In this document: positions 1 through 64,000 of the stretch, in pieces
How the letters are laid out: the number at the start of each line of letters is the position of its first letter
Position numbering within the stretch: the first letter of the stretch is position 1
Assembly: GCA_032124015.1 (NCBI GenBank)
Contig: JAQBEH010000049.1
Coordinates: 12,458-76,457 of the forward strand
Origin: Acidobacteriota bacterium
GTDB lineage: Bacteria; Acidobacteriota; Polarisedimenticolia; Polarisedimenticolales; DASRJG01
DNA length: 64,000 nucleotides
Direction: 5' to 3'
Notes under the pieces: generated by a model
The model's database searches: none
What the model was told of the DNA's origin: nothing
Seen by the model: only the letters and a program-made list of their open reading frames with translations
Position numbers and translations under genes: made by a program

Positions 1-639
1 GGCGGGAAGCGCCGCGCGAAGGGGACCGAGCCCTCCCACCTTCGCCACGGCGATCGGGAGGAGCAGGAGGAACCCGCCGAACATGAAGGCGAACTGCAAC
101 CCCTTCGTCTGGACCACCGACCGGAAACCGCGCGCGCCGATGTAGAGCACGCAGAATGCGGCGCACAGGATCACGGCGGCGGCCTGCGGCAGCCCCGTCG
201 CGCGCCGCAACAAGACGCCGAGCATGAGCAAATACGGCGCGGGGAGGGACAAGGCGAGGACCGTGACCGCCCCGAGGACCCCCGCGGTCCGCCCGTAGGT
301 GTCGTAGAGGATGTCGGGGAGCGTCGCGTTCCCCCTCGCGCGGGCGCGCTCCGCGTAGAGCAGCGCGAAGAGGAAGGTCCCGACGTAGTAGGGGACGCCC
401 AGGACGAGCCAGTTCGACAGGCCGTGAACGTAGGAATACTCTCCGACCCCTAAGACGCCTCCGTACCAGGTCGAAACGAGTGTGACGACGAAGGCGGGGA
501 GCGTGAGCGCGCGCCCGGCTAAAAGGAAGTCTTCCTCGTCTTGCGGCCGGCTCCGGGACGAGCGCACGCCGAGCAGGAACGTCGCGGCGAGGTAGGCGCC
601 AACGACGGCGAGGTCGACCGCGCCCAGGCTGCCTGTCAT
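1..639 (-). CDS. sodium:solute symporter (SSF) family transporter, N-terminal 213 codons; gene runs off the left edge
   Basis: Absent from the ORF track because it is truncated. My reverse translation from the ATG (complement of 637..639) gives MTGSLGAVDLAVVGAYLAATFLLGVRSSRSRPQDEEDFLLAGRALTLPAFVVTLVSTWYGG..., a multi-TM pattern typical of SSF carriers. It starts 11 nt after the stop of the upstream TonB-dependent receptor gene, so it is probably in the same operon. Confidence 0.7.
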   Translation of the reverse strand, partial: MTGSLGAVDLAVVGAYLAATFLLGVRSSRSRPQDEEDFLLAGRALTLPAFVVTLVSTWYGGVLGVGEYSYVHGLSNWLVLGVPYYVGTFLFALLYAERARARGNATLPDILYDTYGRTAGVLGAVTVLALSLPAPYLLMLGVLLRRATGLPQAAAVILCAAFCVLYIGARGFRSVVQTKGLQFAFMFGGFLLLLPIAVAKVGGLGPLRAALPA

Positions 640-650
640 GTGCGCCTGCT

Positions 651-2837
651 CTAAAACCCGAAGCTCAAACCCAGCATCACGCTGCGCGTGGCCGCCGGGT
701 AGAACTCCGAATAGAACTCCGTGTACGCCGCGTCGGTCGGGTACGAGTAGCCGAACTGCGCGACCTGGGCATCGAGCAGGTTCTCGATGCGGAGCCTCAG
801 GGTGAGCGATCCGGTCTTGAGGCGCGCGGGTCGCGAGAGGTCGGCGACGATCTGCGCCCCGACCGTTGTGAACGGGTCGATCTGCTTGTTGACGTAGCCG
901 GGCACCGAGCGATTGGCCGGCGTCTTGGCCTCGTTCTCGCTGTTGTCGGTGTAGATCGTCCCGATCCGTCGTCCCGACAACTCGATCCTAACGGGGCCCC
1001 ACGTCCGCGCCACCGCCAGCCGCGCGGTGCTCCCGGGGAAGAGCGCGATGCGGTTGCCGGAGTAGTCGATGACGTAATACCCCGAGGCGCCATCGGGAGA
1101 CAGGATGGTGTCTTGTTCGAGGACGTCGCGGCTGACCGCGAGATAGCCCGAGAGGTCGACCTCGCCCGGCAGGCGGCCCGCTCCTTCGATCTCGATCCCC
1201 TCGTGCAGCGATTGGCCCGCGTTCGTCGTGATCGGGATGCCGTCGGCGTCCAAGCCCCCCGCGTAGACGAACTCGTCGCGGAACTGCATCCGGTAGACGT
1301 TCATCTTGACTCGCGTGGCGCCGTACACGTAGCCAGCGCCCACTTCGAAGCTCGTCAGGCGTTCCGGCGCGGCGTATGGGCCGCTGTAGCGGACCTTCGA
1401 GGGGTCGTAACTCGCAAAGTGGTCGGCGGGATCGGATGAATCCTCGGGGTTGAAGACGTTGTTGAACGTCGGTTCGCTTTCGGTTCGGGTCGCCTGGGCG
1501 TAGAGATTCCATCGGTCGTCGATGTTCCAATTCACGCCGATCCGGGGCGACAGGAACTGGTACGTCGCATCCCAGGAGATGCCTTGCACCTCGTCGTCGC
1601 CCATCGAGAATTCATGGCGGGTCGCCTGCAGCTCGAGGTTCAAGGTGGTATTCGGCGCGACGCGAAGCTCCTCGCGGACGAAGAGGTTCACGGTGTCCTT
1701 CTTGTTGGTGTAGTCGTACAGGACCGACGGGTCGCCGGACGGTGAGCTCGCCACGGTTCCATCGTGCCGGCCACGATGAAACAGGAGCTCGAGCCCCGCG
1801 CTCAGCTCGCCTCGATCGTGGCTCCAAGCGACGCGGGGGATCCATCCCACCTGTTCGTTGTCGAGGTCCCGCTGTTGCCATGCGTTGTCGACGTACTGCC
1901 GGAAGTATCCGTTCCCGAGGATGGCGTACACCGTGTTTTTGAGCATCAGGCCCGGCCCGATGCGGCGGTCGTTCATCACCTGAAGCTGAGGCTGGAAGAA
2001 GTTGTCGGTTTCTCCCGGCACGAGCGGGGCGATGCTGCGCCGCGCGACCGGGTCGGCCAGGTCCTGGTAGGGCACGCCGTAGTAGGCGAGCTGGGTTTCT
2101 TCGGGTCCGCCGAAGAGCAAGATGCGCCACACGGACGTGGGGTCGAATCGCTCGAAGCCGATCTGCGCGAACGTCTGCTTGGACCACGAGGGCGTTCTGT
2201 ACCCTTGGCTTTCGACCCTCGCGGCTCGAACCGAATAGGCCCAGGGACTTTTCCCGATCGCACCTCCGTAACTGAACGAGAGCCGGCCGGTTCCAAACGA
2301 CCCGACCGTCATGTCGAGGTTGCCCCCGGCGGTCGTCGGCAAGCTGGCCGTTTCGAGATTGACGACCCCGCCAACGGCCGGAGATCCGTACAGGGCTGTG
2401 CCCGGGCCGCGCTGGATCTGGATCAGGCTGAGGCCGGTTGCGAAGTCTCCGAGGTTGATCGTGTAGACCTGGTGCGATTCGGGGGTGTTCAGCGGGACGC
2501 CGTTGACGTTGACCGCGATGCGCGCTTGGTCGAAACCTCGAATGCGAAGGTAGCTGTAGCCGTAGCCGTTGCCGGAATCGCTGTAGGCGTAGGCGTTCAT
2601 CGTCTCGCCCAGGAGCGTCGACAGGTCCTGGCCGACGTTTTTGTCGCGGATCGCATCCTGGTCCAGATCGGTGAACGAGGCCGGATCCCTGCGGTCCTTC
2701 GCGACGTCGGACGAGACGACCACGTCCTCCTCGACACCGGAGGGGATAGGCTTTTCGTCCTCGTCAGCCGGAAACACCGTCGTCGCGGCGATCAGGGCGC
2801 CGGTTGCGAGCAAGGCGAAGGCAGCACGACGAAGCAA
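651..2837 (-). CDS. TonB-dependent outer-membrane receptor (candidate thiamine/thiamine-precursor receptor)
   Basis: 728-aa ORF with signal peptide MLRRAAFALLATGALIAATTVFPA. Plug-domain motifs (YLRIRGFDQARIAVNVNGVPLN, RGPGTALYGSPAVGGVVN) and a beta-barrel ending in the terminal aromatic ...GLSFGF. TTG start preceded by a GGGGAGG SD. A TPP riboswitch lies directly upstream. Confidence 0.9.
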   Translation of the reverse strand: MLRRAAFALLATGALIAATTVFPADEDEKPIPSGVEEDVVVSSDVAKDRRDPASFTDLDQDAIRDKNVGQDLSTLLGETMNAYAYSDSGNGYGYSYLRIRGFDQARIAVNVNGVPLNTPESHQVYTINLGDFATGLSLIQIQRGPGTALYGSPAVGGVVNLETASLPTTAGGNLDMTVGSFGTGRLSFSYGGAIGKSPWAYSVRAARVESQGYRTPSWSKQTFAQIGFERFDPTSVWRILLFGGPEETQLAYYGVPYQDLADPVARRSIAPLVPGETDNFFQPQLQVMNDRRIGPGLMLKNTVYAILGNGYFRQYVDNAWQQRDLDNEQVGWIPRVAWSHDRGELSAGLELLFHRGRHDGTVASSPSGDPSVLYDYTNKKDTVNLFVREELRVAPNTTLNLELQATRHEFSMGDDEVQGISWDATYQFLSPRIGVNWNIDDRWNLYAQATRTESEPTFNNVFNPEDSSDPADHFASYDPSKVRYSGPYAAPERLTSFEVGAGYVYGATRVKMNVYRMQFRDEFVYAGGLDADGIPITTNAGQSLHEGIEIEGAGRLPGEVDLSGYLAVSRDVLEQDTILSPDGASGYYVIDYSGNRIALFPGSTARLAVARTWGPVRIELSGRRIGTIYTDNSENEAKTPANRSVPGYVNKQIDPFTTVGAQIVADLSRPARLKTGSLTLRLRIENLLDAQVAQFGYSYPTDAAYTEFYSEFYPAATRSVMLGLSFGF

Positions 2838-2910
2838 GCCGGCCTCCCCGAGGATCCTCTGGAGTCCCTTACCTGCGGTAGGACGGATGAACGGAGGAGA
2901 GCTTCGTGCA

Positions 2911-2998
2911 TCGTCCCGTTTCCCTACGCTGGCATGACCCAGTTCAGGTTCCAGGGTTTGATCTCAGTCCGGCTCTCGCCGGACACCCCTAACGGACA
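2911..2998 (-). promoter_or_regulatory. TPP (THI-box) riboswitch
   Basis: The minus-strand RNA reads GUCCGUU-AGGGGUGUCCGGCGAGAGCCGGACUGAGAUCAAACCCUGGAACCUGAACUGGGUCAUGCCAGCGUAGGGAA-ACGGGAC. This matches the conserved THI-element blocks GGGGUG, CUGAGA, ACCC, GAACCUGA.CUGG.UAAUGCCAGCGUAGGGAA. The P1 helix is GUCCGUU/AACGGGAC. It sits about 75 nt upstream of the receptor start. Confidence 0.9.
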
Positions 2999-3005
2999 CC
3001 TCAAC

Positions 3006-3035
3006 ACCGTACGCCACGGTCTTGCGGCCCGTCAA
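3006..3035 (-). promoter_or_regulatory. sigma70-like promoter candidate for the riboswitch operon
   Basis: Minus strand: TTGACG (complement of 3030..3035), 18-nt spacer, TACGGT (complement of 3006..3011). This places the transcription start right at the 5' edge of the riboswitch P1 helix. Confidence 0.35.
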
Positions 3036-3046
3036 GGCGATGCCGA

Positions 3047-3076
3047 TTGACCCATGAGGGGGCGGACGGCTATATT
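3047..3076 (+). promoter_or_regulatory. sigma70-like promoter candidate for tRNA-Cys
   Basis: TTGACC (3047..3052), 18-nt spacer, TATATT (3071..3076). It lies about 45 nt upstream of the tRNA 5' end. Confidence 0.35.
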
Positions 3077-3123
3077 CGCGGCTCGTCCGGTCCGGGAAGA
3101 GTCGTTCCCACCAAATGGACGAC

Positions 3124-3198
3124 GGCGGCGTAGCCAAGTGGTAAGGCAACGGTCTGCAAAACCGTCATTCACCGGTTCAAATCCGGTCGCCGCCTCCA
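3124..3198 (+). tRNA. tRNA-Cys (anticodon GCA), CCA encoded
   Basis: Hand-folded cloverleaf. Acceptor GGCGGCG/CGCCGCC; D arm GCC-AAGUGGUAA-GGC; anticodon stem ACGGU/ACCGU with loop CUGCAAA; variable loop CAUUC; T arm ACCGG-UUCAAAU-CCGGU. The discriminator is U73, the Cys identity element, followed by CCA. Confidence 0.92.
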
Positions 3199-3234
3199 AC
3201 GTCGCCACGCGCAGAGACGCACGGAACTGAGTTG

Positions 3235-4335
3235 ATGTTCGATCGGAAGTCGAAAGCGCCCGCCGTGCCGACGCTTCTGGATCGCGTCGTGAAATCCGGC
3301 GCGCAACGGGTCGCGATCCTGGGTCTCCACGCTCAGGCCGGCACGAGAACCGTCCTGGCGTCGCTCGTCCGCGAGCTCCACGCCCGCTCGTTGGCCGTCG
3401 CGTTGACCTCCGCACCGCGGCTGCCGCTGGAGCAGGAGGAGGGCGCCGACCCCCACCCTGTCACCCACACCGTCGTTCCCGAGGGTGCCTGGATCGCCAC
3501 CGCGGCGCCTCCTCCGGTCGAAGGCGCCGTTGCCAAGCTCGAGCTCATCGAGACGACCGAATGGATCACAACCCTTGGCCCCGTGAGCATCTACCGCGTT
3601 CTCAGCGGCGGCAAAGCCGACCTCCATGGACCGGGGGAACCCGATTCGATGAAGGCGGTGTTGCAACGTCTCGGCGTGCTATCGGGGGGGCTCGTCCTGG
3701 TCGACGGCGGTTGGGAGCGACGTTCGTTTGCGGCGCCCGGGGTCAGCGAAGGCGTGGTCATCGTCCTCGCCGCGGGGTACTCGGCGACACCCGACCGTTC
3801 CGCCGCGGCCGCCCGATATCTCGTCGAGACCCTCTGTGTGCCGCCGTGCGACGAGGCCGCCCGCGACGCGTGGGACGAGACGGCGTCGAAGGGGGCTGCC
3901 GCACTGCTGGACGCCCGCGGGCGGCCGGTGGGGGTGATGCCTCCCGGGCTGGACGACCCGGTCCCTGCATTGAAGACGCAAGAGGGAGGACCGGTCTCGA
4001 CGGTCGTTCTCCCATTCGGGCTCCACGACGAGTTCATGATTCCGCTGGTGCGCTCTCCTTTGCGCTGCACGTTGGTGGTGCGGGATGCGACGCGCATCAA
4101 CGTGGCTCCGGTTTATTACAAGGCGTGGCTCAAAGGCCGGGGCCGGATCCAGGTTGTGAGACCGCTTCGCCTGATCGCCACCGCAACCAACCCCTGGAAT
4201 CCCGCCGGTCCCGACGCGGACCCCGCGGAGTTTCGCCGCGCCGTGGCGACGGCGCTCCCCGACGTGCCCGTTCACGACGTCGTGATCGAGTCCGGGGGAG
4301 ACCATGGCAAGCCAATGTGGAAGTTCTGGGACTGA
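3235..4335 (+). CDS. hypothetical protein with degenerate P-loop-like N-terminus
   Basis: 367-aa ORF; a TTG at 3232 is immediately followed by ATG at 3235. The composition looks like real coding sequence. The N-terminus VAILGLHAQAGTRTVLASL resembles a Walker-A strand-loop-helix but lacks the Lys. I recognise no family with certainty. Confidence 0.55.
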   Translation: MFDRKSKAPAVPTLLDRVVKSGAQRVAILGLHAQAGTRTVLASLVRELHARSLAVALTSAPRLPLEQEEGADPHPVTHTVVPEGAWIATAAPPPVEGAVAKLELIETTEWITTLGPVSIYRVLSGGKADLHGPGEPDSMKAVLQRLGVLSGGLVLVDGGWERRSFAAPGVSEGVVIVLAAGYSATPDRSAAAARYLVETLCVPPCDEAARDAWDETASKGAAALLDARGRPVGVMPPGLDDPVPALKTQEGGPVSTVVLPFGLHDEFMIPLVRSPLRCTLVVRDATRINVAPVYYKAWLKGRGRIQVVRPLRLIATATNPWNPAGPDADPAEFRRAVATALPDVPVHDVVIESGGDHGKPMWKFWD

Positions 4336-4504
4336 CACTCCTACCCACGCGGGCAGAAGCTACACACAGCTACAAACAATTCGTAACACGTCAAAAACGG
4401 AAGCGTCATCCGAGCAGCCTCTGCGCGGCGTTTCGAGGAGGCGACAGAATTGTAAGTGTCTTTTTTTCAGCGTTTGCGATGCTCGTCGGGCCGGAGGCGA
4501 CCGC

Positions 4505-4520
4505 TGGCACGCGCCTCGCT
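4505..4520 (+). promoter_or_regulatory. sigma54 (-24/-12) promoter candidate
   Basis: TGGCACG-CGCC-TCGCT versus the consensus TGGCACG-N4-TTGCW, with GG and GC at the correct spacing. It lies about 50 nt upstream of ATG 4571, inside a 235-bp lower-GC intergenic region. Confidence 0.35.
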
Positions 4521-4570
4521 TTAGGGAGAACCGGGCGGCCCATCGGGGATCGCCGGGGAGACCAAGGCCC

Positions 4571-6589
4571 ATGAGAAAATTCAGTCGATCGCTCGCACTC
4601 ATTGGAGTCCTCTTTTTGGCTGCGGTGGGCCATCCCGCGGTCGCCGGAACCGTGTCCCTCGCCTGGGACCCCGTGCTCGATGCGGATCTCCAAGGATACC
4701 GGGTCTACTACGGCACGTCTCCGACCGCCTACACGCAGTCGGTCGACGTGCTCAACGTGACCCAGACGACCATCAGCGGCCTCACTGATTGCACGACCTA
4801 CTACTTCGGTGTGAAGGCCTACGACACTGCCACCAATGAGAGCACGGCCTATTCGAATCAGATCCAGGGTTGGTCGCGACCCGTCGTGACCTCGGCGACG
4901 CCCTCCGCGGCGGAAGCCGGGCGGACGCTCTCACTCACCATCGCGGGTTCGAACTTCGCGAGCGGAGCCGCGGCGCAATTTGCGAACGCCGGGATCACGG
5001 TCACGTCGACGACCGTCAACGCGTGCGGACAGCTCACGCTCAACGTGACCGTCGGCTCCGCGGCCGCTCCCGGCGCGTCCAACCTCGATGTCACGGATCC
5101 CGACGGTGTCTACGGCACGGGGACCGCGATCTTCACGGTACAGGCGGTCGTAGCTCCGACCGTGTCCTCGACGACGCCGTCGAATGGAGCCACGGGAGTT
5201 TCCGTGACCGTAGCGCCCACCGTCACGTTTAGCGAGGCGATGCTCCCGTCGTCGATCACCGCAACCAACGTCAAGCTACTCGACGACACGGGCGCCGCGG
5301 TCGCGCAGGCCGCCGGGTCGCCAACGCTTTCGTCGAATGGGCTCATTGCCACGATCACGCCGGCGGCGAGCCTGACGCAGGGCAAGATCTACAAGATCCA
5401 GGTCGCCGGAGGCGGCGCCGGAGTCCTCGATCTCGCCAATCACGGGATGGCGAGCACGATGACGCAGGCCACGGGATTCTCGACGGCCGCCGACAGCACT
5501 GCTCCCACGATTTCGGCGGTCACCGCGTCCGCGGTGACCGGAACGACCGCGACGATCACCTGGACGACCAACGAACCCGCCGACGGCGAGGTGTTCTTCC
5601 GCAGGCAGACGGACCCCGCCTACCAGCAAACGACAATCGACGCGACGCTTGTGACGAGCCACAGCACCGGCCTTACCGGGCTCACACCCTCAACGACGTA
5701 CGAGTACTACGTGCGGAGCACGGACGCGGCCGGAAACGCGGCCTCCTCGACGCCGACCAAGACGTTCGTCACGGCCGCCAACGCGTACACCTACCTCCGC
5801 TTCGAGGCGGAACCCGGATCGCTCGTCGCGCCGGTTCGCTCGGTGACCGGCGTCGCTGGCTCCTTCGGCGAGGGGTACATCGATACCCCGGCCGGAACTC
5901 CGACCGGTAGTGCGTCGTCGCCCGCGGGCACCGCGACCTTTGGGGTCAACATCCCGTCCGCCGGGAACTGGCGCCTTTGGGTGCGCATGTACGGGCCGGA
6001 CTCGACGTCGGACACGTGGTACGAATCGATCAACGGCGCCGCCCGTCAGCAGATGGTTGCGTCTTCCCCGGGTCAGTGGCAGTGGGTGTCCGGGCGCTCC
6101 TACACTTTGAGCGCGGGGCTCGCGACGCTCGAACTGGGCGGCCGGGAGGCCCGGGCTCGAATCGACCGTGTCCTTCTCACGGACGATCCGGCGTTCGCCC
6201 CGACCGAGCAGGCGGTCGGCGATCAGACGCCGCCTTCGTCCGACACAGCCTTTGTGGCCATCGGCGCCACCACGCAGGTGACCCTCAACTGGACGAACTC
6301 GTCGAGCGCCGACTTCAGCAAGACGATCATCCGTTACCGGACCGACGGGAAGTTCCCGGTCAGCCCGGTGGACGGCTTCGCGGTGGTGACGAAAGCGGGA
6401 GCCGCAGGATCGGCGGACACGTTCGTGCACACCGGTTTGACCACCGGCACGACCTACTCGTACAGCGCTTTCGCGCTGGACGCGACCGGAAACGTCGCCT
6501 CAGCCGCGACCGCCACCGCCACGGCGCAGGACACCACGGCACCGGCCGCGGTTCAGAACCTCCGGCGGAGCGACAAGCGGACCCCGTAA
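4571..6589 (+). CDS. secreted multidomain protein (FN3 x3, IPT/Big-like, SbsA-Ig-like, CBM-like beta-sandwich)
   Basis: The real start is at the internal MRKFSRSLALIGVLFLAAVGHPAVA signal peptide (ATG 4571). FN3-like segments: LAWDPVLDADLQGYRVYYGTSP...YYFGVKAYD and ITWTTNEPADGEVFF...TTYEYYVRSTDAAGN. SbsA-Ig-like segment: TPSNGATGVSVTVAPTVTFSEAM. Confidence 0.8.
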   Translation: MRKFSRSLALIGVLFLAAVGHPAVAGTVSLAWDPVLDADLQGYRVYYGTSPTAYTQSVDVLNVTQTTISGLTDCTTYYFGVKAYDTATNESTAYSNQIQGWSRPVVTSATPSAAEAGRTLSLTIAGSNFASGAAAQFANAGITVTSTTVNACGQLTLNVTVGSAAAPGASNLDVTDPDGVYGTGTAIFTVQAVVAPTVSSTTPSNGATGVSVTVAPTVTFSEAMLPSSITATNVKLLDDTGAAVAQAAGSPTLSSNGLIATITPAASLTQGKIYKIQVAGGGAGVLDLANHGMASTMTQATGFSTAADSTAPTISAVTASAVTGTTATITWTTNEPADGEVFFRRQTDPAYQQTTIDATLVTSHSTGLTGLTPSTTYEYYVRSTDAAGNAASSTPTKTFVTAANAYTYLRFEAEPGSLVAPVRSVTGVAGSFGEGYIDTPAGTPTGSASSPAGTATFGVNIPSAGNWRLWVRMYGPDSTSDTWYESINGAARQQMVASSPGQWQWVSGRSYTLSAGLATLELGGREARARIDRVLLTDDPAFAPTEQAVGDQTPPSSDTAFVAIGATTQVTLNWTNSSSADFSKTIIRYRTDGKFPVSPVDGFAVVTKAGAAGSADTFVHTGLTTGTTYSYSAFALDATGNVASAATATATAQDTTAPAAVQNLRRSDKRTP

Positions 6590-6615
6590 CACGATTTTCG
6601 CGTACCGACTCGACG

Positions 6616-6644
6616 GAACGGCCCCCGGCTCTCGGGGGCCGTTC
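6616..6644. terminator. bidirectional GC-rich hairpin between convergent genes
   Basis: GAACGGCCCCCG-gctct-CGGGGGCCGTTC, a perfect 12-bp stem. It lies 27 nt after the + gene stop and 3 nt before the glgP stop codon. Confidence 0.6.
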
Positions 6645-6647
6645 GTG

Positions 6648-8840
6648 TCATGGGGCCCAGAGTCTTTCCTCGTCGAGTGTCGGGTCGGCCTCGCGCATCG
6701 CCGGCAGGTACGCGCGGATGGTGTAGTCGCGCACCATGCGCTCGGTCGAAAACCGCGGGGCGAGGCGGGCGATCGAGCGTTTCATCCTTCCGATCCACGC
6801 GTGAGGCAGGCCGGCCGCGTCGCGGTCGTAAAACCCGGCCACGACGTCGTCCGCGAGGACTCGGTACAGCGATTCGGCGTCTTCGGCGTCCTGGGTTTCG
6901 AAATCGCCGTAATCCTGCGCGCGACCGATCGCAAAACCGAGCGCCGGGTCGTACCCCTCGGCCCACCACCCGTCGAGCACGCTCAGATTCAAAGCGCCGT
7001 TCGCGGCGGCCTTCATGCCCGATGTCCCACTCGCCTCGAGGGGCCGGCGCGGCGTGTTCACCCAGACGTCGACGCCCTGGACGAGGAAGCGGCCGACGCG
7101 CATGTCGTAGTTCTCGAGCAGCACGACGCGCCCCCACAGGTCGGAGCCCTGCGAGGTTTCGAAGATCCGGCGCAACACGTCCTGCCCGGGCTTGTCTGCG
7201 GGGTGCGCCTTTCCGGCGAAGAGGATCTGCACCGGGCGGGTCGCCGATGTCATGAGGGTTGTCAGTCGCTCGAGGTCCCTAAAGATGAGGTCGGCGCGCT
7301 TGTACGTTGCGAACCGTCGCGCGAAACCGAGAGTCAGGGCGTCCGGGGAGAGGATCGTCTGCACGCGCCTCAAGTCCTCGGGCGACCGGCCGTGGCGCGC
7401 ACGCTGCTGGAGCACGCGCTCCCTGACGAGGACGATCAACCGGTTCTTTTGCGCCGTGTGCGCGTCCCAGATGTCCTCGTCCGGGATCGCCAGGACGTCA
7501 TCGGCAAACCCCGGATCGAGCAGGTGCTGCTGAAAGTCGCCTCCCAGGCGGCGGCGGAGCATCGCTCCCATCTCCGGACCCATCCACGTGGGGATGTGGA
7601 CCCCATTGGTGATCGACCCGATGCGTTCCTTCCCGGCCTCGACCTCGGGAAAGAGGTGTTTCCACATCCCGTCCGCGACCTGGCCGTGCAACTTGCTGAC
7701 GCCGTTGGTCCGGAAGGACGTGCGCATCGCCAGGACGGTCATGTTGAACACCTCGTCGCCGGAAGCCGCCCGGCCCAGGTCGACGAACGACGACGTTCCG
7801 CCCGATAGCCCAGCGCCCCAGGCTTCGGCGTAGGTCCTAACGAGTCTGAGCTCGAACGTCTCGTTTCCGGCGGGGACCGGAGTGTGCGTGGTGAAAGCCG
7901 AGGTCTTCGCCGTTTTCGCCAAGGCCTCTTCGAACGGGAGCCCATCACCTTCCATCGTTTTGCGGATCCGCTCGAACGAGACGAGGGCCGAGTGGCCTTC
8001 GTTGAGGTGCCACACCGAAGGGGTGACGCCGGAGGCGACGAGCGCGCGATAGCCGCCCACGCCGAGGACCATTTCCTGGCACAGCCGCATCTCGCGGCCG
8101 TGCACGTAAAGAATGGACGTGATCGGCCGGTCCGCCGGGTCGTTCTCGCGCACGTCCGAATCGAGCAGCAGCACCGGCACCCGTCCGACCGCGGCCATCC
8201 ACACGCGCAGTTGGACGGAGCGGCCCGGCAGGTCGACATGCACGCGCAGCTGCTTTCCACCGGGCCCGGCGACGGGGAGCAAGGGGAGCCTGCGGAGATC
8301 GTAGTCCGGGTAAAAGTGCTGCTGGCGGCCGTCGGCGTCCACGGTCTGCCGGAAGTAGCCGCGCCGGTACATCAGGCCCACGCCGACGAATGGAATCCCG
8401 AGATCGCTCGCGGATTTACAGTGGTCGCCGGACAGAATGCCCAGGCCTCCCGAGTAGATGCCGAGGCACTCGTGCCAGCCGAACTCCGTGGAGAGGTACG
8501 CGACTGGGCCGCCCGAAAACGACGGGTAGTTCTTGTGGAACCATGACGTGGCGCCGCCGGCGAGGTAGCGGTCGAACTCGCCGATTACCGTGTGGTAGCC
8601 GCTCATGAAGCTCTCGCTCTGCAACAGCGGGTCCCACATGTGGGGTTCGACCCCGAGGAGCAGTTCGACTGGATTGCGGGTGCGGACCCAGCGCGCCGGG
8701 TCGATCCCACTAAAGAGCAGGTGGGCGCCCGGGGACCAGGTCCACCAGAGGTTGTAGGCGAGGTCGTAGAGGCGCGCGACCTCCTTGGGGATGTCGACTT
8801 CGGCGCCGGGAAGGGTCTCGATCGCGGGGGATCCGGGCAT
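6648..8840 (-). CDS. glgP: alpha-glucan (glycogen/maltodextrin) phosphorylase, GT35, DUF3417-type N-terminus
   Basis: Motifs YDLAYNLWWTWSP and the PLP-lysine region GTSGMKAAANGALNLSVLDGWW. I place the start at MPGSPAIETL (ATG at the complement of 8838..8840). The longer 830-aa ORF would overlap the divergent exonuclease gene. Confidence 0.9.
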   Translation of the reverse strand: MPGSPAIETLPGAEVDIPKEVARLYDLAYNLWWTWSPGAHLLFSGIDPARWVRTRNPVELLLGVEPHMWDPLLQSESFMSGYHTVIGEFDRYLAGGATSWFHKNYPSFSGGPVAYLSTEFGWHECLGIYSGGLGILSGDHCKSASDLGIPFVGVGLMYRRGYFRQTVDADGRQQHFYPDYDLRRLPLLPVAGPGGKQLRVHVDLPGRSVQLRVWMAAVGRVPVLLLDSDVRENDPADRPITSILYVHGREMRLCQEMVLGVGGYRALVASGVTPSVWHLNEGHSALVSFERIRKTMEGDGLPFEEALAKTAKTSAFTTHTPVPAGNETFELRLVRTYAEAWGAGLSGGTSSFVDLGRAASGDEVFNMTVLAMRTSFRTNGVSKLHGQVADGMWKHLFPEVEAGKERIGSITNGVHIPTWMGPEMGAMLRRRLGGDFQQHLLDPGFADDVLAIPDEDIWDAHTAQKNRLIVLVRERVLQQRARHGRSPEDLRRVQTILSPDALTLGFARRFATYKRADLIFRDLERLTTLMTSATRPVQILFAGKAHPADKPGQDVLRRIFETSQGSDLWGRVVLLENYDMRVGRFLVQGVDVWVNTPRRPLEASGTSGMKAAANGALNLSVLDGWWAEGYDPALGFAIGRAQDYGDFETQDAEDAESLYRVLADDVVAGFYDRDAAGLPHAWIGRMKRSIARLAPRFSTERMVRDYTIRAYLPAMREADPTLDEERLWAP

Positions 8841-8967
8841 CGCAACTCCTGGCCGCCCATCGTTATCAAAGCGGCGGCCCGCAATATAGAACGCGCGGCG
8901 CACCCCGACCATTCGGAATCCCAAGAGGGCGCGTGGCCTTGGCCCGGGTGATAATCTTCCGCGCGTC

Positions 8968-9732
8968 ATGAGCCTGATGCTTGAGCGCCCCCTCGCCTTT
9001 TTCGATCTCGAAACGACCGGGATCGATCCACTGCGCGACAAGATCGTCGAGATCGCGCTCGTTCGCGTCGACCCGGACGGAGGGCGCGAGGCGAAAACTC
9101 TTCGGATCAACCCCGAGCGGCCGATTCCCGCCGAAGCCACCGCGGTTCACGGGATCAGTGACGCGGACGTGGCGGGCGCCCCGGCGTTTCGCGAGGTAGC
9201 TCGCGGACTGCTCGACGTCTTCAAGGACGCGGATCTCGCGGGATTCAACGTGCGCCGTTTCGACGTGCCGCTTCTCGATCGCGAGTTCCGGGGCTGCGAT
9301 CTCGATCTCGCGTTGGCTCAGCGCCGGATTGTCGATGTCATGACGATCTTTCACAAGAAAGAGCCCCGCGACCTCACGGCCGCGGTGCGCTTTTTTCTCG
9401 ACCGCGAGCACGCGGGGGCCCACGGCGCCGAAGCCGACGTGATCGCTTCGATCGAGGTGCTCGACGCACAGCTTGCGCGCTACCCGGACCTGCCGCGGAC
9501 GGTCGACGACCTCGACCTCTGGTGCAACCCGATCCCGCAAGGAGCCGTCGACCGCGGCGGGAAATTCGTATTGCGTGAGGGCGAAGTCGTGTTCGCGTTC
9601 GGCAAGCAGAAAGGACGCGCCTTGAGCGAGGTGGCGCGCGTTCAACGCGACTACCTGGAGTGGATCTTGAAACAGGACTTCCCCGAGGACGCCCGTTCCC
9701 TCGTCGAGAAAGCCTTGCGGGGGGAACGATGA
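8968..9732 (+). CDS. DEDD-family 3'-5' exonuclease (DnaQ/epsilon-like domain protein)
   Basis: ExoI motif FFDLETTGIDP, ExoII GFNVRRFDVPLL, ExoIII HGAEADV. Its stop overlaps the next start (ATGA). Confidence 0.85.
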   Translation: MSLMLERPLAFFDLETTGIDPLRDKIVEIALVRVDPDGGREAKTLRINPERPIPAEATAVHGISDADVAGAPAFREVARGLLDVFKDADLAGFNVRRFDVPLLDREFRGCDLDLALAQRRIVDVMTIFHKKEPRDLTAAVRFFLDREHAGAHGAEADVIASIEVLDAQLARYPDLPRTVDDLDLWCNPIPQGAVDRGGKFVLREGEVVFAFGKQKGRALSEVARVQRDYLEWILKQDFPEDARSLVEKALRGER

Positions 9733-10301
9733 TCAGCACAACCGATTTCAAGCGGGGCGCGCGGATCCTGGTCGATGGCGAGCCTTACCAGATCGAGGAC
9801 TACCAGGTTCAAACCCCGTCGGCTCGCGGAGCGGCCACTCTCGTCCGGTGCAAGCTCCGTCACGTCGTCACGTCGTCGCTCCTCGACAAGACGTTCAAAT
9901 CGGGGGAGAAGTTCGAGGAGCCGGATGTCGCCTTGCGCCAGGTGCAGTTCCTCTATGGCGACGGGGAGTCGAGCCACTTCATGGAGAATCTGTCCTTCGA
10001 CCAGTTCGCCATTCCGAACGAGCGCATCGAAGACATCGTCCCTTGGCTCACCGACGGCTTGAATCTGAACGCCGTCTACTGGAACGGTGCGGTCGCCGGG
10101 ATCTCCCTGCCGCAGTACGTCGAGGCCGAGATCGACATGGCGGCCGGGGGTTCGAAGAGCGACATGGCGAGCGGCAAGAACATGAAGGACGCGTCGCTGA
10201 CGAACGGCCTGACGATCCGCGTGCCCCTGTTCGTCGAATCGGGGGAGCGCGTCCTCGTGGATCCCCGCACGCTGGAATTCATCCGCCGGGTTTCGAAATA
10301 G
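9729..10301 (+). CDS. efpL: elongation factor P family protein with YeiP/EfpL-type extended Arg loop
   Basis: Starts MISTTDFKRGARILVDGEPYQIEDYQVQTPSARGAATLVRCKL. This is the EF-P fold, but the beta3-beta4 loop is PSARGAA (two residues longer, Arg tip) instead of the canonical KPGKG. ATG 9729 overlaps the upstream stop. Confidence 0.85.
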   Translation: MISTTDFKRGARILVDGEPYQIEDYQVQTPSARGAATLVRCKLRHVVTSSLLDKTFKSGEKFEEPDVALRQVQFLYGDGESSHFMENLSFDQFAIPNERIEDIVPWLTDGLNLNAVYWNGAVAGISLPQYVEAEIDMAAGGSKSDMASGKNMKDASLTNGLTIRVPLFVESGERVLVDPRTLEFIRRVSK

Positions 10302-11004
10302 CGGCGAGCACCCGCAGGGCGCGGGCAAGGCTGAAGCGCGCGCGCTGAAACGACGGCCCCGAGCCGGAGCCGGCGGCGATCGACGTCAACCGGTCCCTCT
10401 CCCGTTGCCACGAACGCCCCATCTCGGGGGAAGGCGAACGCACTAGCAGCGGACCGGCGGTCAGCAGGTCCTCGCGGCTCAACGGCTGGTGGTCGTAGAG
10501 GTCGGTGTCGGCCCCGCGCTCGGCCGCGAGGGTGAGGTGGAACCGGCCGCACTGCTCCGTGAGACGCTCCGCGACCGGCCGCCAGCCGTGGTTCCTCAGC
10601 CAGAGGCGCGTCAAGGCGGGCTCCGAGCGGGGCTGGAGCACGAGCCGCCTCAGGGCCGGGCTCGCGGCGTCTTGTGCTCCGAGGAGCCGCACGATCGTGC
10701 GGCCTCCCAGTCCCGCGAGCACGACGGCGTCGATCCGGTCGTCCGGGCGGATCGCGCTCAGGCCGTCCCCAGCCCGGTAGCCGAGTCGCTCCGCCCAGGG
10801 GACGCCTGAAGGCGGACGCGCAACCCCGGCGAGACGCTCCTCGGTTTTCTCGGTGGCGAGGCAGTAGGCCACCCGGCCGTTCGCCGCGAGCCAGAGCGGC
10901 AACAACCCGTGGTCGCTCCCGACATCGGCGACGCGGCTCCCCGGCGCGATCGCGTCCGAGAGAGCGGCGAGGCGGGGCGTGAGCGGCGGAGCGAGGGGGG
11001 CCAT
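10279..11004 (-). CDS. trmK: tRNA (adenine22-N1)-methyltransferase TrmK-like (DUF633) SAM methyltransferase
   Basis: The N-terminus ...VADVGSDHGLLPLWLAANG matches the characteristic TrmK motif D(I/V)G(S/T)DH.YLP. Its 3' end overlaps efpL convergently by 23 nt. Confidence 0.75.
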   Translation of the reverse strand: MAPLAPPLTPRLAALSDAIAPGSRVADVGSDHGLLPLWLAANGRVAYCLATEKTEERLAGVARPPSGVPWAERLGYRAGDGLSAIRPDDRIDAVVLAGLGGRTIVRLLGAQDAASPALRRLVLQPRSEPALTRLWLRNHGWRPVAERLTEQCGRFHLTLAAERGADTDLYDHQPLSREDLLTAGPLLVRSPSPEMGRSWQRERDRLTSIAAGSGSGPSFQRARFSLARALRVLAAISKPGG

Positions 11005-11028
11005 CCGCTAACTCTAGCTGCTCCGCCC

Positions 11029-11056
11029 TTGCGAGGGGGGACGACGGCCCTATAAT
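11029..11056 (+). promoter_or_regulatory. sigma70-like promoter candidate for speA
   Basis: TTGCGA (11029..11034), 16-nt spacer, perfect TATAAT (11051..11056). A GGAGAG SD sits at 11091..11096 before ATG 11102. Confidence 0.4.
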
Positions 11057-11101
11057 CCGCCCATCCGTTGCCATGGTGGGTTCGGGTGTGGAGAGTCCGA
11101 C

Positions 11102-13009
11102 ATGAACGTCTCGTTCACCGAACGCTTCACGACCGACGACGCCGTCAACATCTACGGGCTCGACGGTTGGGGTAACGGCTATTTCGCGATCGGCGAGGAC
11201 GGACACCTGCTCGTCACCCCGGCGCGCGAGGCGGCGCGATCGATCGACGTCTTCCGTGTGGTCGAAGATCTCGCAAAACGCGGCATCAAAACGCCGGTCC
11301 TCCTTCGCTTCCCCCAACTGCTCGAAGGGCAGGTCAACGAGCTGGCCCAGAGTTTCGCGAACGCTATCCGCGAGTACAACTACCGCGAACGCTACCACCC
11401 GGTGTTCCCGATCAAGGTCAACCAGCAGCGGGGGGTCGTCGAGGGGCTGGTGCGATCGGGCTGGAGCGCGGGTCTCGGTCTCGAGGTGGGGAGCCGGCCC
11501 GAGTTGCTCGCCGCGATCGCGCTCGAGCTGTCTCCCGACGCGCTCATCATCTGCAATGGCTTCAAGGACCTGGCCTATCTCCAGTTGGCCTCGACCGCCT
11601 GCCGGCTCGGCAAGCAGGTGGTGGTCGTCATCGAGAAGCCGTTCGAGGTGGACCAGATTCTCGAGATGGCGGCTCATGAGCCGATCCTGTTCAAGATAGG
11701 CTTCAGGATCCGCCTCCAGGCCAAGGGCTCGGGGATGTGGGAGAAGTCCGGCGGTTTCACCTCGAAGTTCGGCCTGACGACGCTTCAGCTCCTGCGCGGG
11801 CTCGAGAAACTGACCGCCAGCGGCCTGCGCGGACAGCTGGCGTTGCTGCACTTCCACATCGGCAGTCAGATCACCGAGATTCGAAAGGTCAAAACGGCCG
11901 TGCGCGAGGCGGCGCGAATCTACGCCAAAGTGCGCAAGCTCGGCGCGGATGTTTCGTACCTCGACGTGGGAGGCGGCCTCGGCATCGACTACGACGGCTC
12001 CAAGACCTCCTCGGACGCGTCGGTCAACTACTCCGTTCAAGAGTATGCGAACGATGTCGTCTTCGGCATCCAAGAAGTTTGCGACGAAGAACACGTCCCG
12101 CCGCCTCGGATCGTCAGCGAGTCGGGGAGAATGCTCGTCGCCTACCACGCGATGCTGGTCACCGACGTCCGGGCCGCGGTGTCGGGGCATGAGCCCGACC
12201 CCCCCGTGCTCACGGGGCGCGAAGCGCAAATCGTCCAGGACCTGGCCGACGCGGCGAAGAAGATCTCCGTGAAGAACTATCGCGAGTTCTACCACGATGC
12301 GATCGAGTACCGCGACCAGATGTACTCGTTGTTCAACCTCGGCATGCTCGGTCTCGAAGAGCGCGGCAAGGGCGAGATGTTCTTCCGCGAGGTCGCCACG
12401 AAAGCGGTGCGCTTTTCCAAGTCAGCGAAGTTCGTCGCCGACGAATTCCAGGAGCTCGAAACCAAGCTCCACGACAAGTACATCTGCAATTTCTCCGTCT
12501 TCCAGTCGGTCCCGGACCATTGGGCGCTCGACCAACTCTTTCCGATCATTCCGGTGCACCGGCTCAACGAGTTGCCGACCCGGAAGGCGACTCTCGCCGA
12601 CATCACCTGCGATTCCGACGGCGAGGTCGAGAAGTTCGTCGATCTGAAAGACATTAAAGATGCTCTCGAGGTTCACGAGCTGAAGGACGGCGAGCCGTAC
12701 TACCTCGCCTTCGCGCTCGTGGGCGCCTACCAGGACACGATGGGCGACATGCACAATCTCTTCGGTCGCGTGAACGAAGCCGAGGTCATCCTCGGGCCGA
12801 AGGGCGTGCCGGTGGTGACCGACGTCAGGCGCGGAGAGCCGGCGAGCGAAACCCTCGCGTGTTTCGGGTACGACCGCGCCGATCTCGCCGAGGCAGTCAA
12901 GTCGCAGCTGCGGGAGCGGGTGAATCGCGGAGAGATCTCGGAAGCCGACGCCGCAGCGTTTCTCGAGAACTACACGATTCGACTCTCGCAATACACCTAT
13001 CTCGATTGA
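11102..13009 (+). CDS. speA: biosynthetic arginine decarboxylase
   Basis: 635 aa. The N-terminus YGLDGWGNGYFAIGEDGHLLV, the PLP-Lys region PVFPIKVNQQ, and HFHIGSQI are typical SpeA features over the full length. Confidence 0.95.
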   Translation: MNVSFTERFTTDDAVNIYGLDGWGNGYFAIGEDGHLLVTPAREAARSIDVFRVVEDLAKRGIKTPVLLRFPQLLEGQVNELAQSFANAIREYNYRERYHPVFPIKVNQQRGVVEGLVRSGWSAGLGLEVGSRPELLAAIALELSPDALIICNGFKDLAYLQLASTACRLGKQVVVVIEKPFEVDQILEMAAHEPILFKIGFRIRLQAKGSGMWEKSGGFTSKFGLTTLQLLRGLEKLTASGLRGQLALLHFHIGSQITEIRKVKTAVREAARIYAKVRKLGADVSYLDVGGGLGIDYDGSKTSSDASVNYSVQEYANDVVFGIQEVCDEEHVPPPRIVSESGRMLVAYHAMLVTDVRAAVSGHEPDPPVLTGREAQIVQDLADAAKKISVKNYREFYHDAIEYRDQMYSLFNLGMLGLEERGKGEMFFREVATKAVRFSKSAKFVADEFQELETKLHDKYICNFSVFQSVPDHWALDQLFPIIPVHRLNELPTRKATLADITCDSDGEVEKFVDLKDIKDALEVHELKDGEPYYLAFALVGAYQDTMGDMHNLFGRVNEAEVILGPKGVPVVTDVRRGEPASETLACFGYDRADLAEAVKSQLRERVNRGEISEADAAAFLENYTIRLSQYTYLD

Positions 13010-14334
13010 CGGGCTCCCCCCAGGTTCCCCGAAGACACCTCGGCCTGGCCGACGCCACGGCGATCTACGCCGGGATCATCCTCGGTTCCGGCATTTTTGT
13101 TGCGCCCGCGGCGATCGCAAACGCCGTCCCCTCGATCCCGGCCGCGGTCCTGCTGTGGTTTTCAGGCGCGCTCGTCGCCGCCTGCGGAGCGTCGTGCTAC
13201 GCGGAGTGTGCCGCGCGTATGCCTTCGAACGGCGGCTTCTTCGTATTCAACCGCGAGGCGTACGGCCCGGCTGTCGCGTTCGTCGGGGGCTGGACGGCGA
13301 TCTTCGTGACCTATCCCGCGTCGATCGCCGCCATCGCGCTCGTTTTTGCGAGTTACCTCGCGCAGACGGTCGGAGTCTTCGGGTGGGAACGGTCAGCCGC
13401 GGCGTCGGCCCTCGTTCTGGCCGCGGTTTTGAACATCGCGGGACTGCGCACGGGGCCGCGAGCACAGCGCGCGCTGACCGCGACCAAGGTCACTGCGCTC
13501 GGCGCTCTCGCAGTCGCGGCTTTAGTCTCCCACGGCCGGGTCGCACCGGCCGCGGTGGTTCCCGCGGTCGCCCCTTTGGCGTCGGTTCCAGCGGCGGCGT
13601 GGCTCTCCGCTCTGATGATCTTGCTGTGGACCTACGACGGCTGGTCGGACGTCACGCTCGTCGCCGGCGAGGTGAAAGACCCCGGGAGGAACATCGGCCG
13701 CGCGGTGCTCCTGGGGACCGCAATCCTCGCTTTGGTCTACGGTCTGACGCAGGTTGCGGTCATGACGGTGCTCCCGGCGGGACGCCTCGCCGAATCCAGC
13801 CGGCCGGTGGCGGATGCGGTCGAGGCGATCTGGGGCCCGGCGGCCGGCCGAATGGTCGCCGCCCTCGTCGTCGTCAGCACGTTCGGATCGATTCTGGGGG
13901 CCGTTTTTACGGTCTCGCGTCTGGGCTTCGCGATGGCGCAAGGCGGCGCGTTCATCAAGGCCATGGCGACGCTCCACCCGAGGTGGGGCACGCCCGCGCG
14001 GGCGACCACCGCGCTGACTTCAGCCTCGGTCGCATACGTCGTTTTCGGATCGTTTCGAGGGATCCTCGCGTTTTTCACCTTCAGCGTCTGGATCTTCTAC
14101 GGGATCACCGCGGTCGCCCTGTTGATCCTCCGTCGTCGCGGTGTCGGCGACCCGGTTCCTTGGCGCGCGCCTTTCGGTTGGGTCCCGCCGCTCGTCGTCC
14201 TTAGCGTCGGAGCCGTCATGACGGTTCAGTTGATTTCTCAGGCGCCTCGCCAAGCGTTGGCGGGGGCGGCCTTCCTCGCGGCGGCGTTCCCGGTCTACGC
14301 CCTCATCGCGAGATCTGATGGGCGACGACGATGA
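13006..14334 (+). CDS. APC-superfamily amino acid/polyamine permease
   Basis: About 12 TM segments, with [17 protein letters not shown] and [11 protein letters not shown] motifs. No ATG is available. The in-frame TTG at 13006 overlaps the speA stop (TTGA), matching the coupling style used elsewhere in this window. The start is uncertain. Confidence 0.8.
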
Positions 14335-15424
14335 ACTCGGCGAGGTTCTCGAACGTCACCATGCCTCGCAGGGCGCCGTCTTCGACCACGAGCAGCGGAG
14401 TCCCCGGGTTGTTCTGAAGGTGCGAGAGCACGGCTTCGAGATCGGTCGCGGGGGGGACCTGAACCGGATCTCGCAACATGACCTCGAGGACCGACGTGTC
14501 GCGCCCCGAGCGCGCGAGCCCCTCGAGCAGTTGCGCGCGGGGGAGCATCCCGGCAACGCGGTTCCAGGCGTCGAGCACGGGGAAATCGTGCTGGTGCGTG
14601 GCAAGAAGCAACTCGGCGGCCCGCCCCAGCGTGTCTTGGGGCGAGAGGGTCTCGAATTTCGTGATCATCGCCTCGTGGGCGGTGTGGCCGGCGACGGCGT
14701 GCCGGCGGGTCTGGAACGCCACCTCTTGGGACGCCCCGAGAAAGACGAAAAGCCCGATGAACGCTAGAAAGAAGTTCCCGGTGAAGATCCCGCCGACGAC
14801 GAAGATCAGCGCGATCGCCTGGCCGATGAACGCCGCGATGCGCGTGGCGCGTTGTTGCCCCAGGCCGATCGCGAGCATCGCGCGGAGAACGCGGCCGCCG
14901 TCCATCGGGAACGCTGGGATCATGTTGAAGACGATGAGAATGATGTTGATCCCAAGGAGCCGCTGGACCAGGCCCAGGTTTTGCCACTGCACCAAACTCT
15001 GGAGAGTCAGCCGCACGTCGAAAGCGACGAGCATGGCCGCGCACACCCCGGCGAGAGCCACGTTGACCGCCGGCCCCGCCAACGCGATCAGTAACTCGGT
15101 CCACCCTCCTGGGATGCTCTCGAGACGCGCAACCCCGCCGATCGGGTAGAGCACGATCTCGCGGGTCCTCACCCCGAACCTCAGGGCCATCGCGGCGTGA
15201 CCCAGCTCGTGGAGGACGACGCATGCGAACACCGCCAAGACAAACGCGATCTCCCGGGGCACGCTGCGGGAGTAGGTCGCCGCGTCCATCCCGACCCAAA
15301 CGAGAATCAGCAGAAACGTCGCGTGGATCCGAATCGGAATGCCGAGCACGGACCCGATCTGGAGAGCCCAGCGCGATCCCGACGATGTTGGGTCGGCCTT
15401 GGGTTTTTCGCCAGCTTCGCTCAT
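14303..15424 (-). CDS. site-2 protease family (M50) metalloprotease with C-terminal CBS pair
   Basis: HELGHA zinc motif ([16 protein letters not shown]) and the second motif [16 protein letters not shown]. The C-terminal CBS-like region is ...[13 protein letters not shown]...[14 protein letters not shown]. The start is taken at MSEAGEK; an alternative start exists at 15487. Confidence 0.85.
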
Positions 15425-15504
15425 GGGCGAGGAGCATAGAGGACTCCTTGCGGCCTGGCCACCGCGGAGGTTATCGTGCCACGGCACGTGGCGAAGGGGC
15501 GATC

Positions 15505-16041
15505 GTGAAACTAGTCAGCGAGTTGAAATCGTTTTTCACGTATCAGGACTACGGAAAACGTCCGCAAATCGAAGGCGTCGTCGTCACCGAACTCCGCCGG
15601 AGCGTCGAAGACGGCGGCTCGATGACCGAGCTTGCGCGCTTCACCGGAGGCCTTCCCGCCGCCTTCCCGGAATTCGCGCTCGCCCAACTCAACTACAGCA
15701 CGATTCAGCCTCAGGTCGTGAAGGCGTTTCACCTCCACCACCGGCAGACCGACATCTGGTTCGTCCCTCCGGAAGACCGCATCGTGCTGGTTCTCGTCGA
15801 TGTCCGCGCCGGGTCGTCCACCGAAAAAATCGTCACGAAGATGATGCTCGGGGACGGACGGTCGCTGCTCGTGCGTATTCCTCCCGGCGTCGCGCACGGC
15901 TGCCGCAACGTGGGCGACAAGGCCGCGCGCATCGTCTACATGACCGACGTGCATTTCTCCGCTGAGGCCGGGGCGACCGACGAAGGGCGCCTCCCGTGGG
16001 ACCTCGTCGGCGCGGAAATCTGGGAGCCTTCCAAGGACTGA
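15505..16041 (+). CDS. dTDP-4-dehydrorhamnose 3,5-epimerase-like cupin protein
   Basis: GTG start at 15505 ([10 protein letters not shown]...). The RmlC-like core is [16 protein letters not shown]...VDVRAGSST...[21 protein letters not shown]. The upstream part of the 272-aa ORF overlaps the M50 gene and looks non-coding. Confidence 0.7.
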
Positions 16042-16052
16042 AGAAGGGGACG

Positions 16053-16820
16053 CTATTCCTGGCGCATCGGCATGAACGAAGCGTTGGCTTTCACCCACAG
16101 CGCGTTCGCCAAGGCTTTCCGGTCGGCGGACAGAACCGCGGGCTCTGCGAAACGGACGCGGGCGACCACGCGCTTCAGGCCGAGCAATCGGGGAAAGTGG
16201 ATGGCGAGGCTCTCGCCGTCGTGCCAGCAGATCGTGCGCGACGGCGGCAGGGCCGAGCCCTCGGCTTCGTAGGAGATCGAGGTCGCCCAGCAGGGGACGC
16301 CGGCGCGGGCGGCGGGCTCCAACAGGGAGGGTTGGAACGGGAGGATCTCGACACCTCGCGAGCTCCGGCCCTCGGGGAAGATCGTCACCGGCAGGCCCAG
16401 CTCCAAACGGGCGGACAACTCCCGTCCGGCGCGCACGACGTCTTTGGCCTGATCCCGGTCGATGAAGACCGTCCCGGCCCCGCGGGCGATCCATCCGAAA
16501 ACAGGCCAGGACGCGATCTCGCGTTTGGCGAGGAAGAGGCTCGGGTAGAGGGATGCCAGCACCAGGATGTCGAGATAGGACACGTGGTTCGACGCCACGA
16601 GGAAGGCCCCCTCGTGCGGCACCGGCCCCTGGACCTCGCGCCGGACCGAAAGGATCGCGCACATCGTCTTGCCCCAGAGGCGGCACGACATGGCGCCGAT
16701 CCGGCCGATCGCCCGCCGTCGGCCGGGCGCGACGAGGCGACAGACCGCGGGGATCGCCGCGAAAAACGCCGTCGCGAGAAAAACGGCGGGGAGCTTGTAG
16801 GCGAGACGAAGCCAGCGCAC
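16053..16820 (-). CDS. plsC: 1-acyl-sn-glycerol-3-phosphate (lysophospholipid) acyltransferase
   Basis: HX4D motif SNHVSYLDILV and FPEGRSS motif, with an N-terminal TM anchor. Confidence 0.85.
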   Translation of the reverse strand: MRWLRLAYKLPAVFLATAFFAAIPAVCRLVAPGRRRAIGRIGAMSCRLWGKTMCAILSVRREVQGPVPHEGAFLVASNHVSYLDILVLASLYPSLFLAKREIASWPVFGWIARGAGTVFIDRDQAKDVVRAGRELSARLELGLPVTIFPEGRSSRGVEILPFQPSLLEPAARAGVPCWATSISYEAEGSALPPSRTICWHDGESLAIHFPRLLGLKRVVARVRFAEPAVLSADRKALANALWVKANASFMPMRQE

Positions 16821-16855
16821 AGGTATAGTGTAGCGACTAAACCCGGAGTCTCTCG

Positions 16856-18520
16856 ATGGTCCAGGAAATTGCCATTCTCGAACCCGGCGGCAACACGCGT
16901 CAGGTGCCGCTCGACCGGGACCGCATTCGCATCGGAAGATCGAGCGACAACGACCTGTCGTTTCCCGGCGACATGAGCCTGTCCCGGCATCACCTCGTCC
17001 TCGAACGCCGTGACGATGGTTGGTGCGTCGAGGATCTTGGCGCCAAGAACCGCACGACGCTCAACGGCCGGCGCATCGAGGGAAAGACCCCGCTCGTGGC
17101 GGGCGATCGGATCAGCGCCGGGCAGGTCGTCGTGGTCTTCGGCGGGAAGTCCTCGACCGGCCCCGTCGAGTTCACTCAGGGGGGGGACGACGGTCCGCTG
17201 CGCGCCACGGTGATGACCAATCTGCGCGGCGTGCTCTCGCGCGAAAGCACGATGCCGGGGGTCTCGAAGCCAGTGTCCCGCGGCGAGCGGCGGGGCTTGC
17301 CCCTCGAGCATCCCGGTGTCGCGGCGCTCATCCGCGCGGGGCAAGAGCTCGCGGGCCACCGCCCGCTCGACGAGTTGTTCGAGCTGATCCTCGATCTATC
17401 GATCCAGGCCGTCGGCGCGGAGCGCGGGGTGCTGATGACGCTCGAGGGGGAGGACCTTGTCGTGCGATCGGTGCGGGGCGAGGGGTTCAGGATCAGCACC
17501 ACCGTGAGGGACCGCGTCTTGGACGAGCGCGCGTCGCTGCTCGTGCGCGACACGGCGCTCGACGAGGCCTTCAAATCGCGGGACAGCATCGTCGGCCAGC
17601 AGGTCCAGAGCGTGATGGCCGTACCGTTGCAGACCAACGACCGCGTCATCGGTCTCATCAACGTCGATTCTCGCTCGTTCGCGCGCCCGTTCACCCCGGA
17701 CGACCTCGACCTTCTGACCGTCCTCGCCAACGTCGCCGCGATCCGCATCGAAAACGAGCGGCTGGCGGTGGTCGAGCTCCAGAAGCAGATCATCACGCGA
17801 GAGCTCGAGCAGGCGGCGGCGATCCAACGCCGCCTCCTCCCGCGCGAGGCGCCGGTCGTCGCCGGCTACGAACTCGCGGGGCACAACCTGCCGTGCCAGA
17901 CGGTCGGTGGGGACTACTTCGATTTCTTCCCCTACGCGGACGGCCGCATCGGGCTCGCCCTGGGCGACGTCAGCGGCAAGGGGATGCAGGCCGCGATCCT
18001 GATGAGCACGGTCAAGGGGGGGATGCAGGTCTTGTTCGGTGAGACTCCCGACGACGTCGCATCGCTGATGTCCCGTCTCGATCGCACGGTCGCGGCCAAT
18101 TTCCCGCGCAATCGGTTCGTCACGCTCTTTTTCGGCATTCTCGATCCGGCGTCGGGGGAGTTGACCTACTGCAACGCCGGTCACAACCCGCCCTTTCTCG
18201 TCCGCGCCGATAACTCCATCGAACGTCTCACGAGTTGCGGCACCATCCTCGGTATTTTTCCCGAGATGGGGTACGAGGTGAAGCACTCCCGCCTCTTGCC
18301 GGGAGACGTCCTCACGCTCTTCAGTGACGGCGTCACCGAAGAGAATAGCCCGGGCGGCGAAGAATTCGGCGAGGACAGACTGTTGCGCCTCCTGATCGAG
18401 CAGGGGCGCGGGGGTGCCGCCAACCTCGTCGACGGGATCCGCATGGCGGTCCTCGACTGGGCGGCCGGAGCCGTGGCCGCCGACGACGTCACCGTCGTCG
18501 TGGCGGCCCGGGCTCCCTGA
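16856..18520 (+). CDS. FHA-GAF-PP2C(SpoIIE) serine/threonine phosphatase
   Basis: FHA: IRIGRSSDNDLSFPGDMSLSRHHLVLERRDDGWCVEDLGAKNRTTLNGRRI. A central GAF-like region follows. PP2C/SpoIIE: GGDYFDFF...LGDVSGKGMQAAILMS...LFSDGVTE. Confidence 0.85.
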   Translation: MVQEIAILEPGGNTRQVPLDRDRIRIGRSSDNDLSFPGDMSLSRHHLVLERRDDGWCVEDLGAKNRTTLNGRRIEGKTPLVAGDRISAGQVVVVFGGKSSTGPVEFTQGGDDGPLRATVMTNLRGVLSRESTMPGVSKPVSRGERRGLPLEHPGVAALIRAGQELAGHRPLDELFELILDLSIQAVGAERGVLMTLEGEDLVVRSVRGEGFRISTTVRDRVLDERASLLVRDTALDEAFKSRDSIVGQQVQSVMAVPLQTNDRVIGLINVDSRSFARPFTPDDLDLLTVLANVAAIRIENERLAVVELQKQIITRELEQAAAIQRRLLPREAPVVAGYELAGHNLPCQTVGGDYFDFFPYADGRIGLALGDVSGKGMQAAILMSTVKGGMQVLFGETPDDVASLMSRLDRTVAANFPRNRFVTLFFGILDPASGELTYCNAGHNPPFLVRADNSIERLTSCGTILGIFPEMGYEVKHSRLLPGDVLTLFSDGVTEENSPGGEEFGEDRLLRLLIEQGRGGAANLVDGIRMAVLDWAAGAVAADDVTVVVAARAP

Positions 18521-18534
18521 TCGTCCGGCCGTAA

Positions 18535-19500
18535 TTGAGCCTCTCCGAGTTCCATCCCGCGCCGTGGATGCGCGGACCCCACGCCCAGACGATCGTGCCG
18601 GCGTTTCTTCCCGCGCGCACGGTCCACGGCGCGGTCGAAACGATCGACGTCCCCGTCACGGCCGGAACGAGGGTGCGGGTCGCCGTGACGCGGCCGCCCG
18701 GCACGCCGCGCGGCACCCTTTTTGCGATCCACGGCCTGAGCGGTTCGGCGGAATCGGGCTACATGCGACGCACCGCGGTTCAAGCGCATGCGCGAGGGTG
18801 GGCGGTCGTCCGAATCAACCTGCGCAACTGCGGCGGCACGGAGGCGCTCGCCGCCACGTTTTACAACGCGGGGCAGAGCGATGACGCCGACGCGGTCTTG
18901 CGCGCCATCGAGGAGAAGGGCCTACCGCGGCCTTACGCGCTTCTCGGTTTTTCCTTGGGCGGGAATATCGCCCTCCTCTATGCGGGGCGATCGGGGAGCG
19001 CGTGCCGGGCGGACGCGGTGTGTGGCGTGAACCCCCCCGTCGAGCTCCCGGTCTGCATCGATGCGATCGAGCGGTCCGGCAACGCGCTCTATCACGCCTT
19101 TTTCACCCGCAGTCTCTGCGCCCAGCTGCGGCGGATCCGGTTGGTGCGCGAGGTTTCCGGGCCCGAGGCGACGCCCGGAACGATCGGCGGCGTAAGAGGC
19201 TTCGACGATCTGTTCACCGCTCCCGACGCCGGCTACGCGAGCGCCGCCGATTACTATCGGGGCGCCTCCGCGGGCGCCGTGCTGAGCGGGGTCAGACGGC
19301 CGGCGCTGGTGCTTTCGGCCCAGGACGATCCCTTCGTCCCGGTGTCCATGTTCGACGCGCACCGATCAGCGTCCGGCATCTTGCGGTTCGCGCTTCCTCG
19401 CGCGGGAGGCCATTGCGGCTATTGGGGAGCAGTCCGGCCTCGATTCTGGGCCGCCGAGGCGGCGCTTTTGTTCTTCGAGCGGGGCGGCGATCCCGGCTAG
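18535..19500 (+). CDS. alpha/beta hydrolase (YheT-like)
   Basis: N-terminal F.P.PWMRGPHAQT motif, HGLSGSAESGYM, and nucleophile elbow GFSLGGN. The TTG start at 18535 is required to include the conserved N-terminus. Confidence 0.75.
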   Translation: MSLSEFHPAPWMRGPHAQTIVPAFLPARTVHGAVETIDVPVTAGTRVRVAVTRPPGTPRGTLFAIHGLSGSAESGYMRRTAVQAHARGWAVVRINLRNCGGTEALAATFYNAGQSDDADAVLRAIEEKGLPRPYALLGFSLGGNIALLYAGRSGSACRADAVCGVNPPVELPVCIDAIERSGNALYHAFFTRSLCAQLRRIRLVREVSGPEATPGTIGGVRGFDDLFTAPDAGYASAADYYRGASAGAVLSGVRRPALVLSAQDDPFVPVSMFDAHRSASGILRFALPRAGGHCGYWGAVRPRFWAAEAALLFFERGGDPG

Positions 19501-19715
19501 CCCTCGGTGTTGCCGTCGACCGCGTCACGCACCGCGCTGACCGCGCGCTCCATGGCGTCTCCCGCGCCGCTCCGGCGCAACCACGACGCCAGCGAGTCGC
19601 GCATCTCACGTCCGTTTTTCGGCGAAGCCAGGAGCGCCACGGCGGCCCCCGCCGCAGCACCCACCAGAAACGCGAGCAACAGATTGCCTCCGGAAGTTCC
19701 GCGGTCGTCGCTCAT
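19497..19715 (-). CDS. YtxH domain-containing small membrane/stress protein
   Basis: 72 aa. GNLLLAFLVGAAAGAAVALLASPKNGREMRDSL is the YtxH signature. Its ATG overlaps the stop of the upstream DUF948 gene (ATGA). Confidence 0.7.
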   Translation of the reverse strand: MSDDRGTSGGNLLLAFLVGAAAGAAVALLASPKNGREMRDSLASWLRRSGAGDAMERAVSAVRDAVDGNTEG

Positions 19716-20140
19716 GGCACGGGCTCCACCGGCTCCACCGGCTCCACCGGCTCGGGCGAGTCCTGCCGATCGGACTCCTTGTCGCCGTCTTTGGATCTGA
19801 GGCCGAAGGCCGCGAGTAAGGCACCACCCAGAATTGAACCCAGTGACGCCACCGTACCCACGGTCCGGCGGACTCTGGAGAGCGCGTCACCGATTCCGCC
19901 CAAGGCCGTGAGAAGCGACGACACCTTGTTTGCCCCGCGCTCGAGATCGTCGGCCGCCCGGTTGACGCGCTCGAGCGTGCCCGAGAGCTGGTCGAGGGCT
20001 TCGTTCACGTGCCCACCGGTGATCTCCAGCGTGTTTTCCGCGGCTTTCAGCGTCTTGTAGAACTGGAGGAGGGCGGGAACCGCAGTTCCGACGAGCACCG
20101 CGACGAGCGCAACGAGGACCCAACCGGCTACTGGCGTCAT
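19712..20140 (-). CDS. DUF948 domain-containing membrane-anchored protein
   Basis: Start at MTPVAGWVLVALVAVLVGTAVPALLQFYKTLK (ATG at the complement of 20138..20140, GGGAG SD). A coiled-coil-like body is followed by a C-terminal PEPVEPVEPVEPV tail. Confidence 0.7.
   Translation of the reverse strand: MTPVAGWVLVALVAVLVGTAVPALLQFYKTLKAAENTLEITGGHVNEALDQLSGTLERVNRAADDLERGANKVSSLLTALGGIGDALSRVRRTVGTVASLGSILGGALLAAFGLRSKDGDKESDRQDSPEPVEPVEPVEPVP
19722..19748. repeat. perfect 3x tandem 9-mer (GGCTCCACC)
   Basis: Read directly from the sequence. It encodes the (EPV)n tail of the DUF948 protein on the minus strand. Confidence 0.9.
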
Positions 20141-20268
20141 GGAGTGACTCCCTCGTGACGGACCGCCCTCACGGTAGCAGACCCCCCCCTTTTGGACACG
20201 TATCGGCCGGCGGCGTGACAAAGCGGCGACCGGAACCTAAGTTTTGGAGCGGTTTTGGGGGACGCCGC

Positions 20269-21318
20269 ATGGCCCAGGTACTACTGGTCGGAGACGATAG
20301 GGATCGAACCTCCGGAGTGAAATCGCTCCTGGCTCTCGACGGGCACATCGTCGCCATGGCCAAGGACGTGTCGCGATGGCGCGATGCGGAGAAATCCGCT
20401 TCTCCCGAGGTCATCGTCGTCGCCGTGGCCGCACCCGATGCGGTGCTGTCCGTACCGATGGGAGGCTCCCGCGGATTCGCGCCGCCGATTCTATTCGTGC
20501 ATCGGGAGAGCGACGAGACCCGCGAGCCCCACCTCGACGAGCGCATGGTCGATCGAATCACGACTCCGTTCGCCGCCGAGGAGTTCCTGGGACGCGTCGA
20601 TGCGCTGATTCGCGTGCGTCGTGTCGTGATGCATCAGCAGGGCGCCTCGAACGAAGACGCCGACGGGACGCCGGTCCGCGGCCGGTGGAGCGCCATTCTC
20701 GCATCCTTCCTGAAGGCCCGGTTGCCACGCCATGTGAAGCCGCCGGCCCCCTACCTCGAGGTCGCGGCCGCGGTGGCCGATTGGTCCGACCGCCGCGACG
20801 GGTTCGAGGCCGGGCATCCCGAGCGGGTCGCGAATTTCGCCGCGATGATCGCCGACGAATTCGGCCTCGCGGACGGAGAAACCGCCGCGCTGCTTCGCGC
20901 GGCCATGCTGCACGACATCGGAAAAGTCGCTCTGCCGATCGAGGTGTTACGCCAGCGGGGGCCCCTCGAAGACAGTCAGATGCGGATGCTGCGCACGCAT
21001 GCCGAGCGCGGCGCGGCGATCTTGCGGGCCCTCGACAAGGACGAGGTGGTGGCCAACACGGTTCTCTACCACCACGAAAACGTGGACGGCAGCGGTTACT
21101 TCGGCCGCAAGGGCGACAAGATCCCGCGCGCCTCCAGGATCCTCGCGGTGGCCGAGGGGTTCGACGCCATGACGACGTCGCTCGTCAGGAAGCGCCTCAC
21201 GACCCAGGCCGCGATCGGGCTGTTGCGCGACCACCGCGGCTCACAGTGGGACGGCGAGTGTGTCGATGCGCTGGTGGGCGCCTTGCAGCCACGGTCTCTC
21301 TCGATTCCTCTCTCGTAG
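20269..21318 (+). CDS. HD-GYP domain phosphodiesterase with degenerate N-terminal receiver domain
   Basis: Start at MAQVLLVGDD (ATG 20269). HD-GYP motifs: HPERVANF, MLHDIGKVALP, HHENVDGSGYF. The receiver-like domain has Ala at the phospho-Asp position (EVIVVAVAAPD) and TPF instead of KPF. Confidence 0.85.
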   Translation: MAQVLLVGDDRDRTSGVKSLLALDGHIVAMAKDVSRWRDAEKSASPEVIVVAVAAPDAVLSVPMGGSRGFAPPILFVHRESDETREPHLDERMVDRITTPFAAEEFLGRVDALIRVRRVVMHQQGASNEDADGTPVRGRWSAILASFLKARLPRHVKPPAPYLEVAAAVADWSDRRDGFEAGHPERVANFAAMIADEFGLADGETAALLRAAMLHDIGKVALPIEVLRQRGPLEDSQMRMLRTHAERGAAILRALDKDEVVANTVLYHHENVDGSGYFGRKGDKIPRASRILAVAEGFDAMTTSLVRKRLTTQAAIGLLRDHRGSQWDGECVDALVGALQPRSLSIPLS

Positions 21319-21416
21319 CGCGTGGGATCGGGCCGTCATTCCGGCAGCCGAGCGCGGTTCGTTCTCGACTACAATCCCCGTTCAACTGGCTGCCCGTCCC
21401 ACTGAGGTCTGTCGCT

Positions 21417-22655
21417 GTGAGTCCAGTGCTCTGGGTCCTGTTCGGCGCGCTGGTGATCGGAATTCTGGCGTTCGATCTGGGCGTGCTGTCCCGGCGTATC
21501 CACTTGCCGTCGGCCCGCGAGGCGCTCGCGCGAACGGCGTTTTTCGTCGCGCTGTCTCTCGCCTTCGCGCCGGTCGTCTGGTGGCTCTACGAGCGGCACG
21601 GCTTCGGCGCGGGGAGCGCCGAGGGGCTGAGCGGGAGCGAGGCGATGATCGCCTTCCTGACGGCGTGGCTCCTCGAGCAGTCCCTCTCCCTCGACAACAT
21701 CTTCGTCATAGCGCTGATTTTCGGGTACTTCCGCGTCCCGGGGATGTACCGCCAGCGCGTCTTGTTCTGGGGGATCCTGGGTGCCCTCGTCTTGCGGTTC
21801 GCCATGATCGTGGCGGGCGCGGCCGCCGTTCGACGCTTTCACTGGGTCATTTACATCTTTGGCGCGGTGTTGATCGCCTCGGCGATCAAGATGCTGTTCA
21901 CTTCGGAGGAGATGTTCGACCCGGATCGTAGCCCTCTGGTTCGTTCCGCACGGCGGCTCTTCCCGGTCACGAGCGCATATCACGAAGAGCACTTCTTCGT
22001 CCGCAGGAATGGCCGGCTGTCGGCAACGCCGCTCTTTCTGGCGCTCGTCATGATCGAGGGTACCGACGTCATGTTCGCGGTCGACTCGATCCCCGCGGCG
22101 TTCGCGGTGACGAGCGACGCGTTTTTGGTGTTCACGTCGAACGTGTTCGCCATCTTGGGGCTTCGATCGCTCTACTTCGCGCTCGAGGGGCTCATCCACC
22201 GGTTCAAGTACCTGAAGGTGTCCTTGACGCTGGTGCTCCTGTACGTCGGTGTGAAGATGCTTGCGTCACACTACGTGGCGATCCCGAACCCCGTATCCCT
22301 GCTGGTGATCGTCACGATCCTGGTCGTCGGCATCTTCGCGTCGATGGCCCGTGCGGAGGCCCCGATCGCGGCGACCGCGGCCATCCCCGTCAAGCTCGCG
22401 ACCTGGGCGCGCCGGAACGCCCGGCGCGTCGTGGTGCTGGTGGTCGGAGGAACGGTGCTCGCGACGGGAGTTGTGATGCTGGCGGCGCCGGGCCCTGGAG
22501 TTCTCGTCATCTTCGGGGGACTATCGATCCTCGCCGCGGAGTTCGCGTGGGCGCGACGCTGGCTGAAACGAACCCGCACGGCTTTTTCAGGGGTCAAGGC
22601 GAATACCTGGGATCGCTTCCGGCGCAAGCCGGACCGTACGGAGCCCCCGAGCTAG
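21417..22655 (+). CDS. TerC-family integral membrane protein fused to a C-terminal PGPGW domain
   Basis: GTG start at 21417 (VSPVLWVLFGALVIG...). TerC motifs: EQSLSLDNIFVIALIF and FAVDSIPAAFAVT. The C-terminus LAAPGPGVLVIFGGLSILAAEFAWARRWLKR matches the PGPGW transmembrane domain. The upstream 350 codons of the 759-aa ORF overlap the HD-GYP gene in another frame and are Arg-rich junk. Confidence 0.85.
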   Translation: MSPVLWVLFGALVIGILAFDLGVLSRRIHLPSAREALARTAFFVALSLAFAPVVWWLYERHGFGAGSAEGLSGSEAMIAFLTAWLLEQSLSLDNIFVIALIFGYFRVPGMYRQRVLFWGILGALVLRFAMIVAGAAAVRRFHWVIYIFGAVLIASAIKMLFTSEEMFDPDRSPLVRSARRLFPVTSAYHEEHFFVRRNGRLSATPLFLALVMIEGTDVMFAVDSIPAAFAVTSDAFLVFTSNVFAILGLRSLYFALEGLIHRFKYLKVSLTLVLLYVGVKMLASHYVAIPNPVSLLVIVTILVVGIFASMARAEAPIAATAAIPVKLATWARRNARRVVVLVVGGTVLATGVVMLAAPGPGVLVIFGGLSILAAEFAWARRWLKRTRTAFSGVKANTWDRFRRKPDRTEPPS

Positions 22656-23698
22656 GCGCCCTTGGGGTTGACGCGGTCGAGCCCCAACGCCACGATCCGC
22701 TCGATCAGTTCGGTGTAGGGGATACCGACCTTCGCCGCGGCTTCCGCGATGTCCTCACCCTGCGCGATTTCGGGATTGGGGTTGGCCTCGACGACGACGA
22801 GCTTGCCATCCTCGGTCAACCGAAGATCGATACGGCCGAAACCGCGCATCTGCAGCGCCCGAAAGACACGTTTAGCGACCGTTGCGATCGAGCGCTGCAG
22901 CGATTCGGACAGGTCGTCGGGGAACGCCGAGAAGATCCCCCAACGCTCACGGTACCCCTCGTCCCACTTCGCCTTGAAGCTTGCGAACCTGGGCTCGCCT
23001 TCCGGAACCTTCGAGAACTTCAGTTCGCGCGGCGGGAGCACCTTGAGGCGGTCGTTACCGATGACGCCGACGTAGATCTCCCGTCCCCCGACGTAGCGCT
23101 CGACGATGACATCTCGTTTCAGCCGAGAGTGGAGGAAGTGGATCCGGGCCAGAGCCTGTTCCTCGGTCTCGGCGAACGAGTCTCGCGAGATGCCGACGCT
23201 GCCTTCCTCGGCCAACGGCTTCACGATGACGGGGAAGATGGCGCGCGAGAGCTTTTTCAAGGGCAGCGTCCTCCGCGACACGAGAAACGGCGCGACCGGG
23301 ACGCGGTGGTGCTTCAGGATCTCTTTTGAGAGCGCCTTGTCCTGGCAGAGCATCAGCGCGCGATGGTCGCACCCGGTATAGGGAACGCGGCACAACTCGA
23401 GGACTCCGGCGATGTGACTCTCGAAATGGCGGGTGCCGTGAAACGTCTGAACGAAGTTCCAGACGAGATCGGGCTGGATGCGCTCGACCAGATCGATGAC
23501 GTCGCGCGGGTTCTTGTAGATCGCGCCCAGGTGGACCTCGTGGCCGAGCGCCTTCAGCGCCGTCACCACGTGCCCCTCCGTTCGCCAATCCGGCTCTTCC
23601 CTCATGCGGCGCTCGTACTCCTCGTCAGGCGCCGGAGGATCGTTCACCTCGAACAGAACCAGGATGCGCAGCCGCTCCTTGTGTTTCTGCTTCTTCAT
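22652..23698 (-). CDS. ATP-grasp ligase of the D-Ala-D-Ala-ligase-like family
   Basis: Start at MKKQKHKERLRILVLFE (ATG at the complement of 23696..23698). ATP-grasp features: FPVIVKPLAEEGSVGIS, IVERYVGGREIYVGVIG, GFGRIDLRLTEDGKLVVVEANPNP. The start overlaps the upstream peptidase stop (ATGA). Confidence 0.85.
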   Translation of the reverse strand: MKKQKHKERLRILVLFEVNDPPAPDEEYERRMREEPDWRTEGHVVTALKALGHEVHLGAIYKNPRDVIDLVERIQPDLVWNFVQTFHGTRHFESHIAGVLELCRVPYTGCDHRALMLCQDKALSKEILKHHRVPVAPFLVSRRTLPLKKLSRAIFPVIVKPLAEEGSVGISRDSFAETEEQALARIHFLHSRLKRDVIVERYVGGREIYVGVIGNDRLKVLPPRELKFSKVPEGEPRFASFKAKWDEGYRERWGIFSAFPDDLSESLQRSIATVAKRVFRALQMRGFGRIDLRLTEDGKLVVVEANPNPEIAQGEDIAEAAAKVGIPYTELIERIVALGLDRVNPKGA

Positions 23699-24729
23699 GG
23701 GCCGGTCACCCGATAGCTGTGCGTGCGCAATCGGTTGACGATGAGTGTCGTCGCAAACGTCGAAAATTTCACGAGGGTGCGCTCCTCCGGCTCGCGGAGT
23801 ACGAGGCCGTGCGTGGTGCACATTTGCGCGAGGCTCGCCACGACGCGAGCGACCTGATTGCGTCTCTCGCCCGACCAGCCGGCGATCGCATCGACCAGCG
23901 GCCGCTTGTGCGTGCGGACGAAATCGGCGGCCGGTTCCGTCGGCTCCGCGGCGCGCGACACGCGGAAGATCCGCTTCAATGCGCGCTCCGTGGCGGCCGG
24001 ATCCCCGAGGGGAAAAAGGCGGAGTTTCTTTTCGTAGTAACTGAGAAGAGTCGATTGCAGCGCGCGGGCCTCCGGACCCACCGTGGGTGTCCGGACCGGG
24101 ACGGGCCGCGTCTTCACCTCGCGCATGAGCCGGTCGATGTAGCGCAGCTTCTTGAGCGCCGGCCGCCCCGCGTAGCGATCTCGCCAGGCGGAGGCCGGGT
24201 TCAGCCAGACCGCGAACGTTTCCGCGAAGTCCTCGACCGGATGGGCCTGCGCGTAGTGGTCGGGGACATTCGTCACGAAGTCGCGGCTGAACGGGTCGAT
24301 CTCGTAGTAGTACGGCTGGTATTTGGTGCGCGGCGACCCGAACACGTCCTTCCACTCGTCGTCCCGCGACAGCCGGTAGGCGTGATCGAAGGCGTGCCCC
24401 GCCTCGTGGCGGAGCAGCTTCAGGCACCACGCCACCCCGTTCCCCTCGATCTCGAACATCATCCGGTTCTCGAGCGCCTTCAATCGCGGGTGGGCTAGAA
24501 AAAACGGGATGCCGATGGCCGCCTGGCCGCCGGGCGAGAGCCATTCGTCGGAGAGGAAACAGACGGGCCTGAGCTTGAGGCCCTTGGCGTGAAGCTCCCG
24601 CTCGAACTGCCGGACGCGAAGCTCGAGGTCGGTTCCTTTGATCTGGACTTTGAGATCGCAGATCCGCAGGTGGAGGAGGTCGTCGTCGGAGAGCGCCTCC
24701 CACGCGACCTTGGACTTACGGCTGACCAA
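23695..24729 (-). CDS. putative zinc-binding metallopeptidase (HExxH; Peptidase_Mx/MtfA-like)
   Basis: 344 aa. LLRHEAGHAFDH carries the HExxH motif, with a downstream HPVEDFAETFAVW motif as a candidate third-ligand region. Confidence 0.75.
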   Translation of the reverse strand: MVSRKSKVAWEALSDDDLLHLRICDLKVQIKGTDLELRVRQFERELHAKGLKLRPVCFLSDEWLSPGGQAAIGIPFFLAHPRLKALENRMMFEIEGNGVAWCLKLLRHEAGHAFDHAYRLSRDDEWKDVFGSPRTKYQPYYYEIDPFSRDFVTNVPDHYAQAHPVEDFAETFAVWLNPASAWRDRYAGRPALKKLRYIDRLMREVKTRPVPVRTPTVGPEARALQSTLLSYYEKKLRLFPLGDPAATERALKRIFRVSRAAEPTEPAADFVRTHKRPLVDAIAGWSGERRNQVARVVASLAQMCTTHGLVLREPEERTLVKFSTFATTLIVNRLRTHSYRVTGP

Positions 24730-24791
24730 GGGCTCGCACCTCGTACCGGATCGAACTCATCCAGCGGGCCGGAGATGCTAACACGCGGTTT

Positions 24792-26900
24792 CTAGCGTCG
24801 CGCCAACGCCTTCGCCAGATCGGCGGGATCGGTCACGGGCGCATCGCAGGCATAGTTGCGGCAAACGTAGGCTGCGGGCTTTCCACCCAGGAGCATCTTT
24901 CCCTTGAGCATCGGAAGGTCGCTCGGCCCGGCCGCCGGATCGAACCACTCCAAAGCGCGCGCGGGAATGTAGCGGGCACGGGCGGTGGAGAGCAGGCTGC
25001 GCGTGCCCGCAGCGTCGCGCGCGCCCACGAGCGCGATCTCGAGTACGTCCTTTCCGGGCCCGTAGGCGGAGGCGTTCAAAAGCGAGGCGAACCCCGCGGG
25101 TGCTCGCTCGACGAGGGGCCGAAGCGCCGCAAGCGTCGCCAACCCCGCCTTGCGGAACGCGGCGTCGTCCAAGTGGAGGGCCAGGCGCAAGAGCGTCTCG
25201 GCGGCGACCGCGGAGCCCGCGGGGATCGCATCGTCGTGGGTGCTTCGCGTGCGCGCGAGGATCGCCTCGTGATCGTCCGAGGTGAAGTGAAATCCACCGT
25301 GACCGTCTCCAAAACGGCCGAGCATCGTCCGCGTCAACGCCGCCGCGCGATCGAGGTCGCGCCGGTCGAAACCGGATTCGTAGAGATCGAGGAGGCCGCG
25401 CGCGAGGAAGGCGTAATCGTCGAGGTAGGCGTTCAGGTGGGCCTTACCTCCCCGAAAGGACACCAGCAGCCGATCGCCTTTTGCAAGATGAGCGAGGACG
25501 AAACCCGCGGCGCGGCGCGCCGACCGGAGATCCTCTTCCCGGTCGAACGCGTCGTAGGCCCTTGCGAAGGCCGAGATCATGAGTCCGTTCCAGGCCGTCA
25601 GCACCTTGTCGTCGGTCGCGGGGCGAGCGCGTTTCCCTCGCGCGGCCAGGAGCTTCGCCTTCATCGGCGCTACGCCCGCAACCACCGTGTCGCCGGCGAG
25701 CGGTCCCCCCAGGAGGTTGGGGATGCTCTTCCCCTCGAAATTGCCCGGGACCTGAATGCCGTAAGTCTTGCAGAAGAACGCCCCGTCTTCCGGGCCGAGA
25801 ACCGCCTTGATCTGGTCCGGCGTCCAAACGTAGAAGATGCCTTCGTGCCCCTCGCTGTCCGCGTCGAGCGACGCGTAGAGACCGCCGTCGGAGGACGTCA
25901 TCTCGCGGCGTACGAAATCGAGCGTCTCCAGCACGACGCGCCGGTAAAGCGGTTTTCCGGTCACGAGCCACGCGTCGACGTAGACGGGCACGAGGAGCGC
26001 CTGGTCGTAGAGCATCTTCTCGAAGTGGGGAACGAGCCACCTCGGGTCGGTCGAATAGCGGGAAAAGCCCCCTCCGATCTGGTCGTACATGCCGCCTTCG
26101 GCCATGCGATCCAGGGTGGTCGTCACCATCACGAGCACCTTCGGGTCGCCGGTGCGCGCGTGTTCGCGCAGCAGCAGGGCCAAACCGGCGTGCGGCGGGA
26201 ATTTCGGGGCCGGACCGAAGCCGCCCCACGTCGCGTCGAATCGCGATTTCAGATCGTCCGCGGCGCGCGTGGTTTCTTTCGGGCCGACCGGCTCGCCGCC
26301 GGCCGGCGCAGCGACGACCCCGGATGCGGCCTTCAGGCGCGAGGCGATTTCGGACGCGGAACTTTCGATTTCGTCGCGACGCGTCGTCCACGCATCGTGG
26401 ACGGCGGCGAGGAGTGTAGGAAAGCCGGGGCGCCCGGAGCGGTCCTCCGGCGGGAAGTAGGTGCCCCCGAAAAACGGCTTGCCTTCCGGTGTCAGGAAGA
26501 CGTTGAGCGGCCAACCCCCGTGGCCGGTCATCGACTGCACCGCCGTCATGTAGATCTCGTCGAGGTCGGGGCGCTCTTCACGATCGACCTTGATCGCCAC
26601 GAACGAATCGTTCAAGAGGGCCGCGATCGTTTCGTTTTCGAACGACTCGCGCTCCATGACGTGGCACCAATGGCATGCCGCGTACCCGATCGAGAGGAAG
26701 ATCGGCTTGTTTTCCGCCTTGGCTTTGGCTAAGGCCTCCGGTCCCCAGGGGTACCAGTCGACCGGGTTGAACTGGTGTTGGAGAAGGTAGGGGCTGGTCT
26801 GCCCCGCGAGGTGGTTGGGCTTCTTCCCCGGGGGTTGTGTTGGATGAGGCATCGAGACTCCCGTGATGAGTAACGTGGTCAAGCAGAAGGCGCAGATCAT
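24792..26900 (-). CDS. thioredoxin-domain protein of the DUF255/YyaL family (Trx-like N-domain + (alpha/alpha)6 barrel)
   Basis: [52 protein letters not shown] is the hallmark of the family. ATG 26900 overlaps the upstream stop (ATGA). An alternative start is MPHPTQ at 26852. Confidence 0.9.
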
Positions 26901-29002
26901 GAGGCGGTACTGGGCGGCGCCGGTGGTTTCTCGGGTACCACGAGCGTCCTGTCTCCCCGCGCCAGCTCGTTCCCGTCGGAGGACACCGTGATGATGAAGT
27001 GATAGGTGCCCGCGCCGAGCATTCGAGGCGGAATCAGGTCGACGATCTGCCCGCAGCGCTCGGTCGAAAGGTCGAGCGTCGTCGTTCCGACCGGCGTCGA
27101 CGTCTCACCCACCAGCGTGCGCACGACCTTCAGGGGCCTCTTTTGGTCCTTGGCCCGACAGACGAGCGCGATCACCGCGGTGGGGGATTCGCCGCGAAGA
27201 ACCTCGTCCTCGGCGACGACAACGGCCCCTCGGGTCCGGCTGTGACCGTTCCTCAGAAAACCTCCGGTCCTTGGCTGAGAGACGGCGATCGGACTGAGGC
27301 TCGCCAGCTCGGCGTCGAGCTTCGGCCAGCTGCCGTGAACTTCCTTCGACGACAAGGAGTCGGTTTGGATCTCGTGCGCGACGGCGACCAGATCGTAGTC
27401 CCCCGGAGCGAAGTCCATGTCCTTTTCGAAGATGACGGGCGTATTGGGGAGCGAGACCTGGATGCGCCCCGAGCCGTCCTGCCAGACGATCCCCTTCGAT
27501 ACGAGAGACGCGCCGAGGTCCCAGGTGGTGATGGGGACCGGACTCCCGGCGATCGCAACCTGAACTCGCGCCGTGAAATGTCCGTCCTTGTAGGCGATCG
27601 GGATGACGCCGACGCGGATGTTCGCGTCGCTCGCGCCGGTCGCCGTTGGCGCCGCGAAAGCCGAAAGGACGCGGCCCGTGAGGCGGGTGGCTTCGCTCTG
27701 GATCACGAGGCGCCCGCGCGTGGTCGATTTCACTTTGGGGCGTTTGACCTCGACGCTGACCGTGAGCGCCTCGTCCTGCGGGAAACCCTTGGGGTCGAAA
27801 CTCAGGAGGTACACGCAGGACATATCGCCGAGAATCTGCGAGGCCATCTTCGCCGGCGTGATCCCGTTGATGAACGACCGACCTCCCGTTTCGGCCGCGA
27901 GCGAGCCCAGCGTGGTTTGAGCGTCTCTCGTGCGCTGCGAGTTGAGGCCCGGCGGGGCACTGTTTCCCAGTCTGTTGGGATTGCCCCCTCCGCCGCCGCT
28001 CGGGGAACTGCGCGACTGGATGAACGATTCGGTGCCGGTCATCCCCTGGCCTTCGATGGTGTAAAACCGGATCCCGAGTCCGGAGGCTTCGTTCATGACC
28101 CTGTCCAGCGGGAGCGCACCCATCGCGGCGTCGGCCATCACCGAGAGCGCATCCGCGGGCGCCTTCCCGTTGGCGTCCGTGAGGACCGTCCCGCCAAAGA
28201 ACGAGAGGTAATGCTCACCCGCGTTTTGCCTCATGGTGTCGGCGAAGTAGAGGACCGATTTCGGCGAATCGAGCTCGGAGAGGCGACCCAACACCATGCT
28301 GAGCCGGCGAAGTTCTTTTTCCTGTTTCCACCTCTCCTCCGAAGCGAAACGGCTCGCGAGCGAAAGGGCGGAATCGATGCTCCGGTCGAGCTCGAGGATG
28401 ATGTCGGTCATCCGGCTTTCTTCCAAACTGGCGTAAGTGTCGAAGGTGCTGTTGTCGTCGACCATCTTGGCGAGCGCCGCCTCGAGCCGGGCCACGTCGG
28501 AGGTGAGGGGCACGAGCGTTTTCAGGTTGGCGGCGCTGACGACGATCATCGCCCGCTGCCCGCCGGCCAAGAGCTTGGGGAGCATTTCGCGCGCCGCGTC
28601 GATCGCGCCTCTCCGTCCCGACTGGGTCAGATGCGGCATGTCGAAGTACAGGAGGTACGTCGCCACGCTCGGTCTCCCGACCACGGTTGGCGGCTTGGCA
28701 TCCGCGGGGGCTTCGGCCGGCGCTTCCGGGAGGGCCGCGCCCCGGGCGACCGGCTCTGCTACGCACAGATCGTCGATCAGAAGATTCGGGACGAGCTTGT
28801 GATTCAGTCGCACCTCGAAATCGGCGGCGGTCAACCCGGAGATGCCGCCCTTCGGCCCGGAGACGGTGACGTCGAGCTGCGCGAGGCGCGTGGAGGCTCG
28901 CTCGACCAATCCGACGTCTTTCGGAGTCTCTTGGGGATCGGCCGCCAGGGCCGCGGCCGCGAGCGCCGCTGCCACAATCGAAACCACGGTCCGTCGGGTC
29001 AC
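26897..29002 (-). CDS. secreted VWA-domain protein with VWFA-related acidobacterial-type N-terminal domain
   Basis: Signal peptide [21 protein letters not shown]. The N-terminal [27 protein letters not shown] matches the TIGR03436-style domain, followed by a VWA-like core ([10 protein letters not shown]...). The GTG start overlaps the SDR stop (GTGA). Confidence 0.75.
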
Positions 29003-29787
29003 CGTGCGTCGCTCCGACGGTGCACGTTCGTCGCCGACGCCTGGTCCGTGGGGAGGATCACGGTCTCCGCGATATTGACGTGGGGCGGACGGGTCGCGAC
29101 GTAAACGATGAGCTCGGCCACGTCCTCCGGCCGGAGGGGTGTCATGCCGCGATAGACGGCGGAGGCGCGATCGGCGTCGCCGTGAAAACGGACCAGGCTA
29201 AACTCCGTCTCAGCGACCATCCCCGGATCGACCGTCGCGACGCGAACGCCCGTTCCGAGCAGATCGAGCCTCAGGCCTTCGTTCAGGGCCCGGACGGCGT
29301 GCTTCGAGGCGCAGTACACGCTTCCTCCCGGGTAGACTTGGCGGCCGGCGATCGAGCCCAGGTGAATCACGGTTCCCCGGCCTCGCGCCACGAGCAGAGG
29401 GACGACCGCGCGGTTGACGTGCAAGACGCCCTTGACGTTGGTGTCGATCATCTCGTCCCAGTCGTCCCGCGATCCCTCGTGGAGCTTGTCGAGCCCGCGC
29501 GAGAGGCCCGCGTTGTTCACGAGAACCTCGACCGCTTTCCACGATTCAGGCAGCGCATCGACCGCGGCGGACACCGCGCCGGCCTCTCGCACGTCCAGTG
29601 CGAGGAGCCTCACGTCCGACGCCCCGGCCGCGCGAAGCTCGGGTTCCAGCGCCTTCAGGTGGGGGAGCCGGCGTGCCGCAAGCAGCAGCCTCGCGCCTTC
29701 GCCTGCAAACGCGCGGGCGCACGCTGCACCGATGCCGGTGCTGGCCCCTGTGACGAGAACGACCTGATCGGCGAGCCGCGACGGCAT
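28999..29787 (-). CDS. short-chain dehydrogenase/reductase (YdfG-like, NADP-dependent)
   Basis: Start at MPSRLADQVVLVTGASTGIGAA (TGxxxGxG). Also carries NNAG and the catalytic YCASKHAV (YxxxK). Confidence 0.9.
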   Translation of the reverse strand: MPSRLADQVVLVTGASTGIGAACARAFAGEGARLLLAARRLPHLKALEPELRAAGASDVRLLALDVREAGAVSAAVDALPESWKAVEVLVNNAGLSRGLDKLHEGSRDDWDEMIDTNVKGVLHVNRAVVPLLVARGRGTVIHLGSIAGRQVYPGGSVYCASKHAVRALNEGLRLDLLGTGVRVATVDPGMVAETEFSLVRFHGDADRASAVYRGMTPLRPEDVAELIVYVATRPPHVNIAETVILPTDQASATNVHRRSDAR

Positions 29788-29902
29788 GGGTGAGTCCTCC
29801 CGAGTTGAGCGAGCCAGCTTACCGCAGCTTCGAAACTCGCCGCCCGGTATGGCCCCGCGTCGTCTTACGGCGTATAAGGGGCGGACCGGAGGGGGAACGG
29901 CA

Positions 29903-32029
29903 ATGAAGAGAGCCGTGCTCGCGTGGGGTCTTGCCGCCATCTGTGCCGCGCCGTGCTACGGCCAGGCGGTTTCGGGCTCCGCGTTCGAGGACCGGAACGC
30001 CGACGGCATCCGGGATCCCGGGGAGCCCGCGATCCCGGGCGTGTCCGTCACGTTGTTCGGAACGCGAGACGTCGGTGGCGCGCTCGAGCAGACGGTGGCC
30101 ACGGCGGGGGATGGGACGTTCACACTCGCCCCCGGTAACGGCTGCTACCTTCTCGGCGCCGCCGACCCTGCCGGGTGGAGGCAGTCGTTTGCGCGGTTCG
30201 ACAGCGTGATCGACAACACGCCCGGCTACACGTTCCCCATCGGAATTCCACGCTTCGCGAAGTTCGATCAGGCGATCGCCGGGCTGAAGACGGGAAGCTA
30301 TCGATACACCGCGATGGGGGACAGCATCTCGACCAATTTCAACCTCTGCTCGGCGCCCGAGTCGTTCTGGTACAGCAAGCGGATTCGGGAGCGGTTGGCC
30401 TGCGCGGCACCCGCCGCGTCGGTCACACTCGATCAGGCGGGGGTCATCTCGACGCACACCGACGACCTGCTCGTCGACGACACCGCGGACAATAACAACG
30501 TCTTCAGGGTGATGGCGCTGAACCCGGCGCCGAAGCTGATCACGATTTCGATGATCGGAAACGACATCAAGGACCTCTCGCCCAGCGGGGTCCCGACTCA
30601 GGCTCAGATCAATCGCGCCGCCGAGGAAATCCTCGACTCGCGACAGAATCTCCAAGAAGCGCTCTCGACGTTGACGTCCAAAAGCCCCGGGACCGATCTG
30701 GCTCTGAACACCCTCTACGACAACCTCGCCGACAAGTGCTACACGGCGGATTCGACCGCGTTCCATCGGCAGTGGCTGCCGATCGTCAACCGCATCTTGC
30801 GCGAGCTGGCCTGGGGGCAGACCCGCCGCGCGTCCATCAACGAGGTCGCCGCGGAGTTCGCGCACGAAGACCAGAACGTCCAGTGCACGGGTTTCGATCA
30901 GATGATCTGCGCCGGCTTCCTGAACTTGGACACGATTCACCCGAACAACAACGGCTACACGATCCTGCGCGAGAAGGTGTGGGAGGCGAGCGGGGGAATC
31001 AATCTGGGACCCAAGGACGCCCTCGGCCGCACCTCGATCGACGGTGCGGACTACGGCTACCTCAGGCGCGTACGCCGGGTGTTCCCATCGACGTATCAAA
31101 CCGCGAACGGGGCGACCGTCGCGAATGGGTCGGCCGCGTTCGACGACTCCGACGCCGGTGCGACGGCTTCCATTCAACTCGGGCGCGGGCAGGAGGAGTT
31201 CCGCCTTTCGGGCTTCCCCGACTTCTACGACGAGGACCAGATCGTCAAGGTGGTCGCGGGTGTGAGGTATCGAACGTCGGGCACGGTCACGGATGATTTC
31301 TACCGCATCGAAGCCTCGCCGACGGGGACGTTCAGGCCGCCTCCCGGGTATTCGTACACGACCACGAACTGGAACTTCTACACGCCGCTCGTCGGCGGAG
31401 GCGGGCCGAACGCTCCCGCGTCGAACGCCGACTACCCGACGGAGAAGGTCCTCGCACAACCGAACGTCGCCGCGTTGCGCGAGGTGTCCTCCACGCTGAC
31501 GAAAAATCCCGTACTCGCCGGCGGGGCGGGGGAATACGACTGGCCGGCGATCAGTCGCGCCGATCTGGCGACGACCGTGTTCCGCGTGGCCTCCGCTCCG
31601 GTGGCGAACACCGCCGGAGACCTTTACGAGGTCGAACTCGACGTGGCGTGGCTGGACCTTTACGGCTGGCAGAAGCCGCGTCCGTCCGAGGTGGCCCACC
31701 TCGAGGGACTGAGGCTTGCGGACGGAACGATCGAGTTCTCATTCGACGCTTTGGGGTCGGCGCAGCGGTACAACCTCTATTTCGGCCGCCTCACATCGCT
31801 CCACTCGGGTTCGTACGACCACGGGATCGGCGCCCCCGCCGGTCCGAGCTGCGCGGCGGCCACCGCCGATGCCGGCGGCGGCCGGCTCACAATCGCCGTC
31901 CCTCCCGGACAGCAGCCCGGTGAAGACGTCTACGTGTTGATCACCGGGCATGTCGACGAGGTCGAGTCTCCGGCCGGAGCCACAAGCAGCGGGGCCGAGG
32001 TCGATCGTCGTCAAAGCGTCTGCAACTAG
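29903..32029 (+). CDS. secreted SGNH/GDSL hydrolase with N-terminal SdrD-B-like domain and C-terminal beta-rich domain
   Basis: Start at MKRAVLAWGLAAICAAPCYG (ATG 29903, GGAGGGGG SD). SdrD-B-like: FEDRNADGIRDPGEPAIPGVSVTLFG. SGNH block I YTAMGDSIS and block V DTIHPNNNGY. Confidence 0.8.
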   Translation: MKRAVLAWGLAAICAAPCYGQAVSGSAFEDRNADGIRDPGEPAIPGVSVTLFGTRDVGGALEQTVATAGDGTFTLAPGNGCYLLGAADPAGWRQSFARFDSVIDNTPGYTFPIGIPRFAKFDQAIAGLKTGSYRYTAMGDSISTNFNLCSAPESFWYSKRIRERLACAAPAASVTLDQAGVISTHTDDLLVDDTADNNNVFRVMALNPAPKLITISMIGNDIKDLSPSGVPTQAQINRAAEEILDSRQNLQEALSTLTSKSPGTDLALNTLYDNLADKCYTADSTAFHRQWLPIVNRILRELAWGQTRRASINEVAAEFAHEDQNVQCTGFDQMICAGFLNLDTIHPNNNGYTILREKVWEASGGINLGPKDALGRTSIDGADYGYLRRVRRVFPSTYQTANGATVANGSAAFDDSDAGATASIQLGRGQEEFRLSGFPDFYDEDQIVKVVAGVRYRTSGTVTDDFYRIEASPTGTFRPPPGYSYTTTNWNFYTPLVGGGGPNAPASNADYPTEKVLAQPNVAALREVSSTLTKNPVLAGGAGEYDWPAISRADLATTVFRVASAPVANTAGDLYEVELDVAWLDLYGWQKPRPSEVAHLEGLRLADGTIEFSFDALGSAQRYNLYFGRLTSLHSGSYDHGIGAPAGPSCAAATADAGGGRLTIAVPPGQQPGEDVYVLITGHVDEVESPAGATSSGAEVDRRQSVCN

Positions 32030-32095
32030 ACGCGTCACCCCACGTATCACACCGCGTCGCGCGCTTTGTTGCGCGCCGCTAAGGAGACATCGTTC

Positions 32096-32893
32096 ATGGG
32101 CCAGATGCATGAAGTCGATTACGAGATCTTCGGCGATGCGATGCAGTACGTCGAAATCGAGCTCGATCCCGGAGAGGCCGCGCTCGCCGAGGCGGGTGGC
32201 CTCATGTACATGGAAGACGGCGTGGGGATGGAGACCATCTTTGGGGATGGTTCCCGCCAGTCGAGCGGCTTCCTCGACGCCCTCGTCGGGGCGGGGAAGC
32301 GGTTGCTGACGGGGGAGTCGCTCTTTATGACCGCGTTCATGAATCAGGGGCAGGGCAAAAAGAGGCTCGCGTTCGCGGCCCCTTACCCGGGGAAGATCAT
32401 CCCGGTTCATCTGGCGACGGTCGGCGGCGAGTTGGTTGCCCAGAAGGACGCGTTTCTGTGCGCCGCCAAGGGCGTGAGCCTCGACATCGCCTTCCAAAAA
32501 AAGCTCGGCGTCGGGTTTTTCGGCGGCGAAGGGTTCATCATGCAGCGCCTCAAAGGCGACGGCTGGTGCTTCTTGAATGCGGGCGGCAATATCCTCGAGC
32601 GCGTGCTGGCTCCCGGAGAGTTGCTGCGCGTCGACACGGGCTGCATCGTCGCCTTCGCGCCGAGCATCTCCTACGACATCGAAATCGTCAGCGGCGTGAA
32701 GTCGGTTCTGTTCGGCGGCGAAGGTTTGTTCTGGGCGACCCTCCGCGGGCCCGGAAAGATCTGGCTGCAGTCGCTGCCGCTGTCGCGCATGGCGCAACGG
32801 ATCTACGCGGCGGTCCCGCAGGCTGGGCGGCGCGGGCGTGAAGAGGGCTCGGTGCTGGGCGGACTCGGGCGAATTCTCGACGGGAAGAGCTAG
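32096..32893 (+). CDS. AIM24/TIGR00266 (DUF124) family protein
   Basis: MGQMHEVDYEIFGDAMQYVEIELDPGEAALAEAGGLMYM... is typical of the family. An AAGGAGA SD sits 8 nt before ATG 32096. Confidence 0.85.
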   Translation: MGQMHEVDYEIFGDAMQYVEIELDPGEAALAEAGGLMYMEDGVGMETIFGDGSRQSSGFLDALVGAGKRLLTGESLFMTAFMNQGQGKKRLAFAAPYPGKIIPVHLATVGGELVAQKDAFLCAAKGVSLDIAFQKKLGVGFFGGEGFIMQRLKGDGWCFLNAGGNILERVLAPGELLRVDTGCIVAFAPSISYDIEIVSGVKSVLFGGEGLFWATLRGPGKIWLQSLPLSRMAQRIYAAVPQAGRRGREEGSVLGGLGRILDGKS

Positions 32894-34263
32894 CGCAGAA
32901 AGGCCGCGACGCTCGAAGCGACCGTCGGCGCATCGGCGAGGCACGAGTTGATGGCGATGCCGCGGTAGGAGTTGCCCGCGAGGAACAGTCCGGGAAGCCT
33001 GGCAAGGCGCGCGTTGATCGCAGCCAGCCGATCCGCGTGGCCGAGCACGTACTGCGGGATTGCGCGCGCGTGCCGGATCACCAGCGAGAATCGCGGGTCG
33101 CCCCGCACGCCGGCGAATTCCCGGAGAGTGGAAACCGCGGCGTCGATAAGGGTCTGGTCGGTCGCCTGAACGGCCGAGGGGTCCCGCGCCCCGCCGAGCA
33201 TGACGGTTGCCAGGACATGGCCTTCCGGGGCGCGGCGCGGGAAAATGTTCGAGGGGAGCAGGACCCCCAGGACAGAAGCGCTCTCCCCTCGCGGGATGAG
33301 AAAGCCGAATCCGGCAAGTCCCTTCGCGTCCTCGCGAGTGAACCCCAGGTGCAAAACCGCGACCGGTACCGTGGGTATTCCGCCGACCTGTGTCGATAAC
33401 GGGGCGTCGAGGTCCGAAAGAAGCGGTGACGCGAACCAGGAGGGGCACGCGACGATCACCGCGGAAGCGTCGAGAGACGGCGCGCCGTCGACGGCGACTC
33501 GAAAGCCGCCTTGGCTCAGGCGTTCGATGGCCGTCACCCGAGCACCCACGCGAAGCCGCGAGCCGAGCGCCGCGGTCAGGGCCGCCGGCAACTCGGAGAG
33601 GCCGTCGGGAAACGAGGTCAGACGCCCCTTGGGGCCCGTGGCGCCTCCCCCGGCGCCGCGCCTGGCGATCATCCCGCGCACGAGGCCGCCATGATCGCGT
33701 TCGAGCGCCGCGAGCTTGGGAAGTGCCGATCGCAGGGAGAGCGTGTCGGCGTTCCCGGCCCAGATGCCGGTGACGAGCGCGTCGACGAGCACCGCGGCGG
33801 CCTCGCGGCCGATCCGGCGCTGAGCAAAGTCGAAGACCGACTCGTCCTCGCCCGAGCGCCGGGGCGGCACGAGCGGCTCGCCGAAAACGCGCAGCCTCCC
33901 TCGAAGAGTCAACACGTCCGAAACGAGGAACGAAAAAGGTCCGGAGGGAAGCTCGCGCAGTTTCCCCTTGCGGACGATGAAGCGGCGCTCGGCGTGCTCG
34001 TTCGCCGGCGTCAAGCGCGGGCCCAATCCGAGGCGGCGGCAGGCGTCGAGCGTTGCCGGGACGTCGTCCAGGAACCCGGTCGGTCCCCACTCGCAGACGT
34101 AGCCGTCACGGCGGTCGGTGCGGATGTTGCCCCCGGCGTGAGGCGCTGCTTCGAGCACGTGCACGCCGACGCCGTCGGGGAGGAGGCCGGGGCGGGTGAG
34201 AAGCTCCCACCCGATCGCGAGTCCGGCGATCCCGCCGCCGACGACCACCACGTCTTGTGCCAT
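32890..34263 (-). CDS. hemY: protoporphyrinogen/coproporphyrinogen III oxidase (HemY-type, FAD)
   Basis: Start at MAQDVVVVGGGIAGLA (the dinucleotide-binding motif). The full-length pattern is HemY-like: ...GGNIRTDRRDGYVCEWGPTGF... ending in LFLAGNSYRGIAINSC. Confidence 0.9.
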   Translation of the reverse strand: MAQDVVVVGGGIAGLAIGWELLTRPGLLPDGVGVHVLEAAPHAGGNIRTDRRDGYVCEWGPTGFLDDVPATLDACRRLGLGPRLTPANEHAERRFIVRKGKLRELPSGPFSFLVSDVLTLRGRLRVFGEPLVPPRRSGEDESVFDFAQRRIGREAAAVLVDALVTGIWAGNADTLSLRSALPKLAALERDHGGLVRGMIARRGAGGGATGPKGRLTSFPDGLSELPAALTAALGSRLRVGARVTAIERLSQGGFRVAVDGAPSLDASAVIVACPSWFASPLLSDLDAPLSTQVGGIPTVPVAVLHLGFTREDAKGLAGFGFLIPRGESASVLGVLLPSNIFPRRAPEGHVLATVMLGGARDPSAVQATDQTLIDAAVSTLREFAGVRGDPRFSLVIRHARAIPQYVLGHADRLAAINARLARLPGLFLAGNSYRGIAINSCLADAPTVASSVAAFLR

Positions 34264-34333
34264 GAGAACCTCCCGGAGTGCGCCACGATATCGGACGGCT
34301 CGCGCGACCCGCCAACCCATCGTGGACGAAATG

Positions 34334-34366
34334 CGACTTGACAGTCGTTTAGTTGTATCGTACAAG
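34334..34366 (+). promoter_or_regulatory. promoter with two operator-like palindromes upstream of the marR-like/arsM operon
   Basis: TTGACA (34338..34343), 17-nt spacer, TACAAG (34361..34366). Inverted repeats CGACTtgacAGTCG (34334..34347) and TTGTAtcgTACAA (34353..34365) overlap the -35 and -10 elements. ATG 34374 lies only 7 nt after the -10, so the transcript is probably leaderless. Confidence 0.4.
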
Positions 34367-34373
34367 TAATGGC

Positions 34374-34895
34374 ATGAGCCCCTCCGCAACCGACGCCCGC
34401 CGCCTTCGCGATGCGATCCGAGCGTTGGTGCGGCGCTTTGCGATCTCGGAGCGCGCCGATGTCGCGTGCTGCGGCATGACGGTCGCGCAGGCCGCGACGC
34501 TCGAAACCCTCGCGACCGAGGGGCCCATGCGCTTCGGAGACCTGGGCGCCCGGCTGGGCATCGCTCCGAGCACGTTGACGCGCAATCTGTTGAGGCTGGA
34601 AGAGCGCGGCCTCGTCAAACGCGCTGCCGACCGCGCGGACGCCCGGGCGTTTCGCGCGGCGCTCACCCCGGCGGGGGAGCGCGCGGCCGCCGATGTCTTG
34701 CGCCAGGACGAGGCCTTCGCGGCGAGCATCCTGTCGAGGCTGCCCGCCGGCTCGCGTCATGGAACGGTCGATGCCGTCGTCAACCTCCTGGTCGCCGTGC
34801 GCGACGCGACGGAGTCTTGTTGCCCTGGAGCTTTCGATCATTTAATGAGCGGCATCCCGCGTGCCGGGACCGCCGCCTCGAGGAGAACGTCATGA
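34374..34895 (+). CDS. MarR-family winged-helix regulator with two vicinal Cys pairs
   Basis: wHTH region: MTVAQAATLETLATEGPMRFGDLGARLGIAPSTLTRNLLRLEERGLVKR. Cys-Cys occurs just before the HTH (VACCG) and near the C-terminus (ESCCPG). The stop overlaps the arsM start (ATGA). Confidence 0.8.
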   Translation: MSPSATDARRLRDAIRALVRRFAISERADVACCGMTVAQAATLETLATEGPMRFGDLGARLGIAPSTLTRNLLRLEERGLVKRAADRADARAFRAALTPAGERAAADVLRQDEAFAASILSRLPAGSRHGTVDAVVNLLVAVRDATESCCPGAFDHLMSGIPRAGTAASRRTS

Positions 34896-35704
34896 GCGAT
34901 CCGACCCGCGCCACAATCGTCGACATCGTCAAAGAGCGTTACGGCGCCATCGCCGAGGGAAAGCAATTCGGCACCTGCTGCGGCGGAGCCGGGAGCGAGC
35001 AACTCGCCATCGGAATGGGTTATGACGCGGCGGATCTCGCGGTCCTCCCCGACGACGCGAATCTGGGGCTGGGGTGTGGAGCTCCGGTCGGCCACCTCAA
35101 GCTTCAACCCGGCGAGACCGTGGTTGATCTCGGTTCGGGTGCGGGGATCGACGCCTTCCTCGCGGCGCGTGAGGTCGGGTCCGAAGGCAAGGTCATCGGC
35201 GTCGACATGACACCGTCGATGCTCGCCAAGGCGCGGGCGAACGCGACTCGTGCCGGGATCACGCAAGTCGAATTCCGCGAAGGCCGCCTCGAGGCGCTCC
35301 CCGTCGCCGATGCCAGCGTCGATGCGGTGACGAGCAATTGCGTCATCAACCTCGTCCCCGACAAAGCCGTCGTCTTCCGCGAGATCTCGCGGATTCTGAA
35401 AGTCGGCGGGCGCATGGCCATCTCCGACATCGTGCTCGACGCAACGCTCCCCGAGGCGGTCGTAAAGGACGTGTACGCCTACGTCGGCTGCATCTCCGGC
35501 GCCATCCTCCGCGAAGAGTACCTCGCCATGCTGCGCGAGGCCGGCTTCGACCGCGTCACCATCGCGAAGGACATCGACTACCTCGCGGCGGCCGGCGACA
35601 CGCTCGACGATCCCGTGGCCGAAACGCTCCGCAAGAACGGCCTGTCCATGGCGGACATCGCCGGAAAGGTCCGCTCGATCACGTTCACGGCCGTCAAACT
35701 CTGA
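34892..35704 (+). CDS. arsM: arsenite S-adenosylmethionine methyltransferase
   Basis: 270 aa. N-terminal KERYGAIAEG...CCGG, GLGCGAP, SAM motif VVDLGSGAGID, NCVINLVPDK and YVGCISGA. This is the ArsM Cys pattern and order. Confidence 0.85.
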   Translation: MSDPTRATIVDIVKERYGAIAEGKQFGTCCGGAGSEQLAIGMGYDAADLAVLPDDANLGLGCGAPVGHLKLQPGETVVDLGSGAGIDAFLAAREVGSEGKVIGVDMTPSMLAKARANATRAGITQVEFREGRLEALPVADASVDAVTSNCVINLVPDKAVVFREISRILKVGGRMAISDIVLDATLPEAVVKDVYAYVGCISGAILREEYLAMLREAGFDRVTIAKDIDYLAAAGDTLDDPVAETLRKNGLSMADIAGKVRSITFTAVKL

Positions 35705-35709
35705 GGCGG

Positions 35710-35755
35710 TCGCGTTGCGGGGGCGGTGCTAATCTCTCGCCCCACGCGACGCAAC
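35710..35755 (+). terminator. GC-rich imperfect hairpin after arsM
   Basis: GGGGCG(35720..35725)/CGCCCC(35738..35743), extended by either TCGCGT/ACGCGA or GTTGCG/CGCAAC. There is no U-tract. Confidence 0.35.
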
Positions 35756-35823
35756 TTCAAGGACCCGAGCGCGCCCGAGGTTCTGGCGCTCGCGATCGGG
35801 TCGGCGTGGGTTTGGAGCCGGTC

Positions 35824-36582
35824 TCACGATCTCCGACGGAGAACATACAGTCGCCCGAATCCCAGTGCGGGGTGGCGCTCCGCGATCGATTCGAACGACC
35901 CGGTATCCATCAGTTGCGCGTGGAGGGACTCCTCGAATCGGCGAACGTCGAACCCAAGATGCTCGGCCCAGCCGTGCCTCGGAGGTTCGCGGAACCGCTC
36001 GAGATCTCCACCGCGAAGGAGTGCGCGCACGTAGGGTCCCTGCGGACGCCCGCGAAAAAAGCCTTCGTAGGATTGCCGCATCAGTATCTTTCGACCGAAG
36101 AACTTCAGCACGCCGTGAACGCCTACCTCGTTCGGCACGCTGATCATGAGGTAGCCGCCGACCCGGGTTGCCCGCGAGAGCTTGGCGAGTGCCGTCCGGT
36201 AGTTCCCCACATGCTCCACCGTTTCGAGACACAACACGACGTCGAACTCCAAGGGAGGCTCGTCTCCCGGGAGGTCGAGGTCGAACTGTTCGAACCGCGC
36301 CCCCGCGATGCGACGCTTTTGCGCTGCGTCGATGTAACCCGCGGCGTGGTCGAAGCCCCACAGTTCCCAACCGGGGTAGGGGAAGCGCGCAGCGCGAAGC
36401 TCGGAGAGGATGAATCCGTTCGAACAGCCGAAATCGGCCAGCCGCCCGGAGGGGCCGATTGCAGTACGACGAAGCGCCCCGAGTATGGCGCGCAAGCGGG
36501 CCCTGTGAATGAGCGCCCGCAGCGAGAGCCCGCGGTAACTCTTCTCGTGGTCGACCGGGCCTTGGCTGGGGGACTTCGGCAT
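35824..36582 (-). CDS. class I SAM-dependent methyltransferase
   Basis: Motif I LADFGCSNGF, plus FDVVLCLETVEHVGN and GGYLMISVPN. The start is taken at MPKSPSQ (ATG at the complement of 36580..36582); a TTG alternative exists at 36672. Confidence 0.75.
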   Translation of the reverse strand: MPKSPSQGPVDHEKSYRGLSLRALIHRARLRAILGALRRTAIGPSGRLADFGCSNGFILSELRAARFPYPGWELWGFDHAAGYIDAAQKRRIAGARFEQFDLDLPGDEPPLEFDVVLCLETVEHVGNYRTALAKLSRATRVGGYLMISVPNEVGVHGVLKFFGRKILMRQSYEGFFRGRPQGPYVRALLRGGDLERFREPPRHGWAEHLGFDVRRFEESLHAQLMDTGSFESIAERHPALGFGRLYVLRRRS

Positions 36583-36773
36583 CCCTAGGCGCCAAGCACG
36601 CGCACGACGATTCCCGCGCCCACGCGCGTCACGGCCGCGCGATTCCTTTCCCCGGACCGTTGGCCCGTTCAAGGGTCATCGTCCTTAGCCGAAGGTCAAC
36701 AACGCGAGGACGGTGAGAACCGCTGCGAATCTCATGGCATGACCCTCCCGGAGAGGCGGCCGGAGTGGCGGTA

Positions 36774-37802
36774 CTAGATCCGAAAGCTCTTCACCGTCTC
36801 GACGAACGCGATCGCGTTGTCGACCGGGGTCTCGGGAAAGATGCCGTGGCCGAGGTTGGCGATGTGGCCGGGTAGACCGGCGCCGTCTTCGAGCATCGCA
36901 AGTGTGCGGCGGCGCACCGTTGCGACATCGGCGAGGAGAACGCACGGGTCGAGGTTTCCCTGCAACGCAAACCCGCCGCCTACGGCGCGTGACGCGTCCG
37001 CCAGACTCCTGCGCCAGTCGGCGCCGAGCACGTCCGCGCCGCATTGTGCGACTTCGCGGGCCGCGTGCGCCGCATCGAGGGCGAAGTAGATCGTGGGGAC
37101 GCCCTCCGCCCGGACCGCTTCGAGCACGCGCTTCACGTAGGGGAGGGAGAACGCCGCATAGTCCTCGGCCGAGACCAGTCCCGCCCAGGTGTCGAACAAT
37201 TGGATCGCCTGGGCTCCCGCTCGCACTTGGGCGACGAGATAGCGAATGGTCGTTAGCGTCGTTTTGTCGAGCAGGGCATGGGCGACGTCGGGGGCGGCGT
37301 AGAGCATCCGCTTCCATTTCCCGAACGACCGGGACCCTTCCCCCTCGACGAGATACGCGGCGAGCGTGAACGGCGCGGCGCCAAAGCCGATCAACGGGAC
37401 GCGCCCCGCAAGCTCACGGCGAAGGATCCGGATCGTCTCGTAGACGAAAGGAACCTCCTGTTCGATCTCGGGAACGACGAGGCGGGCGACATCGTCGGCT
37501 GAGCGCACGGGCGGGTCGACGACCGGCCCCGGATTGAAGTCGAGGTTCAAACCCATCGCCGGTGCGGGAATGAGAATGTCCGAAAAGAGGATTGCGGCGT
37601 CGACGCCAAGCCTGTCGATCGGCTGAATGGTCACCTGGGCCGCAAGCTCTGGGGTCCGGCACAGCGTCAGGAAGTCGACTTTTCTTCTGACCTCGCGGTA
37701 CTCGGGGAGGTAACGGCCGGCCTGGCGCATGAGCCACACCGGAGGACGCGACCCTCGTTCGCCCCGGCAAGCTCGGAGGAAAAGATCGGTGTCGTGTTTC
37801 AT
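36774..37802 (-). CDS. hemE: uroporphyrinogen decarboxylase
   Basis: PPVWLMRQAGRYLPEYREVR signature, 342 aa full length. Confidence 0.95.
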   Translation of the reverse strand: MKHDTDLFLRACRGERGSRPPVWLMRQAGRYLPEYREVRRKVDFLTLCRTPELAAQVTIQPIDRLGVDAAILFSDILIPAPAMGLNLDFNPGPVVDPPVRSADDVARLVVPEIEQEVPFVYETIRILRRELAGRVPLIGFGAAPFTLAAYLVEGEGSRSFGKWKRMLYAAPDVAHALLDKTTLTTIRYLVAQVRAGAQAIQLFDTWAGLVSAEDYAAFSLPYVKRVLEAVRAEGVPTIYFALDAAHAAREVAQCGADVLGADWRRSLADASRAVGGGFALQGNLDPCVLLADVATVRRRTLAMLEDGAGLPGHIANLGHGIFPETPVDNAIAFVETVKSFRI

Positions 37803-37805
37803 GCG

Positions 37806-38969
37806 CTAGTCGTCCAGGATCGACTTGGCGATCGTCGACAGCTGCATGAATGAGGTGCCCTCGTAGATCTTCCCGATCTTGACGTCGCGGTAGTACTTCT
37901 CGACGGGGTATTCCGTCGAGTAGCCGTTACCGCCGAACACTTCGACCGCCATCGCGCAGATCCTTTCGGCGGCGTCGCTCGCGTACAGCTTTGCCATCGC
38001 GGCCTCTTTGACGAACGGGAGATCCGCGTCCCTGAGGCGCGCGGCGTTGTAGACCAGCAGGCGGGCCGCCTCGAGGCGCGTCGCGCCGTCGGCGAGCTGG
38101 AAGCGCATCGCCTGAAACTTGGAAAGGCGCTTGCCGAATTGAACCCGTTCCTTCGCATAGCCGATGGCCGCATCGAGCGCCGCTTGGCCGACGCCGACCA
38201 TCTGCGCGCCGATGCCGATCCGTCCTTCGTTCAACGTCTCGATGGCGATCTTGTACCCCTTCCCCACGGGGCCCATCAGCCGGTCCGCGGGGATGCGGCA
38301 GTTCGTGAGCAGGACCTCGCAGGTCGAGCTCGCGCGAATGCCCAGCTTGCTCTCGCGCTTGCCGAGCGAGAAACCCGGGTCGTCCTTTTCGACGAGAAAC
38401 GCCGTGATCCCCTTGTACCCGGCCTTCGGATCGACGGTGGCGAAGACCAGGAAGATCCCCGCCTCGGCGGCGTTGGTGATCCAGAGCTTCTGGCCGTCAA
38501 GGACGTAGTGATCGCCGCTTGAAACCGCGCGGCATTGGAGCGCGAACGCGTCGGAGCCGGAACCGGCCTCCGATAGACAGTACGACGCGACGGTGTCGGC
38601 CGACGTGCGCGTCAAGTACTTGGCCTTTTGTTCCGGCGTTCCATTCCGGTCGATGGCGTTGTTGACGAGTGTGTTCTGGACGTCGACGAGGACGCCCACC
38701 GCGGCGTCCGCGCGCGAAAGCTCTTCGACCGCGAGACACGCTTGGAAGAAACTCCCGCCGGAACCGCCGTACGCCTCCGGAACGTCGATTCCCATCAGCC
38801 CCATCTCGAAGAGCTTCAGGAGTACGGCGGGGTCGTAGCGGCCCGCGGTTTCCATCGCGCGCGCTTTCGGTGCGATCTCGGCCTGAGCGAATTCGCGCAC
38901 GGAATCGCGGAAGAGGGACTCTTCCTCCGAAAGAACGGTGAGTGGGGTCAAAACGGCGGGTGTCGACAT
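37806..38969 (-). CDS. acyl-CoA dehydrogenase (short/medium-chain type)
   Basis: 387 aa. Motifs: ASYCLSEAGSGSDAFAL, WITNAAEAGIFLVFA, and C-terminal YEGTSFMQLSTIAKSIL. Confidence 0.95.
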   Translation of the reverse strand: MSTPAVLTPLTVLSEEESLFRDSVREFAQAEIAPKARAMETAGRYDPAVLLKLFEMGLMGIDVPEAYGGSGGSFFQACLAVEELSRADAAVGVLVDVQNTLVNNAIDRNGTPEQKAKYLTRTSADTVASYCLSEAGSGSDAFALQCRAVSSGDHYVLDGQKLWITNAAEAGIFLVFATVDPKAGYKGITAFLVEKDDPGFSLGKRESKLGIRASSTCEVLLTNCRIPADRLMGPVGKGYKIAIETLNEGRIGIGAQMVGVGQAALDAAIGYAKERVQFGKRLSKFQAMRFQLADGATRLEAARLLVYNAARLRDADLPFVKEAAMAKLYASDAAERICAMAVEVFGGNGYSTEYPVEKYYRDVKIGKIYEGTSFMQLSTIAKSILDD

Positions 38970-38999
38970 CGGCGGCTCCTTGCGGGTGGCCGCGCATTG

Positions 39000-39032
39000 T
39001 AGCGAGCGGGGCGGAGGCTGTCCCCCGCGCTA
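39000..39032 (-). terminator. GC-rich hairpin after the repeat-protein gene
   Basis: TAGCGAGCGGGG...CCCCCGCGCTA, an imperfect inverted repeat immediately 3' of the stop at 39035. There is no U-tract. Confidence 0.3.
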
Positions 39033-39034
39033 CC

Positions 39035-42000
39035 TCAGGGCAGGTTGATCGTCAGGACGACCTCCGCCCCTTCCGCGAGCGTCGCGGCGGCCGTTGCGCG
39101 TCGCGACTCGGAGTCGACGGTCAACTCGTAGGCTCCGGGAGCGAGCGAGGAAACCGTCGTCGCGCCGTCGGCGCCGGTGGGCGGCGTCCTGTCGAGGAAC
39201 GACGCATAGCCGGCCCCGAGGTAGTCGGGAACCGCCCGGCAGGACACGCGAGCGCCCACCACGGGATTTCCGTCCGGATTGACAACGATTACGCGAACGT
39301 GGGCCGGACGGGGAGCGCGTAGCACCACGTCGACCCCGTCTTGCGGCTGAATGGACACGGCGCGCGCCGGAGGGAATCCCGACGCGACCGCAGTCAGGTC
39401 GATCGGACCGTCGACGGGCGCGGTCACGAAGAAGGCGCCGTTGACGTCTGAAACTGCTTGCATGGAGTCGCGCCCCGAAGACAGGGTGCCCGACGGTCCC
39501 GCCATCACCATGGCGCCGGCGATCCCGTTACCGCCGGCGTCGAGAACGCGGCCGCGCACCGTGCGTCCGGGTTCGAGACGTACGTCGACGGACGGAACGT
39601 CGTCCTCGTTCGCGATGGTCACGGGCGGCATCTCGGCGTTGCGGTAGCCGGAAGCCGCGACCGTGAGCCCGTAGACCCCCGGCTCGAGCCCTTCGACGAG
39701 GAACGATCCGTCCGGTTCGGTGCGGTCCTGCATTCCACCCCGCCCGTGACCCGATGGCTCCGACGCCGCGCCGGTGGCGGTCACGGTGACGACCGCCCCG
39801 GACACCGGCCTTCCTTCGGCGTTCGTCACGCGGCCGGAGATCCCGGCCGCCTTCATCGTGATGTCGACGACGGGGTTTTCTTGGTCCGGAACCTGGATGG
39901 AGATCGCGGATTGAGCGCCACCGAAGATGGCTCCGCCGGATGCGACCACGACCTGGTAGGAACCCGCGGTGTCGAGTCCGACCTGGTAACGGCCCTCGGC
40001 GTCGGTGCGCGACTGCCTGAGATCCGCCGGCGTCCCGCTTCCGTTCGACGTGTTGAAAAAGAGCATCGCATTGCCGACCGGTTGTCCGCCCTTGAGCACG
40101 TGCCCGGTGAGGTTGATCTTGGCGGCGTCGTCCAGATCGTGAACGGTCGTTTCGCCCTCTTTCACGACGACCTGGCGCATGCCGCCGACAAGCATCAACG
40201 GTCCTCCGCCCGTCGGCGCGCGGATCACCATGTATTCGCCGGGAGCGATCTTCTCGAAGGTGTAGCGCCCGTCCGCTCCCGTCGAAACGGTTTGAGGTCC
40301 GCCGCTCATCGGCACCTTGGTGAGCAGCACCTGGGCGCCGACCTGAGGCACCTTCTGAGCATCCCGCACGAGGCCCGTGATCGTCCCGCCGCGCGAGAGC
40401 TTGATGACGAAGTCGTCGGTGTCGGCGTCGGCGGCGATCTCGACGCGGCCGGTGTTGGGGGAGAAATCCGGCTGCGACGCATCGATCGCGTAGGTGCGCG
40501 GCTCCAATCCTGCGATCTCGAACCGTCCGTCGAGCCCGGAGATCGCAAGCCCCGCGGTGGTGTCGCCGCCGATGGACATCCTGAAACTCTGCGGCGGCGC
40601 AACCGACACGGTCGCCCCCGGAACCGGCGCGTCGTCTTTTGCGGCGACGACCCGCCCGCGCAGCGCGCGGCCGTCTTCGAGCGTGATCGTTCCGACGTCG
40701 ACGACCTGGTCCGAGACGACCGTCAGCCCGCTCTTTCGCGCGGGGGCCTTCCCGTCGGCATTTGCCGTGATGGTCACGATGCCCGGATCGACTCCGTCGA
40801 GGCGGAAGTTCCCTGAGGGGTCGGTGAAGATCTTGTCTTCTTCCGGTCGGTCGGCGATCATGACCCGGAACCCCTGCCGCTCCTGATTTTCTTTGGCCTC
40901 GGGGAACGCCTGCACGCGAAACGCCGGCGGGACCGCGCCGCCCACGGAGAGGACGCGACCTACGACGCTCCCCGTTTTTTCGAGCGTGAAATCGACCGCG
41001 GTGTCCCCTGGGGTCGCGCCCTCGCGAGTCGAGTTCGCATAGCCCTCGGCCCGTACCGACATGTTGCGCAAGGGTTGGTCGCCAAGCCCGGAGAGGCGGA
41101 AACGGCCATCCTCACCCGATCGCGCCTCGCGCGAGAGCCGCATTTGGGCGTCGAGCCACAACCCCGAGATCGTCGCCCCTGCGATGGGCCGTCCGCTCGT
41201 GTCGGTGATGCGCCCAGAGATGCTCTTCGATTCCTTGACGCGCAAGGTGCCGAGATCCGTCGTCTCGCCGTTCTTGAGCTTGAGACCTGTTTTAGTGATG
41301 TCCGCGAAGTCCGGGGGCTGCAACGTCAGATCGAAAGTCCCCGGATCGAGCGCCTTGATGAGGAACTTCCCGTCGCCTTGCGGCTCGATCTTGTCCTGGT
41401 CGACGTCGCCCCTGCCCAACCCCATGCCGCGGCGCCTTCCGCCGCCTTGCGGCTGGAGCTGCACTTCGACGCTTTTCACCGGGACGTCCTCGTCGGTCGC
41501 GAGGCGGAAAGCGAGGAGCGCTCCGGACTCGAGCTTCAGCTCGAGGTCGGCTCGGTCGGTCCCCGCCTCGACCGGAATGGGGCCGTCGTCCTTCGTGGCC
41601 AAGCCTTCCTTCGTCGCCCGTACGGTGTACTTGTTCCCCGCGGCGATCCCATCGAACGCGAACTTGCCGTCGACGTCGGTGCGTTGCGCTCCGTTGCCCT
41701 CGCGCAGCATCGCGAAGAGGCTCCCGTCCGAGGGCGACGCCGTGACGATCGCATCCGCGAGCGGTTTCCCGTCGGGGCCCAAAACGCGCCCCGCGATCCG
41801 GCCACCCGGCTGCAGGTAGAGCGTATTGGCGTCGGGGTTGCGCTCTTCACCGGGTGCGACCGGCTTGGCGACGACCTGATCGAGGCGCGCCTTGGCCTTC
41901 GCCTTTGCTATCGCTTCGACGATGATGATGCCGGGAGCGCAATCGGCCAGGATGAACGTTCCGTCCTCGGCAGTCTTGACGGTGTGCGCCGCATCCGTTC

Positions 42001-42523
42001 CGAAGCGCGCGGCATCCTTCTCGAGTCCCGTGACCGTGGCGTTTGCGATCGGCTTTTGAGTCGTGAGGTCGAGCACGCGGCCGACGACGGTCGTTCCGGG
42101 TTTGAGTCGCAAGGTGACGGCGGCCCCCGCCGGAATGTTGTTCGCGCCCGTCGGGGCGAATCCCGGGGCCTCGATACGCAGCGCGAAGGGGCCGGTCGCA
42201 AGTCCGTCGAGGCGGAACGCGCCCGTGGCGTCTGTCTTGGCGACGACGGCTTTCGGCGCGTCGGGCGCCCGGCGAACGCGGCGAGGGGATTCGGTCTTTT
42301 TCGGCATGGGGATCGCGCGCACCGTTGCGGCGGCGACGGGCTTCCCGTCGGGTCCCGTGACCTTTCCCGTGATCGTCTTTGCGGGCGGGGGTTTCGTCAC
42401 CGCACCGGTCGGCACGGCCGCGGCCGCCGCGACCGGTGCTCCGACACCGGGCTTCATCTCGTCCGCGAGAACTCCGGGGTGGGCGACAAGGCCGATGGCA
42501 AGAGCGACGATCATCAGTCGCAT
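39035..42523 (-). CDS. large secreted protein made of ~12 tandem carboxypeptidase-regulatory-like (CarboxypepD_reg) domains
   Basis: Signal peptide MRLMIVALAIGLVAHPGVLA. A recurring ~85-90-aa unit begins (I/V)xGRVxDxxGxPxxGAxV and contains F.(L/I).GL.PG.Y. I count about 12 units by eye. Confidence 0.85.
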   Translation of the reverse strand: MRLMIVALAIGLVAHPGVLADEMKPGVGAPVAAAAAVPTGAVTKPPPAKTITGKVTGPDGKPVAAATVRAIPMPKKTESPRRVRRAPDAPKAVVAKTDATGAFRLDGLATGPFALRIEAPGFAPTGANNIPAGAAVTLRLKPGTTVVGRVLDLTTQKPIANATVTGLEKDAARFGTDAAHTVKTAEDGTFILADCAPGIIIVEAIAKAKAKARLDQVVAKPVAPGEERNPDANTLYLQPGGRIAGRVLGPDGKPLADAIVTASPSDGSLFAMLREGNGAQRTDVDGKFAFDGIAAGNKYTVRATKEGLATKDDGPIPVEAGTDRADLELKLESGALLAFRLATDEDVPVKSVEVQLQPQGGGRRRGMGLGRGDVDQDKIEPQGDGKFLIKALDPGTFDLTLQPPDFADITKTGLKLKNGETTDLGTLRVKESKSISGRITDTSGRPIAGATISGLWLDAQMRLSREARSGEDGRFRLSGLGDQPLRNMSVRAEGYANSTREGATPGDTAVDFTLEKTGSVVGRVLSVGGAVPPAFRVQAFPEAKENQERQGFRVMIADRPEEDKIFTDPSGNFRLDGVDPGIVTITANADGKAPARKSGLTVVSDQVVDVGTITLEDGRALRGRVVAAKDDAPVPGATVSVAPPQSFRMSIGGDTTAGLAISGLDGRFEIAGLEPRTYAIDASQPDFSPNTGRVEIAADADTDDFVIKLSRGGTITGLVRDAQKVPQVGAQVLLTKVPMSGGPQTVSTGADGRYTFEKIAPGEYMVIRAPTGGGPLMLVGGMRQVVVKEGETTVHDLDDAAKINLTGHVLKGGQPVGNAMLFFNTSNGSGTPADLRQSRTDAEGRYQVGLDTAGSYQVVVASGGAIFGGAQSAISIQVPDQENPVVDITMKAAGISGRVTNAEGRPVSGAVVTVTATGAASEPSGHGRGGMQDRTEPDGSFLVEGLEPGVYGLTVAASGYRNAEMPPVTIANEDDVPSVDVRLEPGRTVRGRVLDAGGNGIAGAMVMAGPSGTLSSGRDSMQAVSDVNGAFFVTAPVDGPIDLTAVASGFPPARAVSIQPQDGVDVVLRAPRPAHVRVIVVNPDGNPVVGARVSCRAVPDYLGAGYASFLDRTPPTGADGATTVSSLAPGAYELTVDSESRRATAAATLAEGAEVVLTINLP

Positions 42524-42587
42524 GGTGGGGACCCTCCTCGATCGAACGAGCCACCCGTTATACGCGCGAACAGGGTGAAAGGTCGAA

Positions 42588-43871
42588 CTAGCCGGCGCCC
42601 CCCGACAGGACGACTGCTTCGCCGCCGTAGAGGCTCGACGGGAAGAGGATCGGAAGCAGCTCGTGAAGGAACTGGCGGCGCTTGTACGCCGCGTGGCTCG
42701 CGAAATGCGTGTCGTAGAGCGTGCTCAGGTACGCCTCGAGCGGGAAGATCTGAATCTCGACCGAGAACATGTAGGGAACGTCCGACGACGGGTCGTCCAT
42801 CAGGATGTCGACGATTTCCTTGAGCACGAGAAACCCACTCGACGATTGCGGGTCGAGGCGGGCGCGATCGCGGCTTCCGGACAGCGTGTCGATCCGATCG
42901 CGGCATCGGAGCGGTCCGCCAAAGGCGGAAACGAGCCTCCGTTCCAACGCGTAGGTCTGGGAACGGTCCCCGACGATGAACATGGCCCCCAGAAGGTCCT
43001 GGACCATACGCGGATCGGGGATCGCCCTGCGGATCAGCTTGGAGAGGATCGATCCGCTGTGCCGTCCTAGTCCCGGCCAGCGCGGGGACTCGGCAATGCG
43101 GATCCAGCCTTCGTCGGCGCGCTTGTCGGTCTCCGGGTCCGCTTCACGTTTGAAACGGGTCCGGTAGTGAAAGATCTCGATCGCCGGATCGCGTCCTTCG
43201 GCCGGGAGCTTTCGCGGCCGGAAACGGAACGCGCGCGCGCCGGGACCTACGACTTCGACTTCGTCCGAATTTTGGACCTCGGAGAACAGAGCGTCTTTGA
43301 CGATCGACTCGAACCGGACGAGGTGCTTCGGGCCGTCGCGCACCGCCCGCGAATGGTCGATGTCGAAGAGGAGCTTTGCGAGGTAGAGCTTTCGCTGCGC
43401 CTCGTAGCGCGCGCGTGTGTGCGGTCCCTCGAACGTCGCCTTGAGCAGGTCGCGAATCGTGCTCGCGCCGCGGGTTTCGGGGAGCGGCGCGAGATGCCGC
43501 GCGAGCGAATCGGGCACGAGCCGCAGCAGATCGTTCAGGTAGGCGTCGGCATCGTGGAAATAGGGGGCGAGGTCGACGGCGGTTGAGGACCGGCTGCCGG
43601 CCGGCATCACGTACCCGCGGACGACGCGCTCGAACACGACGGGGTCGCGCATCATCCGGCGGTACGTGTCGATCCAGAGGCGCGCGAGCGCGGGATGGCG
43701 GCTCGGGAGCCGAGGGTCGAGCAACGGATGGGCTTCGTACGCCGCGGCGAGCTGCGCGTCGGGTGTGGGCGCGGGGCGTCGAGAAGTCTCTGTCACGGTA
43801 GTTCTTTCGCCCCGCGAGAGTACCAAAGTGCGAGGTGGGGTGCGAGCGCGTGCTAATCTGGCCGTTCTCAT
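42588..43871 (-). CDS. hypothetical protein with divergent RelA/SpoT-like (RSH synthetase-fold) C-terminal domain
   Basis: The C-terminal 150 aa carry, in canonical order and spacing: [14 protein letters not shown] (cf. GRxKxxxSxxxK), DLLGAMFIV (cf. DxxGxRxI), RDRIDT...[11 protein letters not shown] (cf. DYI..PK..GYxSxH), VEIQIFP (cf. EIQIRT) and SHAAYK (cf. H..YK). The start is uncertain: ATG 43871 lies only 15 nt from the divergent tpx, and there is an in-frame GTG at 43796. Confidence 0.65.
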
Positions 43872-43885
43872 ACGGAGGATCCTGC

Positions 43886-44389
43886 ATGGCCAACATCACG
43901 CTCAAGGGCAATCCCTTCCATACGTCCGGAGAGCTCCCTGCGGTCGGGGCGCCGGCTCCGAACTTCCGCCTCGTCACGGCCGACCTTCAAGACGTCACCC
44001 TCGACACCTACCGGGGAAAAACCAAGGTCTTGAACATCGTCCCGAGCCTGGACACCCCGGTTTGCGCGGCCTCCGCGCGCAAGTTCAACGAAAAGGCCGC
44101 TTCGATCAGGGACGCCGTGGTGCTCGTCGTTTCGGCGGACCTGCCGTTCGCGATGAAGCGTTTCTGCACGACCGAGGGCCTTCACAACGTGCTGCCGCTT
44201 TCGATGATGCGCGGCCGCAACTTCGCGAAGGAATACGGGACGCTCATCACCGACGGTCCACTCGAAGGGATCTCCGCGCGCGCGGTGGTGGTCATCGACG
44301 CGAACGACAAGGTCGTCTACACGCAACTCGTAAAGGAAATCGGCGAGGAGCCGAACTACGACGCCGCGCTCGCCGCGATCGCGAAGTAG
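43886..44389 (+). CDS. tpx: thiol peroxidase (atypical 2-Cys peroxiredoxin Tpx)
   Basis: Start at [18 protein letters not shown], with the peroxidatic-Cys context [12 protein letters not shown] and the resolving-Cys context [19 protein letters not shown] is present. Confidence 0.95.
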
Positions 44390-44400
44390 GCAAATCCGGT

Positions 44401-45255
44401 TCAGCCGACGAACGGGGCGAGGCCTTCGCGAAAGCTCGGATAGGCCAGAACGGTTTCGAGTTCGCGACGAGTCGCCTCGGAGCTGACGCGACGGTTCGCG
44501 CCGCGCCGTCCCCCCTTGGGGCTTCCCTCAGGCCGCCGGGACGGATCCATCCCGATCCGCGCGGAGATCCAGGCGACGAGATCCCGCCGCATCGCGGGGG
44601 AGGCGTCGCTGGCGTGGTAGATCGCGCCCGGGCTCCCGCGATCGAGCGCCGCGATGACCGCAACCGCGGCATCGTCGCGATGGCAGAAGTTCATCCACGT
44701 CTCGTCCCCATCACCCAACGCAAGGGTTCCCGCGCGCACGCGTTCGATCGTACCCGTGCGCCCGGGACCGTACAGGCCGGAGCAGCGGACGATGCGCGGT
44801 TGCGCGCGATGCCACGACCGGTCAAGGACGAGGCGCTCGGCCTCGACGAGCACTTGGGCCGTCGGTTCCGCCGGTGAGGGCGGCGTCGACTCGTCCACCC
44901 ACGATCCGTCGGTTCGGCCGAAGACCCCCGTCGAGCTCACGTAGACGAACGCGGCGCCGTCGGCGCCTTCCGATTCGAGGACGCATCGGGTCGCCTCGAG
45001 ATAGGCGCGTCGATAGGCGGCCGCGCCGCGACCCGACGCCGACTGCATGGCCACGATCCCGTCGTAACGGCCCCGGATCGATCGCGACGCGCCGGGGGCG
45101 GCGAGATCGAGGGCTGAAGCTTCGATCCCGATCTCGCGCAGGTGCTTCGCGCTCGGTTCGGTCCGCGTCAGCGCCGTGACGCGATCGCCTCGGGCGACGA
45201 GACGCCTCGCTACCTCCCGTCCCAGCCAGCCGCACCCCGCGAGAAGTAAGTGCAT
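44401..45255 (-). CDS. NAD(P)-binding epimerase/dehydratase-family (atypical SDR) protein
   Basis: Rossmann N-terminus MHLLLAGCGWLGREVARRLVARG, followed by ...YVSSTGVFG... and the LYGPGR motif. Confidence 0.75.
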   Translation of the reverse strand: MHLLLAGCGWLGREVARRLVARGDRVTALTRTEPSAKHLREIGIEASALDLAAPGASRSIRGRYDGIVAMQSASGRGAAAYRRAYLEATRCVLESEGADGAAFVYVSSTGVFGRTDGSWVDESTPPSPAEPTAQVLVEAERLVLDRSWHRAQPRIVRCSGLYGPGRTGTIERVRAGTLALGDGDETWMNFCHRDDAAVAVIAALDRGSPGAIYHASDASPAMRRDLVAWISARIGMDPSRRPEGSPKGGRRGANRRVSSEATRRELETVLAYPSFREGLAPFVG

Positions 45256-45308
45256 GGGAGGACAGTAGCACCCGCGCTTGCCGCGCTGTCGGCTACAATG
45301 CCGCGGAC

Positions 45309-46300
45309 ATGGATTACGCGATCGAAGGGTTCGAGCTCGAAAAGTCGTTCGCGAAGAAACGCTCCCTCACGGAACTGGTCACGAAGCCGTTCGCGGTTCC
45401 CGAACGCGTCCGCGCCTTGCGCGGCGTCGACCTGGGCGTCAAGACGGGGGAGATCTTCGGGCTACTCGGTCCCAACGGGGCCGGCAAGACGACGCTCGTC
45501 AAGATCCTCTCGTGCCTCATCCTCCCGGATCACGGCCGTGCCTCGATCGGCGGAGAGGACGTGCGTCACGAAAACAAGGTCAAGCCGCGGATGGGATTGG
45601 TGCACTCGGACGAACGCTCGTTCTACTGGCGGCTTTCGGGGCGGGAGAATCTGAGGTTCTTCGCCCGGCTCTACGACGTCCCCGGCAAGCGCATCGACTC
45701 CCGGATCGACGAGCTCCTGCTGAAGGTGGATCTCACCGAAGCCGCGCCCCAGCGGTTCGCGGACTACTCCTCGGGGATGAAGCAACGTCTCGCGATCGCG
45801 CGCGCCCTGCTCCACGATCCGCCGGTGCTGCTGATGGACGAACCCACCCGGAGCCTGGATCCGTCGGCGTCCCTTGCGCTGCGCGCTCTGATCAAAGACG
45901 AGCTCCAGGGGCGCGACGGGAAGACGATTCTCCTGGCCACCCACAACCTGCGCGAGGCCGAGGTCTTGTGCGACCGGGTCGCGATTCTCGTGCAGGGGAC
46001 CGTGCGGCAGGTCGGCACCGTCGCCGAGGTTCGCCGCTGGGGGATCGACGAGCATCAGTTCCGGCTCGAGGTCGCCAACTGGCGCGACGACATCGCCGGC
46101 CCGTTTCGGATCGTCTCGAACGAGCACGCCGGCGAAAACCGGCGCGTCGTGGTCGCCCTCGACGGGAAGATCGTTCTCGACGACGTGTTGAAATCGGTGA
46201 TGGCCCAAGGCGGCTCGATCCGGGCCTGCGACCGGATCGAGCCGGACCTCGAGGAGGCGTTCGCGCGGTTGCTGGCCCAAGAGACCGCGAGGGGTAGCGT

Positions 46301-46304
<4 letters not shown>
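45309..46304 (+). CDS. ABC transporter ATP-binding protein
   Basis: Walker A GLLGPNGAGKTT, signature YSSGMKQRLAIARAL, Walker B LLMDEPT, H-loop ATHNL. Confidence 0.9.
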
Positions 46305-48119
<1,815 letters not shown>

Positions 48120-48150
48120 GCCGTAGATTAGTTGCGAAGGAGACAGAACG

Positions 48151-48975
48151 ATGTCCAAGAAGAACCGGGAGCGCCGCGCAGGCGAAGGCGGCGATGATTC
48201 AGCAGGCGGCGGGGGAGGCGGGAGCATGGCTTGGCTCCCCATCCTCCTGGCTTCGGGTGCGTTGGTGCTGGGCTTTGTGGCCTGGACCGACACCAAGAAG
48301 GTCAAAGACGACACCTTGAAGCGTCTCGTCGACATGGATACGAAGCTCATCCAGATGCAGACGCAAGTCGCCAACGCCGCCAAGGCCAAGCCGGCGCCGC
48401 AGCAGGGTCCGGACCCGAACAAGGTCTACGCCGTCAATACGGCCGGCTCACCCTCCAAGGGGAACCCGACCGCGCCGATCGTCATAGCCGAGTTTTCCGA
48501 CTTCCAGTGACCTTTCTGCTCGAGGGTCGGTCCGACCCTCAATCAGATCGAGAAGGTTTACGGCGATCAGGTCAAGGTGGTCTGGAAGAATCTCCCGCTG
48601 TCGTTCCATCCGAATGCGATGCCGGCGGCGCTCGCGGCCATGGCCGCGAACGATCAGGGCAAGTTCTGGGAGATGCACGACAAGATCTTCGAGAACCAAA
48701 AAACGATGAACCGCGATCAGTACATCGCCTACGCCAAAGAGCTGAAGCTCGACGTGGCGAAGTTCACGAAAGCGTTGGACGACGCCGCGTTCAAAGCACA
48801 GATCGAGGCCGACATGGCCGACGCGGGCAAGCTCGGCGTCAGCGGGACGCCGGGATTTTTCGTCAACGGGAAGTTCCTCTCGGGCGCCAAGCCGTTCGGG
48901 GAGTTCGCGACGGCCATCAACGCCGAGCTGAAGCGGCTCAACCTGCCGATCCCTGCGGGGGCGCCGGCCAGCTAG
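48151..48975 (+). CDS. membrane-anchored DsbA-family thiol:disulfide oxidoreductase, probable selenoprotein (UGA 48508..48510 read as Sec; active site U-P-F-C)
   Basis: ORFs 48151..48510 and 48577..48975 are in the same frame and are separated only by one TGA. Read-through gives ...PIVIAEFSDFQ-U-PFCSRVGPTLNQIEKVYGDQVKVVWKNLPLSFHPNAMPAALAAMAANDQGKFWEMHD..., the standard DsbA/Thioredoxin_4 layout with the TGA exactly at the first Cys of CPFC. An N-terminal TM helix (WLPILLASGALVLGFVAW) is present, and a SECIS-like hairpin follows. Confidence 0.75.
48516..48546 (+). promoter_or_regulatory. bacterial SECIS-like stem-loop
   Basis: It starts 11 nt after the UGA. The upper stem is GAGGGUC/GACCCUC (7 bp, 48522..48528 / 48534..48540) with apical loop GGUCC (G in the first positions, followed by U). 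The lower pairing is CUG/CAG across an internal loop. Confidence 0.55.
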
Positions 48976-48985
48976 CGCTCCGGCA

Positions 48986-49026
48986 CCGGACGTCGAAAAG
49001 GGGAGTGTCCCCTTTTCGACATCCGG
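48986..49026 (+). terminator. long perfect hairpin after the DsbA-like gene
   Basis: CCGGA-c-GTCGAAAAGGGGA-gtg-TCCCCTTTTCGAC-a-TCCGG, giving a 13-bp perfect core stem. It begins 11 nt after the stop codon. Confidence 0.6.
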
Positions 49027-49059
49027 TACCGGGACGCTCCCGGCTAGAATGCTCGGCTG

Positions 49060-50526
49060 ATGTCCTCACGCCTACGAATCCTCATCCTCAGCGCCGAAGT
49101 CGCCCCGTTCGCCAAGACGGGAGGCCTGGGGGATGTGGCGGGAGCGCTCCCCAAAGCGCTCGCAAGCCTCGGCCACGACGTGCGCGTGGTCATGCCCGCG
49201 TATCAGGCGCAAGAGCGAGCGGTGCGAGCCGGGGAGGGCGGATTCGCCCCGCTTCCCGGCACGTTGACGGTCCCCACGGGTGGGGGGCCGATTGAGGCCG
49301 GAGTCATCCAGACGGTGCTTCCCGGGAGCGACGTTCCCGTCTACCTCATCGCGGAGCGCAGCCTCTTCGACCGGCCGAACATCTACGGCTACGACGACGA
49401 TCCGTACCGGTTTGCCTTCTTCTCGCGCGCCGCGCTCGAGCTCACGGCTGCTTTGGGCTTTCGTCCCGACGTCGTGCACGCGCACGACTGGCACTCCGCG
49501 CCCGCGGTGATGTGGCTCGACACCGCGGGGCGCGTCGACGGCCGGTTCGGCGATGTCGCGACGGTGTTCACGATCCACAACCTCGCGCATCAGGGGCGCA
49601 GTTCGCGGCGCGTTGCGCGCTACCTCGGCGTCGACGTCCCGCCGCTGCTCGACGAGAGCGGTTGGGACGAGGTCAACTTCATGGCGCGGGGGATCGCTCA
49701 CGCGACGCTGGTTTCCACCGTCAGTCCGACCTACGTGCGCGAGATCATGACGCCTCAAGGCGGCAACGGCCTCGACCCGCTCCTTCGCGCCCGGCAACAC
49801 GACGTCCACGGCGTCCTGAACGGCCTCGACTACGACGTCTGGAATCCGGCGACCGACCCGAGCCTCGTCCTCGATTTCGACGCGGCGCGGCCCGATCGGC
49901 GCGTGGCGAACAAGCTGGCGCTGCAGGATCGATTGGGACTGCAGCGAGACGCGAGGGTTCCGCTGGTCGGGATGGTCACGCGGCTCGACGCGCAAAAGGG
50001 AATGGAGATCACGGGGCACGTGATCCACCTCCTGATGAGCGGCCTGGCAGGCGAGGCGCAGTTTGTCGTGTTGGGGACCGGGGCCAAGCGGTACGAGGAT
50101 GCCTTCGCGCACCTGGCCGGCTACCACCCCCGCAAGATGGCCGCGGTATTGGCCTTCTCCTCGGATCTGGCGCCGCAAATCTACGCCGGGAGCGATCTGT
50201 TCCTGATGCCGTCCCTGTTCGAGCCGTGCGGATTGGGGCAGCTCATCGCCATGCGCTACGGCAGCGTGCCGGTCGTGCGCAGCACGGGAGGTTTGGCCGA
50301 CACCGTAGGGGACGGGCACACCGGATTCACCTTTCACGAGTTCACGGCCGATGCGTTTTGGATGGCCCTGCAGCGCGCGCTTCTCGTGCACAACACGGAC
50401 GCGGAGGCGTGGGCGAGGCTGCAACGCAACGGGATGGCGGCCAACTTCTCGTGGGCCGACGCGGCCTACGGTTACGAGCAGCTTTACGAGCGGGCGATCT
50501 CCCGCACGCGAACGGCCCGCGGATGA
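49060..50526 (+). CDS. glgA: glycogen (starch) synthase, GT5
   Basis: RILILSAEVAPFAKTGGLGDVAGALPKAL (KTGGL motif), with PSLFEPCGLGQL near the C-terminus. Confidence 0.95.
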   Translation: MSSRLRILILSAEVAPFAKTGGLGDVAGALPKALASLGHDVRVVMPAYQAQERAVRAGEGGFAPLPGTLTVPTGGGPIEAGVIQTVLPGSDVPVYLIAERSLFDRPNIYGYDDDPYRFAFFSRAALELTAALGFRPDVVHAHDWHSAPAVMWLDTAGRVDGRFGDVATVFTIHNLAHQGRSSRRVARYLGVDVPPLLDESGWDEVNFMARGIAHATLVSTVSPTYVREIMTPQGGNGLDPLLRARQHDVHGVLNGLDYDVWNPATDPSLVLDFDAARPDRRVANKLALQDRLGLQRDARVPLVGMVTRLDAQKGMEITGHVIHLLMSGLAGEAQFVVLGTGAKRYEDAFAHLAGYHPRKMAAVLAFSSDLAPQIYAGSDLFLMPSLFEPCGLGQLIAMRYGSVPVVRSTGGLADTVGDGHTGFTFHEFTADAFWMALQRALLVHNTDAEAWARLQRNGMAANFSWADAAYGYEQLYERAISRTRTARG

Positions 50527-52631
50527 AGGCGCCGATCCGGTTGGCTCTGATCTGGCATTTCCATCAGCCCGACTACACCGACCCCGAGACGTCCGCACCC
50601 ATCATGCCCTGGACGCGTCTCCATGCGCTCAAGGATTACGCCGACATGGCCGCGTTCCTCGCGCGTCATCCGACGATACGCGCCACCTTCAACGTCGTGC
50701 CGACGCTTCTCGATCAGATGCAAGCGCTCGCCTCGGGGGGACTGCGTCCGGATCCGTTTCTGGCCCTCGCGCTGAAAGATCCTGCCGAACTCACCTTCGA
50801 GGAGCGGGCCTTCGTCATCGGTCACTTCTTCTCGTTGAATCGCGACATGATGGCGGTGGGCCTCAAGCGATTGAACGAACTGCATGCCCTGCGTGGCGAC
50901 GAGCCGGCCGCAGCGATCGGAAAGGTCGTGGTTGATCGCTTCGACGACCAGGCGCTTTGCGACCTCCAGGTGCTGTTCCACCTCGCCTGGAGCGGGCCGC
51001 TATTGCAGGCCGACCCTTTGATCGCGGGCCTTCGCGCGAAGGGGCGAGGCTACACTGCAGACGACAAGCAAGCGCTTTTTACGCGCCACGGGGAGTTTCT
51101 CGCCGACGTCATCCCGCGGTGGCGGCGGCTCTACGATGCCGAGCAGATCGAGCTGTCGGTCACGCCTTACTACCACCCGATTCTGCCCCTCCTGTGCGAC
51201 CTGAATTCGGCGCTCGAGGCCCTTCCCGACCTGCGTCTCCCGGCGGCCCGATTCCAGGGTGTGGAGGATGCCGATCTACAGCTCGTGAAGGGGATGGAGG
51301 CGTTCCATGCGACCTTCGGCCGGAAGGCCGCGGGCGGATGGCCGTCGGAAGGCGCGATCTCCGAGCGGTCGCTCGAACGGATGGGTGCTGCGGGGTATCG
51401 CTGGGCCGCGAGCGACGAGGACGTTCTCTTCGCGTCGATTGGCGAGGTCCTCCCGGCCGAACAGACCGCTAGGGAAGCACGGCGGGCCGAGTTGCTCTAC
51501 CGTCCGTGGCGCTACAGCGACGGCCCCGTGCTCTTGTTCCGGGACCACGATCTTTCCGACCGGATCGGATTCGCCTACGCCACGCGCGCTCCGGAAGACG
51601 CGGCGCGCGATTTCCTCTCGCGTTTGTTGCATCTGCGCGCGCTACTCCCCGACGACGACACGCCCTACGTCGTCAGCGTGATCCTGGACGGCGAGAACGC
51701 GTGGGAGCACTACCCGGAGCACGCCGCGCCGTTTTTCGATGCGCTCTACGGCGCGCTCGCCGCCGAGTCCGGTATCGAAACCGTCACCGCGTCGGAGGCG
51801 GCGAGGGCGGACAGCGCGCGGCCCCTTCCCCGCGTTGTCGCCGGATCGTGGATCTATCGCAACCTCGCGACCTGGGTCGGGCATCCCGAAAAAAACCGTG
51901 CATGGGAATTGCTGGCCGCGGCCCGCGAGGCGATCGTAAGAGCCGCGGGAGCACCGCGATGGGACGACCCGGCGTGGCGCATGATCTTGGCGGCCGAGGG
52001 GAGCGATTGGTTCTGGTGGTACGGCGACGATCACCCGACCGAGTACGGCGCGGAATTCGACGCGGGATTTCGCGACAAGCTGCGGGGGGCCTATGCCGCG
52101 GCCGGGTTGCCCGTGCCGTCCGTGCTCGACGAGCCGATCCGCAAAACCCAGGTTCGAGGCCAGATGCCGCCTTCGGGGCCGGTGCATGCCCGGATCGACG
52201 GGCGCGTCGGCGACTACTTCGAATGGCGCACCGCGGGGCACGTGACGTGCATCTACGGCGCGATGCACGCCGCGGTCCGCTTCGCGCGAGAGCTGTTTTT
52301 CGGCACCGACGGGACGGCGCTTTTCGTGAGGCTCGATCCGTTCGAGCCGGGGGCGCTGGACGGCACGACGATCGTGTTGCGAACGCCGGCGGCAGACGCG
52401 GCTGCTCTCCAGTCCAAGGCCGGCGAATCTTCGGGGGATCTGATCACCGCGCTCGACCGCGTGGTCGAACTGTCCGTGCCGTTCGATCGTCTCGCCGAAG
52501 CAGGAGCGCCCGCGCGTTTCGCGATCGAGATCAGAAACGCGGACGGCGCCACGCAGCGGATCCCGGGAGACGGCTTCGTCGAGTTGGCGCGGCCGGATGA
52601 CGACCCGTCCCGTTACGATTGGTTTGTCTGA
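50523..52631 (+). CDS. glycoside hydrolase family 57 protein (alpha-glucan branching/processing enzyme)
   Basis: Start at MKAPIRLALIWHFHQPDY (overlaps the glgA stop, ATGA). GH57 regions: HQP.Y, GQIELSVTPYYHPILPLL, WPSEGAISE, ILDGENAWEHY. Confidence 0.9.
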   Translation: MKAPIRLALIWHFHQPDYTDPETSAPIMPWTRLHALKDYADMAAFLARHPTIRATFNVVPTLLDQMQALASGGLRPDPFLALALKDPAELTFEERAFVIGHFFSLNRDMMAVGLKRLNELHALRGDEPAAAIGKVVVDRFDDQALCDLQVLFHLAWSGPLLQADPLIAGLRAKGRGYTADDKQALFTRHGEFLADVIPRWRRLYDAEQIELSVTPYYHPILPLLCDLNSALEALPDLRLPAARFQGVEDADLQLVKGMEAFHATFGRKAAGGWPSEGAISERSLERMGAAGYRWAASDEDVLFASIGEVLPAEQTAREARRAELLYRPWRYSDGPVLLFRDHDLSDRIGFAYATRAPEDAARDFLSRLLHLRALLPDDDTPYVVSVILDGENAWEHYPEHAAPFFDALYGALAAESGIETVTASEAARADSARPLPRVVAGSWIYRNLATWVGHPEKNRAWELLAAAREAIVRAAGAPRWDDPAWRMILAAEGSDWFWWYGDDHPTEYGAEFDAGFRDKLRGAYAAAGLPVPSVLDEPIRKTQVRGQMPPSGPVHARIDGRVGDYFEWRTAGHVTCIYGAMHAAVRFARELFFGTDGTALFVRLDPFEPGALDGTTIVLRTPAADAAALQSKAGESSGDLITALDRVVELSVPFDRLAEAGAPARFAIEIRNADGATQRIPGDGFVELARPDDDPSRYDWFV

Positions 52632-52668
52632 CCCGTCGTCTAGAATGGGCGCTTTCCAAGGAGTGACG

Positions 52669-53694
52669 ATGAAGACGGTAGGCATCTTGACCGGCGGCGG
52701 GGACGCGCCGGGGTTGAACGCGGTGATTCGAGCGATCGTCAGACGCTCGCTCCCGCGCGGGTACCGGATGGTCGGCATCCGTCACGGCTGGCGAGGCCTG
52801 CTGGAAAAAGAAACCGTCGAACTCGACGCGCAGGCGGCCTCCGGGATCCTCCATCGCGGAGGGACGATTCTGGGCACCTCGCGCACGAATCCGTACAAGA
52901 CGGTCGAGGACGCCCGCGCGGCCGAGGCGAACTTCACCGCGTTGGGACTCGACGCGTTGATCGCCATCGGTGGCGAGGACACGTTAGGCGTCGCGGCGAA
53001 ACTGTCGGCGGCGGGTTTTCCTGTCGTGGGTGTCCCGAAGACGATCGACAACGACCTGTCCGGCACCGACACTACGTTCGGCTTCAACACCGCGGTCGCG
53101 ATTGCCACCGAGGCGATCGACCGGCTTCACTCGACCGCCGAGTCTCACGACCGCGTCATCGTCTGCGAGGTGATGGGCCGCCACGCGGGATGGATCGCGC
53201 TGCACTCCGGGATGGCCGGCGGGGCCGATTTCATCCTGATCCCCGAGCGCCCGATCGACATCGAGGCGGTCTGCGCGGCCGTTTTACGCCGGCGCGCCCG
53301 CGGGATCCACTTCTCGATCATCGTCGCGGCCGAGGGGGCGATCCTCCCCGAGGGTGAGATCAAAAAAAAGACCGAGACCGACGCGTTCGGCCACGTCTTG
53401 CTCGGCGGCATCGGAGAACGGCTCGCAAAAGAGATCGAAAAGCGCACGGGGAGCGAGACGCGCTCGGTTCAGCTCGGGCACGTCCAACGCGGCGGCACGC
53501 CGACCGCATTCGACCGCTGGCTCGGCTCCCGCTACGGTCTGCTTGCGGCCGACATGGTGCACGACGGACGTTTCGGCATGATGGCCGCGTATTGCGGGGG
53601 CGTTTTCATGCCCGTGCCGCTGGCGTCGGCGGTCGCGTCGTTGAAGACGGTGCCTCCTGAGCTCATCGATCTGGCCTCCGCACTGTTCGCGTAA
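52669..53694 (+). CDS. pfk: 6-phosphofructokinase (GGEDT / PKTIDND type; ATP versus PPi specificity not decidable by eye)
   Basis: MKTVGILTGGGDAPGLNAVIRA, IGGEDTLG, PKTIDNDL, MGRHAGWIAL. An AAGGAG SD sits upstream. Confidence 0.95.
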   Translation: MKTVGILTGGGDAPGLNAVIRAIVRRSLPRGYRMVGIRHGWRGLLEKETVELDAQAASGILHRGGTILGTSRTNPYKTVEDARAAEANFTALGLDALIAIGGEDTLGVAAKLSAAGFPVVGVPKTIDNDLSGTDTTFGFNTAVAIATEAIDRLHSTAESHDRVIVCEVMGRHAGWIALHSGMAGGADFILIPERPIDIEAVCAAVLRRRARGIHFSIIVAAEGAILPEGEIKKKTETDAFGHVLLGGIGERLAKEIEKRTGSETRSVQLGHVQRGGTPTAFDRWLGSRYGLLAADMVHDGRFGMMAAYCGGVFMPVPLASAVASLKTVPPELIDLASALFA

Positions 53695-53735
53695 CGCGCG
53701 CGGCAGGTACCGCCGGCCCGCGGGAAGGGAATGAG

Positions 53736-54767
53736 ATGTCCGAGCTTCGTCACGATCCGCTCTCGAAACGCTGGGTGATCATCGCCAACGAGAGGAGCCG
53801 CCGCCCCGAAGACTTCGCTGATGGCTGGGAGGCGCGGCGCGAGGGCGGGTTCTGCCCGTTTTGTCCCGGCAGCGAGGACAAGACCCCCGGCGAGATCGCC
53901 GCGGTAAGGCCCGGCGGCGGGGGGGCGAACGGCCCCGGCTGGGACGTGCGGGTCATCCCGAACAAGTACCCGGCGCTGTCCATCGAGGGGACGCTCGACC
54001 GTCAGGGGGTCGGCCTCTACGACCGGATGCGCGGTGTCGGAGCGCACGAGGTCGTGATCGAATCGCCCCTCCACGACCTGCATATGGGGGACATGGAGCC
54101 CGGCGCCCTAACCACCGTGCTCGCCCTCTGCCAGGACCGCATGCGCGACCTCGGCCGGGACCCGCGGTTCAAGTACGTGCTCCTGTTCAAAAACCACGGC
54201 GCCGCCGCCGGGGCCACGCTGAGCCACCCGCACCTGCAGCTCATCGCGACGCCGGTGACCCCGCGCGCCATCTCGGTCGAGCTGGATTCCGCTCGCGAGC
54301 ATTTTCACCTGAAGGAGCGCTGCATCTTCTGCGACATGCTCGAGCAGGAGCTCCAATCGCGCGATCGCATCGTGGCGTTGGACGAGCACTTCGCCGTCGT
54401 CGCCCCCTACGCGTCCCGCTTCCCTTTCGAGCTGATGATCCTCCCGCGCCGGCACAACCATGCGTTCACCGACGAGTCGCGCCTGACCCTGGCGGCGCTC
54501 GCGCGAACGCTGAAAGAAACGCTCGCCCGGTTGAAGAGCGTCCTGCGCGATCCGCCCTACAATTTCGTGCTGCACTCGAGCCCGAACACCGAGTTACTGG
54601 TGCGCCGCCGCCACTACTGGGACACCCTGCCGTTCGATTTCCACTGGCACATCGAGATTCTCCCCCGCCTTACCCGCGTCGCGGGGTTCGAGTGGGGGAC
54701 CGGGTTCTACATCAACCCGACCGCACCGGAAGAAGCGGCGACGTTCCTGCGTGACGCGGTGATCTAG
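53736..54767 (+). CDS. galT: galactose-1-phosphate uridylyltransferase family (GalT-type HIT nucleotidyltransferase; possibly a sugar-nucleotide phosphorylase)
   Basis: MSELRHDPLSKRWVIIANERSRRP, zinc site CPFCPG, active site SHPHLQLIA (HxHxQ). Confidence 0.85.
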   Translation: MSELRHDPLSKRWVIIANERSRRPEDFADGWEARREGGFCPFCPGSEDKTPGEIAAVRPGGGGANGPGWDVRVIPNKYPALSIEGTLDRQGVGLYDRMRGVGAHEVVIESPLHDLHMGDMEPGALTTVLALCQDRMRDLGRDPRFKYVLLFKNHGAAAGATLSHPHLQLIATPVTPRAISVELDSAREHFHLKERCIFCDMLEQELQSRDRIVALDEHFAVVAPYASRFPFELMILPRRHNHAFTDESRLTLAALARTLKETLARLKSVLRDPPYNFVLHSSPNTELLVRRRHYWDTLPFDFHWHIEILPRLTRVAGFEWGTGFYINPTAPEEAATFLRDAVI

Positions 54768-54818
54768 GGACCAATTCGGGAGCGTCTCGGACTCGAGGCG
54801 CGACCCAACCGCGGGTAC

Positions 54819-54844
54819 AATTCCAGCGGGTCTTCCGCGGAATT
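54819..54844 (+). other. hairpin between galT-like and kinase genes (possible attenuator/terminator)
   Basis: AATTCC-a-GCGG-gtctt-CCGC-GGAATT, flanked by further partial complementarity (GCGGGTAC...GTAGCCCGC). Confidence 0.3.
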
Positions 54845-54872
54845 CCTCGCCGTAGCCCGCTGGTGCCGGACG

Positions 54873-56702
54873 ATGCGAAGGAGGGCGATGGGGGCAATCA
54901 CGCACAAGGACCAGCGAAGCAAGTTCGACGCGTTCTTCCCGGGGCGGGCGGACGAATTCTTGCGCATGCTCGGCGCCTGGTCGATCCCGTTCGCCCTATT
55001 GGACGCCGATGACGCGGTGCTCTTTTGGAACCTGGGCGCCGTCAAGTTCTACGGCCTCGGCGAGGAGGAGGCCCTCGGAAAGAAGTTCGCCGAGCTCGTA
55101 GCCGAGGAAGCGACGATCCCCGAAGCTCCGCTCGGTGGAGTCAGGACCCGGCGTTACGAAGCGCTGCATCAAAGTGCGGACGGCATCGAGCTTCCCGTCA
55201 TGGTCACGCGCACCGATCTCCCGGCAAGCGACGGGAGGGAGGGGGCGTTCGTCCTCATCACCGACCTGACGGAGTCCAAGTCGCTCGAACGGCGGCTGGC
55301 GCGTCGTGTCGCGCAACTGTCGATCATCCGCGAGATCGGCGAGTGCCTGCAATCGGCGATGAGTCCCGAGCGGATCCTGCACACCATTCTGGTCGGCGCG
55401 ACGGCCAGCATGGGCCTGCGGTTTAACCGCGCCTTCTTGCTCTTGGTCGACGAGCGCCACGGCGTGCTTCGCGGACGCGACGCCATCGGCCCCGCGGACA
55501 CGGAGGAGGCGCAGAGAATCTGGTCCCGCCTCTCCACGGGCGGAAAGACGCTGCGCGATCTCGTGGATGACTACGAGCCGCTCATCGACGGGGAGGAGCC
55601 GCGCGTTCTCGAGATCGCACGCCTGCTCTCCGCCAAGCTCGATGACGAGACCTCCTTCGTCGTCGCCGCGCTGAACGCGACGGCGACGACGCGCGTGGTC
55701 GACGGGCACGTGGTCTCGGGCGACGCACCGTCCCCTTATCGAATCATCGGCATATTGGGCATCGACGCCTTCGTGGCGGTGCCGCTGACGACCGATGGAA
55801 AGCCGGTGGGCCTGCTTCTCGCGGACAATGCGATCACGCGCCGCGCGATCACCGACGAAGACGTGGACATCCTGGAACTGCTCGGCCTGCAGGCCGGCCA
55901 AGCGTTGGCGCGGGCGCATCTGACCGAAGAGCTGGCCCGCCAGGTCGCCTCGCTCGAGGCGGCAACGAGAGAACTGAGACGCAACCAGGAGAGGGTGGTG
56001 CGATCGGAGCGCTTGAGCGCCATCGGCGAGATGGCCGCCCGCGTGGCGCACGAAATCCGGAATCCGCTCGTCGCGATCGGCGGCTTCGCCCGCTCGCTCC
56101 TGCTTCGTCCCGAAGAACAAGATTCAGCGACAAGGGAGGCGCTGGAGATCATCGTGAACGAGGTGCGGCGGCTCGAGACCATCGTCAAGGAGGTTCTCGA
56201 GTTCTCCCGTCCGGCGCCGCCCAAGATCGGATCGGTACCCTTGAGGCGGCTCGCCCAGGAGGCGCTCGACCTGCTGGCGTGGGAGCTCGATCACGTGGGG
56301 GTCGTCGGACGGGTCGAAGAGGCGCCCGGCACGCCCGAAGCCGCCGCCGACAGCGACCAGATTTTCCACGCGGTCATCAATCTGCTGCGAAACGCGGTGC
56401 ACGCGATGCCGCATGGGGGCGAGCTCCTCGTCCGCCTGCGCGGCGTTCCCTACGGTGTCGAAATGGCGATCGTGGACACCGGCGTCGGCATGTCGGAAGA
56501 TGTCCTCGCACGTGCTCAGGAGGCGTTTTACACAACGAAACCAAACGGATCCGGCCTCGGCCTGACCATCGCGTCGCTCATCGCGCGCGATCACAACGGC
56601 GAGGTCCGGATCGAGAGCCGGGAAGGGGAGGGCACGACGGTCACGCTGCGTCTCCCCGCGGCGACGGAGGGTGAGACCGATGCCCAAGATCCTGATCATT
56701 GA
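54873..56702 (+). CDS. PAS-GAF sensor histidine kinase
   Basis: N-terminal PAS-like region and a central GAF-like region. H-box MAARVAHEIRNPL, N-box LLRNAVHAM, G-boxes DTGVGM and GSGLGL. Confidence 0.85.
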   Translation: MRRRAMGAITHKDQRSKFDAFFPGRADEFLRMLGAWSIPFALLDADDAVLFWNLGAVKFYGLGEEEALGKKFAELVAEEATIPEAPLGGVRTRRYEALHQSADGIELPVMVTRTDLPASDGREGAFVLITDLTESKSLERRLARRVAQLSIIREIGECLQSAMSPERILHTILVGATASMGLRFNRAFLLLVDERHGVLRGRDAIGPADTEEAQRIWSRLSTGGKTLRDLVDDYEPLIDGEEPRVLEIARLLSAKLDDETSFVVAALNATATTRVVDGHVVSGDAPSPYRIIGILGIDAFVAVPLTTDGKPVGLLLADNAITRRAITDEDVDILELLGLQAGQALARAHLTEELARQVASLEAATRELRRNQERVVRSERLSAIGEMAARVAHEIRNPLVAIGGFARSLLLRPEEQDSATREALEIIVNEVRRLETIVKEVLEFSRPAPPKIGSVPLRRLAQEALDLLAWELDHVGVVGRVEEAPGTPEAAADSDQIFHAVINLLRNAVHAMPHGGELLVRLRGVPYGVEMAIVDTGVGMSEDVLARAQEAFYTTKPNGSGLGLTIASLIARDHNGEVRIESREGEGTTVTLRLPAATEGETDAQDPDH

Positions 56703-57045
56703 AGACGAGAAAAACCTTCGCATACTCTACCAACAAGACTTCGAGCGCGACGGCTTCGAGGTGGTCACGGCGGCGACCGCCGCGGAGGGGCTGGCGATGG
56801 TTCAGGACGAAGCGCCCGACCTCGTCGTCATGGACATCCGCCTTCCGGGGATGGATGGGCTCGAGGCGATGAGCCGTCTTCTCGACAAGAACCCGAAGAT
56901 CCCGGTCGTCCTGAATTCAGCCTACTCGTCCTACAAGGACAGTTTCATGAGCTGGTCGGCGGACGCTTACGTCGTGAAGTCGGCCGACACCGGCGAGCTG
57001 CGCGCGCGGGTGCGAGAGCTGATCGCCTCCCGCGCGGACAGCTGA
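56680..57045 (+). CDS. single-domain (CheY-like) response regulator
   Basis: MPKILIIEDE...DLVVMDIRLPGMDGLE...PVVLNSAYS...YVVKS has the canonical DD/D/S/K receiver residues and no output domain. It overlaps the kinase 3' end by 23 nt, and its stop overlaps the glgC start (TGATG). Confidence 0.85.
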   Translation: MPKILIIEDEKNLRILYQQDFERDGFEVVTAATAAEGLAMVQDEAPDLVVMDIRLPGMDGLEAMSRLLDKNPKIPVVLNSAYSSYKDSFMSWSADAYVVKSADTGELRARVRELIASRADS

Positions 57046-58289
57046 TGGTCGATCGCCGCCGGACCCTGTTGGGCGACACGCTGGCGATCGTCATGGCCGG
57101 CGGTCAGGGGGAACGCCTCTACCCCCTGACGCGGGATCGCGGGAAGCCCGCCGTCCCGTTCGGGGGCATCTACCGGGTGATCGACTTCACCCTGTCGAAC
57201 TGCCTTAACTCGGGGCTGCGAAAGATCTACGTCCTCACCCAATACAAGTCCGGAAGCCTGGAGCGCCACGTTCGGATCGGCTGGGGACCGCTGTTCAACC
57301 ACGAGCTCGACGAGTGGATCCAGTGCGTCCCGCCGCAGCTGCGCGTGGGCGAGCGCTGGTACCTGGGGACCGCCGATGCGGTCTACCAAAACGTGTACCT
57401 TTTGGAGCGGGAGCGTCCTCGCTACGTCGTCGTCCTTTCGGGCGATCACATCTACAAGATGGACTACGCGCGACTGATCGCGCGCCACGAAGCCAACGAC
57501 GCGATCGTAACGGTCGCGGCGGTCGAGGTCCCGATCGCGGAGGCTTCGGCGGTCGGAGTGATTGCGGTGGACGAGGAGTCGCGCATCACCGCGTTTCAGG
57601 AAAAGCCGAAAGATCCCATTCCCCTTCCGGGGCGTCCCGGCACCGTGCTCGCCAACATGGGCGTCTACGTTTTCGACACCGAAACGCTCGTGCGGGCGCT
57701 CGCCGTCGATGCGCGCCGCGAGTCGCGCCACGACTTCGGTTACAACATCCTTCCCGCCCTCGTCGATACGAAGAAGGTGTTCGCCTACTCGTTCATCGAC
57801 GAAAACAAGAAAGAAACGGCCTACTGGCGCGACGTCGGCACCCTGGATTCGTACTACGACGCCAGCATGGATCTGGTCGCCGTCGAGCCCGTCTTCAACC
57901 TGTACGACAAGAACTGGCCGATCCGGACGATGGCCCAACAACTGCCCCCCGCCAAGACGGTCTTCGCGCAGGAAGAGCCCGGCGGACGTCTGGGGATCGT
58001 CCTCGACTCGCTCGTCAGCGGCGGCGCGATCGTCAGCGGCGGCCGTGTCGAGCGCTGCGTCCTCGGGCCCGAGGTTCGCGTCAATTCGTACGCCAAGGTC
58101 GTCGACAGCGTGCTGATGGACAATGTCGACATCGGGCGTCACGCGCGCGTCACGAAGGCGATCATCGACAAGGGCGTCCGCATTCCCGCGAGCTTCGTCG
58201 TCGGCGAAGATCCCGAAGAAGACAAGCGGCGGTTCACGGTCACCCCGGGTGGCGTCGTCGTCATCCCTCGTGGGACACAGTTGGACTAG
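57045..58289 (+). CDS. glgC: glucose-1-phosphate adenylyltransferase
   Basis: LAIVMAGGQGERLYPLTRDRGKPAVPFGGIYRVIDFTLSNCLNSG and LTQYKSGSL, with a left-handed beta-helix C-terminus. Confidence 0.95.
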   Translation: MVDRRRTLLGDTLAIVMAGGQGERLYPLTRDRGKPAVPFGGIYRVIDFTLSNCLNSGLRKIYVLTQYKSGSLERHVRIGWGPLFNHELDEWIQCVPPQLRVGERWYLGTADAVYQNVYLLERERPRYVVVLSGDHIYKMDYARLIARHEANDAIVTVAAVEVPIAEASAVGVIAVDEESRITAFQEKPKDPIPLPGRPGTVLANMGVYVFDTETLVRALAVDARRESRHDFGYNILPALVDTKKVFAYSFIDENKKETAYWRDVGTLDSYYDASMDLVAVEPVFNLYDKNWPIRTMAQQLPPAKTVFAQEEPGGRLGIVLDSLVSGGAIVSGGRVERCVLGPEVRVNSYAKVVDSVLMDNVDIGRHARVTKAIIDKGVRIPASFVVGEDPEEDKRRFTVTPGGVVVIPRGTQLD

Positions 58290-58343
58290 CGGCCGGTCTG
58301 CTAACATTCCCGCCCTTTCCACGATGAACTCCAGGAGGCTCCC

Positions 58344-59270
58344 GTGCCGCTCCACGACGTCGTGATCATCGGTTCCGGTCCCGCCGGCCTGACGGCCGCC
58401 CTGTACACCGCGCGCGCGGGCCTCGCACCCGTCGTGGTCGAAGGGTTGATGGCGGGTGGGCAGCTCATGCAAACGACCGATGTAGAGAACTATCCGGGTT
58501 TCCCCGAAGGGATCATGGGCCCCGAATTGATGGAGAAGTTCAAGAAACAGGCGGAGCGCTTCGGCACATCGTTCGTTTCGGGGGACGTCACCCGCGTCGA
58601 TTTCTCCACGCGGCCGTTCACCGTGACGACCGACGAGGAAACCGTGACGGCCCGCTCGGTGATCATCGCGACGGGCGCCTCGCCGAAGATCCTCGACATC
58701 CTCGGCGAGAAGGAATACTCGGGGCACGGCGTGTCGTATTGCGCGACTTGTGACGGCTTTTTCTTCCGCAACCAGGAGATCGTCGTCGTCGGCGGCGGCG
58801 ACACCGCGATGGAAGAGGCAAACTTTCTGACCCGGTTCGGCTCCCGCGTGACGGTCGTGCATCGTCGCGACTCGTTCCGGGCGTCGAAGATCATGGCCGA
58901 ACGCCTCCTCGCCAACGAAAAGGTGCGCGTGCTGTGGAATTCCGCGGTCACCGAAGTCAAAGGGGACGGCGCCAAGGTCGGCTCGGTCGTCGTGAAGAAC
59001 GTGAAGACCGGCGCCCTGACGGAAGAGCCGTGCGGCGGGTTTTTCGTCGCCATCGGACACACACCGAACACGGCGCTGTTTGCGTCCCTCCTCCCCATGA
59101 GCGCCGAGGGCTATCTCACCCTCGAGGGCCATTCCTCGTACACCAACATCGAAGGGGTGTTCGCCGCGGGTGACGTGCACGATCACGTCTACCGCCAGGC
59201 GGTCACGGCCGCGGGGGCCGGTTGTCGTGCGGCCATCGATTGCGAGCGGTGGCTAGCGGCGAACGACTAG
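58344..59270 (+). CDS. trxB: thioredoxin-disulfide reductase
   Basis: VVIIGSGPAGLTAALY, redox-active CATCDG, GGGDTAMEEA. GTG start with an AGGAGG SD. Confidence 0.95.
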   Translation: MPLHDVVIIGSGPAGLTAALYTARAGLAPVVVEGLMAGGQLMQTTDVENYPGFPEGIMGPELMEKFKKQAERFGTSFVSGDVTRVDFSTRPFTVTTDEETVTARSVIIATGASPKILDILGEKEYSGHGVSYCATCDGFFFRNQEIVVVGGGDTAMEEANFLTRFGSRVTVVHRRDSFRASKIMAERLLANEKVRVLWNSAVTEVKGDGAKVGSVVVKNVKTGALTEEPCGGFFVAIGHTPNTALFASLLPMSAEGYLTLEGHSSYTNIEGVFAAGDVHDHVYRQAVTAAGAGCRAAIDCERWLAAND

Positions 59271-59758
59271 CTTCCGTCCGCGGCGAGTCGGGCGAGGGCG
59301 TCTCCGGTCAGCCGGTAGGTCGTCCAGTCGCTCCTGGCCGTCGCGCCCAGCTTCTCGTAAAAGCCGATCGCGCTTTCGTTCCAGTCGAGCACCGCCCACT
59401 CGAGCCGGCCGCAGCCGCGCTCCGCGGCGATTGTTGCGAGACGGGAGAGGAGCGCCCGGCCGATCCCACGCCCGCGTGCGGCGGGGCGGACGAACAGATC
59501 CTCGAGGAAGATCCCGGGCTGGCCGAGAAACGTCGAGTAGTTGCGGAAGAACAGCGCGAAGCCGACGGCAACTCCGTCAATTTCCGCGATCAGGACCTCG
59601 GCCGCCGGGTGCGGGCCGAAGAGCGTCCCGGCGAGAGCGTCCTCGGTCGCGACGACTTCGTGGGCGAGCCTCTCGTAGGCTGCGAGCTCGCGGATGAACG
59701 CGAGGATCTGCGGGACATCGCCTCGCAGGGCGGGTCGGATCGTTGGGGACGCGCTCAC
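59267..59758 (-). CDS. GNAT family N-acetyltransferase
   Basis: 163 aa. Acetyl-CoA site LFVRPAARGRGIGRALL (Q/RxxGxG/A). Its stop overlaps the trxB stop (CTAG). Confidence 0.85.
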   Translation of the reverse strand: MSASPTIRPALRGDVPQILAFIRELAAYERLAHEVVATEDALAGTLFGPHPAAEVLIAEIDGVAVGFALFFRNYSTFLGQPGIFLEDLFVRPAARGRGIGRALLSRLATIAAERGCGRLEWAVLDWNESAIGFYEKLGATARSDWTTYRLTGDALARLAADGS

Positions 59759-59863
59759 GGCGCCGATCGTAACTCAGCCGTGTTAGCCTCAGCGCCGATT
59801 CGTACTCGACGCCGGACGGTCGATCGGTCGGCCGGAATGGACGTCGAGCCAACGGGGGTATCG

Positions 59864-60091
59864 ATGCGAAAGATCGGTCAGTGGACGGTGCTCGCCCTGG
59901 TTTCCGTCGCCATCGGCCTATGGGCCGTCGCGATGAACGCTCCGGCAGAGGCAGCCCCAAGGTGCATTTGCCCGAAGGTCTACTCGCCCGTGCAGTGCAG
60001 TAACGGAAAGACGTACTCGAATCTCTGTCTCGCGAACTGCAACCACGCCACCGGCTGCGTGGCCCTCCCCGGTTACCCGCCCCCGCTCTAG
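59864..60091 (+). CDS. small secreted Kazal-type domain protein (putative serine protease inhibitor)
   Basis: 75 aa. Signal peptide MRKIGQWTVLALVSVAIGLWAVAMNAPAEA. The mature part CICPKVYSPVQCSNGKTYSNLCLANCNHATGC fits the Kazal core CP..Y.PVC..(D/N)G.TY.N.C....C. Confidence 0.65.
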   Translation: MRKIGQWTVLALVSVAIGLWAVAMNAPAEAAPRCICPKVYSPVQCSNGKTYSNLCLANCNHATGCVALPGYPPPL

Positions 60092-60101
60092 CCGTTTCTT
60101 C

Positions 60102-60130
60102 GAGGGGCTCGTTCCCAGGGCGGGCCCCTC
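60102..60130. terminator. hairpin between convergent genes
   Basis: GAGGGGC (60102..60108) / GCCCCTC (60124..60130), a 7-bp stem with a 15-nt loop. Confidence 0.35.
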
Positions 60131-61316
60131 ATACGACCCCCGTTCGTGTCGCCGCGACGAGACTCGGCAGCCAGCGCGCGCCGTGGGGGAGGCGTAAGAG
60201 GCCCATCGCGAGTGCGGCGGGGCGCGGGTGCTGGAAGATCCTGCCTATGAGACGCGTACGCCGGGTCACCGGGGCGAAGGCGTCGCGCCAGACCGAAGAC
60301 CAGGCGCGCCCCGCGGCGTCGCTGAGACCGCCCGAAGCCAGAGCCTCGATGACGAAGGGAAGGGCGAGTTCCGCGCCATGAAGGGCGTTCGACATCCCTT
60401 CGCCGCTGAAGGGGTCGATGGTCCCGGCGGCGTCGCCCAGGAAAATCGCGCCGTGTGAGGCGGGCCTGCGCACGTTGAAGCGCAGGGGGCCGATCGTCTT
60501 CCACGCCGAGCAGGGTGGGTCGTTCCCCAGCCGCTCTTTCAGGAGCGGATTGTTCAGCATGCGCTCTTCGAACAGGCGTTGCGGGGAGTTGCCGCACGCC
60601 TTCAACGCGTCGACGCGCGCGATCAACGCCAGATTGAGACGGCCGCCCTCAACGGGGCCGAGGCCGGCGTAGCCGCCCTCGAAGACGAACAACTCGATGC
60701 GTTTTCCGAGGCCTTGCGTGCGGTCGGGGAAGTGGGCCTTGAAACCGAACCACGACTTGGGGGAGGTGGTCAACGGGTCGCCTATTCTGGGATGGAGGGC
60801 GCGCTGGAGTACCGATCGGCGACCGTCGGCGGCGATGACGAGCCCGGCTCCGATGGTTTCGTCCCCTCCGGTCCCTTGGGCCTTCCGGGTGACGACGCCC
60901 GTCACGCGTCCGTCCTCCAAACGGGGGCGGATCGCAACCGTCTGCTCGCGCACGGTCGCTCCGCAGGACGCCGCGTGGTTCAAGAGGACGGCATCGAGCA
61001 CGGCGCGCGAGATGCCCCAAGCCGTGCGGCCGGCGCCGGGCAGGTCGGGGAGGGGAGAGGTCACCGCGCGGCCCTTCGCATCGGCGAGCAGGCACGCCTC
61101 CATCGGCATGGCGCCTTTTTCGATCAGCGTGGGTAGGAGGCCGAGGCGTAAGAGTACCGCGCACCCTTCGGCCGAGAGGAACTCGCCGCAGACCTTGTCG
61201 CGCGGAAAACGGTCCTTCTCGATGAGCAGCGTCTCCACGCCGCGTCTCGCCGCGAGCGCCGCGATGGCGGCGCCGGCCGGCCCGCCGCCGATCACGACGA
61301 GATCGGTGCGCGTCAC
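60129..61316 (-). CDS. FAD-dependent oxidoreductase (geranylgeranyl-reductase-like family)
   Basis: DLVVIGGGPAGAAIAALAARRG...EKDRFPRDKVCGEFLS shows the GxGxxG motif and the CGE motif of the GGR-like clade. The GTG start overlaps the methyltransferase stop (GTGA). Confidence 0.85.
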   Translation of the reverse strand: MTRTDLVVIGGGPAGAAIAALAARRGVETLLIEKDRFPRDKVCGEFLSAEGCAVLLRLGLLPTLIEKGAMPMEACLLADAKGRAVTSPLPDLPGAGRTAWGISRAVLDAVLLNHAASCGATVREQTVAIRPRLEDGRVTGVVTRKAQGTGGDETIGAGLVIAADGRRSVLQRALHPRIGDPLTTSPKSWFGFKAHFPDRTQGLGKRIELFVFEGGYAGLGPVEGGRLNLALIARVDALKACGNSPQRLFEERMLNNPLLKERLGNDPPCSAWKTIGPLRFNVRRPASHGAIFLGDAAGTIDPFSGEGMSNALHGAELALPFVIEALASGGLSDAAGRAWSSVWRDAFAPVTRRTRLIGRIFQHPRPAALAMGLLRLPHGARWLPSLVAATRTGVV

Positions 61317-62041
61317 TTCGAGGCTCCTGCCCCGGGCAGCGTCAGAAGGAGACGGTAGGGATGCCGGTCCACGACGGTCGCGTCGCCGGCCCCGGCGTCG
61401 CGCGCTGCGGCCAGAAGCTCGTCCCTCGTGAACCCTCGAAGGACGGAAAGCGGCGCATCGTTCACGAACATCGGGTGCCGCCGCGTGACGCGGGCGAGAA
61501 GGGCGATGAACGCCCAGGGGACGATGTGCCGCTCAAGGTCATTGATCAGAACCGCGCCGCGGGCGATGCGACGGAAGGACGAGAGCAGGCTCACGGCCTC
61601 GTCGTGGGTGAAATGGTGGAGGAACAGCGAGGCGGTCACGAGGTCGAACGACCCCGGCGCGAACGGGAGGTCGAAGGCGTCGGCCGCAAGAAGCTCGATC
61701 TCGGGGACTTCGGAGGTTTTCCGTCGCGCGTAGTCGAGCGTGACCTCGTCCCGGTCGACGGCGACGATCCGGATGCCGCGGTCCACGCGCCGCGCCTGGG
61801 CGACCAAGGCGAGCGGCAGATCCGCGCCGCCCGTGCCGATATCCAGGATCGACAGGGGCGGGCCGCCGGTTCGGGCGAGGAGGAACGGCCGCACCGCATC
61901 GACCAGGGTCTTGGACCCGCCGAGGAAGCGGTTGACCGCACGGATGTCGTCGAGCGCGCCGTTCAGGTCTTCGGGAGTGTTGTCGGTCCTGTCCATCCAC
62001 TCGGGATCGAAGCGCCGCGCGGGGACGAACACCGACGGCAC
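61313..62041 (-). CDS. class I SAM-dependent methyltransferase
   Basis: ILDIGTGGADLP (motif I), LLAADAFDLPF, ASLFLHHF, VLINDLER. The start is uncertain. GTG 62041 lies 9 nt after the KAS stop and keeps the conserved FDPEWMD; alternatives are GTG 62032 and ATG 61996. Confidence 0.75.
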   Translation of the reverse strand: MPSVFVPARRFDPEWMDRTDNTPEDLNGALDDIRAVNRFLGGSKTLVDAVRPFLLARTGGPPLSILDIGTGGADLPLALVAQARRVDRGIRIVAVDRDEVTLDYARRKTSEVPEIELLAADAFDLPFAPGSFDLVTASLFLHHFTHDEAVSLLSSFRRIARGAVLINDLERHIVPWAFIALLARVTRRHPMFVNDAPLSVLRGFTRDELLAAARDAGAGDATVVDRHPYRLLLTLPGAGASK

Positions 62042-62049
62042 GGCGCCGC

Positions 62050-63324
62050 TTACTCCGCGTGCCGTTTCAGGACGACCGCCGCGTTCTTCGAACCGAAGCC
62101 GATGCAGTTGCCGACCACGGTGTCGATCCTGCGCTCGCGCCCGACGTTCGGGATCACGTCCAGGTCGCACTGCGGGTCGGGGACGTCGTGGTTGATCGTG
62201 GGCGGAAGGTACGAATCGCGCATGGCAAGCAACGAGGTGACGACGCCGGCGGCCCCGGAGGCGCCCTGGGGGTGGCCGATCATCGATTTAAGGCTCGACG
62301 ACGGAATCGAGGTCGCGCGGGAACCGAAGACCAGTTTGACCGCGCGCGTTTCGATCCGGTCGTTCAACTGGGTCGAGGTGCCGTGCAGATTCAGGTAGTC
62401 GACATCGGCCGGGCCGATGCCGGCATCCTCGAGGGCGAGCTGCATCGCACGCGCCGGTTCCTCGCCGTTTTCGTCGAGGCGCACGCGGTGGAACGCCTCG
62501 CACGTTGATCCGTACCCCGCGATCTCGCCGTAGATCGTGGCGCCGCGCGCGCGTGCCAATTCGCGCTCTTCGAGCACCATCATCCAGGATCCTTCCGCGA
62601 GGACGAAGCCGTCCCGGTCCTTCGAGAAGGGGCGGGAGGCGCGCTCGGGCTCGTCGTTCCAGGCCGTGGACATGATCTTCATCAAGCAAAAGCCGGTCAG
62701 GATCCCCGGTCCGATCAGCGAATCGCTCCCCCCGACGAGCACGCGGTCGGCGCGCCCGTACCGGATGAGAGACATCGCGTGGCCGATCGCGTCGGTGGAC
62801 GACGTGCAGCCGGTCGACATCACGTGCGAGGGCCCGCGCAGCGAAAATTTCATCGACAGTTCGCTCGACAGAGATCCCGGGGTCGACGACGGAATCGTGT
62901 AGAGGCTGACGCCCTTGGGGTCTTCGAGGTAGTACTGCCGGAACTGTCTTTCGATGAATTCGAGCCCCGCGCCCCCCGAGCCGACGACGACCGCGAACCG
63001 CCGCCTCTCGTCGACCGACATGTCGTTCGTTTGAAGCCCGGCATCGGCCACGGCCTCGAGCGAAGCCGTGACGGCCAGGGGCACGATCCGCGGGACGTGC
63101 TTCAAGTCGTTCGAAGACATCACCAACGCCGGGTCGAAATCCGCGACGATCCCCGCGATGCGCGTGGGATACGGCTCGACGTCGAACTGCGTGATGCGGC
63201 GGACGCCGCTTTTTCCGGCGCGCGTGGCCGCCCAGAACGCCTCCCGGCCGACCCCGTTCGGCGAGACCGCGCCGATCCCTGTGACGACGGCGCGACGGCC
63301 CTGCTGGGGGCGGAGAGCGCTCAC
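62050..63324 (-). CDS. beta-ketoacyl synthase, KAS I/II (FabF/FabB-like) family
   Basis: RRAVVTGIGAVSPNG, active-site Cys STGCTSSTDAIGHA, His HGTSTQLND, His GHPQGASG, and C-terminal FGFGSKNAAVVL. The GTG start at 63324 overlaps the ferredoxin stop (GTGA). The upstream 78 codons of the ORF overlap the ferredoxin gene and are not credible. Confidence 0.9.
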   Translation of the reverse strand: MSALRPQQGRRAVVTGIGAVSPNGVGREAFWAATRAGKSGVRRITQFDVEPYPTRIAGIVADFDPALVMSSNDLKHVPRIVPLAVTASLEAVADAGLQTNDMSVDERRRFAVVVGSGGAGLEFIERQFRQYYLEDPKGVSLYTIPSSTPGSLSSELSMKFSLRGPSHVMSTGCTSSTDAIGHAMSLIRYGRADRVLVGGSDSLIGPGILTGFCLMKIMSTAWNDEPERASRPFSKDRDGFVLAEGSWMMVLEERELARARGATIYGEIAGYGSTCEAFHRVRLDENGEEPARAMQLALEDAGIGPADVDYLNLHGTSTQLNDRIETRAVKLVFGSRATSIPSSSLKSMIGHPQGASGAAGVVTSLLAMRDSYLPPTINHDVPDPQCDLDVIPNVGRERRIDTVVGNCIGFGSKNAAVVLKRHAE

Positions 63325-63581
63325 TTCTTGAAGTACGCGGCGTTTTTCTCCGTGAAGTGTTTCCACTTTTCGGGGACGGCGGCTTCCTCGAAGATAGCTT
63401 CGACCGGACACACCGGCTCGCACGCGCCGCAGTCGATGCACTCGGCCGGGTCGATGTAGAGCATCTCGGACGATTCGAACGCCTCCGACTTCTTGGTCGG
63501 GTGGATGCAGTCGACCGGGCAGACGTCGACGCAGGCGGTGTCCTTGGTGCCGATGCACGGCTCGGTGATCACGAACGTCAT
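63321..63581 (-). CDS. 7Fe-type ferredoxin ([3Fe-4S][4Fe-4S], FdxA-like)
   Basis: MTFVITEPCIGTKDTACVDVCPVDCIHP...CIDCGACEPVCPVEAI. A GAGGAG SD is present. Confidence 0.9.
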   Translation of the reverse strand: MTFVITEPCIGTKDTACVDVCPVDCIHPTKKSEAFESSEMLYIDPAECIDCGACEPVCPVEAIFEEAAVPEKWKHFTEKNAAYFKK

Positions 63582-63593
63582 GGGTCTCTCCTC

Positions 63594-64000
63594 TTACTTG
63601 GTCTTGCGACCTTGCCGGGCAACCGCCTCGGCGGCGTGCTTTGCCGCCTGCTCGTCACCCAAATAGTAATGCCGGATCGGCTTCAGGTTGTCGTCCAGCT
63701 CGTAAATCAGGGGAATCCCCGTCGGGATGTTCAGCCCGACGATCGCCTCGTCGGAGACGCCGTCCAAGTACTTCACGAGCGCGCGCAGGGAGTTACCGTG
63801 CGCGACGACGATGACCTTCTGTCCCGCGGCCACGAGAGGCGCGATCGCCCCGTGCCAGGCTGGGAGGAACCGCTTCACGGTATCGGCCAGGGACTCGGCG
63901 AGCGGCAGGTCGGCGGAAGAGAGTTTTGCGTAGCGAGGGTCCGCCCCGGGGTAGCGCGCGTCGTCTTTCGCCAGGGCCGGGGGCGGCGTCGCGTAGCTGC
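63594..64000 (-). CDS. gpmA: 2,3-bisphosphoglycerate-dependent phosphoglycerate mutase, C-terminal part (gene continues past the right edge)
   Basis: ...[84 protein letters not shown] closely parallels the GpmA C-terminal half. The M at 63878 is an internal GTG codon, and the reading frame stays open to 64000. Confidence 0.85.

What the first reader, a model, noticed from the sequence alone, without database searches (positions are those of the whole stretch)
1..3035. TPP riboswitch controlling a TonB-dependent receptor + SSF transporter operon (two-membrane thiamine-related uptake route)
**What the sequence shows.**
- A near-consensus THI element lies on the minus strand at 2911..2998: GGGGUG...CUGAGA...ACCCUGGAACCUGAACUGGGUCAUGCCAGCGUAGGGAA, closed by a P1 helix.
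- A TTGACG/TACGGT promoter candidate precedes it.
- It is followed by the TonB-dependent receptor gene (651..2837) and, 11 nt later, by an SSF-family inner-membrane carrier (1..639, truncated).
- A CUCCUCC tract in the leader could pair with the GGGGAGG SD of the receptor, which would allow translational control.

**What I recall from earlier work.** From memory, comparative genomics of THI elements predicted both THI-regulated TonB-dependent receptors and an SSF-family candidate (ThiV). Experimentally characterised examples are few, and I know of none from this kind of GC-rich, Acidobacteria-like lineage.

**What is open.** The substrate (thiamine, HMP, thiazole or a phosphate ester) is unknown.
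Basis: partly seen in the sequence, partly recalled or inferred. Interest (0 to 1): 0.55.

Follow-up and report, generated by a model that had tools for sequence, protein, structure and literature searches.

The report
Vitamin B1 riboswitch controlling uptake operon
A genuine thiamine-pyrophosphate riboswitch sits in front of an outer-membrane receptor gene and an inner-membrane symporter gene in an Acidobacteriota genome, most likely shutting off vitamin B1 uptake when the cell has enough; both parts were already predicted in other bacteria, so this is a new member of a known system.

Summary
Rfam's TPP model (RF00059) matches window 3000..2904 (-) at 65.5 bits, above the curated cut-off of 54.3. 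The four aptamer helices covary across 28 related sequences. A TTGACG-N18-TACGGT promoter precedes the element; its -35 box is invariant in 13 relatives. A TonB-dependent receptor gene (2837..651) follows, and 11 nt later a sodium:solute symporter gene (639..1, cut by the window edge; 465 aa in sister contigs).

Across 80 related receptor loci from at least seven phyla, all 78 with an intact 5' side carry a TPP element in front of the operon. In five loci a thiamine pyrophosphokinase gene follows the receptor gene, in three of them lying between it and the symporter gene. This points to thiamine itself as the cargo.

The symporter is PanF-like, which fits Rodionov's predicted "ThiV, SSS family". 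It is not related to the SAR11 HMP transporter that is also called ThiV.

There is no intrinsic terminator. Pyrimidine tracts can pair with the ribosome-binding site, so translational repression is the likeliest mechanism. However, this pairing is no better than the leader's composition gives by chance.

Verdict: an ordinary, well-supported new member of a known kind (Omr1/OMthi plus ThiV under a TPP riboswitch). Interest is modest.

The parts
3030..3035 (-). -35 box TTGACG of the operon promoter
   Evidence: Read from the sequence. Invariant in the window and all 12 aligned relatives.
3006..3011 (-). -10 box TACGGT, 18 nt after the -35 box. The inferred transcription start is near 3000, at the 5' edge of the aptamer.
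   Evidence: TACGGT, TAACGT, TAGGCT or TACCGT in relatives. The transcription start is inferred, not mapped.
2904..3000 (-). TPP riboswitch aptamer (THI element). P1 is CCGUU 2995..2991 with AACGG 2920..2916. The CUGAGA and ACCUGA...GCGUAGGGAA motifs are present. The variable P3a stem is absent.
   Evidence: Rfam RF00059 at 65.5 bits against a cut-off of 54.3. Across 28 sequences, 93.7% of cells are paired and 13 pairs show compensatory changes; slid controls give 37-60%.
2838..2915 (-). Expression platform. It holds the conserved hairpin H1 (GGACGAUG 2916..2909 with CAUCCGUCC 2889..2881, sharing 1-4 nt with P1), pyrimidine tract 1 (CUCCUCC 2899..2893), tract 2 (GUCCUACC, from 2884), and the SD GGGGAGG 2849..2843.
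   Evidence: H1 is in the RNAalifold consensus of 7 relatives. Folds are, and duplex energies. No terminator-like site was found. The switching scheme is inferred.
651..2837 (-). TonB-dependent outer-membrane receptor gene (728 aa, TTG start). It has a signal-peptide-like N-terminus, a TonB-box-like EDVVVSS, a plug, a beta-barrel and a C-terminal Phe.
   Evidence: Pfam PF07715 and PF00593, translation, conserved residues. Exactly the same protein occurs on 7 other contigs.
1..639 (-). 5' part (213 codons) of the sodium:solute symporter gene. The ATG lies 11 nt after the receptor stop codon. The full product is 465 aa.
   Evidence: Pfam PF00474. Full length is taken from L001:9035-10432. The nearest curated family is PanF, far below its cut-off (70 bits against 328).

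Best explanation
This is a TPP-sensing riboswitch in the 5' leader of a two-gene (possibly three-gene) operon of an Acidobacteriota bacterium related to Polarisedimenticolaceae.

Transcription starts from a TTGACG/TACGGT promoter right at the aptamer. The operon encodes an Omr1/OMthi-like TonB-dependent receptor, which would carry thiamine across the outer membrane. It also encodes a PanF-like Na+/solute symporter ('ThiV' in Rodionov's sense), which would carry it across the inner membrane.

When cellular TPP is high, TPP locks the aptamer and its P1 helix. This weakens the adjoining hairpin H1 and lets pyrimidine tracts of the leader pair with the GGGGAGG ribosome-binding site and the TTG start codon. 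The receptor is then not translated, and the closely following symporter gene is down-regulated with it.

Shown: the aptamer, the operon, the conservation, and the linkage to thiamine pyrophosphokinase in relatives.
Inferred: TPP binding itself, the OFF direction, the translational level, and thiamine as cargo.
For: Aptamer:
- RF00059 scores 65.5 bits against a cut-off of 54.3.
- Covariation supports P1, P2, P3 and P4/P5.

Operon:
- The receptor has Plug and barrel domains, and the SSF gene starts 11 nt downstream.
- No terminator-like site lies in 2700..3300.

Promoter:
- It is conserved in 13 of 13 aligned sequences.

Conservation of the regulatory link:
- All 78 related receptor loci with an intact 5' side have a TPP-like element in front of the operon (nhmmer). 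The other 2 of the 80 are cut at a contig end.
- 31 of 32 loci scanned with Rfam pass the curated threshold.
- The phyla include Acidobacteriota, Eisenbacteria, Latescibacterota, Zixibacteria, Ignavibacteria, Caldithrix and Caldisericaceae.
- The SSF orthologue sits in the same riboswitch-led operon in about 45 loci, either after or before the receptor gene.

Cargo:
- In L032, L036, L056, L081 and L082 a thiamine pyrophosphokinase gene directly follows the receptor gene. In L056, L081 and L082 the SSF gene follows the kinase gene.
- Pfam confirmed PF04263 and PF04265 in the L032 and L056 proteins.
- This parallels the Bacteroides OMthi-PnuT-TPK operon, where deletion of the transporters raises the thiamine requirement (PMC5613172).

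Mechanism:
- A good SD precedes the start codon in all relatives.
- The SD is predicted to be paired in the aptamer-constrained ensemble (unpaired probability 0.06 in the window).
- Tract 1 pairs with the SD and start codon at -15.9 kcal/mol.
- H1 is conserved and overlaps P1.
Against: - Thermodynamic folding predicts the SD to be paired whether or not P1 is allowed, so no clear ON state emerges.
- Leader-to-RBS complementarity is not better than for shuffled leaders (z from -2.2 to +1.3).
- The best anti-SD tract differs among close relatives: tract 1 in the window, L009 and L047, but tract 2 in L007 and L011.
- In the window itself P1 and H1 share only 1-4 nt.
- No thiamine kinase or pyrophosphokinase gene is linked in this organism's locus, and none was seen in the 64-kb window. 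The thiamine assignment therefore rests on relatives whose receptors are only about 28-35% identical.
- Orthology of the receptor to the genetically tested BT2390 could not be tested.
Confidence: 0.72

Rival explanations
1. The riboswitch and operon are the same, but the cargo is not intact thiamine. It would be a precursor or derivative instead: HMP, a thiazole, a degradation product such as FAMP, or a phosphate ester.
For: - The best-studied bacterial SSS carrier under a TPP riboswitch, SAR11 ThiV, is assigned to HMP and not thiamine (PMC11452348).
- The specificity of omr1 is called 'unclear' in recent marine work (PMC12442306).
- No kinase gene is linked in the window's own locus.
Against: - The window's symporter is unrelated to SAR11 ThiV beyond family level (E = 0.02) and is closer to PanF (E = 1e-14).
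- Orthologous receptor and symporter genes flank a thiamine pyrophosphokinase gene with a B1-binding domain in related operons. That enzyme uses thiamine, not HMP.
- Rodionov's subsystem lists ThiV (SSS) and Omr1 under thiamine uptake.
Confidence: 0.22
2. The riboswitch acts mainly on transcript elongation or stability rather than by occluding the ribosome-binding site. Possible routes are Rho-dependent termination within the leader or early coding region, or RNase attack.
For: - The folding analysis gives no clear SD-open against SD-closed switch.
- The leader is C-rich and about 80 nt long between P1 and the start codon, which would suit Rho loading.
- In B. uniformis the OMthi riboswitch lowers mRNA levels.
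Against: - No intrinsic terminator is present.
- In the relative L008 the start codon directly follows P1 with no platform. This only makes sense for direct translational occlusion.
- A strong SD lies close to pyrimidine tracts in all relatives.
- The two mechanisms are not mutually exclusive, because loss of translation often triggers Rho.
Confidence: 0.3
3. The receptor is an iron-siderophore receptor, as automatic annotation says, and the symporter is a proline or pantothenate carrier. The upstream TPP-like element would be incidental or decayed.
For: - JGI names the homologues 'iron complex outermembrane receptor protein'.
- The best NCBIfam hits are siderophore, heme and B12 receptor models and PanF/PutP.
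Against: - All those NCBIfam hits are far below their curated cut-offs (for example 94 bits against 223, and 70 against 328).
- The TPP element is retained in 78 of 78 evaluable loci across phyla at 28-83% protein identity. It has compensatory changes and full-length above-threshold Rfam scores.
Confidence: 0.02

Closest known systems
Bacteroides OMthi (BT2390) - PnuT - TPK (Tnr3) thiamine uptake genes under TPP riboswitches (Costliow & Degnan 2017, PMC5613172; bioRxiv 10.1101/867226)
   Same: - A TPP riboswitch precedes a TonB-dependent receptor gene that is paired with an inner-membrane carrier.
- In some relatives of the window's operon the same TPK gene is included.
- Control of the transport genes in B. 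thetaiotaomicron is translational.
   Different: - The inner-membrane carrier here is a 465-aa SSS-family symporter instead of the small PnuT.
- The host is a GC-rich Acidobacteriota bacterium.
- No TPK gene lies in this organism's operon.
- Sequence orthology of the receptor to BT2390 could not be tested.
Omr1 and ThiV as predicted by comparative genomics of THI elements (Rodionov et al. 2002, as cited in PMC2211319; SEED roles in the supplement of PMC6593275)
   Same: [quoted passage not shown] - The window's two genes fit both descriptions.
   Different: - Reference sequences for these roles were not available, so the match is by description only.
- In what I could read, the two roles are not described as one operon.
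- No paper in the library combines Acidobacteria, thiamine, TonB-dependent and riboswitch.
SAR11 ThiV / SSSP (SAR11_0811, Q4FMG0), an HMP symporter behind a TPP riboswitch (Carini 2014; PMC11452348)
   Same: An SSS-superfamily carrier under a TPP riboswitch, used for B1-related salvage.
   Different: - There is no meaningful sequence similarity to the window's symporter: BLASTP E = 0.02 over 35 residues and no phmmer hit, while E. coli PanF gives E = 1e-14.
- It has no outer-membrane partner.
- Its cargo is HMP.
E. coli thiM-type TPP riboswitch (translational OFF switch) and the btuB cobalamin riboswitch
   Same: - The aptamer is followed by an SD-sequestering platform and no terminator.
- In btuB, a vitamin-sensing riboswitch also controls a TonB-dependent vitamin receptor. 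This comparison comes from established knowledge and was not tested here.
   Different: - The platform sequence is unrelated.
- The anti-SD and anti-anti-SD elements are not unambiguously identifiable here.

Membership tests
TPP riboswitch (Rfam RF00059, THI element) | Covariance-model score at or above the curated gathering score over the full model | tested here: met
   65.5 bits against 54.3, E = 1.3e-10, model positions 1-105.
TPP riboswitch (Rfam RF00059, THI element) | Helices P1, P2, P3 and P4/P5 supported by compensatory changes; conserved CUGAGA and ACCUGA...CGUAGGGAA ligand-contact motifs | tested here: met
   In an alignment not fitted to the structure, 93.7% of cells are paired and 13 of 25 pairs show double changes. 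Slid controls give 37-60%. The motifs are invariant in 28 sequences.
TPP riboswitch (Rfam RF00059, THI element) | Binds TPP and changes expression of the downstream gene | not testable with these tools
   Needs in-line probing or ITC, and reporter assays.
TonB-dependent receptor | N-terminal plug domain and C-terminal 22-strand barrel domain | tested here: met
   PF07715 (E = 2e-13) and PF00593 (E = 5e-23).
TonB-dependent receptor | Signal peptide, TonB box near the mature N-terminus, C-terminal aromatic residue | tested here: met
   Read from the translation: LLRRAAFALLATGALIAATTVFPA, then EDVVVSS, and a final ...GLSFGF. V41 is invariant and the VVVSS stretch appears in the family consensus. 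These features were judged by eye; no dedicated predictor was run.
Omr1 / OMthi (thiamine-regulated outer-membrane receptor) | Receptor gene preceded by a TPP riboswitch, conserved across species | tested here: met
   78 of 78 evaluable loci. 31 of 32 loci pass at the Rfam threshold.
Omr1 / OMthi (thiamine-regulated outer-membrane receptor) | Sequence orthology to a reference member (for example B. thetaiotaomicron BT2390) | not testable with these tools
   No reference sequence was at hand. A search from a Bacteroidota/Ignavibacteria member returned only uncultured relatives. NCBIfam has no specific model.
Omr1 / OMthi (thiamine-regulated outer-membrane receptor) | Genomic linkage to thiamine-specific genes (PnuT, TPK) | tested here: inconclusive
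   TPK is linked in five distant relatives. It is not linked in the window's own operon or its close relatives.
ThiV in Rodionov's sense (predicted thiamin transporter, SSS family, PanF-like) | SSS-family carrier, closest to PanF, under a THI element | tested here: met
   PF00474. PanF is the best characterised relative. The gene sits in the riboswitch-led operon in about 45 loci. Orthology to the original ThiV sequences was not testable.
SAR11 ThiV / SSSP (HMP symporter clade) | Significant full-length sequence similarity to SAR11_0811 and the eukaryotic SSSP proteins | tested here: not met
   BLASTP E = 0.02 over a 35-residue stretch against Q4FMG0 and E = 0.002 against Phaeodactylum SSSP. 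phmmer gave no hit.
PanF (sodium/pantothenate symporter, TIGR02119) | Score at or above the equivalog cut-off | tested here: not met
   70.3 bits against a cut-off of 328.

The most novel reading that the evidence does not exclude
The PanF-like SSS carrier found here defines a so far uncharacterised clade of inner-membrane thiamine importers, distinct from the SAR11 'ThiV'. Together with an Omr1-type receptor, it would form the standard riboswitch-controlled, two-membrane vitamin B1 scavenging route of Acidobacteriota, Eisenbacteria, Latescibacterota, Zixibacteria, Caldithrix and relatives. It would take the place that PnuT holds in Bacteroidia. Its wide retention would mark many of these uncultured soil and sediment lineages as dependent on external B1.
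Probability: 0.45. Interest if true: 0.45.

Novelty: new member of a known kind. Interest (0 to 1): 0.3.

Why it matters
The finding gives a clean, conserved example of a riboswitch-controlled vitamin B1 uptake route across both membranes in Acidobacteriota. I found no paper describing one in this phylum.

Three practical points follow.
- The receptor family is currently auto-annotated as an 'iron complex receptor', and the symporter only as 'SSS family'. Both can be re-annotated as thiamine-related across several poorly known phyla.
- The name ThiV is used for two unrelated SSS clades, one PanF-like and one SSSP-like. This can mislead metagenomic B1 budgets.
- The TPK-containing variants give the first genomic argument for thiamine as the cargo of this receptor/symporter pair.

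None of this changes how such systems are thought to work.

Tried and rejected
1. ON/OFF modelling. I computed partition functions with P1 enforced or blocked for 11 orthologues and folded nascent transcripts. The SD is predicted to be paired in both states, and H1 forms in both, so the switch could not be resolved in silico.
2. Test of whether leader-to-RBS complementarity exceeds chance. RNAduplex against 300 shuffles per orthologue showed that it does not. I therefore do not treat the CUCCUCC:SD pairing as established.
3. Link to SAR11 ThiV. I took the sequence from the supplement of PMC11452348 and compared it. The result was negative.
4. Link of the receptor to Bacteroides OMthi. A search from the Bacteroidota-like member L058 returned only uncultured Ignavibacteria and Bacteroidota proteins, so this stays untested.
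5. First gene-calling attempts by longest ORF failed in these GC-rich loci because of antisense shadow ORFs. I replaced them with a GC3 filter and with plain ORFs for low-GC loci.
6. Downstream genes in loci that lack the symporter (superoxide dismutase-like, PFK-like, transposase-like, MsrA-like, sigma-factor-like, judged by eye from the translations) are unrelated to thiamine. In those lineages the receptor stands alone behind the riboswitch.
7. Search for thiamine genes in the window. The Pfam labels of called genes across about 7-64 kb showed none. This says nothing about the rest of the genome.
8. PDB sequence searches gave only generic relatives. For the receptor these were the colicin I receptor, heme receptors and the pesticin receptor; for the symporter, the choline and multivitamin SLC5 transporters.
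9. One Pfam call failed on wrong coordinates.
Full report

Yes. A scan of the whole window against Rfam gave two hits at or above curated thresholds. One is a tRNA. The other is the TPP riboswitch RF00059 at 3000..2904 on the minus strand: 65.5 bits against a cut-off of 54.3, E = 1.3e-10, covering the full model. The element has the CUGAGA and ACCUGA...GCGUAGGGAA motifs and a P1 helix (CCGUU 2995..2991 with AACGG 2920..2916). It lacks only the variable P3a stem.

Directly upstream on the same strand lie TTGACG (3035..3030) and, 18 nt later, TACGGT (3011..3006). The generic sigma-70 scan did not list this site because its -10 box is weak. It did list a TTGACC-N18-TATATT site on the opposite strand that serves the divergent tRNA-Cys gene. 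In an alignment of the window with 12 relatives the TTGACG box is invariant, and the -10 box is TACGGT or a TAnnnT variant. This is better evidence for a promoter than a consensus match.

Downstream, ORF 2837..651 encodes a 728-aa protein with Plug and TonB-dependent barrel domains. It has a signal-peptide-like N-terminus, a TonB-box-like EDVVVSS and a terminal Phe. Its TTG start is preceded by GGGGAGG. It aligns with ATG starts preceded by GGGAGG in L011 and L047.

Eleven nucleotides after the receptor stop codon an ATG opens a sodium:solute symporter gene that runs off the window.

**2. Recovering the rest, and identifying the organism**

Exactly the same receptor protein is encoded on seven other public contigs (three MAG assemblies and several sequencing runs). 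These contigs give the complete symporter of 465 aa, followed 22 nt later by an AlgH-like (DUF179) gene.

Homologues are named Candidatus Polarisedimenticolaceae or Acidobacteriota.

**3. Is the riboswitch-receptor link conserved?**

A profile search of one genome per species returned 80 loci encoding relatives of the receptor at 28-77% identity. They come from Acidobacteriota, Eisenbacteria, Latescibacterota, Zixibacteria, Ignavibacteria/Bacteroidota, Caldithrix and Caldisericaceae.
- Rfam found a TPP riboswitch above threshold just upstream in 17 of 17 close loci and in 14 of 15 distant loci.
- A sequence profile of the aptamer found it in 78 of 80 loci. The two exceptions are cut by a contig end inside the operon.
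- On a MAFFT alignment of 28 of these aptamers, made without reference to structure, the standard TPP fold has 93.7% of cells paired and 13 pairs with compensatory changes. Versions with slid partners give 37-60%.

The element is therefore a functional, selected TPP riboswitch, and the receptor family is a TPP-regulated family.

**4. Gene neighbourhoods**

| Lineage | Gene order |
|---|---|
| Polarisedimenticolia-type | tRNA-Cys (divergent) - [TPP] - receptor - symporter - DUF179 |
| Other Acidobacteriota, Zixibacteria | [TPP] - receptor - symporter |
| Eisenbacteria | [TPP] - symporter - receptor |
| Ignavibacteria | [TPP] - receptor alone |
| Latescibacterota (L032, L036) | [TPP] - receptor - kinase |
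| Caldithrix, Caldisericaceae (L056, L081, L082) | [TPP] - receptor - kinase - symporter |

The roughly 210-220-aa kinase-like gene was identified in the five loci by sequence similarity. In the two proteins scanned with Pfam (L032, L056) it has the thiamine pyrophosphokinase catalytic and vitamin-B1-binding domains.

This last arrangement is the counterpart of the Bacteroides OMthi-PnuT-TPK operon. There, loss of the transporters raises the thiamine requirement about ten-fold in a biosynthesis mutant (PMC5613172).

Because the kinase uses thiamine, the linkage argues that this receptor/symporter pair imports thiamine itself. The argument is indirect for the window's organism. Its operon has no kinase gene, and its receptor is only about 28-35% identical to those in the kinase-linked operons.

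**5. What is the symporter?**

It matches Pfam SSF. It also matches the NCBIfam PanF and PutP models, but far below their cut-offs (70 against 328 bits).

I compared it with sequences taken from the supplement of PMC11452348.

| Reference | Result |
|---|---|
| E. coli PanF | 25% identity, E = 1e-14 |
| SAR11 'ThiV' (SAR11_0811) | E = 0.02 over 35 residues |
| Eukaryotic SSSP proteins | E = 0.002 or weaker |

[quoted passage not shown] It is not the clade for which HMP uptake was measured in SAR11. The shared name hides two different carriers.

**6. How does the switch work?**

There is no terminator-like hairpin with a U-run. A strong SD lies 5-8 nt before the start codon in all relatives.

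The roughly 80-nt platform is pyrimidine-rich.
Its 5' flank can pair with the start codon (-15.9 kcal/mol). The minimum-free-energy fold contains this pairing.
- *Hairpin H1.* GGACGAUG (2916..2909) pairs with CAUCCGUCC (2889..2881). It follows P1 directly, is present in all seven close relatives, and shares 1-4 nt with P1. The overlap is four nucleotides in relatives whose P1 is 8-9 bp long.
- *Tract 2.* In L007 and L011 the strongest RBS partner is instead the 3' strand of H1 plus the following CCUCCC (-21 kcal/mol). This would give a classical three-element switch: the P1 3' strand acts as anti-anti-SD, the H1 3' strand as anti-SD, and the RBS as target.
- *L008.* There is no platform at all, and the ATG abuts P1. 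This is only compatible with direct translational occlusion.

Against this, equilibrium calculations predict the SD to be paired whether P1 is enforced or forbidden. H1 forms in nascent transcripts in both cases. Leader-to-RBS complementarity is no better than for shuffled leaders of the same composition.

I therefore rate translational repression by RBS occlusion as the most likely mechanism (about 0.55). A contribution from Rho or mRNA decay is possible. The precise helices remain unresolved.

For comparison, the transport riboswitches of B. thetaiotaomicron act on translation and those of B. uniformis act on mRNA level.

**7. Comparison with what is known**

TPP-regulated outer-membrane receptors (omr/Omr1, OMthi) and a TPP-regulated SSS carrier (ThiV) have been predicted since 2002. 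They are standard roles in B1 subsystem tables and marine metatranscriptomics. OMthi has genetic support in Bacteroides.

What I did not find described is the following:
- the two roles joined in one riboswitch-led operon;
- their presence in Acidobacteriota (no paper with the four search terms);
- the TPK-containing variants.

Curated protein-family libraries have no specific model for either protein. Public annotation calls the receptor an iron-complex receptor.

**8. Verdict**

The element is a member of RF00059. The receptor is a TonB-dependent receptor of the Omr1/OMthi functional kind. The symporter is an SSS carrier of the PanF-like 'ThiV' kind and is not the SAR11 kind.

Novelty: a new member of a known kind. 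The useful by-products are re-annotation across several phyla, the ambiguity of the name ThiV, and a genomic argument for thiamine as the cargo. Interest is about 0.3.

**9. Limits**
- The genome's thiamine biosynthesis status could not be checked, because only this 64-kb window and short sister contigs were available. No thiamine genes were seen in them.
- Orthology to BT2390 and to Rodionov's reference ThiV was not testable.
- Ligand binding, direction of regulation and cargo are all inferred.

Noticed in passing
window 3047..3076 (+) and 3124..3198 (+): A tRNA-Cys(GCA) gene with a good TTGACC-N18-TATATT promoter-like site is transcribed divergently from the riboswitch promoter. The two -35 boxes are only about 11 bp apart. 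The pairing of tRNA-Cys with the riboswitch is kept in L007-L015.
   Followed up: partly
L008:3913-4030: This relative (67% identical receptor) has no expression platform. The receptor's ATG directly follows the P1 3' strand (GGGAAACGGAACATG), so part of the aptamer would have to act as the ribosome-binding site.
   Followed up: partly
L042 and L048 (Ignavibacteria): Two receptor paralogues lie in tandem, with the TPP element between them. Only the second copy is riboswitch-led.
   Followed up: no
L001:10455-11021 (just beyond the window's left edge): An AlgH-like DUF179 gene follows the symporter gene by 22 nt on the same strand. It is syntenic in all Polarisedimenticolia-type loci but in no other lineage. 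Whether it belongs to the operon is open.
   Followed up: partly
L001:11182-12348: One assembly (GCA_032126555.1) carries a DDE_Tnp_1 transposase gene after the DUF179 gene. The otherwise identical contig L002 lacks it, so this is strain-level insertion-sequence variation.
   Followed up: no
window 3232..4335 (+): A 367-aa ORF without any Pfam match lies next to the tRNA-Cys gene. It is conserved in position in all close relatives (cluster 2), followed by a 670-aa Big_5/fn3 protein gene.
   Followed up: no
window about 49000..58300: A glycogen-type cluster holds genes for a GT5 glycogen synthase, GH57, PFK, a GalT-like protein and a GlgC-like nucleotidyltransferase. A histidine kinase/response regulator pair is inserted between them.
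   Followed up: no
literature (PMC11452348 against PMC2211319 and PMC6593275): The name 'ThiV' is applied to two SSS carriers that are unrelated at the sequence level: the PanF-like predicted thiamine transporter and the SAR11 SSSP-like HMP transporter.
   Followed up: yes

Follow-up and report, generated by a model that had tools for sequence, protein, structure and literature searches.

A highly diverged, probable RelA/SpoT-like domain with substituted phosphate-binding residues in a rare bacterial protein family

Gene and features at the locus

The window, by which we mean the whole 64,000-nucleotide stretch of Acidobacteriota DNA analysed here, has a GC content of 66% and carries on its reverse strand an open reading frame that encodes a protein related to the RelA/SpoT-type (RSH) enzymes (Table 1). 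A preliminary description of this DNA had placed the frame correctly, as it had the flanking genes: tpx (Redoxin/AhpC-TSA) is divergent from it, and a gene for a 1162-aa protein lies on the same strand at a distance of 64 nt. The GC content at the three codon positions (GC1/2/3 = 0.68/0.49/0.81) matches that of a genuine gene, and a protein 100% identical to the product (P0001) was found on 49 contigs. The start codon is more probably the GTG at 43796 than the ATG at 43871, since the latter is separated by only 14 nt from the ATG of the divergent tpx (43886), residues 1-30 are unconserved and were modelled by AF2 with a pLDDT below 50, and a 402-aa member belongs to the protein's own 90%-identity cluster. 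No sigma-70-like site, Rfam element, regulatory RNA, promoter or terminator was found near the gene.

Table 1. Features of the RSH-like gene and its product (positions within the window; aa, residues of the 427-aa product)
Feature	Position	Strand	Basis
Longest ORF, RSH-like protein, 427 aa plus stop codon	42588..43871	-	ORF list, coding-type GC3
GTG codon 26, likelier start, 402-aa product	43794..43796	-	homologue N-termini align here
89-nt divergent intergenic region, common to the ORF and tpx, given a start at GTG 43796	43797..43885	.	
All-helical N-terminal domain, aa 37-194	43290..43763	-	AF2 model
Beta-rich segment, aa 195-268, with R239-x-K241 strand and family-specific hairpin	43068..43289	-	DSSP on model
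R239-F-K241, candidate for the RSH RxK (Syn1) dyad in a displaced position	43149..43157	-	57/57 conserved
Probable RSH synthetase-fold core, aa 269-427	42591..43067	-	Foldseek PDB, BFVD, hhalign chain, collinear motif alignment
[10 protein letters not shown] helix, aa 273-282, S-x-x-x-K part of RSH Syn1	43026..43055	-	profile register
DLLGAMFIV strand, aa 292-300, Syn2	42972..42998	-	profile register
RDRIDT strand, aa 324-329, at Syn3 position (K/R-D-Y-I)	42885..42902	-	hhalign
SSSGFLVLK, aa 343-351, G-loop equivalent (GYxSxH)	42819..42845	-	hhalign
VEIQIFP, aa 371-377, Syn4 (EIQIRT), with putative catalytic pair E372 and Q374	42741..42761	-	profile register
SHAAYKRRQ, aa 392-400, Syn5 (HxxYK) and family signature RRQ	42672..42698	-	profile register
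ELLPILFP, C-terminal signature common to TIGR04552-like relatives (LFP..IY)	42639..42662	-	A2 consensus, hhalign

Distribution and gene neighbourhood

The family is rare, being present in 89 of 185,579 GTDB species, all of them MAGs of uncultivated bacteria, with members in the phyla Acidobacteriota, Eisenbacteria, Krumholzibacteriota and Gemmatimonadota. The clustering of gene neighbourhoods at 80 loci, with a GC3 frame filter against spurious high-GC ORFs, revealed neither a universally conserved neighbour nor a small partner gene. The synteny is that of housekeeping genes (tpx, hemE, hemN, yggT, divIVA), and in clade-B loci the gene forms an operon with that of a methionine-gamma-lyase-like PLP enzyme. 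The 1162-aa protein downstream, a CarboxypepD_reg repeat protein, was considered as a functional partner and rejected: within the clade of the window it accompanies the gene at just 11 loci, and it is absent in locus L001 and elsewhere, so that it is no conserved partner. A canonical Rel was found neither within the window nor in the fetched neighbourhood loci, a search that covered these loci rather than whole genomes.

A divergent RSH-fold likeness to the family is seen in the toxSAS proteins (FaRel, FaRel2, PhRel, PhRel2, CapRel), Tas1 and the adenosine 3'-pyrophosphokinase domains of MuF toxins, and CapRel is among the Foldseek matches of the family. For these proteins, (pp)pApp synthesis or tRNA 3'-pyrophosphorylation is described (PMC7229694; 10.1101/2021.04.30.441581; PMC12226406). 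Their genes lie in two- or three-gene toxin-antitoxin operons, prophages, T6SS or polymorphic-toxin loci, whereas next to the genes of the family no antitoxin or immunity gene is conserved, and mobile-element and defence signals are absent. The PADLOC defence search gave 0 matches, and the phage and plasmid searches no match to the family. On context and these searches a toxSAS or defence module was rejected. The RSH-like gene stands singly on the chromosome and is inherited vertically, and it is neither a toxin-antitoxin nor a defence module.

Relationship to RSH synthetases

Direct searches of Pfam, NCBIfam and PDB sequences, with the protein as well as with the family profile, returned only chance-level matches (vMSA, E 0.15; polyphosphate kinase 2o8r, E 0.075; GGDEF, E about 1). 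The profile search that had been suggested for Pfam PF04607 (RelA_SpoT, gathering score 27 bits) came out negative for the protein (E <=10) and for 30 homologues (E <=1), and hhalign of the family profile (A1) against a single RelA sequence gave nothing significant. In direct hhalign comparisons of the orthologues with RSHs all five motifs are collinear, with P values of 0.0018-0.005 and a probability of 7-15%.

The sequence link to genuine RSHs is therefore transitive only, the best direct comparison having P 0.0018 and a probability of 15%, and it runs over distant relatives whose alignment and profile we call A2. These were recovered by an exhaustive A1 profile search at E 1e-6 to 1e-18. 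Pfam RelA_SpoT is matched by 23 of the 37 (best E 3.2e-7; 17-23 bits where listed individually), TIGR04552 by 21 and TIGR04562 by 19 (best 1e-10). A1 and A2 align by hhalign with a probability of 99.9 and E 4e-37 over 300 columns (query aa 100-420), A2 aligns with an 11-sequence alignment of genuine RSHs with a probability of 95.5 and E 1.5e-8, and the A2 profile matches RelSeq (1vj7) at E 7.8e-5 and other Rel chains as well.

The structural check on the RSH nucleotidyltransferase fold was significant and specific. The full-length AF2 model (pLDDT 82.7, pTM 0.81) is superposable on solved SAS and Rel domains, and Foldseek ranks 1-41 in the PDB are all RSH synthetases (RelP, RelQ/SAS1, CapRel, Rel; E from 3e-4, prob 1.00), with Pol mu/TdT following only at E >0.3. 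The SAS (p)ppGpp synthetases outscore CapRel (7ztb). Against SAS structures the TM-scores, with normalisation to the target, reach modest values of 0.43-0.54. In the BFVD viral structure library the best matches are phage proteins annotated as RelA/SpoT. The best structural matches, i.e. the synthetase domains of RelP/RelQ (SAS1/SAS2), Rel, RelA and SpoT, agree with the family in alpha/beta core topology and in the order in which the five motifs occur.

A chance motif match in a protein of unrelated fold would fit the failure of direct Pfam and PDB sequence searches and the low direct hhalign probability. However, two independent structure libraries rank only RSH proteins at the top, each transitive profile link is highly significant, and the five collinear motifs fall into the correct predicted secondary-structure elements; this highly improbable explanation is effectively refuted already. 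We are confident that the C-terminal ~160 aa adopt a highly diverged RSH synthetase fold. The central statement of the preliminary description, namely a divergent RelA/SpoT-like domain with acidic residues kept, basic ones altered and an unrecognisable N-terminal region, is thereby supported. The hhalign comparison with the single RelA sequence placed '[19 protein letters not shown]', from the N-terminal part, on Syn1-Syn2 (prob 0.09). An internal duplication was considered on this account and dropped, because that segment is predicted to be helical and the score is at noise level.

Conserved motifs and substituted residues

Each motif quoted earlier was found at its place in the translation, and homologues do not vary in the motif residues. 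In the alignment register S274 and K278 correspond to RelSeq S247 and K251, and D292 to the Mg-binding Asp (RelSeq D264); the equivalents of E323, Q325, the G-loop aromatic and HxxYK are likewise kept throughout the family. Across 57 orthologues with identities down to 32%, the residues S274, S277, K278, R281, D292, G295, F298, K351, E372, Q374, H393, K397, R399 and Q400 are 100% conserved, and L405, P407 and P411 at least 98%. The Syn3 strand is less uniform, with R324 in 48/57 (else K or Q) and D328 in 52/57. The acidic residues reported as retained, D292 and E372, thus stand in all orthologues, and together with Q374 they provide the catalytic Asp of Syn2 and the Glu-x-Gln of Syn4 that mark an RSH synthetase domain. 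Judged by this alignment, D292, E372 and Q374 are the predicted counterparts of the RSH residues for Mg2+ binding and catalysis, S274, K278 and R281 those of the donor ATP contacts, and F/Y347 that of the aromatic residue stacking on the acceptor base, next to the kept HxxYK helix (H393, K397).

The basic residues that clamp the ATP phosphates in RSHs, i.e. RxK before the Syn1 helix and the Arg of D-x-x-G-x-R, are not found at their canonical positions, which are occupied by L268, a variable residue 270 and M297. The reported change of the GxR Arg to Met was borne out (M297 in 54/57 orthologues). The absence of the RxK Lys holds for the canonical position 270 (R21, H10, Q8, E5, G4), but an invariant R239-x-K241 lies on the preceding predicted strand, at the end of strand 231-240 and 33 residues upstream of S274; this pair may stand in for the canonical RxK. 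As to GYxSxH, the family does read GF..K, with the His replaced by an invariant Lys (K351, 57/57). Phe for the G-loop Tyr is, however, a conservative change. Of the 57 sequences, 32 carry Phe at position 347 and the other 25 Tyr, so that the canonical aromatic counts as retained.

With three phosphate-holding basic residues gone from their canonical positions, donor binding or chemistry may differ. One reading is that of a catalytically dead pseudoenzyme, which would serve as a sensor or scaffold through the binding of a nucleotide or alarmone. The superfamily does contain pseudo-domains, the hydrolase domain of RelA being an inactive example, and both the missing basic residues and the lack of a Pfam match would suit such a protein. 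Against this, D292, E372, Q374, S274, K278 and H393 are strictly invariant, which is the pattern expected from purifying selection on catalysis, and we regard the pseudoenzyme reading as quite improbable.

Since it is the residues clamping the ATP beta and gamma phosphates that are replaced, the fold might instead serve another chemistry, for example nucleotidyl (AMP) transfer or the transfer of a phosphoryl or pyrophosphoryl group to an acceptor other than a nucleotide. Conserved residues without a basic side chain (L268, M297) have taken the place of the RxK Lys and GxR Arg, Pol-beta-type nucleotidyltransferases are the next-best structural neighbours, and the clade-B operon hints at metabolism over signalling. 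However, the single Asp (D-x-x-G) with E-x-Q is of the RSH type, whereas classical nucleotidyltransferases have D-x-D. The two elements with which RSHs bind the acceptor nucleotide, the G-loop aromatic and the HxxYK helix, are still present, and the matches to Pol mu/TdT are not significant. Such a chemistry therefore appears unlikely.

N-terminal region and relatives

The preliminary description recognised nothing in the N-terminal ~250 aa. It is true that no solved fold is matched, but the region is divided into the helical domain and a beta-rich insert that belongs to the sheet region (Table 1). The helical domain has a pLDDT of about 90 in the full-length AF2 model and of 79.6 when modelled alone; in the latter form it found no fold match in the PDB by Foldseek (best E 3.8), and its profile found nothing among PDB sequences. 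Its invariant residues are H48, Y111, E157, R160, K161 and H183. A degenerate HD hydrolase, suggested by the pattern H48...[H]D107.D109...D179/H183, was rejected, as position 106 is variable and neither a Pfam HD match nor a fold match was obtained. In the beta-rich segment DSSP assigns strands at 205-208, 214-217, 220-222, 231-240, 244-247 and 260-263, and about 23 aa that most orthologues have there are missing from the window protein (A1 columns 245-267).

Compared with SAS and long RSH proteins, the family lies below PF04607 detection, has the RxK Lys and GxR Arg off their canonical positions and a Lys for the GYxSxH His, and carries an insertion of roughly 27 aa before the Syn1 helix, an additional 160-aa helical N-terminal domain and the C-terminal signature RRQ...LFP..IY. 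It differs from the long RSHs (Rel, RelA, SpoT) in architecture as well, with no Pfam match to HD, TGS or ACT.

Among proteins for which a database model exists, those of TIGR04552/TIGR04562 (Myxococcus MXAN_4858, Bdellovibrio DOE51_RS08710) are closest in sequence. Weak matches to TIGR04562 were obtained for 23 of 30 family members and to TIGR04552 for 14 of 30, with a best E of 3.5e-4. The window protein scores 12.1 bits (E 0.081) against TIGR04562, whose curated cutoff is 140 bits, and hence is not a member. The TIGR04552-like bridging relatives and the family have in common the later N-terminal helices (from about aa 100), the RSH-like core and the C-terminal LFP motif; the window protein itself shows the informal TIGR04552-like architecture of an R-[YF]-E-A-x-R-K helical region, an RSH-like core and H..Y..RQ...LFP..IY. 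The architecture, described earlier as new, is thus not unique to this gene. Differences remain, since the two groups do not come from the same phyla, the family's first ~100 aa and its beta insert have no counterpart in the TIGR04552-like proteins, and by the A2 consensus the TIGR04552 proteins retain the canonical Lys, at 4 residues ahead of the Syn1 Ser, which the family does not. On sequence grounds we classify the family as an unannotated sister of these uncharacterised NCBIfam proteins; the papers found to mention TIGR04552 give no function and draw no link to RSHs. In three distant relatives a NUDIX hydrolase is fused C-terminally to the helical and RSH-like unit.

The N-terminal domain also bears on the possibility that the protein is an RSH-fold RNA or tRNA 3'-pyrophosphokinase, which would act on the tRNA CCA end or other RNA like CapRel, FaRel2 and PhRel2. 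Here, the basic domain would be an RNA-binding or autoinhibitory module, making the protein a fused, self-controlled regulator of translation. Such tRNA-modifying toxSAS enzymes are documented (10.1101/2021.04.30.441581; PMC11245113). The match to CapRel, the pI of 9.7 of the N-terminal domain in the window protein and the many invariant Arg and Lys residues outside the core (R153, R155, R160, K161, R239, K241, R399) are consistent with it. However, whole-protein pI values of family members span 6.2-9.7, so that net charge is not diagnostic and was discarded as a clue to RNA binding. In addition, no antitoxin-like neighbour, no association with defence islands, phages or plasmids and no PADLOC match was found, the SAS (p)ppGpp synthetases are the better structural matches, and a small-nucleotide product better matches the NUDIX fusions of the relatives. 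Both the RNA substrate and the regulatory role of the domain thus seem rather unlikely to us.

Proposed activity

The protein is cytoplasmic, with the RSH core preceded by the beta-rich extension and the superfamily-specific helical N-terminal domain. By analogy with the RSH synthetases, we lean slightly towards an active, chromosomally inherited RSH-type pyrophosphokinase. Catalytic competence is the probable part of this reading, considering the conserved residues, whereas a nucleotide acceptor is proposed more tentatively. Such an enzyme would bind ATP-Mg and move the beta,gamma-pyrophosphate onto the 3'-OH of an acceptor, for which a purine nucleotide would be the likeliest candidate, giving an alarmone-like product. 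The invariant R239, K241, R160 and K161 from family-specific parts would probably make up for the RxK Lys and GxR Arg missing from their canonical positions, and these four residues may additionally set acceptor specificity or gate activity. The NUDIX fusions echo the synthetase-hydrolase pairing of bifunctional RSHs and were counted in favour of a nucleotide product.

Conclusions

RSH enzymes govern bacterial growth and stress physiology, and the uses of their fold extend beyond (p)ppGpp to (pp)pApp synthesis and tRNA 3'-pyrophosphorylation. With a catalytic centre that looks intact and yet is invisible to PF04607, the family has probably been missed by HMM-based RSH censuses (PMC7229694). 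Hypothetical proteins of poorly known phyla are now tied to the TIGR04552 proteins of cultivable Myxococcus and Bdellovibrio, and this link supplies one testable biochemical hypothesis for all of them. As a speculative and rather doubtful extension, the family and the TIGR04552-like superfamily (Myxococcota, Bdellovibrionota, CPR bacteria, DPANN archaea) might form a separate ancient branch of the RSH fold that makes an undescribed nucleotide messenger or pyrophosphorylates an undescribed acceptor; the N-terminal domain would give acceptor specificity and the fused NUDIX domain would be the matching hydrolase in some lineages. If the acceptor is new, the enzyme would add a signalling nucleotide or modification; if it is GDP or GTP, the family would be a hidden source of (p)ppGpp in these phyla.

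Fold assignment

Searches against Pfam and NCBIfam gave no RelA_SpoT match for the window protein, and the PF04607 search proposed in the preliminary description remained without a match for 30 diverse homologues as well, even at E ≤1. In the PDB, no RSH chain was found with either the sequence or the family profile. The AlphaFold2 model, built from a 30-sequence alignment, is confident (pLDDT 82.7, pTM 0.81), and in a Foldseek comparison with the PDB the best 41 matches are all RSH synthetases (E from 3e-4, probability 1.00), comprising RelP, RelQ/SAS1, SAS2, CapRel and Rel of S. aureus and B. subtilis. Pol mu/TdT rank below them (E >0.3). An independent library of viral models ranked 'RelA/SpoT' phage proteins first, so that the structural similarity proposed earlier is supported by both collections. 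The five motifs quoted in the preliminary description are all present where it had placed them, each in the expected element of the predicted structure, and the elements follow an order which we take to be that of RSH synthetases.

When 1.84 billion representatives were searched exhaustively with an HMM of the family, the matches formed a small core (42 clusters at E ≤1e-30) surrounded by a halo of distant relatives (243 at E ≤1e-3). Pfam RelA_SpoT is matched by 23 of 37 halo proteins (best 3.2e-7, individually listed members staying below the 27-bit cutoff), TIGR04552 by 21 and TIGR04562 by 19 (best 1e-10). A profile of halo proteins detected RelSeq (1vj7) in the PDB at 7.8e-5, and eight of the nine PDB matches were RSH. 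By hhalign, the query family is linked to the halo set over 300 columns (probability 99.9, E 4e-37), and the halo set to an alignment of 11 genuine Rel/RelA/SpoT synthetase domains (probability 95.5, E 1.5e-8). The direct alignment of 57 orthologues with the genuine RSH set is weak (P 0.0018, probability 15%), with all motifs collinear: SILSK pairs with SIYRK, D292..M297 with D..R, GF..K with GY..H, VEIQIFP with VEVQIRT and SHAAYK with AHWAYK. Structure, profile chain and direct alignment thus support the RSH-like assignment, while direct sequence searches fail; the fold can be regarded as firmly assigned, and chance is effectively excluded as the source of the resemblance.

Putative catalytic core

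The preliminary description had made its reading dependent on conserved motif residues. Among 57 orthologues from GTDB genomes, with identities down to 32%, S274, S277, K278, R281, D292, G295 and F298 are invariant, as are K351, E372, Q374, H393, K397, R399 and Q400. This set covers the catalytic equivalents of RelSeq S247, K251, D264, E323 and Q325 and the HxxYK helix. The reported replacement of the Arg in D-x-x-G-x-R by Met holds in 54 of the 57 orthologues, and the canonical Lys of RxK is indeed missing, its position being variable. With regard to GYxSxH, the loss of His, here an invariant Lys, was described correctly, but the aromatic residue is kept. Since 32 orthologues have Phe and 25 have Tyr at this position, the G-loop aromatic is, judging from the alignment, functionally retained. 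An invariant R239-x-K241 closes the preceding predicted strand and is followed by a family-specific insertion of ~27 aa; we suspect it to be a candidate for a displaced RxK.

These analyses show the fold of an RSH synthetase, with the Mg/catalytic triad invariant and with the donor-helix Ser/Lys, the HxxYK helix and an aromatic residue in the G-loop. We infer an active ATP-dependent pyrophosphokinase with a 3'-OH acceptor, most likely a purine nucleotide because the stacking aromatic is retained. The replacement of canonical basic residues suggests that donor binding would be rebuilt from residues in the family-specific parts. Alternatively, the substituted core may represent an RSH fold with altered chemistry or a pseudoenzyme, or the protein may pyrophosphorylate RNA or tRNA.

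N-terminal region and wider superfamily

The predicted pyrophosphokinase core is preceded by an all-helical domain and a beta-rich segment. In the helical domain, H48, Y111, E157, R160, K161 and H183 are invariant in the 57 orthologues. Modelled alone (pLDDT 79.6), it gave no significant match in a PDB fold search (best E 3.8), its profile matched no PDB sequence, and an assignment as HD hydrolase was rejected. The full-length model packs the N-terminal domain against the core with confidence (pTM 0.81); this domain may determine the acceptor or act as a gate on activity. About 23 residues of the beta-rich segment (columns 245-267 of the family alignment A1, ~aa 204-205), present in most orthologues, are missing in the window protein and the homologues P0013 and P0099. 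A sequence 100% identical to the window protein occurs on 49 contigs, so the deletion is genuine and lineage-specific and does not stem from faulty assembly.

From about residue 100 on, the helical region is common to the TIGR04552-like relatives, which also bear an R-[YF]-E-A-x-R-K motif. The architecture therefore belongs to a wider, unannotated superfamily and is no one-off fusion. All members are named 'hypothetical protein', Candidatus Uhrbacteria and Woesearchaeota being among the sources. The C-terminal motif is conserved throughout this superfamily; its weak likeness to the N-terminal domain of polyphosphate kinase 1 (2o8r, E 0.075, 'AYLRRFFHEEIFPLLYP') is probably due to chance. In three distant relatives of 706-742 aa (P0234, P0244, P0245) the N-helical and RSH-like unit is joined to a C-terminal NUDIX hydrolase (E 2.6e-7 to 4.6e-11), which by analogy to bifunctional Rel/SpoT may form a synthetase-hydrolase pair. 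Proteins of ~840-890 aa (P0199, P0200, P0203, P0218 and similar) carry the RSH-like unit C-terminally, behind ~650 aa lacking any Pfam match.

Gene, neighbourhood and distribution

The ORF is a real gene, judged from its codon-position GC of 0.68/0.49/0.81 at a window GC of 66%. The product is probably 402 aa long, because residues 1-30 are unconserved among homologues and modelled at pLDDT <50, ATG 43871 and the start codon of tpx are just 14 nt apart, homologue N-termini align near GTG 43796, and a 402-aa form is present within the protein's own 90%-identity cluster. Neither an Rfam element nor a sigma-70-like promoter or intrinsic terminator was found near the gene.

Coordinates of features in the window, the protein and compared loci
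Feature	Position	Strand	Remark
RSH-like ORF, 427 aa	42588..43871	-	ORF listing
Protein of 1162 aa, at least 9 CarboxypepD_reg repeats	39035-42523	-	PF13620, E 5e-116
Acyl-CoA dehydrogenase, hemE (URO-D), then hemN	36774-38969	-	downstream; synteny with related Acidobacteriota MAGs
NAD-dependent epimerase, ABC transporter pair, malate/lactate dehydrogenase	44401-48119		past tpx; synteny with related Acidobacteriota MAGs
TPP riboswitch	2904-3000	-	65.5 bits, above gathering score; unrelated to RSH-like gene
tRNA gene	3124-3195	+	unrelated to RSH-like gene
All-helical domain	aa 37-194		AlphaFold2 model
Beta-rich segment	aa 195-268; 43068-43289	-	AlphaFold2 model
C-terminal motif	aa 392-411; 42639-42698	-	
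Predicted helices	272-281, 303-316, 393-409		model
Predicted strands	294-300, 323-328, 350-358, 367-377		model
PLP-enzyme pairing	L033-L087		e.g. L043:4668-5882 upstream of L043:6001-7224

The neighbours named in the preliminary description, the divergent tpx (Redoxin/AhpC-TSA thiol peroxidase) and the 1162-aa repeat protein 64 nt downstream, were found as described, with no terminator-like site between gene and repeat protein. In 80 compared loci (ORFs filtered by GC3 beforehand), the gene of the window's clade (≥44% identity) lies between tpx and, variably, a CarboxypepD_reg protein, followed by acyl-CoA dehydrogenase, hemE and hemN. The repeat protein was rejected as a conserved partner: it holds this position in 11 related loci and is absent elsewhere, e.g. 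in L001. Its divergent neighbours in Eisenbacteria and in some Gemmatimonadota are yggS-yggT-divIVA-dksA-rluD, the RSH-like gene pointing away from them. In a second clade (33-40% identity to the window protein), at least 21 loci have a Cys/Met-metabolism PLP enzyme directly upstream in the same orientation, mostly at gaps of -4 to 62 nt (two gaps are larger, with 109 and 293 nt). Identities among the RSH-like proteins of these loci range from 33 to 98%. The PLP enzyme matches PF01053 (E 9e-150), and its nearest models are methionine gamma-lyases, with scores below their cutoffs. This neighbour is absent from the window's clade; the pair may form an operon and be tied functionally to the metabolism of sulfur amino acids.

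Neither a universal partner nor a small antitoxin-like gene was found among the 80 loci, PADLOC gave no match, and phage and plasmid searches retrieved no relative. Synteny with housekeeping genes and vertical inheritance favour a role as physiological regulator or enzyme of metabolism over one as toxin. Of 185,579 GTDB species representatives, 89 encode a member of the family, every one of them a MAG: Acidobacteriota (including Polarisedimenticolaceae and Vicinamibacterales), Eisenbacteria, Krumholzibacteriota, Gemmatimonadota, Latescibacterota, FCB-group bins and one Dormiibacterota. The nearest genome, at 90% identity, is an Acidobacteriota MAG, which makes an acidobacterial origin of the window most likely.

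Relation to known RSH proteins

The protein is homologous to RSH synthetases and predicted to work alike, but fails the Pfam model and is without two canonical basic residues. It is neither a toxSAS module nor a long RSH, and by cutoffs no member of TIGR04552/TIGR04562 (12 versus 140 bits). Papers of the searched library that name TIGR04552 state neither a function nor an RSH link. The published RSH census probably overlooked the family, because it depended on HMM detection (PMC7229694). That an expanding enzyme superfamily contains a divergent member is by itself no great surprise; through this one, a whole group of hypothetical proteins acquires a testable hypothesis.

Follow-up and report, generated by a model that had tools for sequence, protein, structure and literature searches.

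Two neighboring open reading frames (48151..48510 and 48577..48975, + strand) in a 64,000-nucleotide stretch of DNA from an Acidobacteriota bacterium, here called the window, lie in one frame and are interrupted by a single stop codon, the TGA at 48508..48510. This arrangement, which was noted in a preliminary description of the locus and was found again here, raises the question of whether the region encodes two fragments or one protein in which UGA is decoded as selenocysteine (Sec). Judged from the sequence, positions 48151..48975 are one gene, with UGA as the putative Sec codon of a U-P-F-C motif, and not two fragments. The reading preferred here, to which a probability of about 90% is assigned, is a membrane-anchored, periplasm-facing DsbA-like thiol:disulfide oxidoreductase whose attacking residue is a selenocysteine (U120-P-F-C123) inserted under the direction of a SECIS element.

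Gene structure and genomic context

The full-length gene (48151..48975, +) comprises 274 codons and a TAG stop. A Shine-Dalgarno-like AAGGAG (48137..48142, +), read directly from the sequence, lies 8 nt upstream of the ATG at 48151, and this start is backed by the N-terminal residues MSKKNRERR, which are kept in all close orthologues. Codon 120 is the UGA (48508..48510, +), which would place Sec at the head of the U-P-F-C redox motif (48508..48519); the read-through product is ...IAEFSDFQ-U-PFCSRVGPTL.... No other TGA in the 64-kb window is flanked on both sides by sequence of coding-type base composition. As 18 other predicted window genes end in TGA, this codon is otherwise a normal stop in the genome, and a genome-wide reassignment of TGA was ruled out. 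The expectation that annotation pipelines would split such a gene could be observed directly, since four NCBI MAG assemblies carry it as separate proteins of 119 and 132 amino acids.

A malate/lactate dehydrogenase gene (mdh; 47193..48119, +; Ldh_1_N/Ldh_1_C) ends 31 nt 5' of the dsbA-like start. The gene order mdh-dsbA-glgA-GH57 is found at Sec loci (L001-L004, L081-L089 and L095) as well as at loci of Cys orthologues (L171-L173). A very stable stem-loop (48970..49045, +; -51.9 kcal/mol, z = -7.5, 0 of 200 shuffles as stable) extends over the TAG stop. It follows the second of the two called reading frames and not the TGA, and is probably the transcript end or a stabilizer of the mdh-dsbA unit; lacking a U-tail, it was passed over by a consensus terminator scan.

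Conservation of the UGA codon

The TGA occupies the place of the first Cys of CPxC, as had been proposed: at this active-site column, 36 of 394 homologous sites carry TGA and the other 358 carry TGC or TGT. The 36 TGA sites are distributed over approximately 30 independent contigs, which belong to Acidobacteriota and Myxococcota, and the 35 sites beyond that of the window are found at 42-97% protein identity. Orthologues at 56-88% identity share the identical single TGA; each contains exactly one in-frame stop, in the same column, and no frameshifts. Past the TGA, dN/dS values range from 0.09 to 0.33 over nine orthologue pairs and are equal to or lower than the pre-TGA value in eight of them. 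The decay that would have spoken for a degenerating gene is thus not seen in these orthologues. Both the TGA and the hairpin described below are identical in four independent MAG assemblies.

The alternation of Cys and TGA codons, suggested earlier as a check on the Sec assignment, includes two Cys orthologues, P0001 (80% identical) and P0022, which share the mdh-dsbA-glgA synteny of the Sec gene. Both show the SECIS element at different stages of decay, with six of eight pairs and a lost loop in P0001 and two of eight pairs in P0022. Within the clade, the ancestral state appears to be the Sec form, with repeated one-step changes from TGA to TGY that were followed by decay of the SECIS element.

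A candidate SECIS hairpin downstream of the UGA

The candidate SECIS element is the upper hairpin GAGGGUCG-GUC-CGACCCUC (48522..48540, +), which begins 11 nt past the TGA and is contained within the S-R-V-G-P-T-L codons. Its location agrees with the preliminary description, while the 7-bp stem and 5-nt loop drawn there were replaced by an 8-bp stem with a 3-nt loop, G23-U24-C25 (48530..48532), owing to a closing G22-C26 pair. The extension of the stem by CUG/CAG is also present, as a lower helix (48515..48547, +) that flanks the upper hairpin and pairs UCUG (48515..48518) with CAGA (48544..48547). By itself the 19-nt hairpin folds with -12.7 kcal/mol. For a 71-nt stretch, a z-score of -1.5 was obtained and 13 of 200 shuffles were equally stable, which makes the fold of the single sequence unremarkable when taken alone; the significance of the hairpin comes from the comparison among sequences.

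A search of 1.25 Mb of related DNA gave 43 copies of the hairpin motif, 41 of which are located exactly 14 nt past an in-frame TGA. The remaining two follow TGT, one of them being intact (L105) and the other decaying (L006). All eight pairs are formed in 34 of 36 Sec genes, compared with 1 of 358 Cys genes and 1 of the 27 Cys genes that encode RVGPTL. As this peptide is partly palindromic, Cys genes with it still form five to seven of the eight pairs. GGT at nt 22-24 is used by all 36 Sec genes versus 8 of the 27 same-peptide Cys genes, and across the Sec genes no variation is seen in columns 16 and 19-24 and almost none in columns 17 and 18. Within the first set of sequences, the codons AGG-GTC-GGT were fixed in all 11 Sec genes, and AGG was used by none of 16 same-peptide Cys genes. 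Local folding is also stronger in Sec genes, with a median of -16.5 versus -10.8 kcal/mol in Cys genes (Mann-Whitney p = 6e-5).

Across the upper stem, 99.3% of cells are paired. Changes on both sides are found in three pairs (15-33, GC to CG; 17-31, GC to AU; 18-30, GC to AU with GU intermediates). The observed covariation score was reached by none of 500 shuffles, and slid registers pair in only 29-52%. This covariation comprises only five cells in the three pairs, and invariance, which shared ancestry could explain in part, makes up most of the signal. The hairpin is accordingly kept, with compensatory changes, in TGA-bearing orthologues and is lost stepwise in Cys genes, in line with its first assignment. 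For the lower helix, 87.9% of cells are paired over 35 distinct Sec sequences with zero compensatory changes, and it is regarded as a weak, optional part because coding alone (the F-C and Q-I codons) could explain its conservation.

The geometry anticipated for a bacterial SECIS was borne out against published values. The bSECIS model describes an apical loop of 3-9 nt that opens with GG or GU, an upper stem of 4-16 bp, a UGA-to-loop distance of 16-37 nt and a minimum free energy of at most -7.5 kcal/mol (PMC13188914). The window element falls within every one of these ranges, with a loop of 3 nt (5 nt with G22-C26 open), a stem of 8 bp, G23-U24-C25 as the loop, a gap of 19 nt (nt 4-22) and -12.7 kcal/mol. 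It likewise follows the more general pattern, in which the stem has 6-8 bp and a loop G lies about 20 nt past the UGA, and it matches the geometry of the E. coli fdhF element. A scan of the whole window at Rfam gathering thresholds returned only the tRNA and a TPP riboswitch, and relaxing the threshold to E <= 10 for 48400..48700 gave no match; a SECIS of this type has no Rfam model.

The encoded protein

Pfam searches were run on the read-through protein with Cys placed at the TGA position. One continuous domain was recovered across the TGA (residues 99-257; 48445..48921, +), matching Thioredoxin_4 with 6e-26 (92 bits) and DSBA (PF01323) with 5.5e-25 (88.7 bits against a gathering cut-off of 25.6), with the profile covered from end to end. 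The reading of the two frames as a single DsbA/thioredoxin-fold domain was thereby confirmed. Sequence matches to solved structures are led by the DsbA entries 4pwp and 4pwo (4e-23), whose CPFC aligns to U-P-F-C, and also include 7unn, BdbD 3eu3 and the ScsC-type proteins 4xvw and 4gxz. From these Pfam and PDB matches, the fold can already be taken as fixed. The 4pwp alignment spans both the active-site motif and the G232-T233-P234 loop (48844..48852, +), which is invariant in an alignment of 20 proteins and corresponds to GTP of 4pwp. In enzymes with a thioredoxin fold, the Thr-Pro (cis-proline) loop lies opposite the active site, and by analogy with the established DsbA fold P234 would adopt the cis conformation.

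Anchoring in the membrane, also proposed in the preliminary description, is supported by a predicted signal-anchor transmembrane helix, MAWLPILLASGALVLGFVA (residues 26-44; 48226..48282, +), that follows a conserved basic N-terminal tail (KKNRERR). The hydrophobicity of the protein peaks at this segment, with a Kyte-Doolittle 19-residue mean of 2.09 versus a maximum of 0.96 elsewhere, and the architecture is kept in P0001, P0002 and P0022. A lipobox Cys is absent, there being no Cys before residue 120. Following the positive-inside rule, the N-terminus would remain inside and the catalytic domain would lie outside. As to the direction of catalysis, an oxidase like BdbD, MdbA or actinobacterial DsbA is somewhat favored, and a reductase or isomerase of the ScsC type is a weaker, tentative candidate. 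No redox partner (DsbB, VKOR, BdbC or CcdA/DsbD/ScsB) was found among the approximately 45 annotated window genes; such partners are often encoded elsewhere.

Decoding of the UGA codon

Under the preferred reading, the mRNA would probably be co-transcribed with the upstream mdh gene. When a ribosome reaches the UGA at codon 120, the hairpin 11 nt downstream would act as a bacterial SECIS, with G23 and U24 exposed in its loop. SelB loaded with Sec-tRNA(Sec) would bind the hairpin through its C-terminal winged-helix domains, and insertion of Sec would take the place of termination. The ribosome would then melt the hairpin and translate it as S-R-V-G-P-T-L, with which the active-site helix begins. 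The signal-anchor (residues 26-44) is expected to put the catalytic domain outside the cytoplasmic membrane, where U120 and C123 may cycle between selenol/thiol and selenenylsulfide, exchanging disulfides with exported proteins.

That the organism can decode Sec is assumed here. Acidobacteria and Anaeromyxobacter are reported Sec users, the latter with a DsbA-like selenoprotein (PMC1794560). Genes for selA, selB, selD and tRNA-Sec were found neither in the 64-kb window, nor in approximately 10 kb beyond its start, nor in approximately 170 fetched loci. Searches with E. coli selA, selB and selD (tblastn) against the window and all loci gave only a weak GTPase-domain match, at L106. Pfam analysis of approximately 40 window ORFs detected no SelA, SelB, SelD, DsbB, VKOR or CcdA. 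ARAGORN on the window and 43 loci detected no tRNA-Sec, only ordinary tRNA-Cys(GCA), which is the sole tRNA of the window. In the source MAGs, the sequence ahead of the window start encodes a transporter, DUF179, a transposase and an amidase, and no sel genes.

The UGA could also be recoded by a SECIS/SelB-type route as Cys or another residue, through a selC* tRNA-Cys(UCA) or an acidobacterial allo-tRNA, giving a CPFC product if Cys is inserted. Such systems have precedents: selC* tRNA-Cys(UCA) with dedicated SelB* and CysRS* is known from delta-proteobacteria, this tRNA translated a Sec-UGA as Cys when used in E. coli, and acidobacterial allo-tRNAs were proposed as nonsense suppressors (PMC5389517). 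The TGA, the SECIS element and the downstream constraint would be equally compatible with this kind of recoding, and canonical Sec machinery was not found in the window or the fetched loci. Nevertheless, selC* genes are unreported from Acidobacteria and every isolate genome that bears selC* has the full Sec apparatus as well (PMC5389517), and the only tRNA of the window is the ordinary tRNA-Cys(GCA). A costly recoding would moreover be hard to keep where one TGA-to-TGY mutation provides the residue, yet the TGA has been kept under selection in both phyla. Recoding to a residue other than Sec is consequently considered very unlikely. The same low standing is given to the wider view that the SECIS-directed UGA is not a fixed Sec codon, with Cys being inserted by a selC*-type or allo-tRNA suppressor or with selenium switching the output between the 119-residue peptide and the full enzyme. 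If true, non-Sec decoding or a selenium switch would broaden SelB-type non-Sec recoding, adding a new phylum and an exported enzyme to its range.

Slightly less probable still is a true stop at the TGA, which would yield an anchored peptide of 119 residues and a separate 132-residue fragment starting from GTG 48577, the hairpin then being a pause or coupling element or a by-product of RVGPTL. This is how gene callers read the locus in four assemblies, and the partial palindrome of the RVGPTL codons in Cys genes and the low z-score of the fold alone are in its favor. It is at odds with the 66-nt stretch that separates the TGA from GTG 48577, which is in frame and conserved and codes for the remaining active-site residues (PFC) and for helix alpha-1. 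The fragment from 48577 would lack the redox motif altogether and neither fragment would be a complete domain, and the codon choice within the hairpin is fixed only where the active-site codon is TGA. Least probable of all is a Cys codon that mutated to TGA in a pseudogene or was misread as TGA in sequencing or assembly, for although TGA is one base from TGC or TGT and many source contigs are short metagenome assemblies, the identical TGA recurs in four independent MAG assemblies and 35 further active sites, there are no further stops or frameshifts and dN/dS past the TGA is 0.09-0.33, a specific hairpin absent from Cys genes accompanies the TGA, and the divergence of the TGA-bearing sequences excludes a single contaminating amplicon.

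Implications for annotation and SECIS evolution

The window gene probably encodes an unannotated selenoprotein of an already known UxxC DsbA-like kind. At least four public MAG assemblies list a conserved gene as a pair of meaningless fragments, where annotation as one selenoprotein would be fitting. The Sec reading implies that Sec is decoded in this Acidobacteriota lineage and that selenium is invested there in a disulfide-exchange enzyme working outside the cytoplasm. The family also forms an unusually clean natural series for the study of SECIS evolution: a near-identical hairpin is found across two phyla and constrains six codons of the active-site helix, and after the change to Cys the hairpin decays in stages, from an intact relic to a damaged stem, a lost loop and finally nothing. 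Current understanding is unchanged, as UxxC DsbA-like selenoproteins and Sec/Cys exchange were described in 2005-2006.

Comparison with known systems

DsbA-like selenoproteins with a UxxC motif are an established family known since 2005 (PMC1088965, PMC1794560, PMC5029168, PMC13188914), recorded in surveys of the Sargasso Sea (2005) and of bacterial genomes (2006 and 2016) and in a review of 2026. Form 1 of the DsbA-like selenoprotein had been found in 41 organisms by 2016. With this form (PF01323) the window protein shares a DsbA domain above threshold, Sec at the first Cys of CxxC, a SECIS element immediately 3' and widespread Cys homologues. The Sargasso set corresponds to COG2761 (FrnE-like), whereas the window protein is nearer to the Thioredoxin_4/BdbD/MdbA-type branch and has an N-terminal signal-anchor.

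The best NCBIfam match is NF041057, the Rcas_1661 thioredoxin-like (seleno)lipoprotein ('DsbG-like' of reviews), with 7e-34 over residues 68-258 against profile positions 46-246/247. Common to both are an exported UxxC thioredoxin-like protein and the existence of Sec and Cys forms. The score of 117.5 bits against a cut-off of 190 nevertheless places the window protein outside the family as NCBI defines it, and the lipoprotein signal of that family contrasts with a signal-anchor that has no lipobox Cys. Because of this score and the absence of the lipobox Cys, the NCBI pipeline would not rescue the gene as a selenoprotein.

The structures closest by sequence, Gram-positive and actinobacterial DsbA/MdbA (4pwp, 4pwo and 7unn), Bacillus BdbD (3eu3) and ScsC-type proteins (4xvw, 6nen and 4gxz), with 4e-23 to 1e-12, share with the window protein CPxC, the helical insertion, the Thr-Pro loop and export or anchoring. 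All of them are Cys enzymes, however, and their partners VKOR, BdbC and ScsB are without a counterpart near the window gene. The hairpin resembles the E. coli fdhF SECIS, the bacterial reference element, in its location within the coding region, in an upper stem that begins near nt 15 as numbered from the U of UGA, and in a GGUC at nt 22-25 that places G23 and U24 in the apical loop. It differs in that its stem is a perfect 8-bp helix, whereas the fdhF fold is interrupted at about nt 18. Beyond GGUC the two sequences are unrelated, and binding of the window element by SelB is a prediction from this shared geometry.

Two ORFs form a single DsbA-like gene

The window gene is a single gene, and its interpretation in the preliminary description as a selenoprotein gene mis-split into two ORFs was correct. 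The two ORF pieces, 48151..48510 (119 aa) and 48577..48975 (132 aa), lie in the same frame on the plus strand and belong to one reading frame, 48151..48975 (+), in which TGA 48508..48510 is the sole internal stop, as first described. The sequence AAGGAG is present 8 nt upstream of the start codon. The read-through product contains ...PIVIAEFSDFQ-U-PFCSRVGPTLNQIEKVYGDQVKVVWKNLPLSFHP..., and with Cys replacing the stop, Pfam detected one domain across the TGA (Thioredoxin_4, 6e-26, residues 99-257 of 274; DSBA, 5.5e-25), in line with the continuous DsbA/thioredoxin fold that had been proposed. The closest solved structures are DsbA 4pwp/4pwo (4e-23), followed by 7unn, BdbD 3eu3 and ScsC-type proteins. 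The CPFC motif of 4pwp/4pwo aligns opposite U-P-F-C of the window protein, which places the stop at the first Cys of CPFC as claimed, and the G-T-P loop is invariant in the DsbA-type domain bearing U-P-F-C. A hydrophobic segment (residues 26-44, Kyte-Doolittle mean 2.09) follows a basic tail and has no lipobox Cys. As TGA terminates 18 other predicted window genes, it is a normal stop in this genome; TGA 48508..48510 is the only one in the window flanked on both sides by coding-type GC1/GC2/GC3 composition.

Standard gene calling was expected to split the gene, and this is what public records contain. Four NCBI MAG assemblies (GCA_032125035.1, GCA_032124555.1, GCA_032126535.1 and GCA_032126675.1) have a contig that encodes the neighbouring GlgA protein, and all four list a 119-aa product without Pfam match and then a 132-aa DSBA/Thioredoxin_4 fragment. 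These copies differ from the window gene at 1-3 positions, and the identical TGA and hairpin in all four rule out an assembly error. The best genome match was an Acidobacteriota MAG (88% identity).

TGA and Cys codons alternate among homologues

DsbA-type active sites were located by motif in 160 related loci from species-representative genomes and metagenomes. The first active-site position is TGA in 36 of 394 sites and TGC or TGT in the other 358; a spurious minus-strand TGA match (L028) was left out of the 36. Acidobacteriota MAGs supplied TGA sites, in proteins sharing 56-88% identity with the window protein, and so did Myxococcota, among them the cultured Paraliomyxa miuraensis. Sec forms are intermixed with Cys forms: several are as close to a Cys sequence as to any Sec sequence, and one locus (L042) holds a Sec copy 82% identical to its Cys paralogue. 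The nearest full-length database proteins, P0001 (80%), P0002 (69%) and P0022 (59%), have the same architecture and all carry Cys. P0001 and P0022 share the context mdh-dsbA-glgA(-GH57-PFK) with the window gene and the acidobacterial Sec loci and are therefore positional orthologues with Cys instead of Sec, so that the Cys/TGA alternation sought at this column does occur.

The hairpin is conserved as an RNA element

The hairpin at 48522..48540 (+) begins 11 nt after the TGA and its stem is lengthened by CUG/CAG, as originally noted. Folding of 71 nt alone gave a z of only -1.5, and one sequence by itself therefore cannot decide its significance. The 19 nt GAGGGUCG-GUC-CGACCCUC hardly vary among the 36 Sec genes, even at synonymous sites, and the codons adjoining the hairpin vary freely. 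The first 11 Sec genes all use AGG, GTC, GGT and CTC (11/11 each), with CCG in 10/11 and ACC or ACT. AGG is absent from the 16 Cys genes that share the RVG[PA]TL peptide, and these genes mix GTC/GTG, GGC/GGT/GGA/GGG, CCC/CCG and ACG/ACC. All eight stem pairs are formed in 34 of the 36 Sec genes, as opposed to 1/358 Cys genes and 1/27 same-peptide Cys genes.

Across the 36 aligned sequences, pairing of the upper helix reaches 99.3%. Three pairs of this helix, numbered from the U of UGA, show compensatory changes: 15-33 (GC to CG in L098), 17-31 (GC to AU in L094 and L099) and 18-30 (GC to AU in L084 and L091, and G-U intermediates in a further five). The covariation score of the helix was matched by 0/500 shuffles, and sliding the 3' partner by 1-3 columns reduced pairing to 29-52%. 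In the lower helix (nt 8-11 with 37-40), pairing stands at 88% and, as compensatory changes are absent, this helix has no independent support. Judged by these substitution patterns, the hairpin is selected as RNA, and the conservation in TGA-bearing genes on which the initial proposal depended is present. The SECIS also constrains the protein sequence, [RK]VG[PA]TL being encoded by 36/36 Sec genes versus 27/358 Cys genes.

The hairpin is specific to TGA and decays in Cys orthologues

A motif search of 1.25 Mb (window and loci, both strands) that ignored the protein motif returned 43 occurrences of the hairpin, and in 41 of them an in-frame TGA precedes the motif by exactly 14 nt. The remaining two follow TGT, one with an intact hairpin (L105:1795-1830, +) and one with 6/8 pairs (L006:3196-3231, +), and look like relics of recent Sec-to-Cys conversion. 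The DNA of P0001 (L171) reads TGC..AGG GTC GAG CCG ACC ATG; the rare AGG codon is kept, the loop is destroyed and 6/8 pairs are left, and in P0022 2/8 remain. Such a graded series would be expected if a one-step change from TGA to TGY were followed by erosion of a useless SECIS, and it agrees with the dynamic Sec/Cys exchange already in the literature (PMC1794560).

Two related loci carry more than one Sec site. In a Lake Baikal Myxococcales MAG (L031:2776-5472, +), an open frame of about 900 codons encodes four tandem DsbA-like domains and is interrupted only by two TGAs. These fall in the active sites of domains 1 and 4, and the same SECIS comes after each of them. L115 has two Sec sites, 356 and 1001 (+), in one frame. 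Both would be multi-domain proteins with two selenocysteines. On a 70.9-kb metagenome contig (L095:4900-15500), most neighbour genes align to window proteins in several overlapping pieces, which suggests numerous frameshift errors of the kind that an uncorrected long-read assembly leaves; TGA and SECIS are intact all the same.

Translation beyond the TGA

All nine orthologues examined contain exactly one in-frame stop, in the same alignment column, and neither frameshifts nor other stops indicative of decay. Relative to the window gene, dN/dS was 0.09-0.33 downstream and 0.20-0.51 upstream of the TGA, so purifying selection after the TGA is at least as strong as before it. On this comparative evidence, the gene is translated beyond the TGA. 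SelB-type recoding could instead insert Cys through a tRNA(Sec)-like tRNA-Cys(UCA), a route documented for delta-proteobacteria, and allo-tRNAs occur in Acidobacteria (PMC5389517); this is unlikely because the TGA is maintained although a single base change would supply Cys free. A true stop yielding two products conflicts with the in-frame 66 nt, which are conserved and encode the remainder of the active site, and with the freezing of codons that is specific to TGA genes. A pseudogene or sequencing error is excluded by the same TGA in four MAG assemblies, its presence in 36 sites and the downstream dN/dS of 0.09-0.33.

For selenocysteine insertion, the ribosome would pause at UGA-120 while SelB with Sec-tRNA(Sec) binds the hairpin, and would afterwards read the hairpin as SRVGPTL. 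The signal-anchor would place the domain outside the membrane, where U120 and C123 may cycle via a selenenylsulfide and exchange disulfides with exported proteins. By analogy, an oxidase direction is favoured, since most of the closest solved structures belong to oxidases (actinobacterial DsbA/MdbA, BdbD); reductases of the ScsC type are near relatives too, and a selenenylsulfide is usually the more reducing couple.

Neither selA, selB or selD (tblastn with E. coli proteins) nor tRNA-Sec (ARAGORN) was detected in the window, in the roughly 10 kb that precede it in the source MAGs or in any of the other loci, and Pfam annotation of about 40 window ORFs revealed no sel genes and no DsbB, VKOR or CcdA partner. 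Acidobacteria are reported Sec users with 3 selenoprotein families, and a DsbA-like selenoprotein was reported for Anaeromyxobacter (PMC1794560); this literature on the phyla makes the Sec trait plausible for the lineage and is not proof for the window organism.

Genomic neighbourhood

A very stable, near-perfect stem-loop (48970-49045, +; -51.9 kcal/mol, z = -7.5) coincides with the TAG stop and not with the region behind the TGA; it may serve as a terminator or mRNA stabiliser, and a consensus terminator scan did not flag it because it has no U-tail. The glycogen/carbohydrate cluster downstream (49060-58289, +) comprises glgA, a GH57 enzyme, phosphofructokinase, a GalT-like transferase, a PAS-GAF histidine kinase with response regulator and a glgC-like nucleotidyl transferase, and the order mdh-dsbA-glgA-GH57 is conserved throughout the acidobacterial clade. 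Other thiol-redox genes encode a 702-aa Thioredox_DsbH (DUF255) protein (24795-26900, -), an AhpC/Redoxin peroxiredoxin (43886-44389, +) and a thioredoxin-reductase-like flavoprotein (58344-59270, +), and none of the three contains an in-frame TGA. Four ORFs of 701, 427, 367 and 257 aa (26900-29002, -; 42591-43871, -; 3232-4332, +; 29020-29790, +) have coding-type composition and no Pfam match at E <= 1e-5.

A TPP riboswitch (2904-3000, -; 65.5 bits, above the gathering score) adjoins tRNA-Cys(GCA) (3124-3198) and lies directly upstream of a TonB-dependent receptor gene with Plug and beta-barrel domains (651-2837, -), which suggests thiamine-regulated outer-membrane uptake. About 2 kb past the receptor end, outside the window, one sister MAG assembly carries a DDE transposase gene (L168:11182-12348, +) that was not seen at that position in the other sister MAG assemblies.

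Comparison with known selenoproteins and SECIS elements

The window protein was previously unannotated; UxxC DsbA-like selenoproteins are already known. Together with DsbG-like forms, they have been on record from the Sargasso Sea since 2005 (PMC1088965) and from genomes since 2006 (PMC1794560), and were counted in 41 organisms in 2016 (PMC5029168). A 2026 review tabulates 'DsbA-like protein form 1, PF01323, UxxC' and 'DsbG-like protein, NF041057, UxxC' (PMC13188914). The window protein has the PF01323 domain and UxxC motif that define the former. NF041057 is its best NCBIfam match, with a score of 117.5 bits (cut-off 190), and this family has a lipoprotein signal where the window protein has a signal-anchor; given this score and anchor, the window protein is a relative and not a member of NF041057.

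No Rfam model matched the window hairpin. The consensus bacterial SECIS has an apical loop of 3-9 nt, an upper stem of 4-16 bp, G and then usually G or U in the first two loop positions, a UGA-to-loop distance of 16-37 nt and an MFE of -7.5 kcal/mol or lower (PMC13188914). With a 3-nt loop, an 8-bp stem, loop G23-U24 and a spacing of 19 nt, the window hairpin lies within this model, and alone it folds at -12.7 kcal/mol. A structural study of SelB gives stems of generally 6-8 bp and places the conserved G of the loop some 20 nt past the UGA (PMC4605307); G23 lies exactly 20 nt after the A of UGA. The window element and E. coli fdhF are alike in having GGUC at nt 22-25 and an upper stem from about nt 15.
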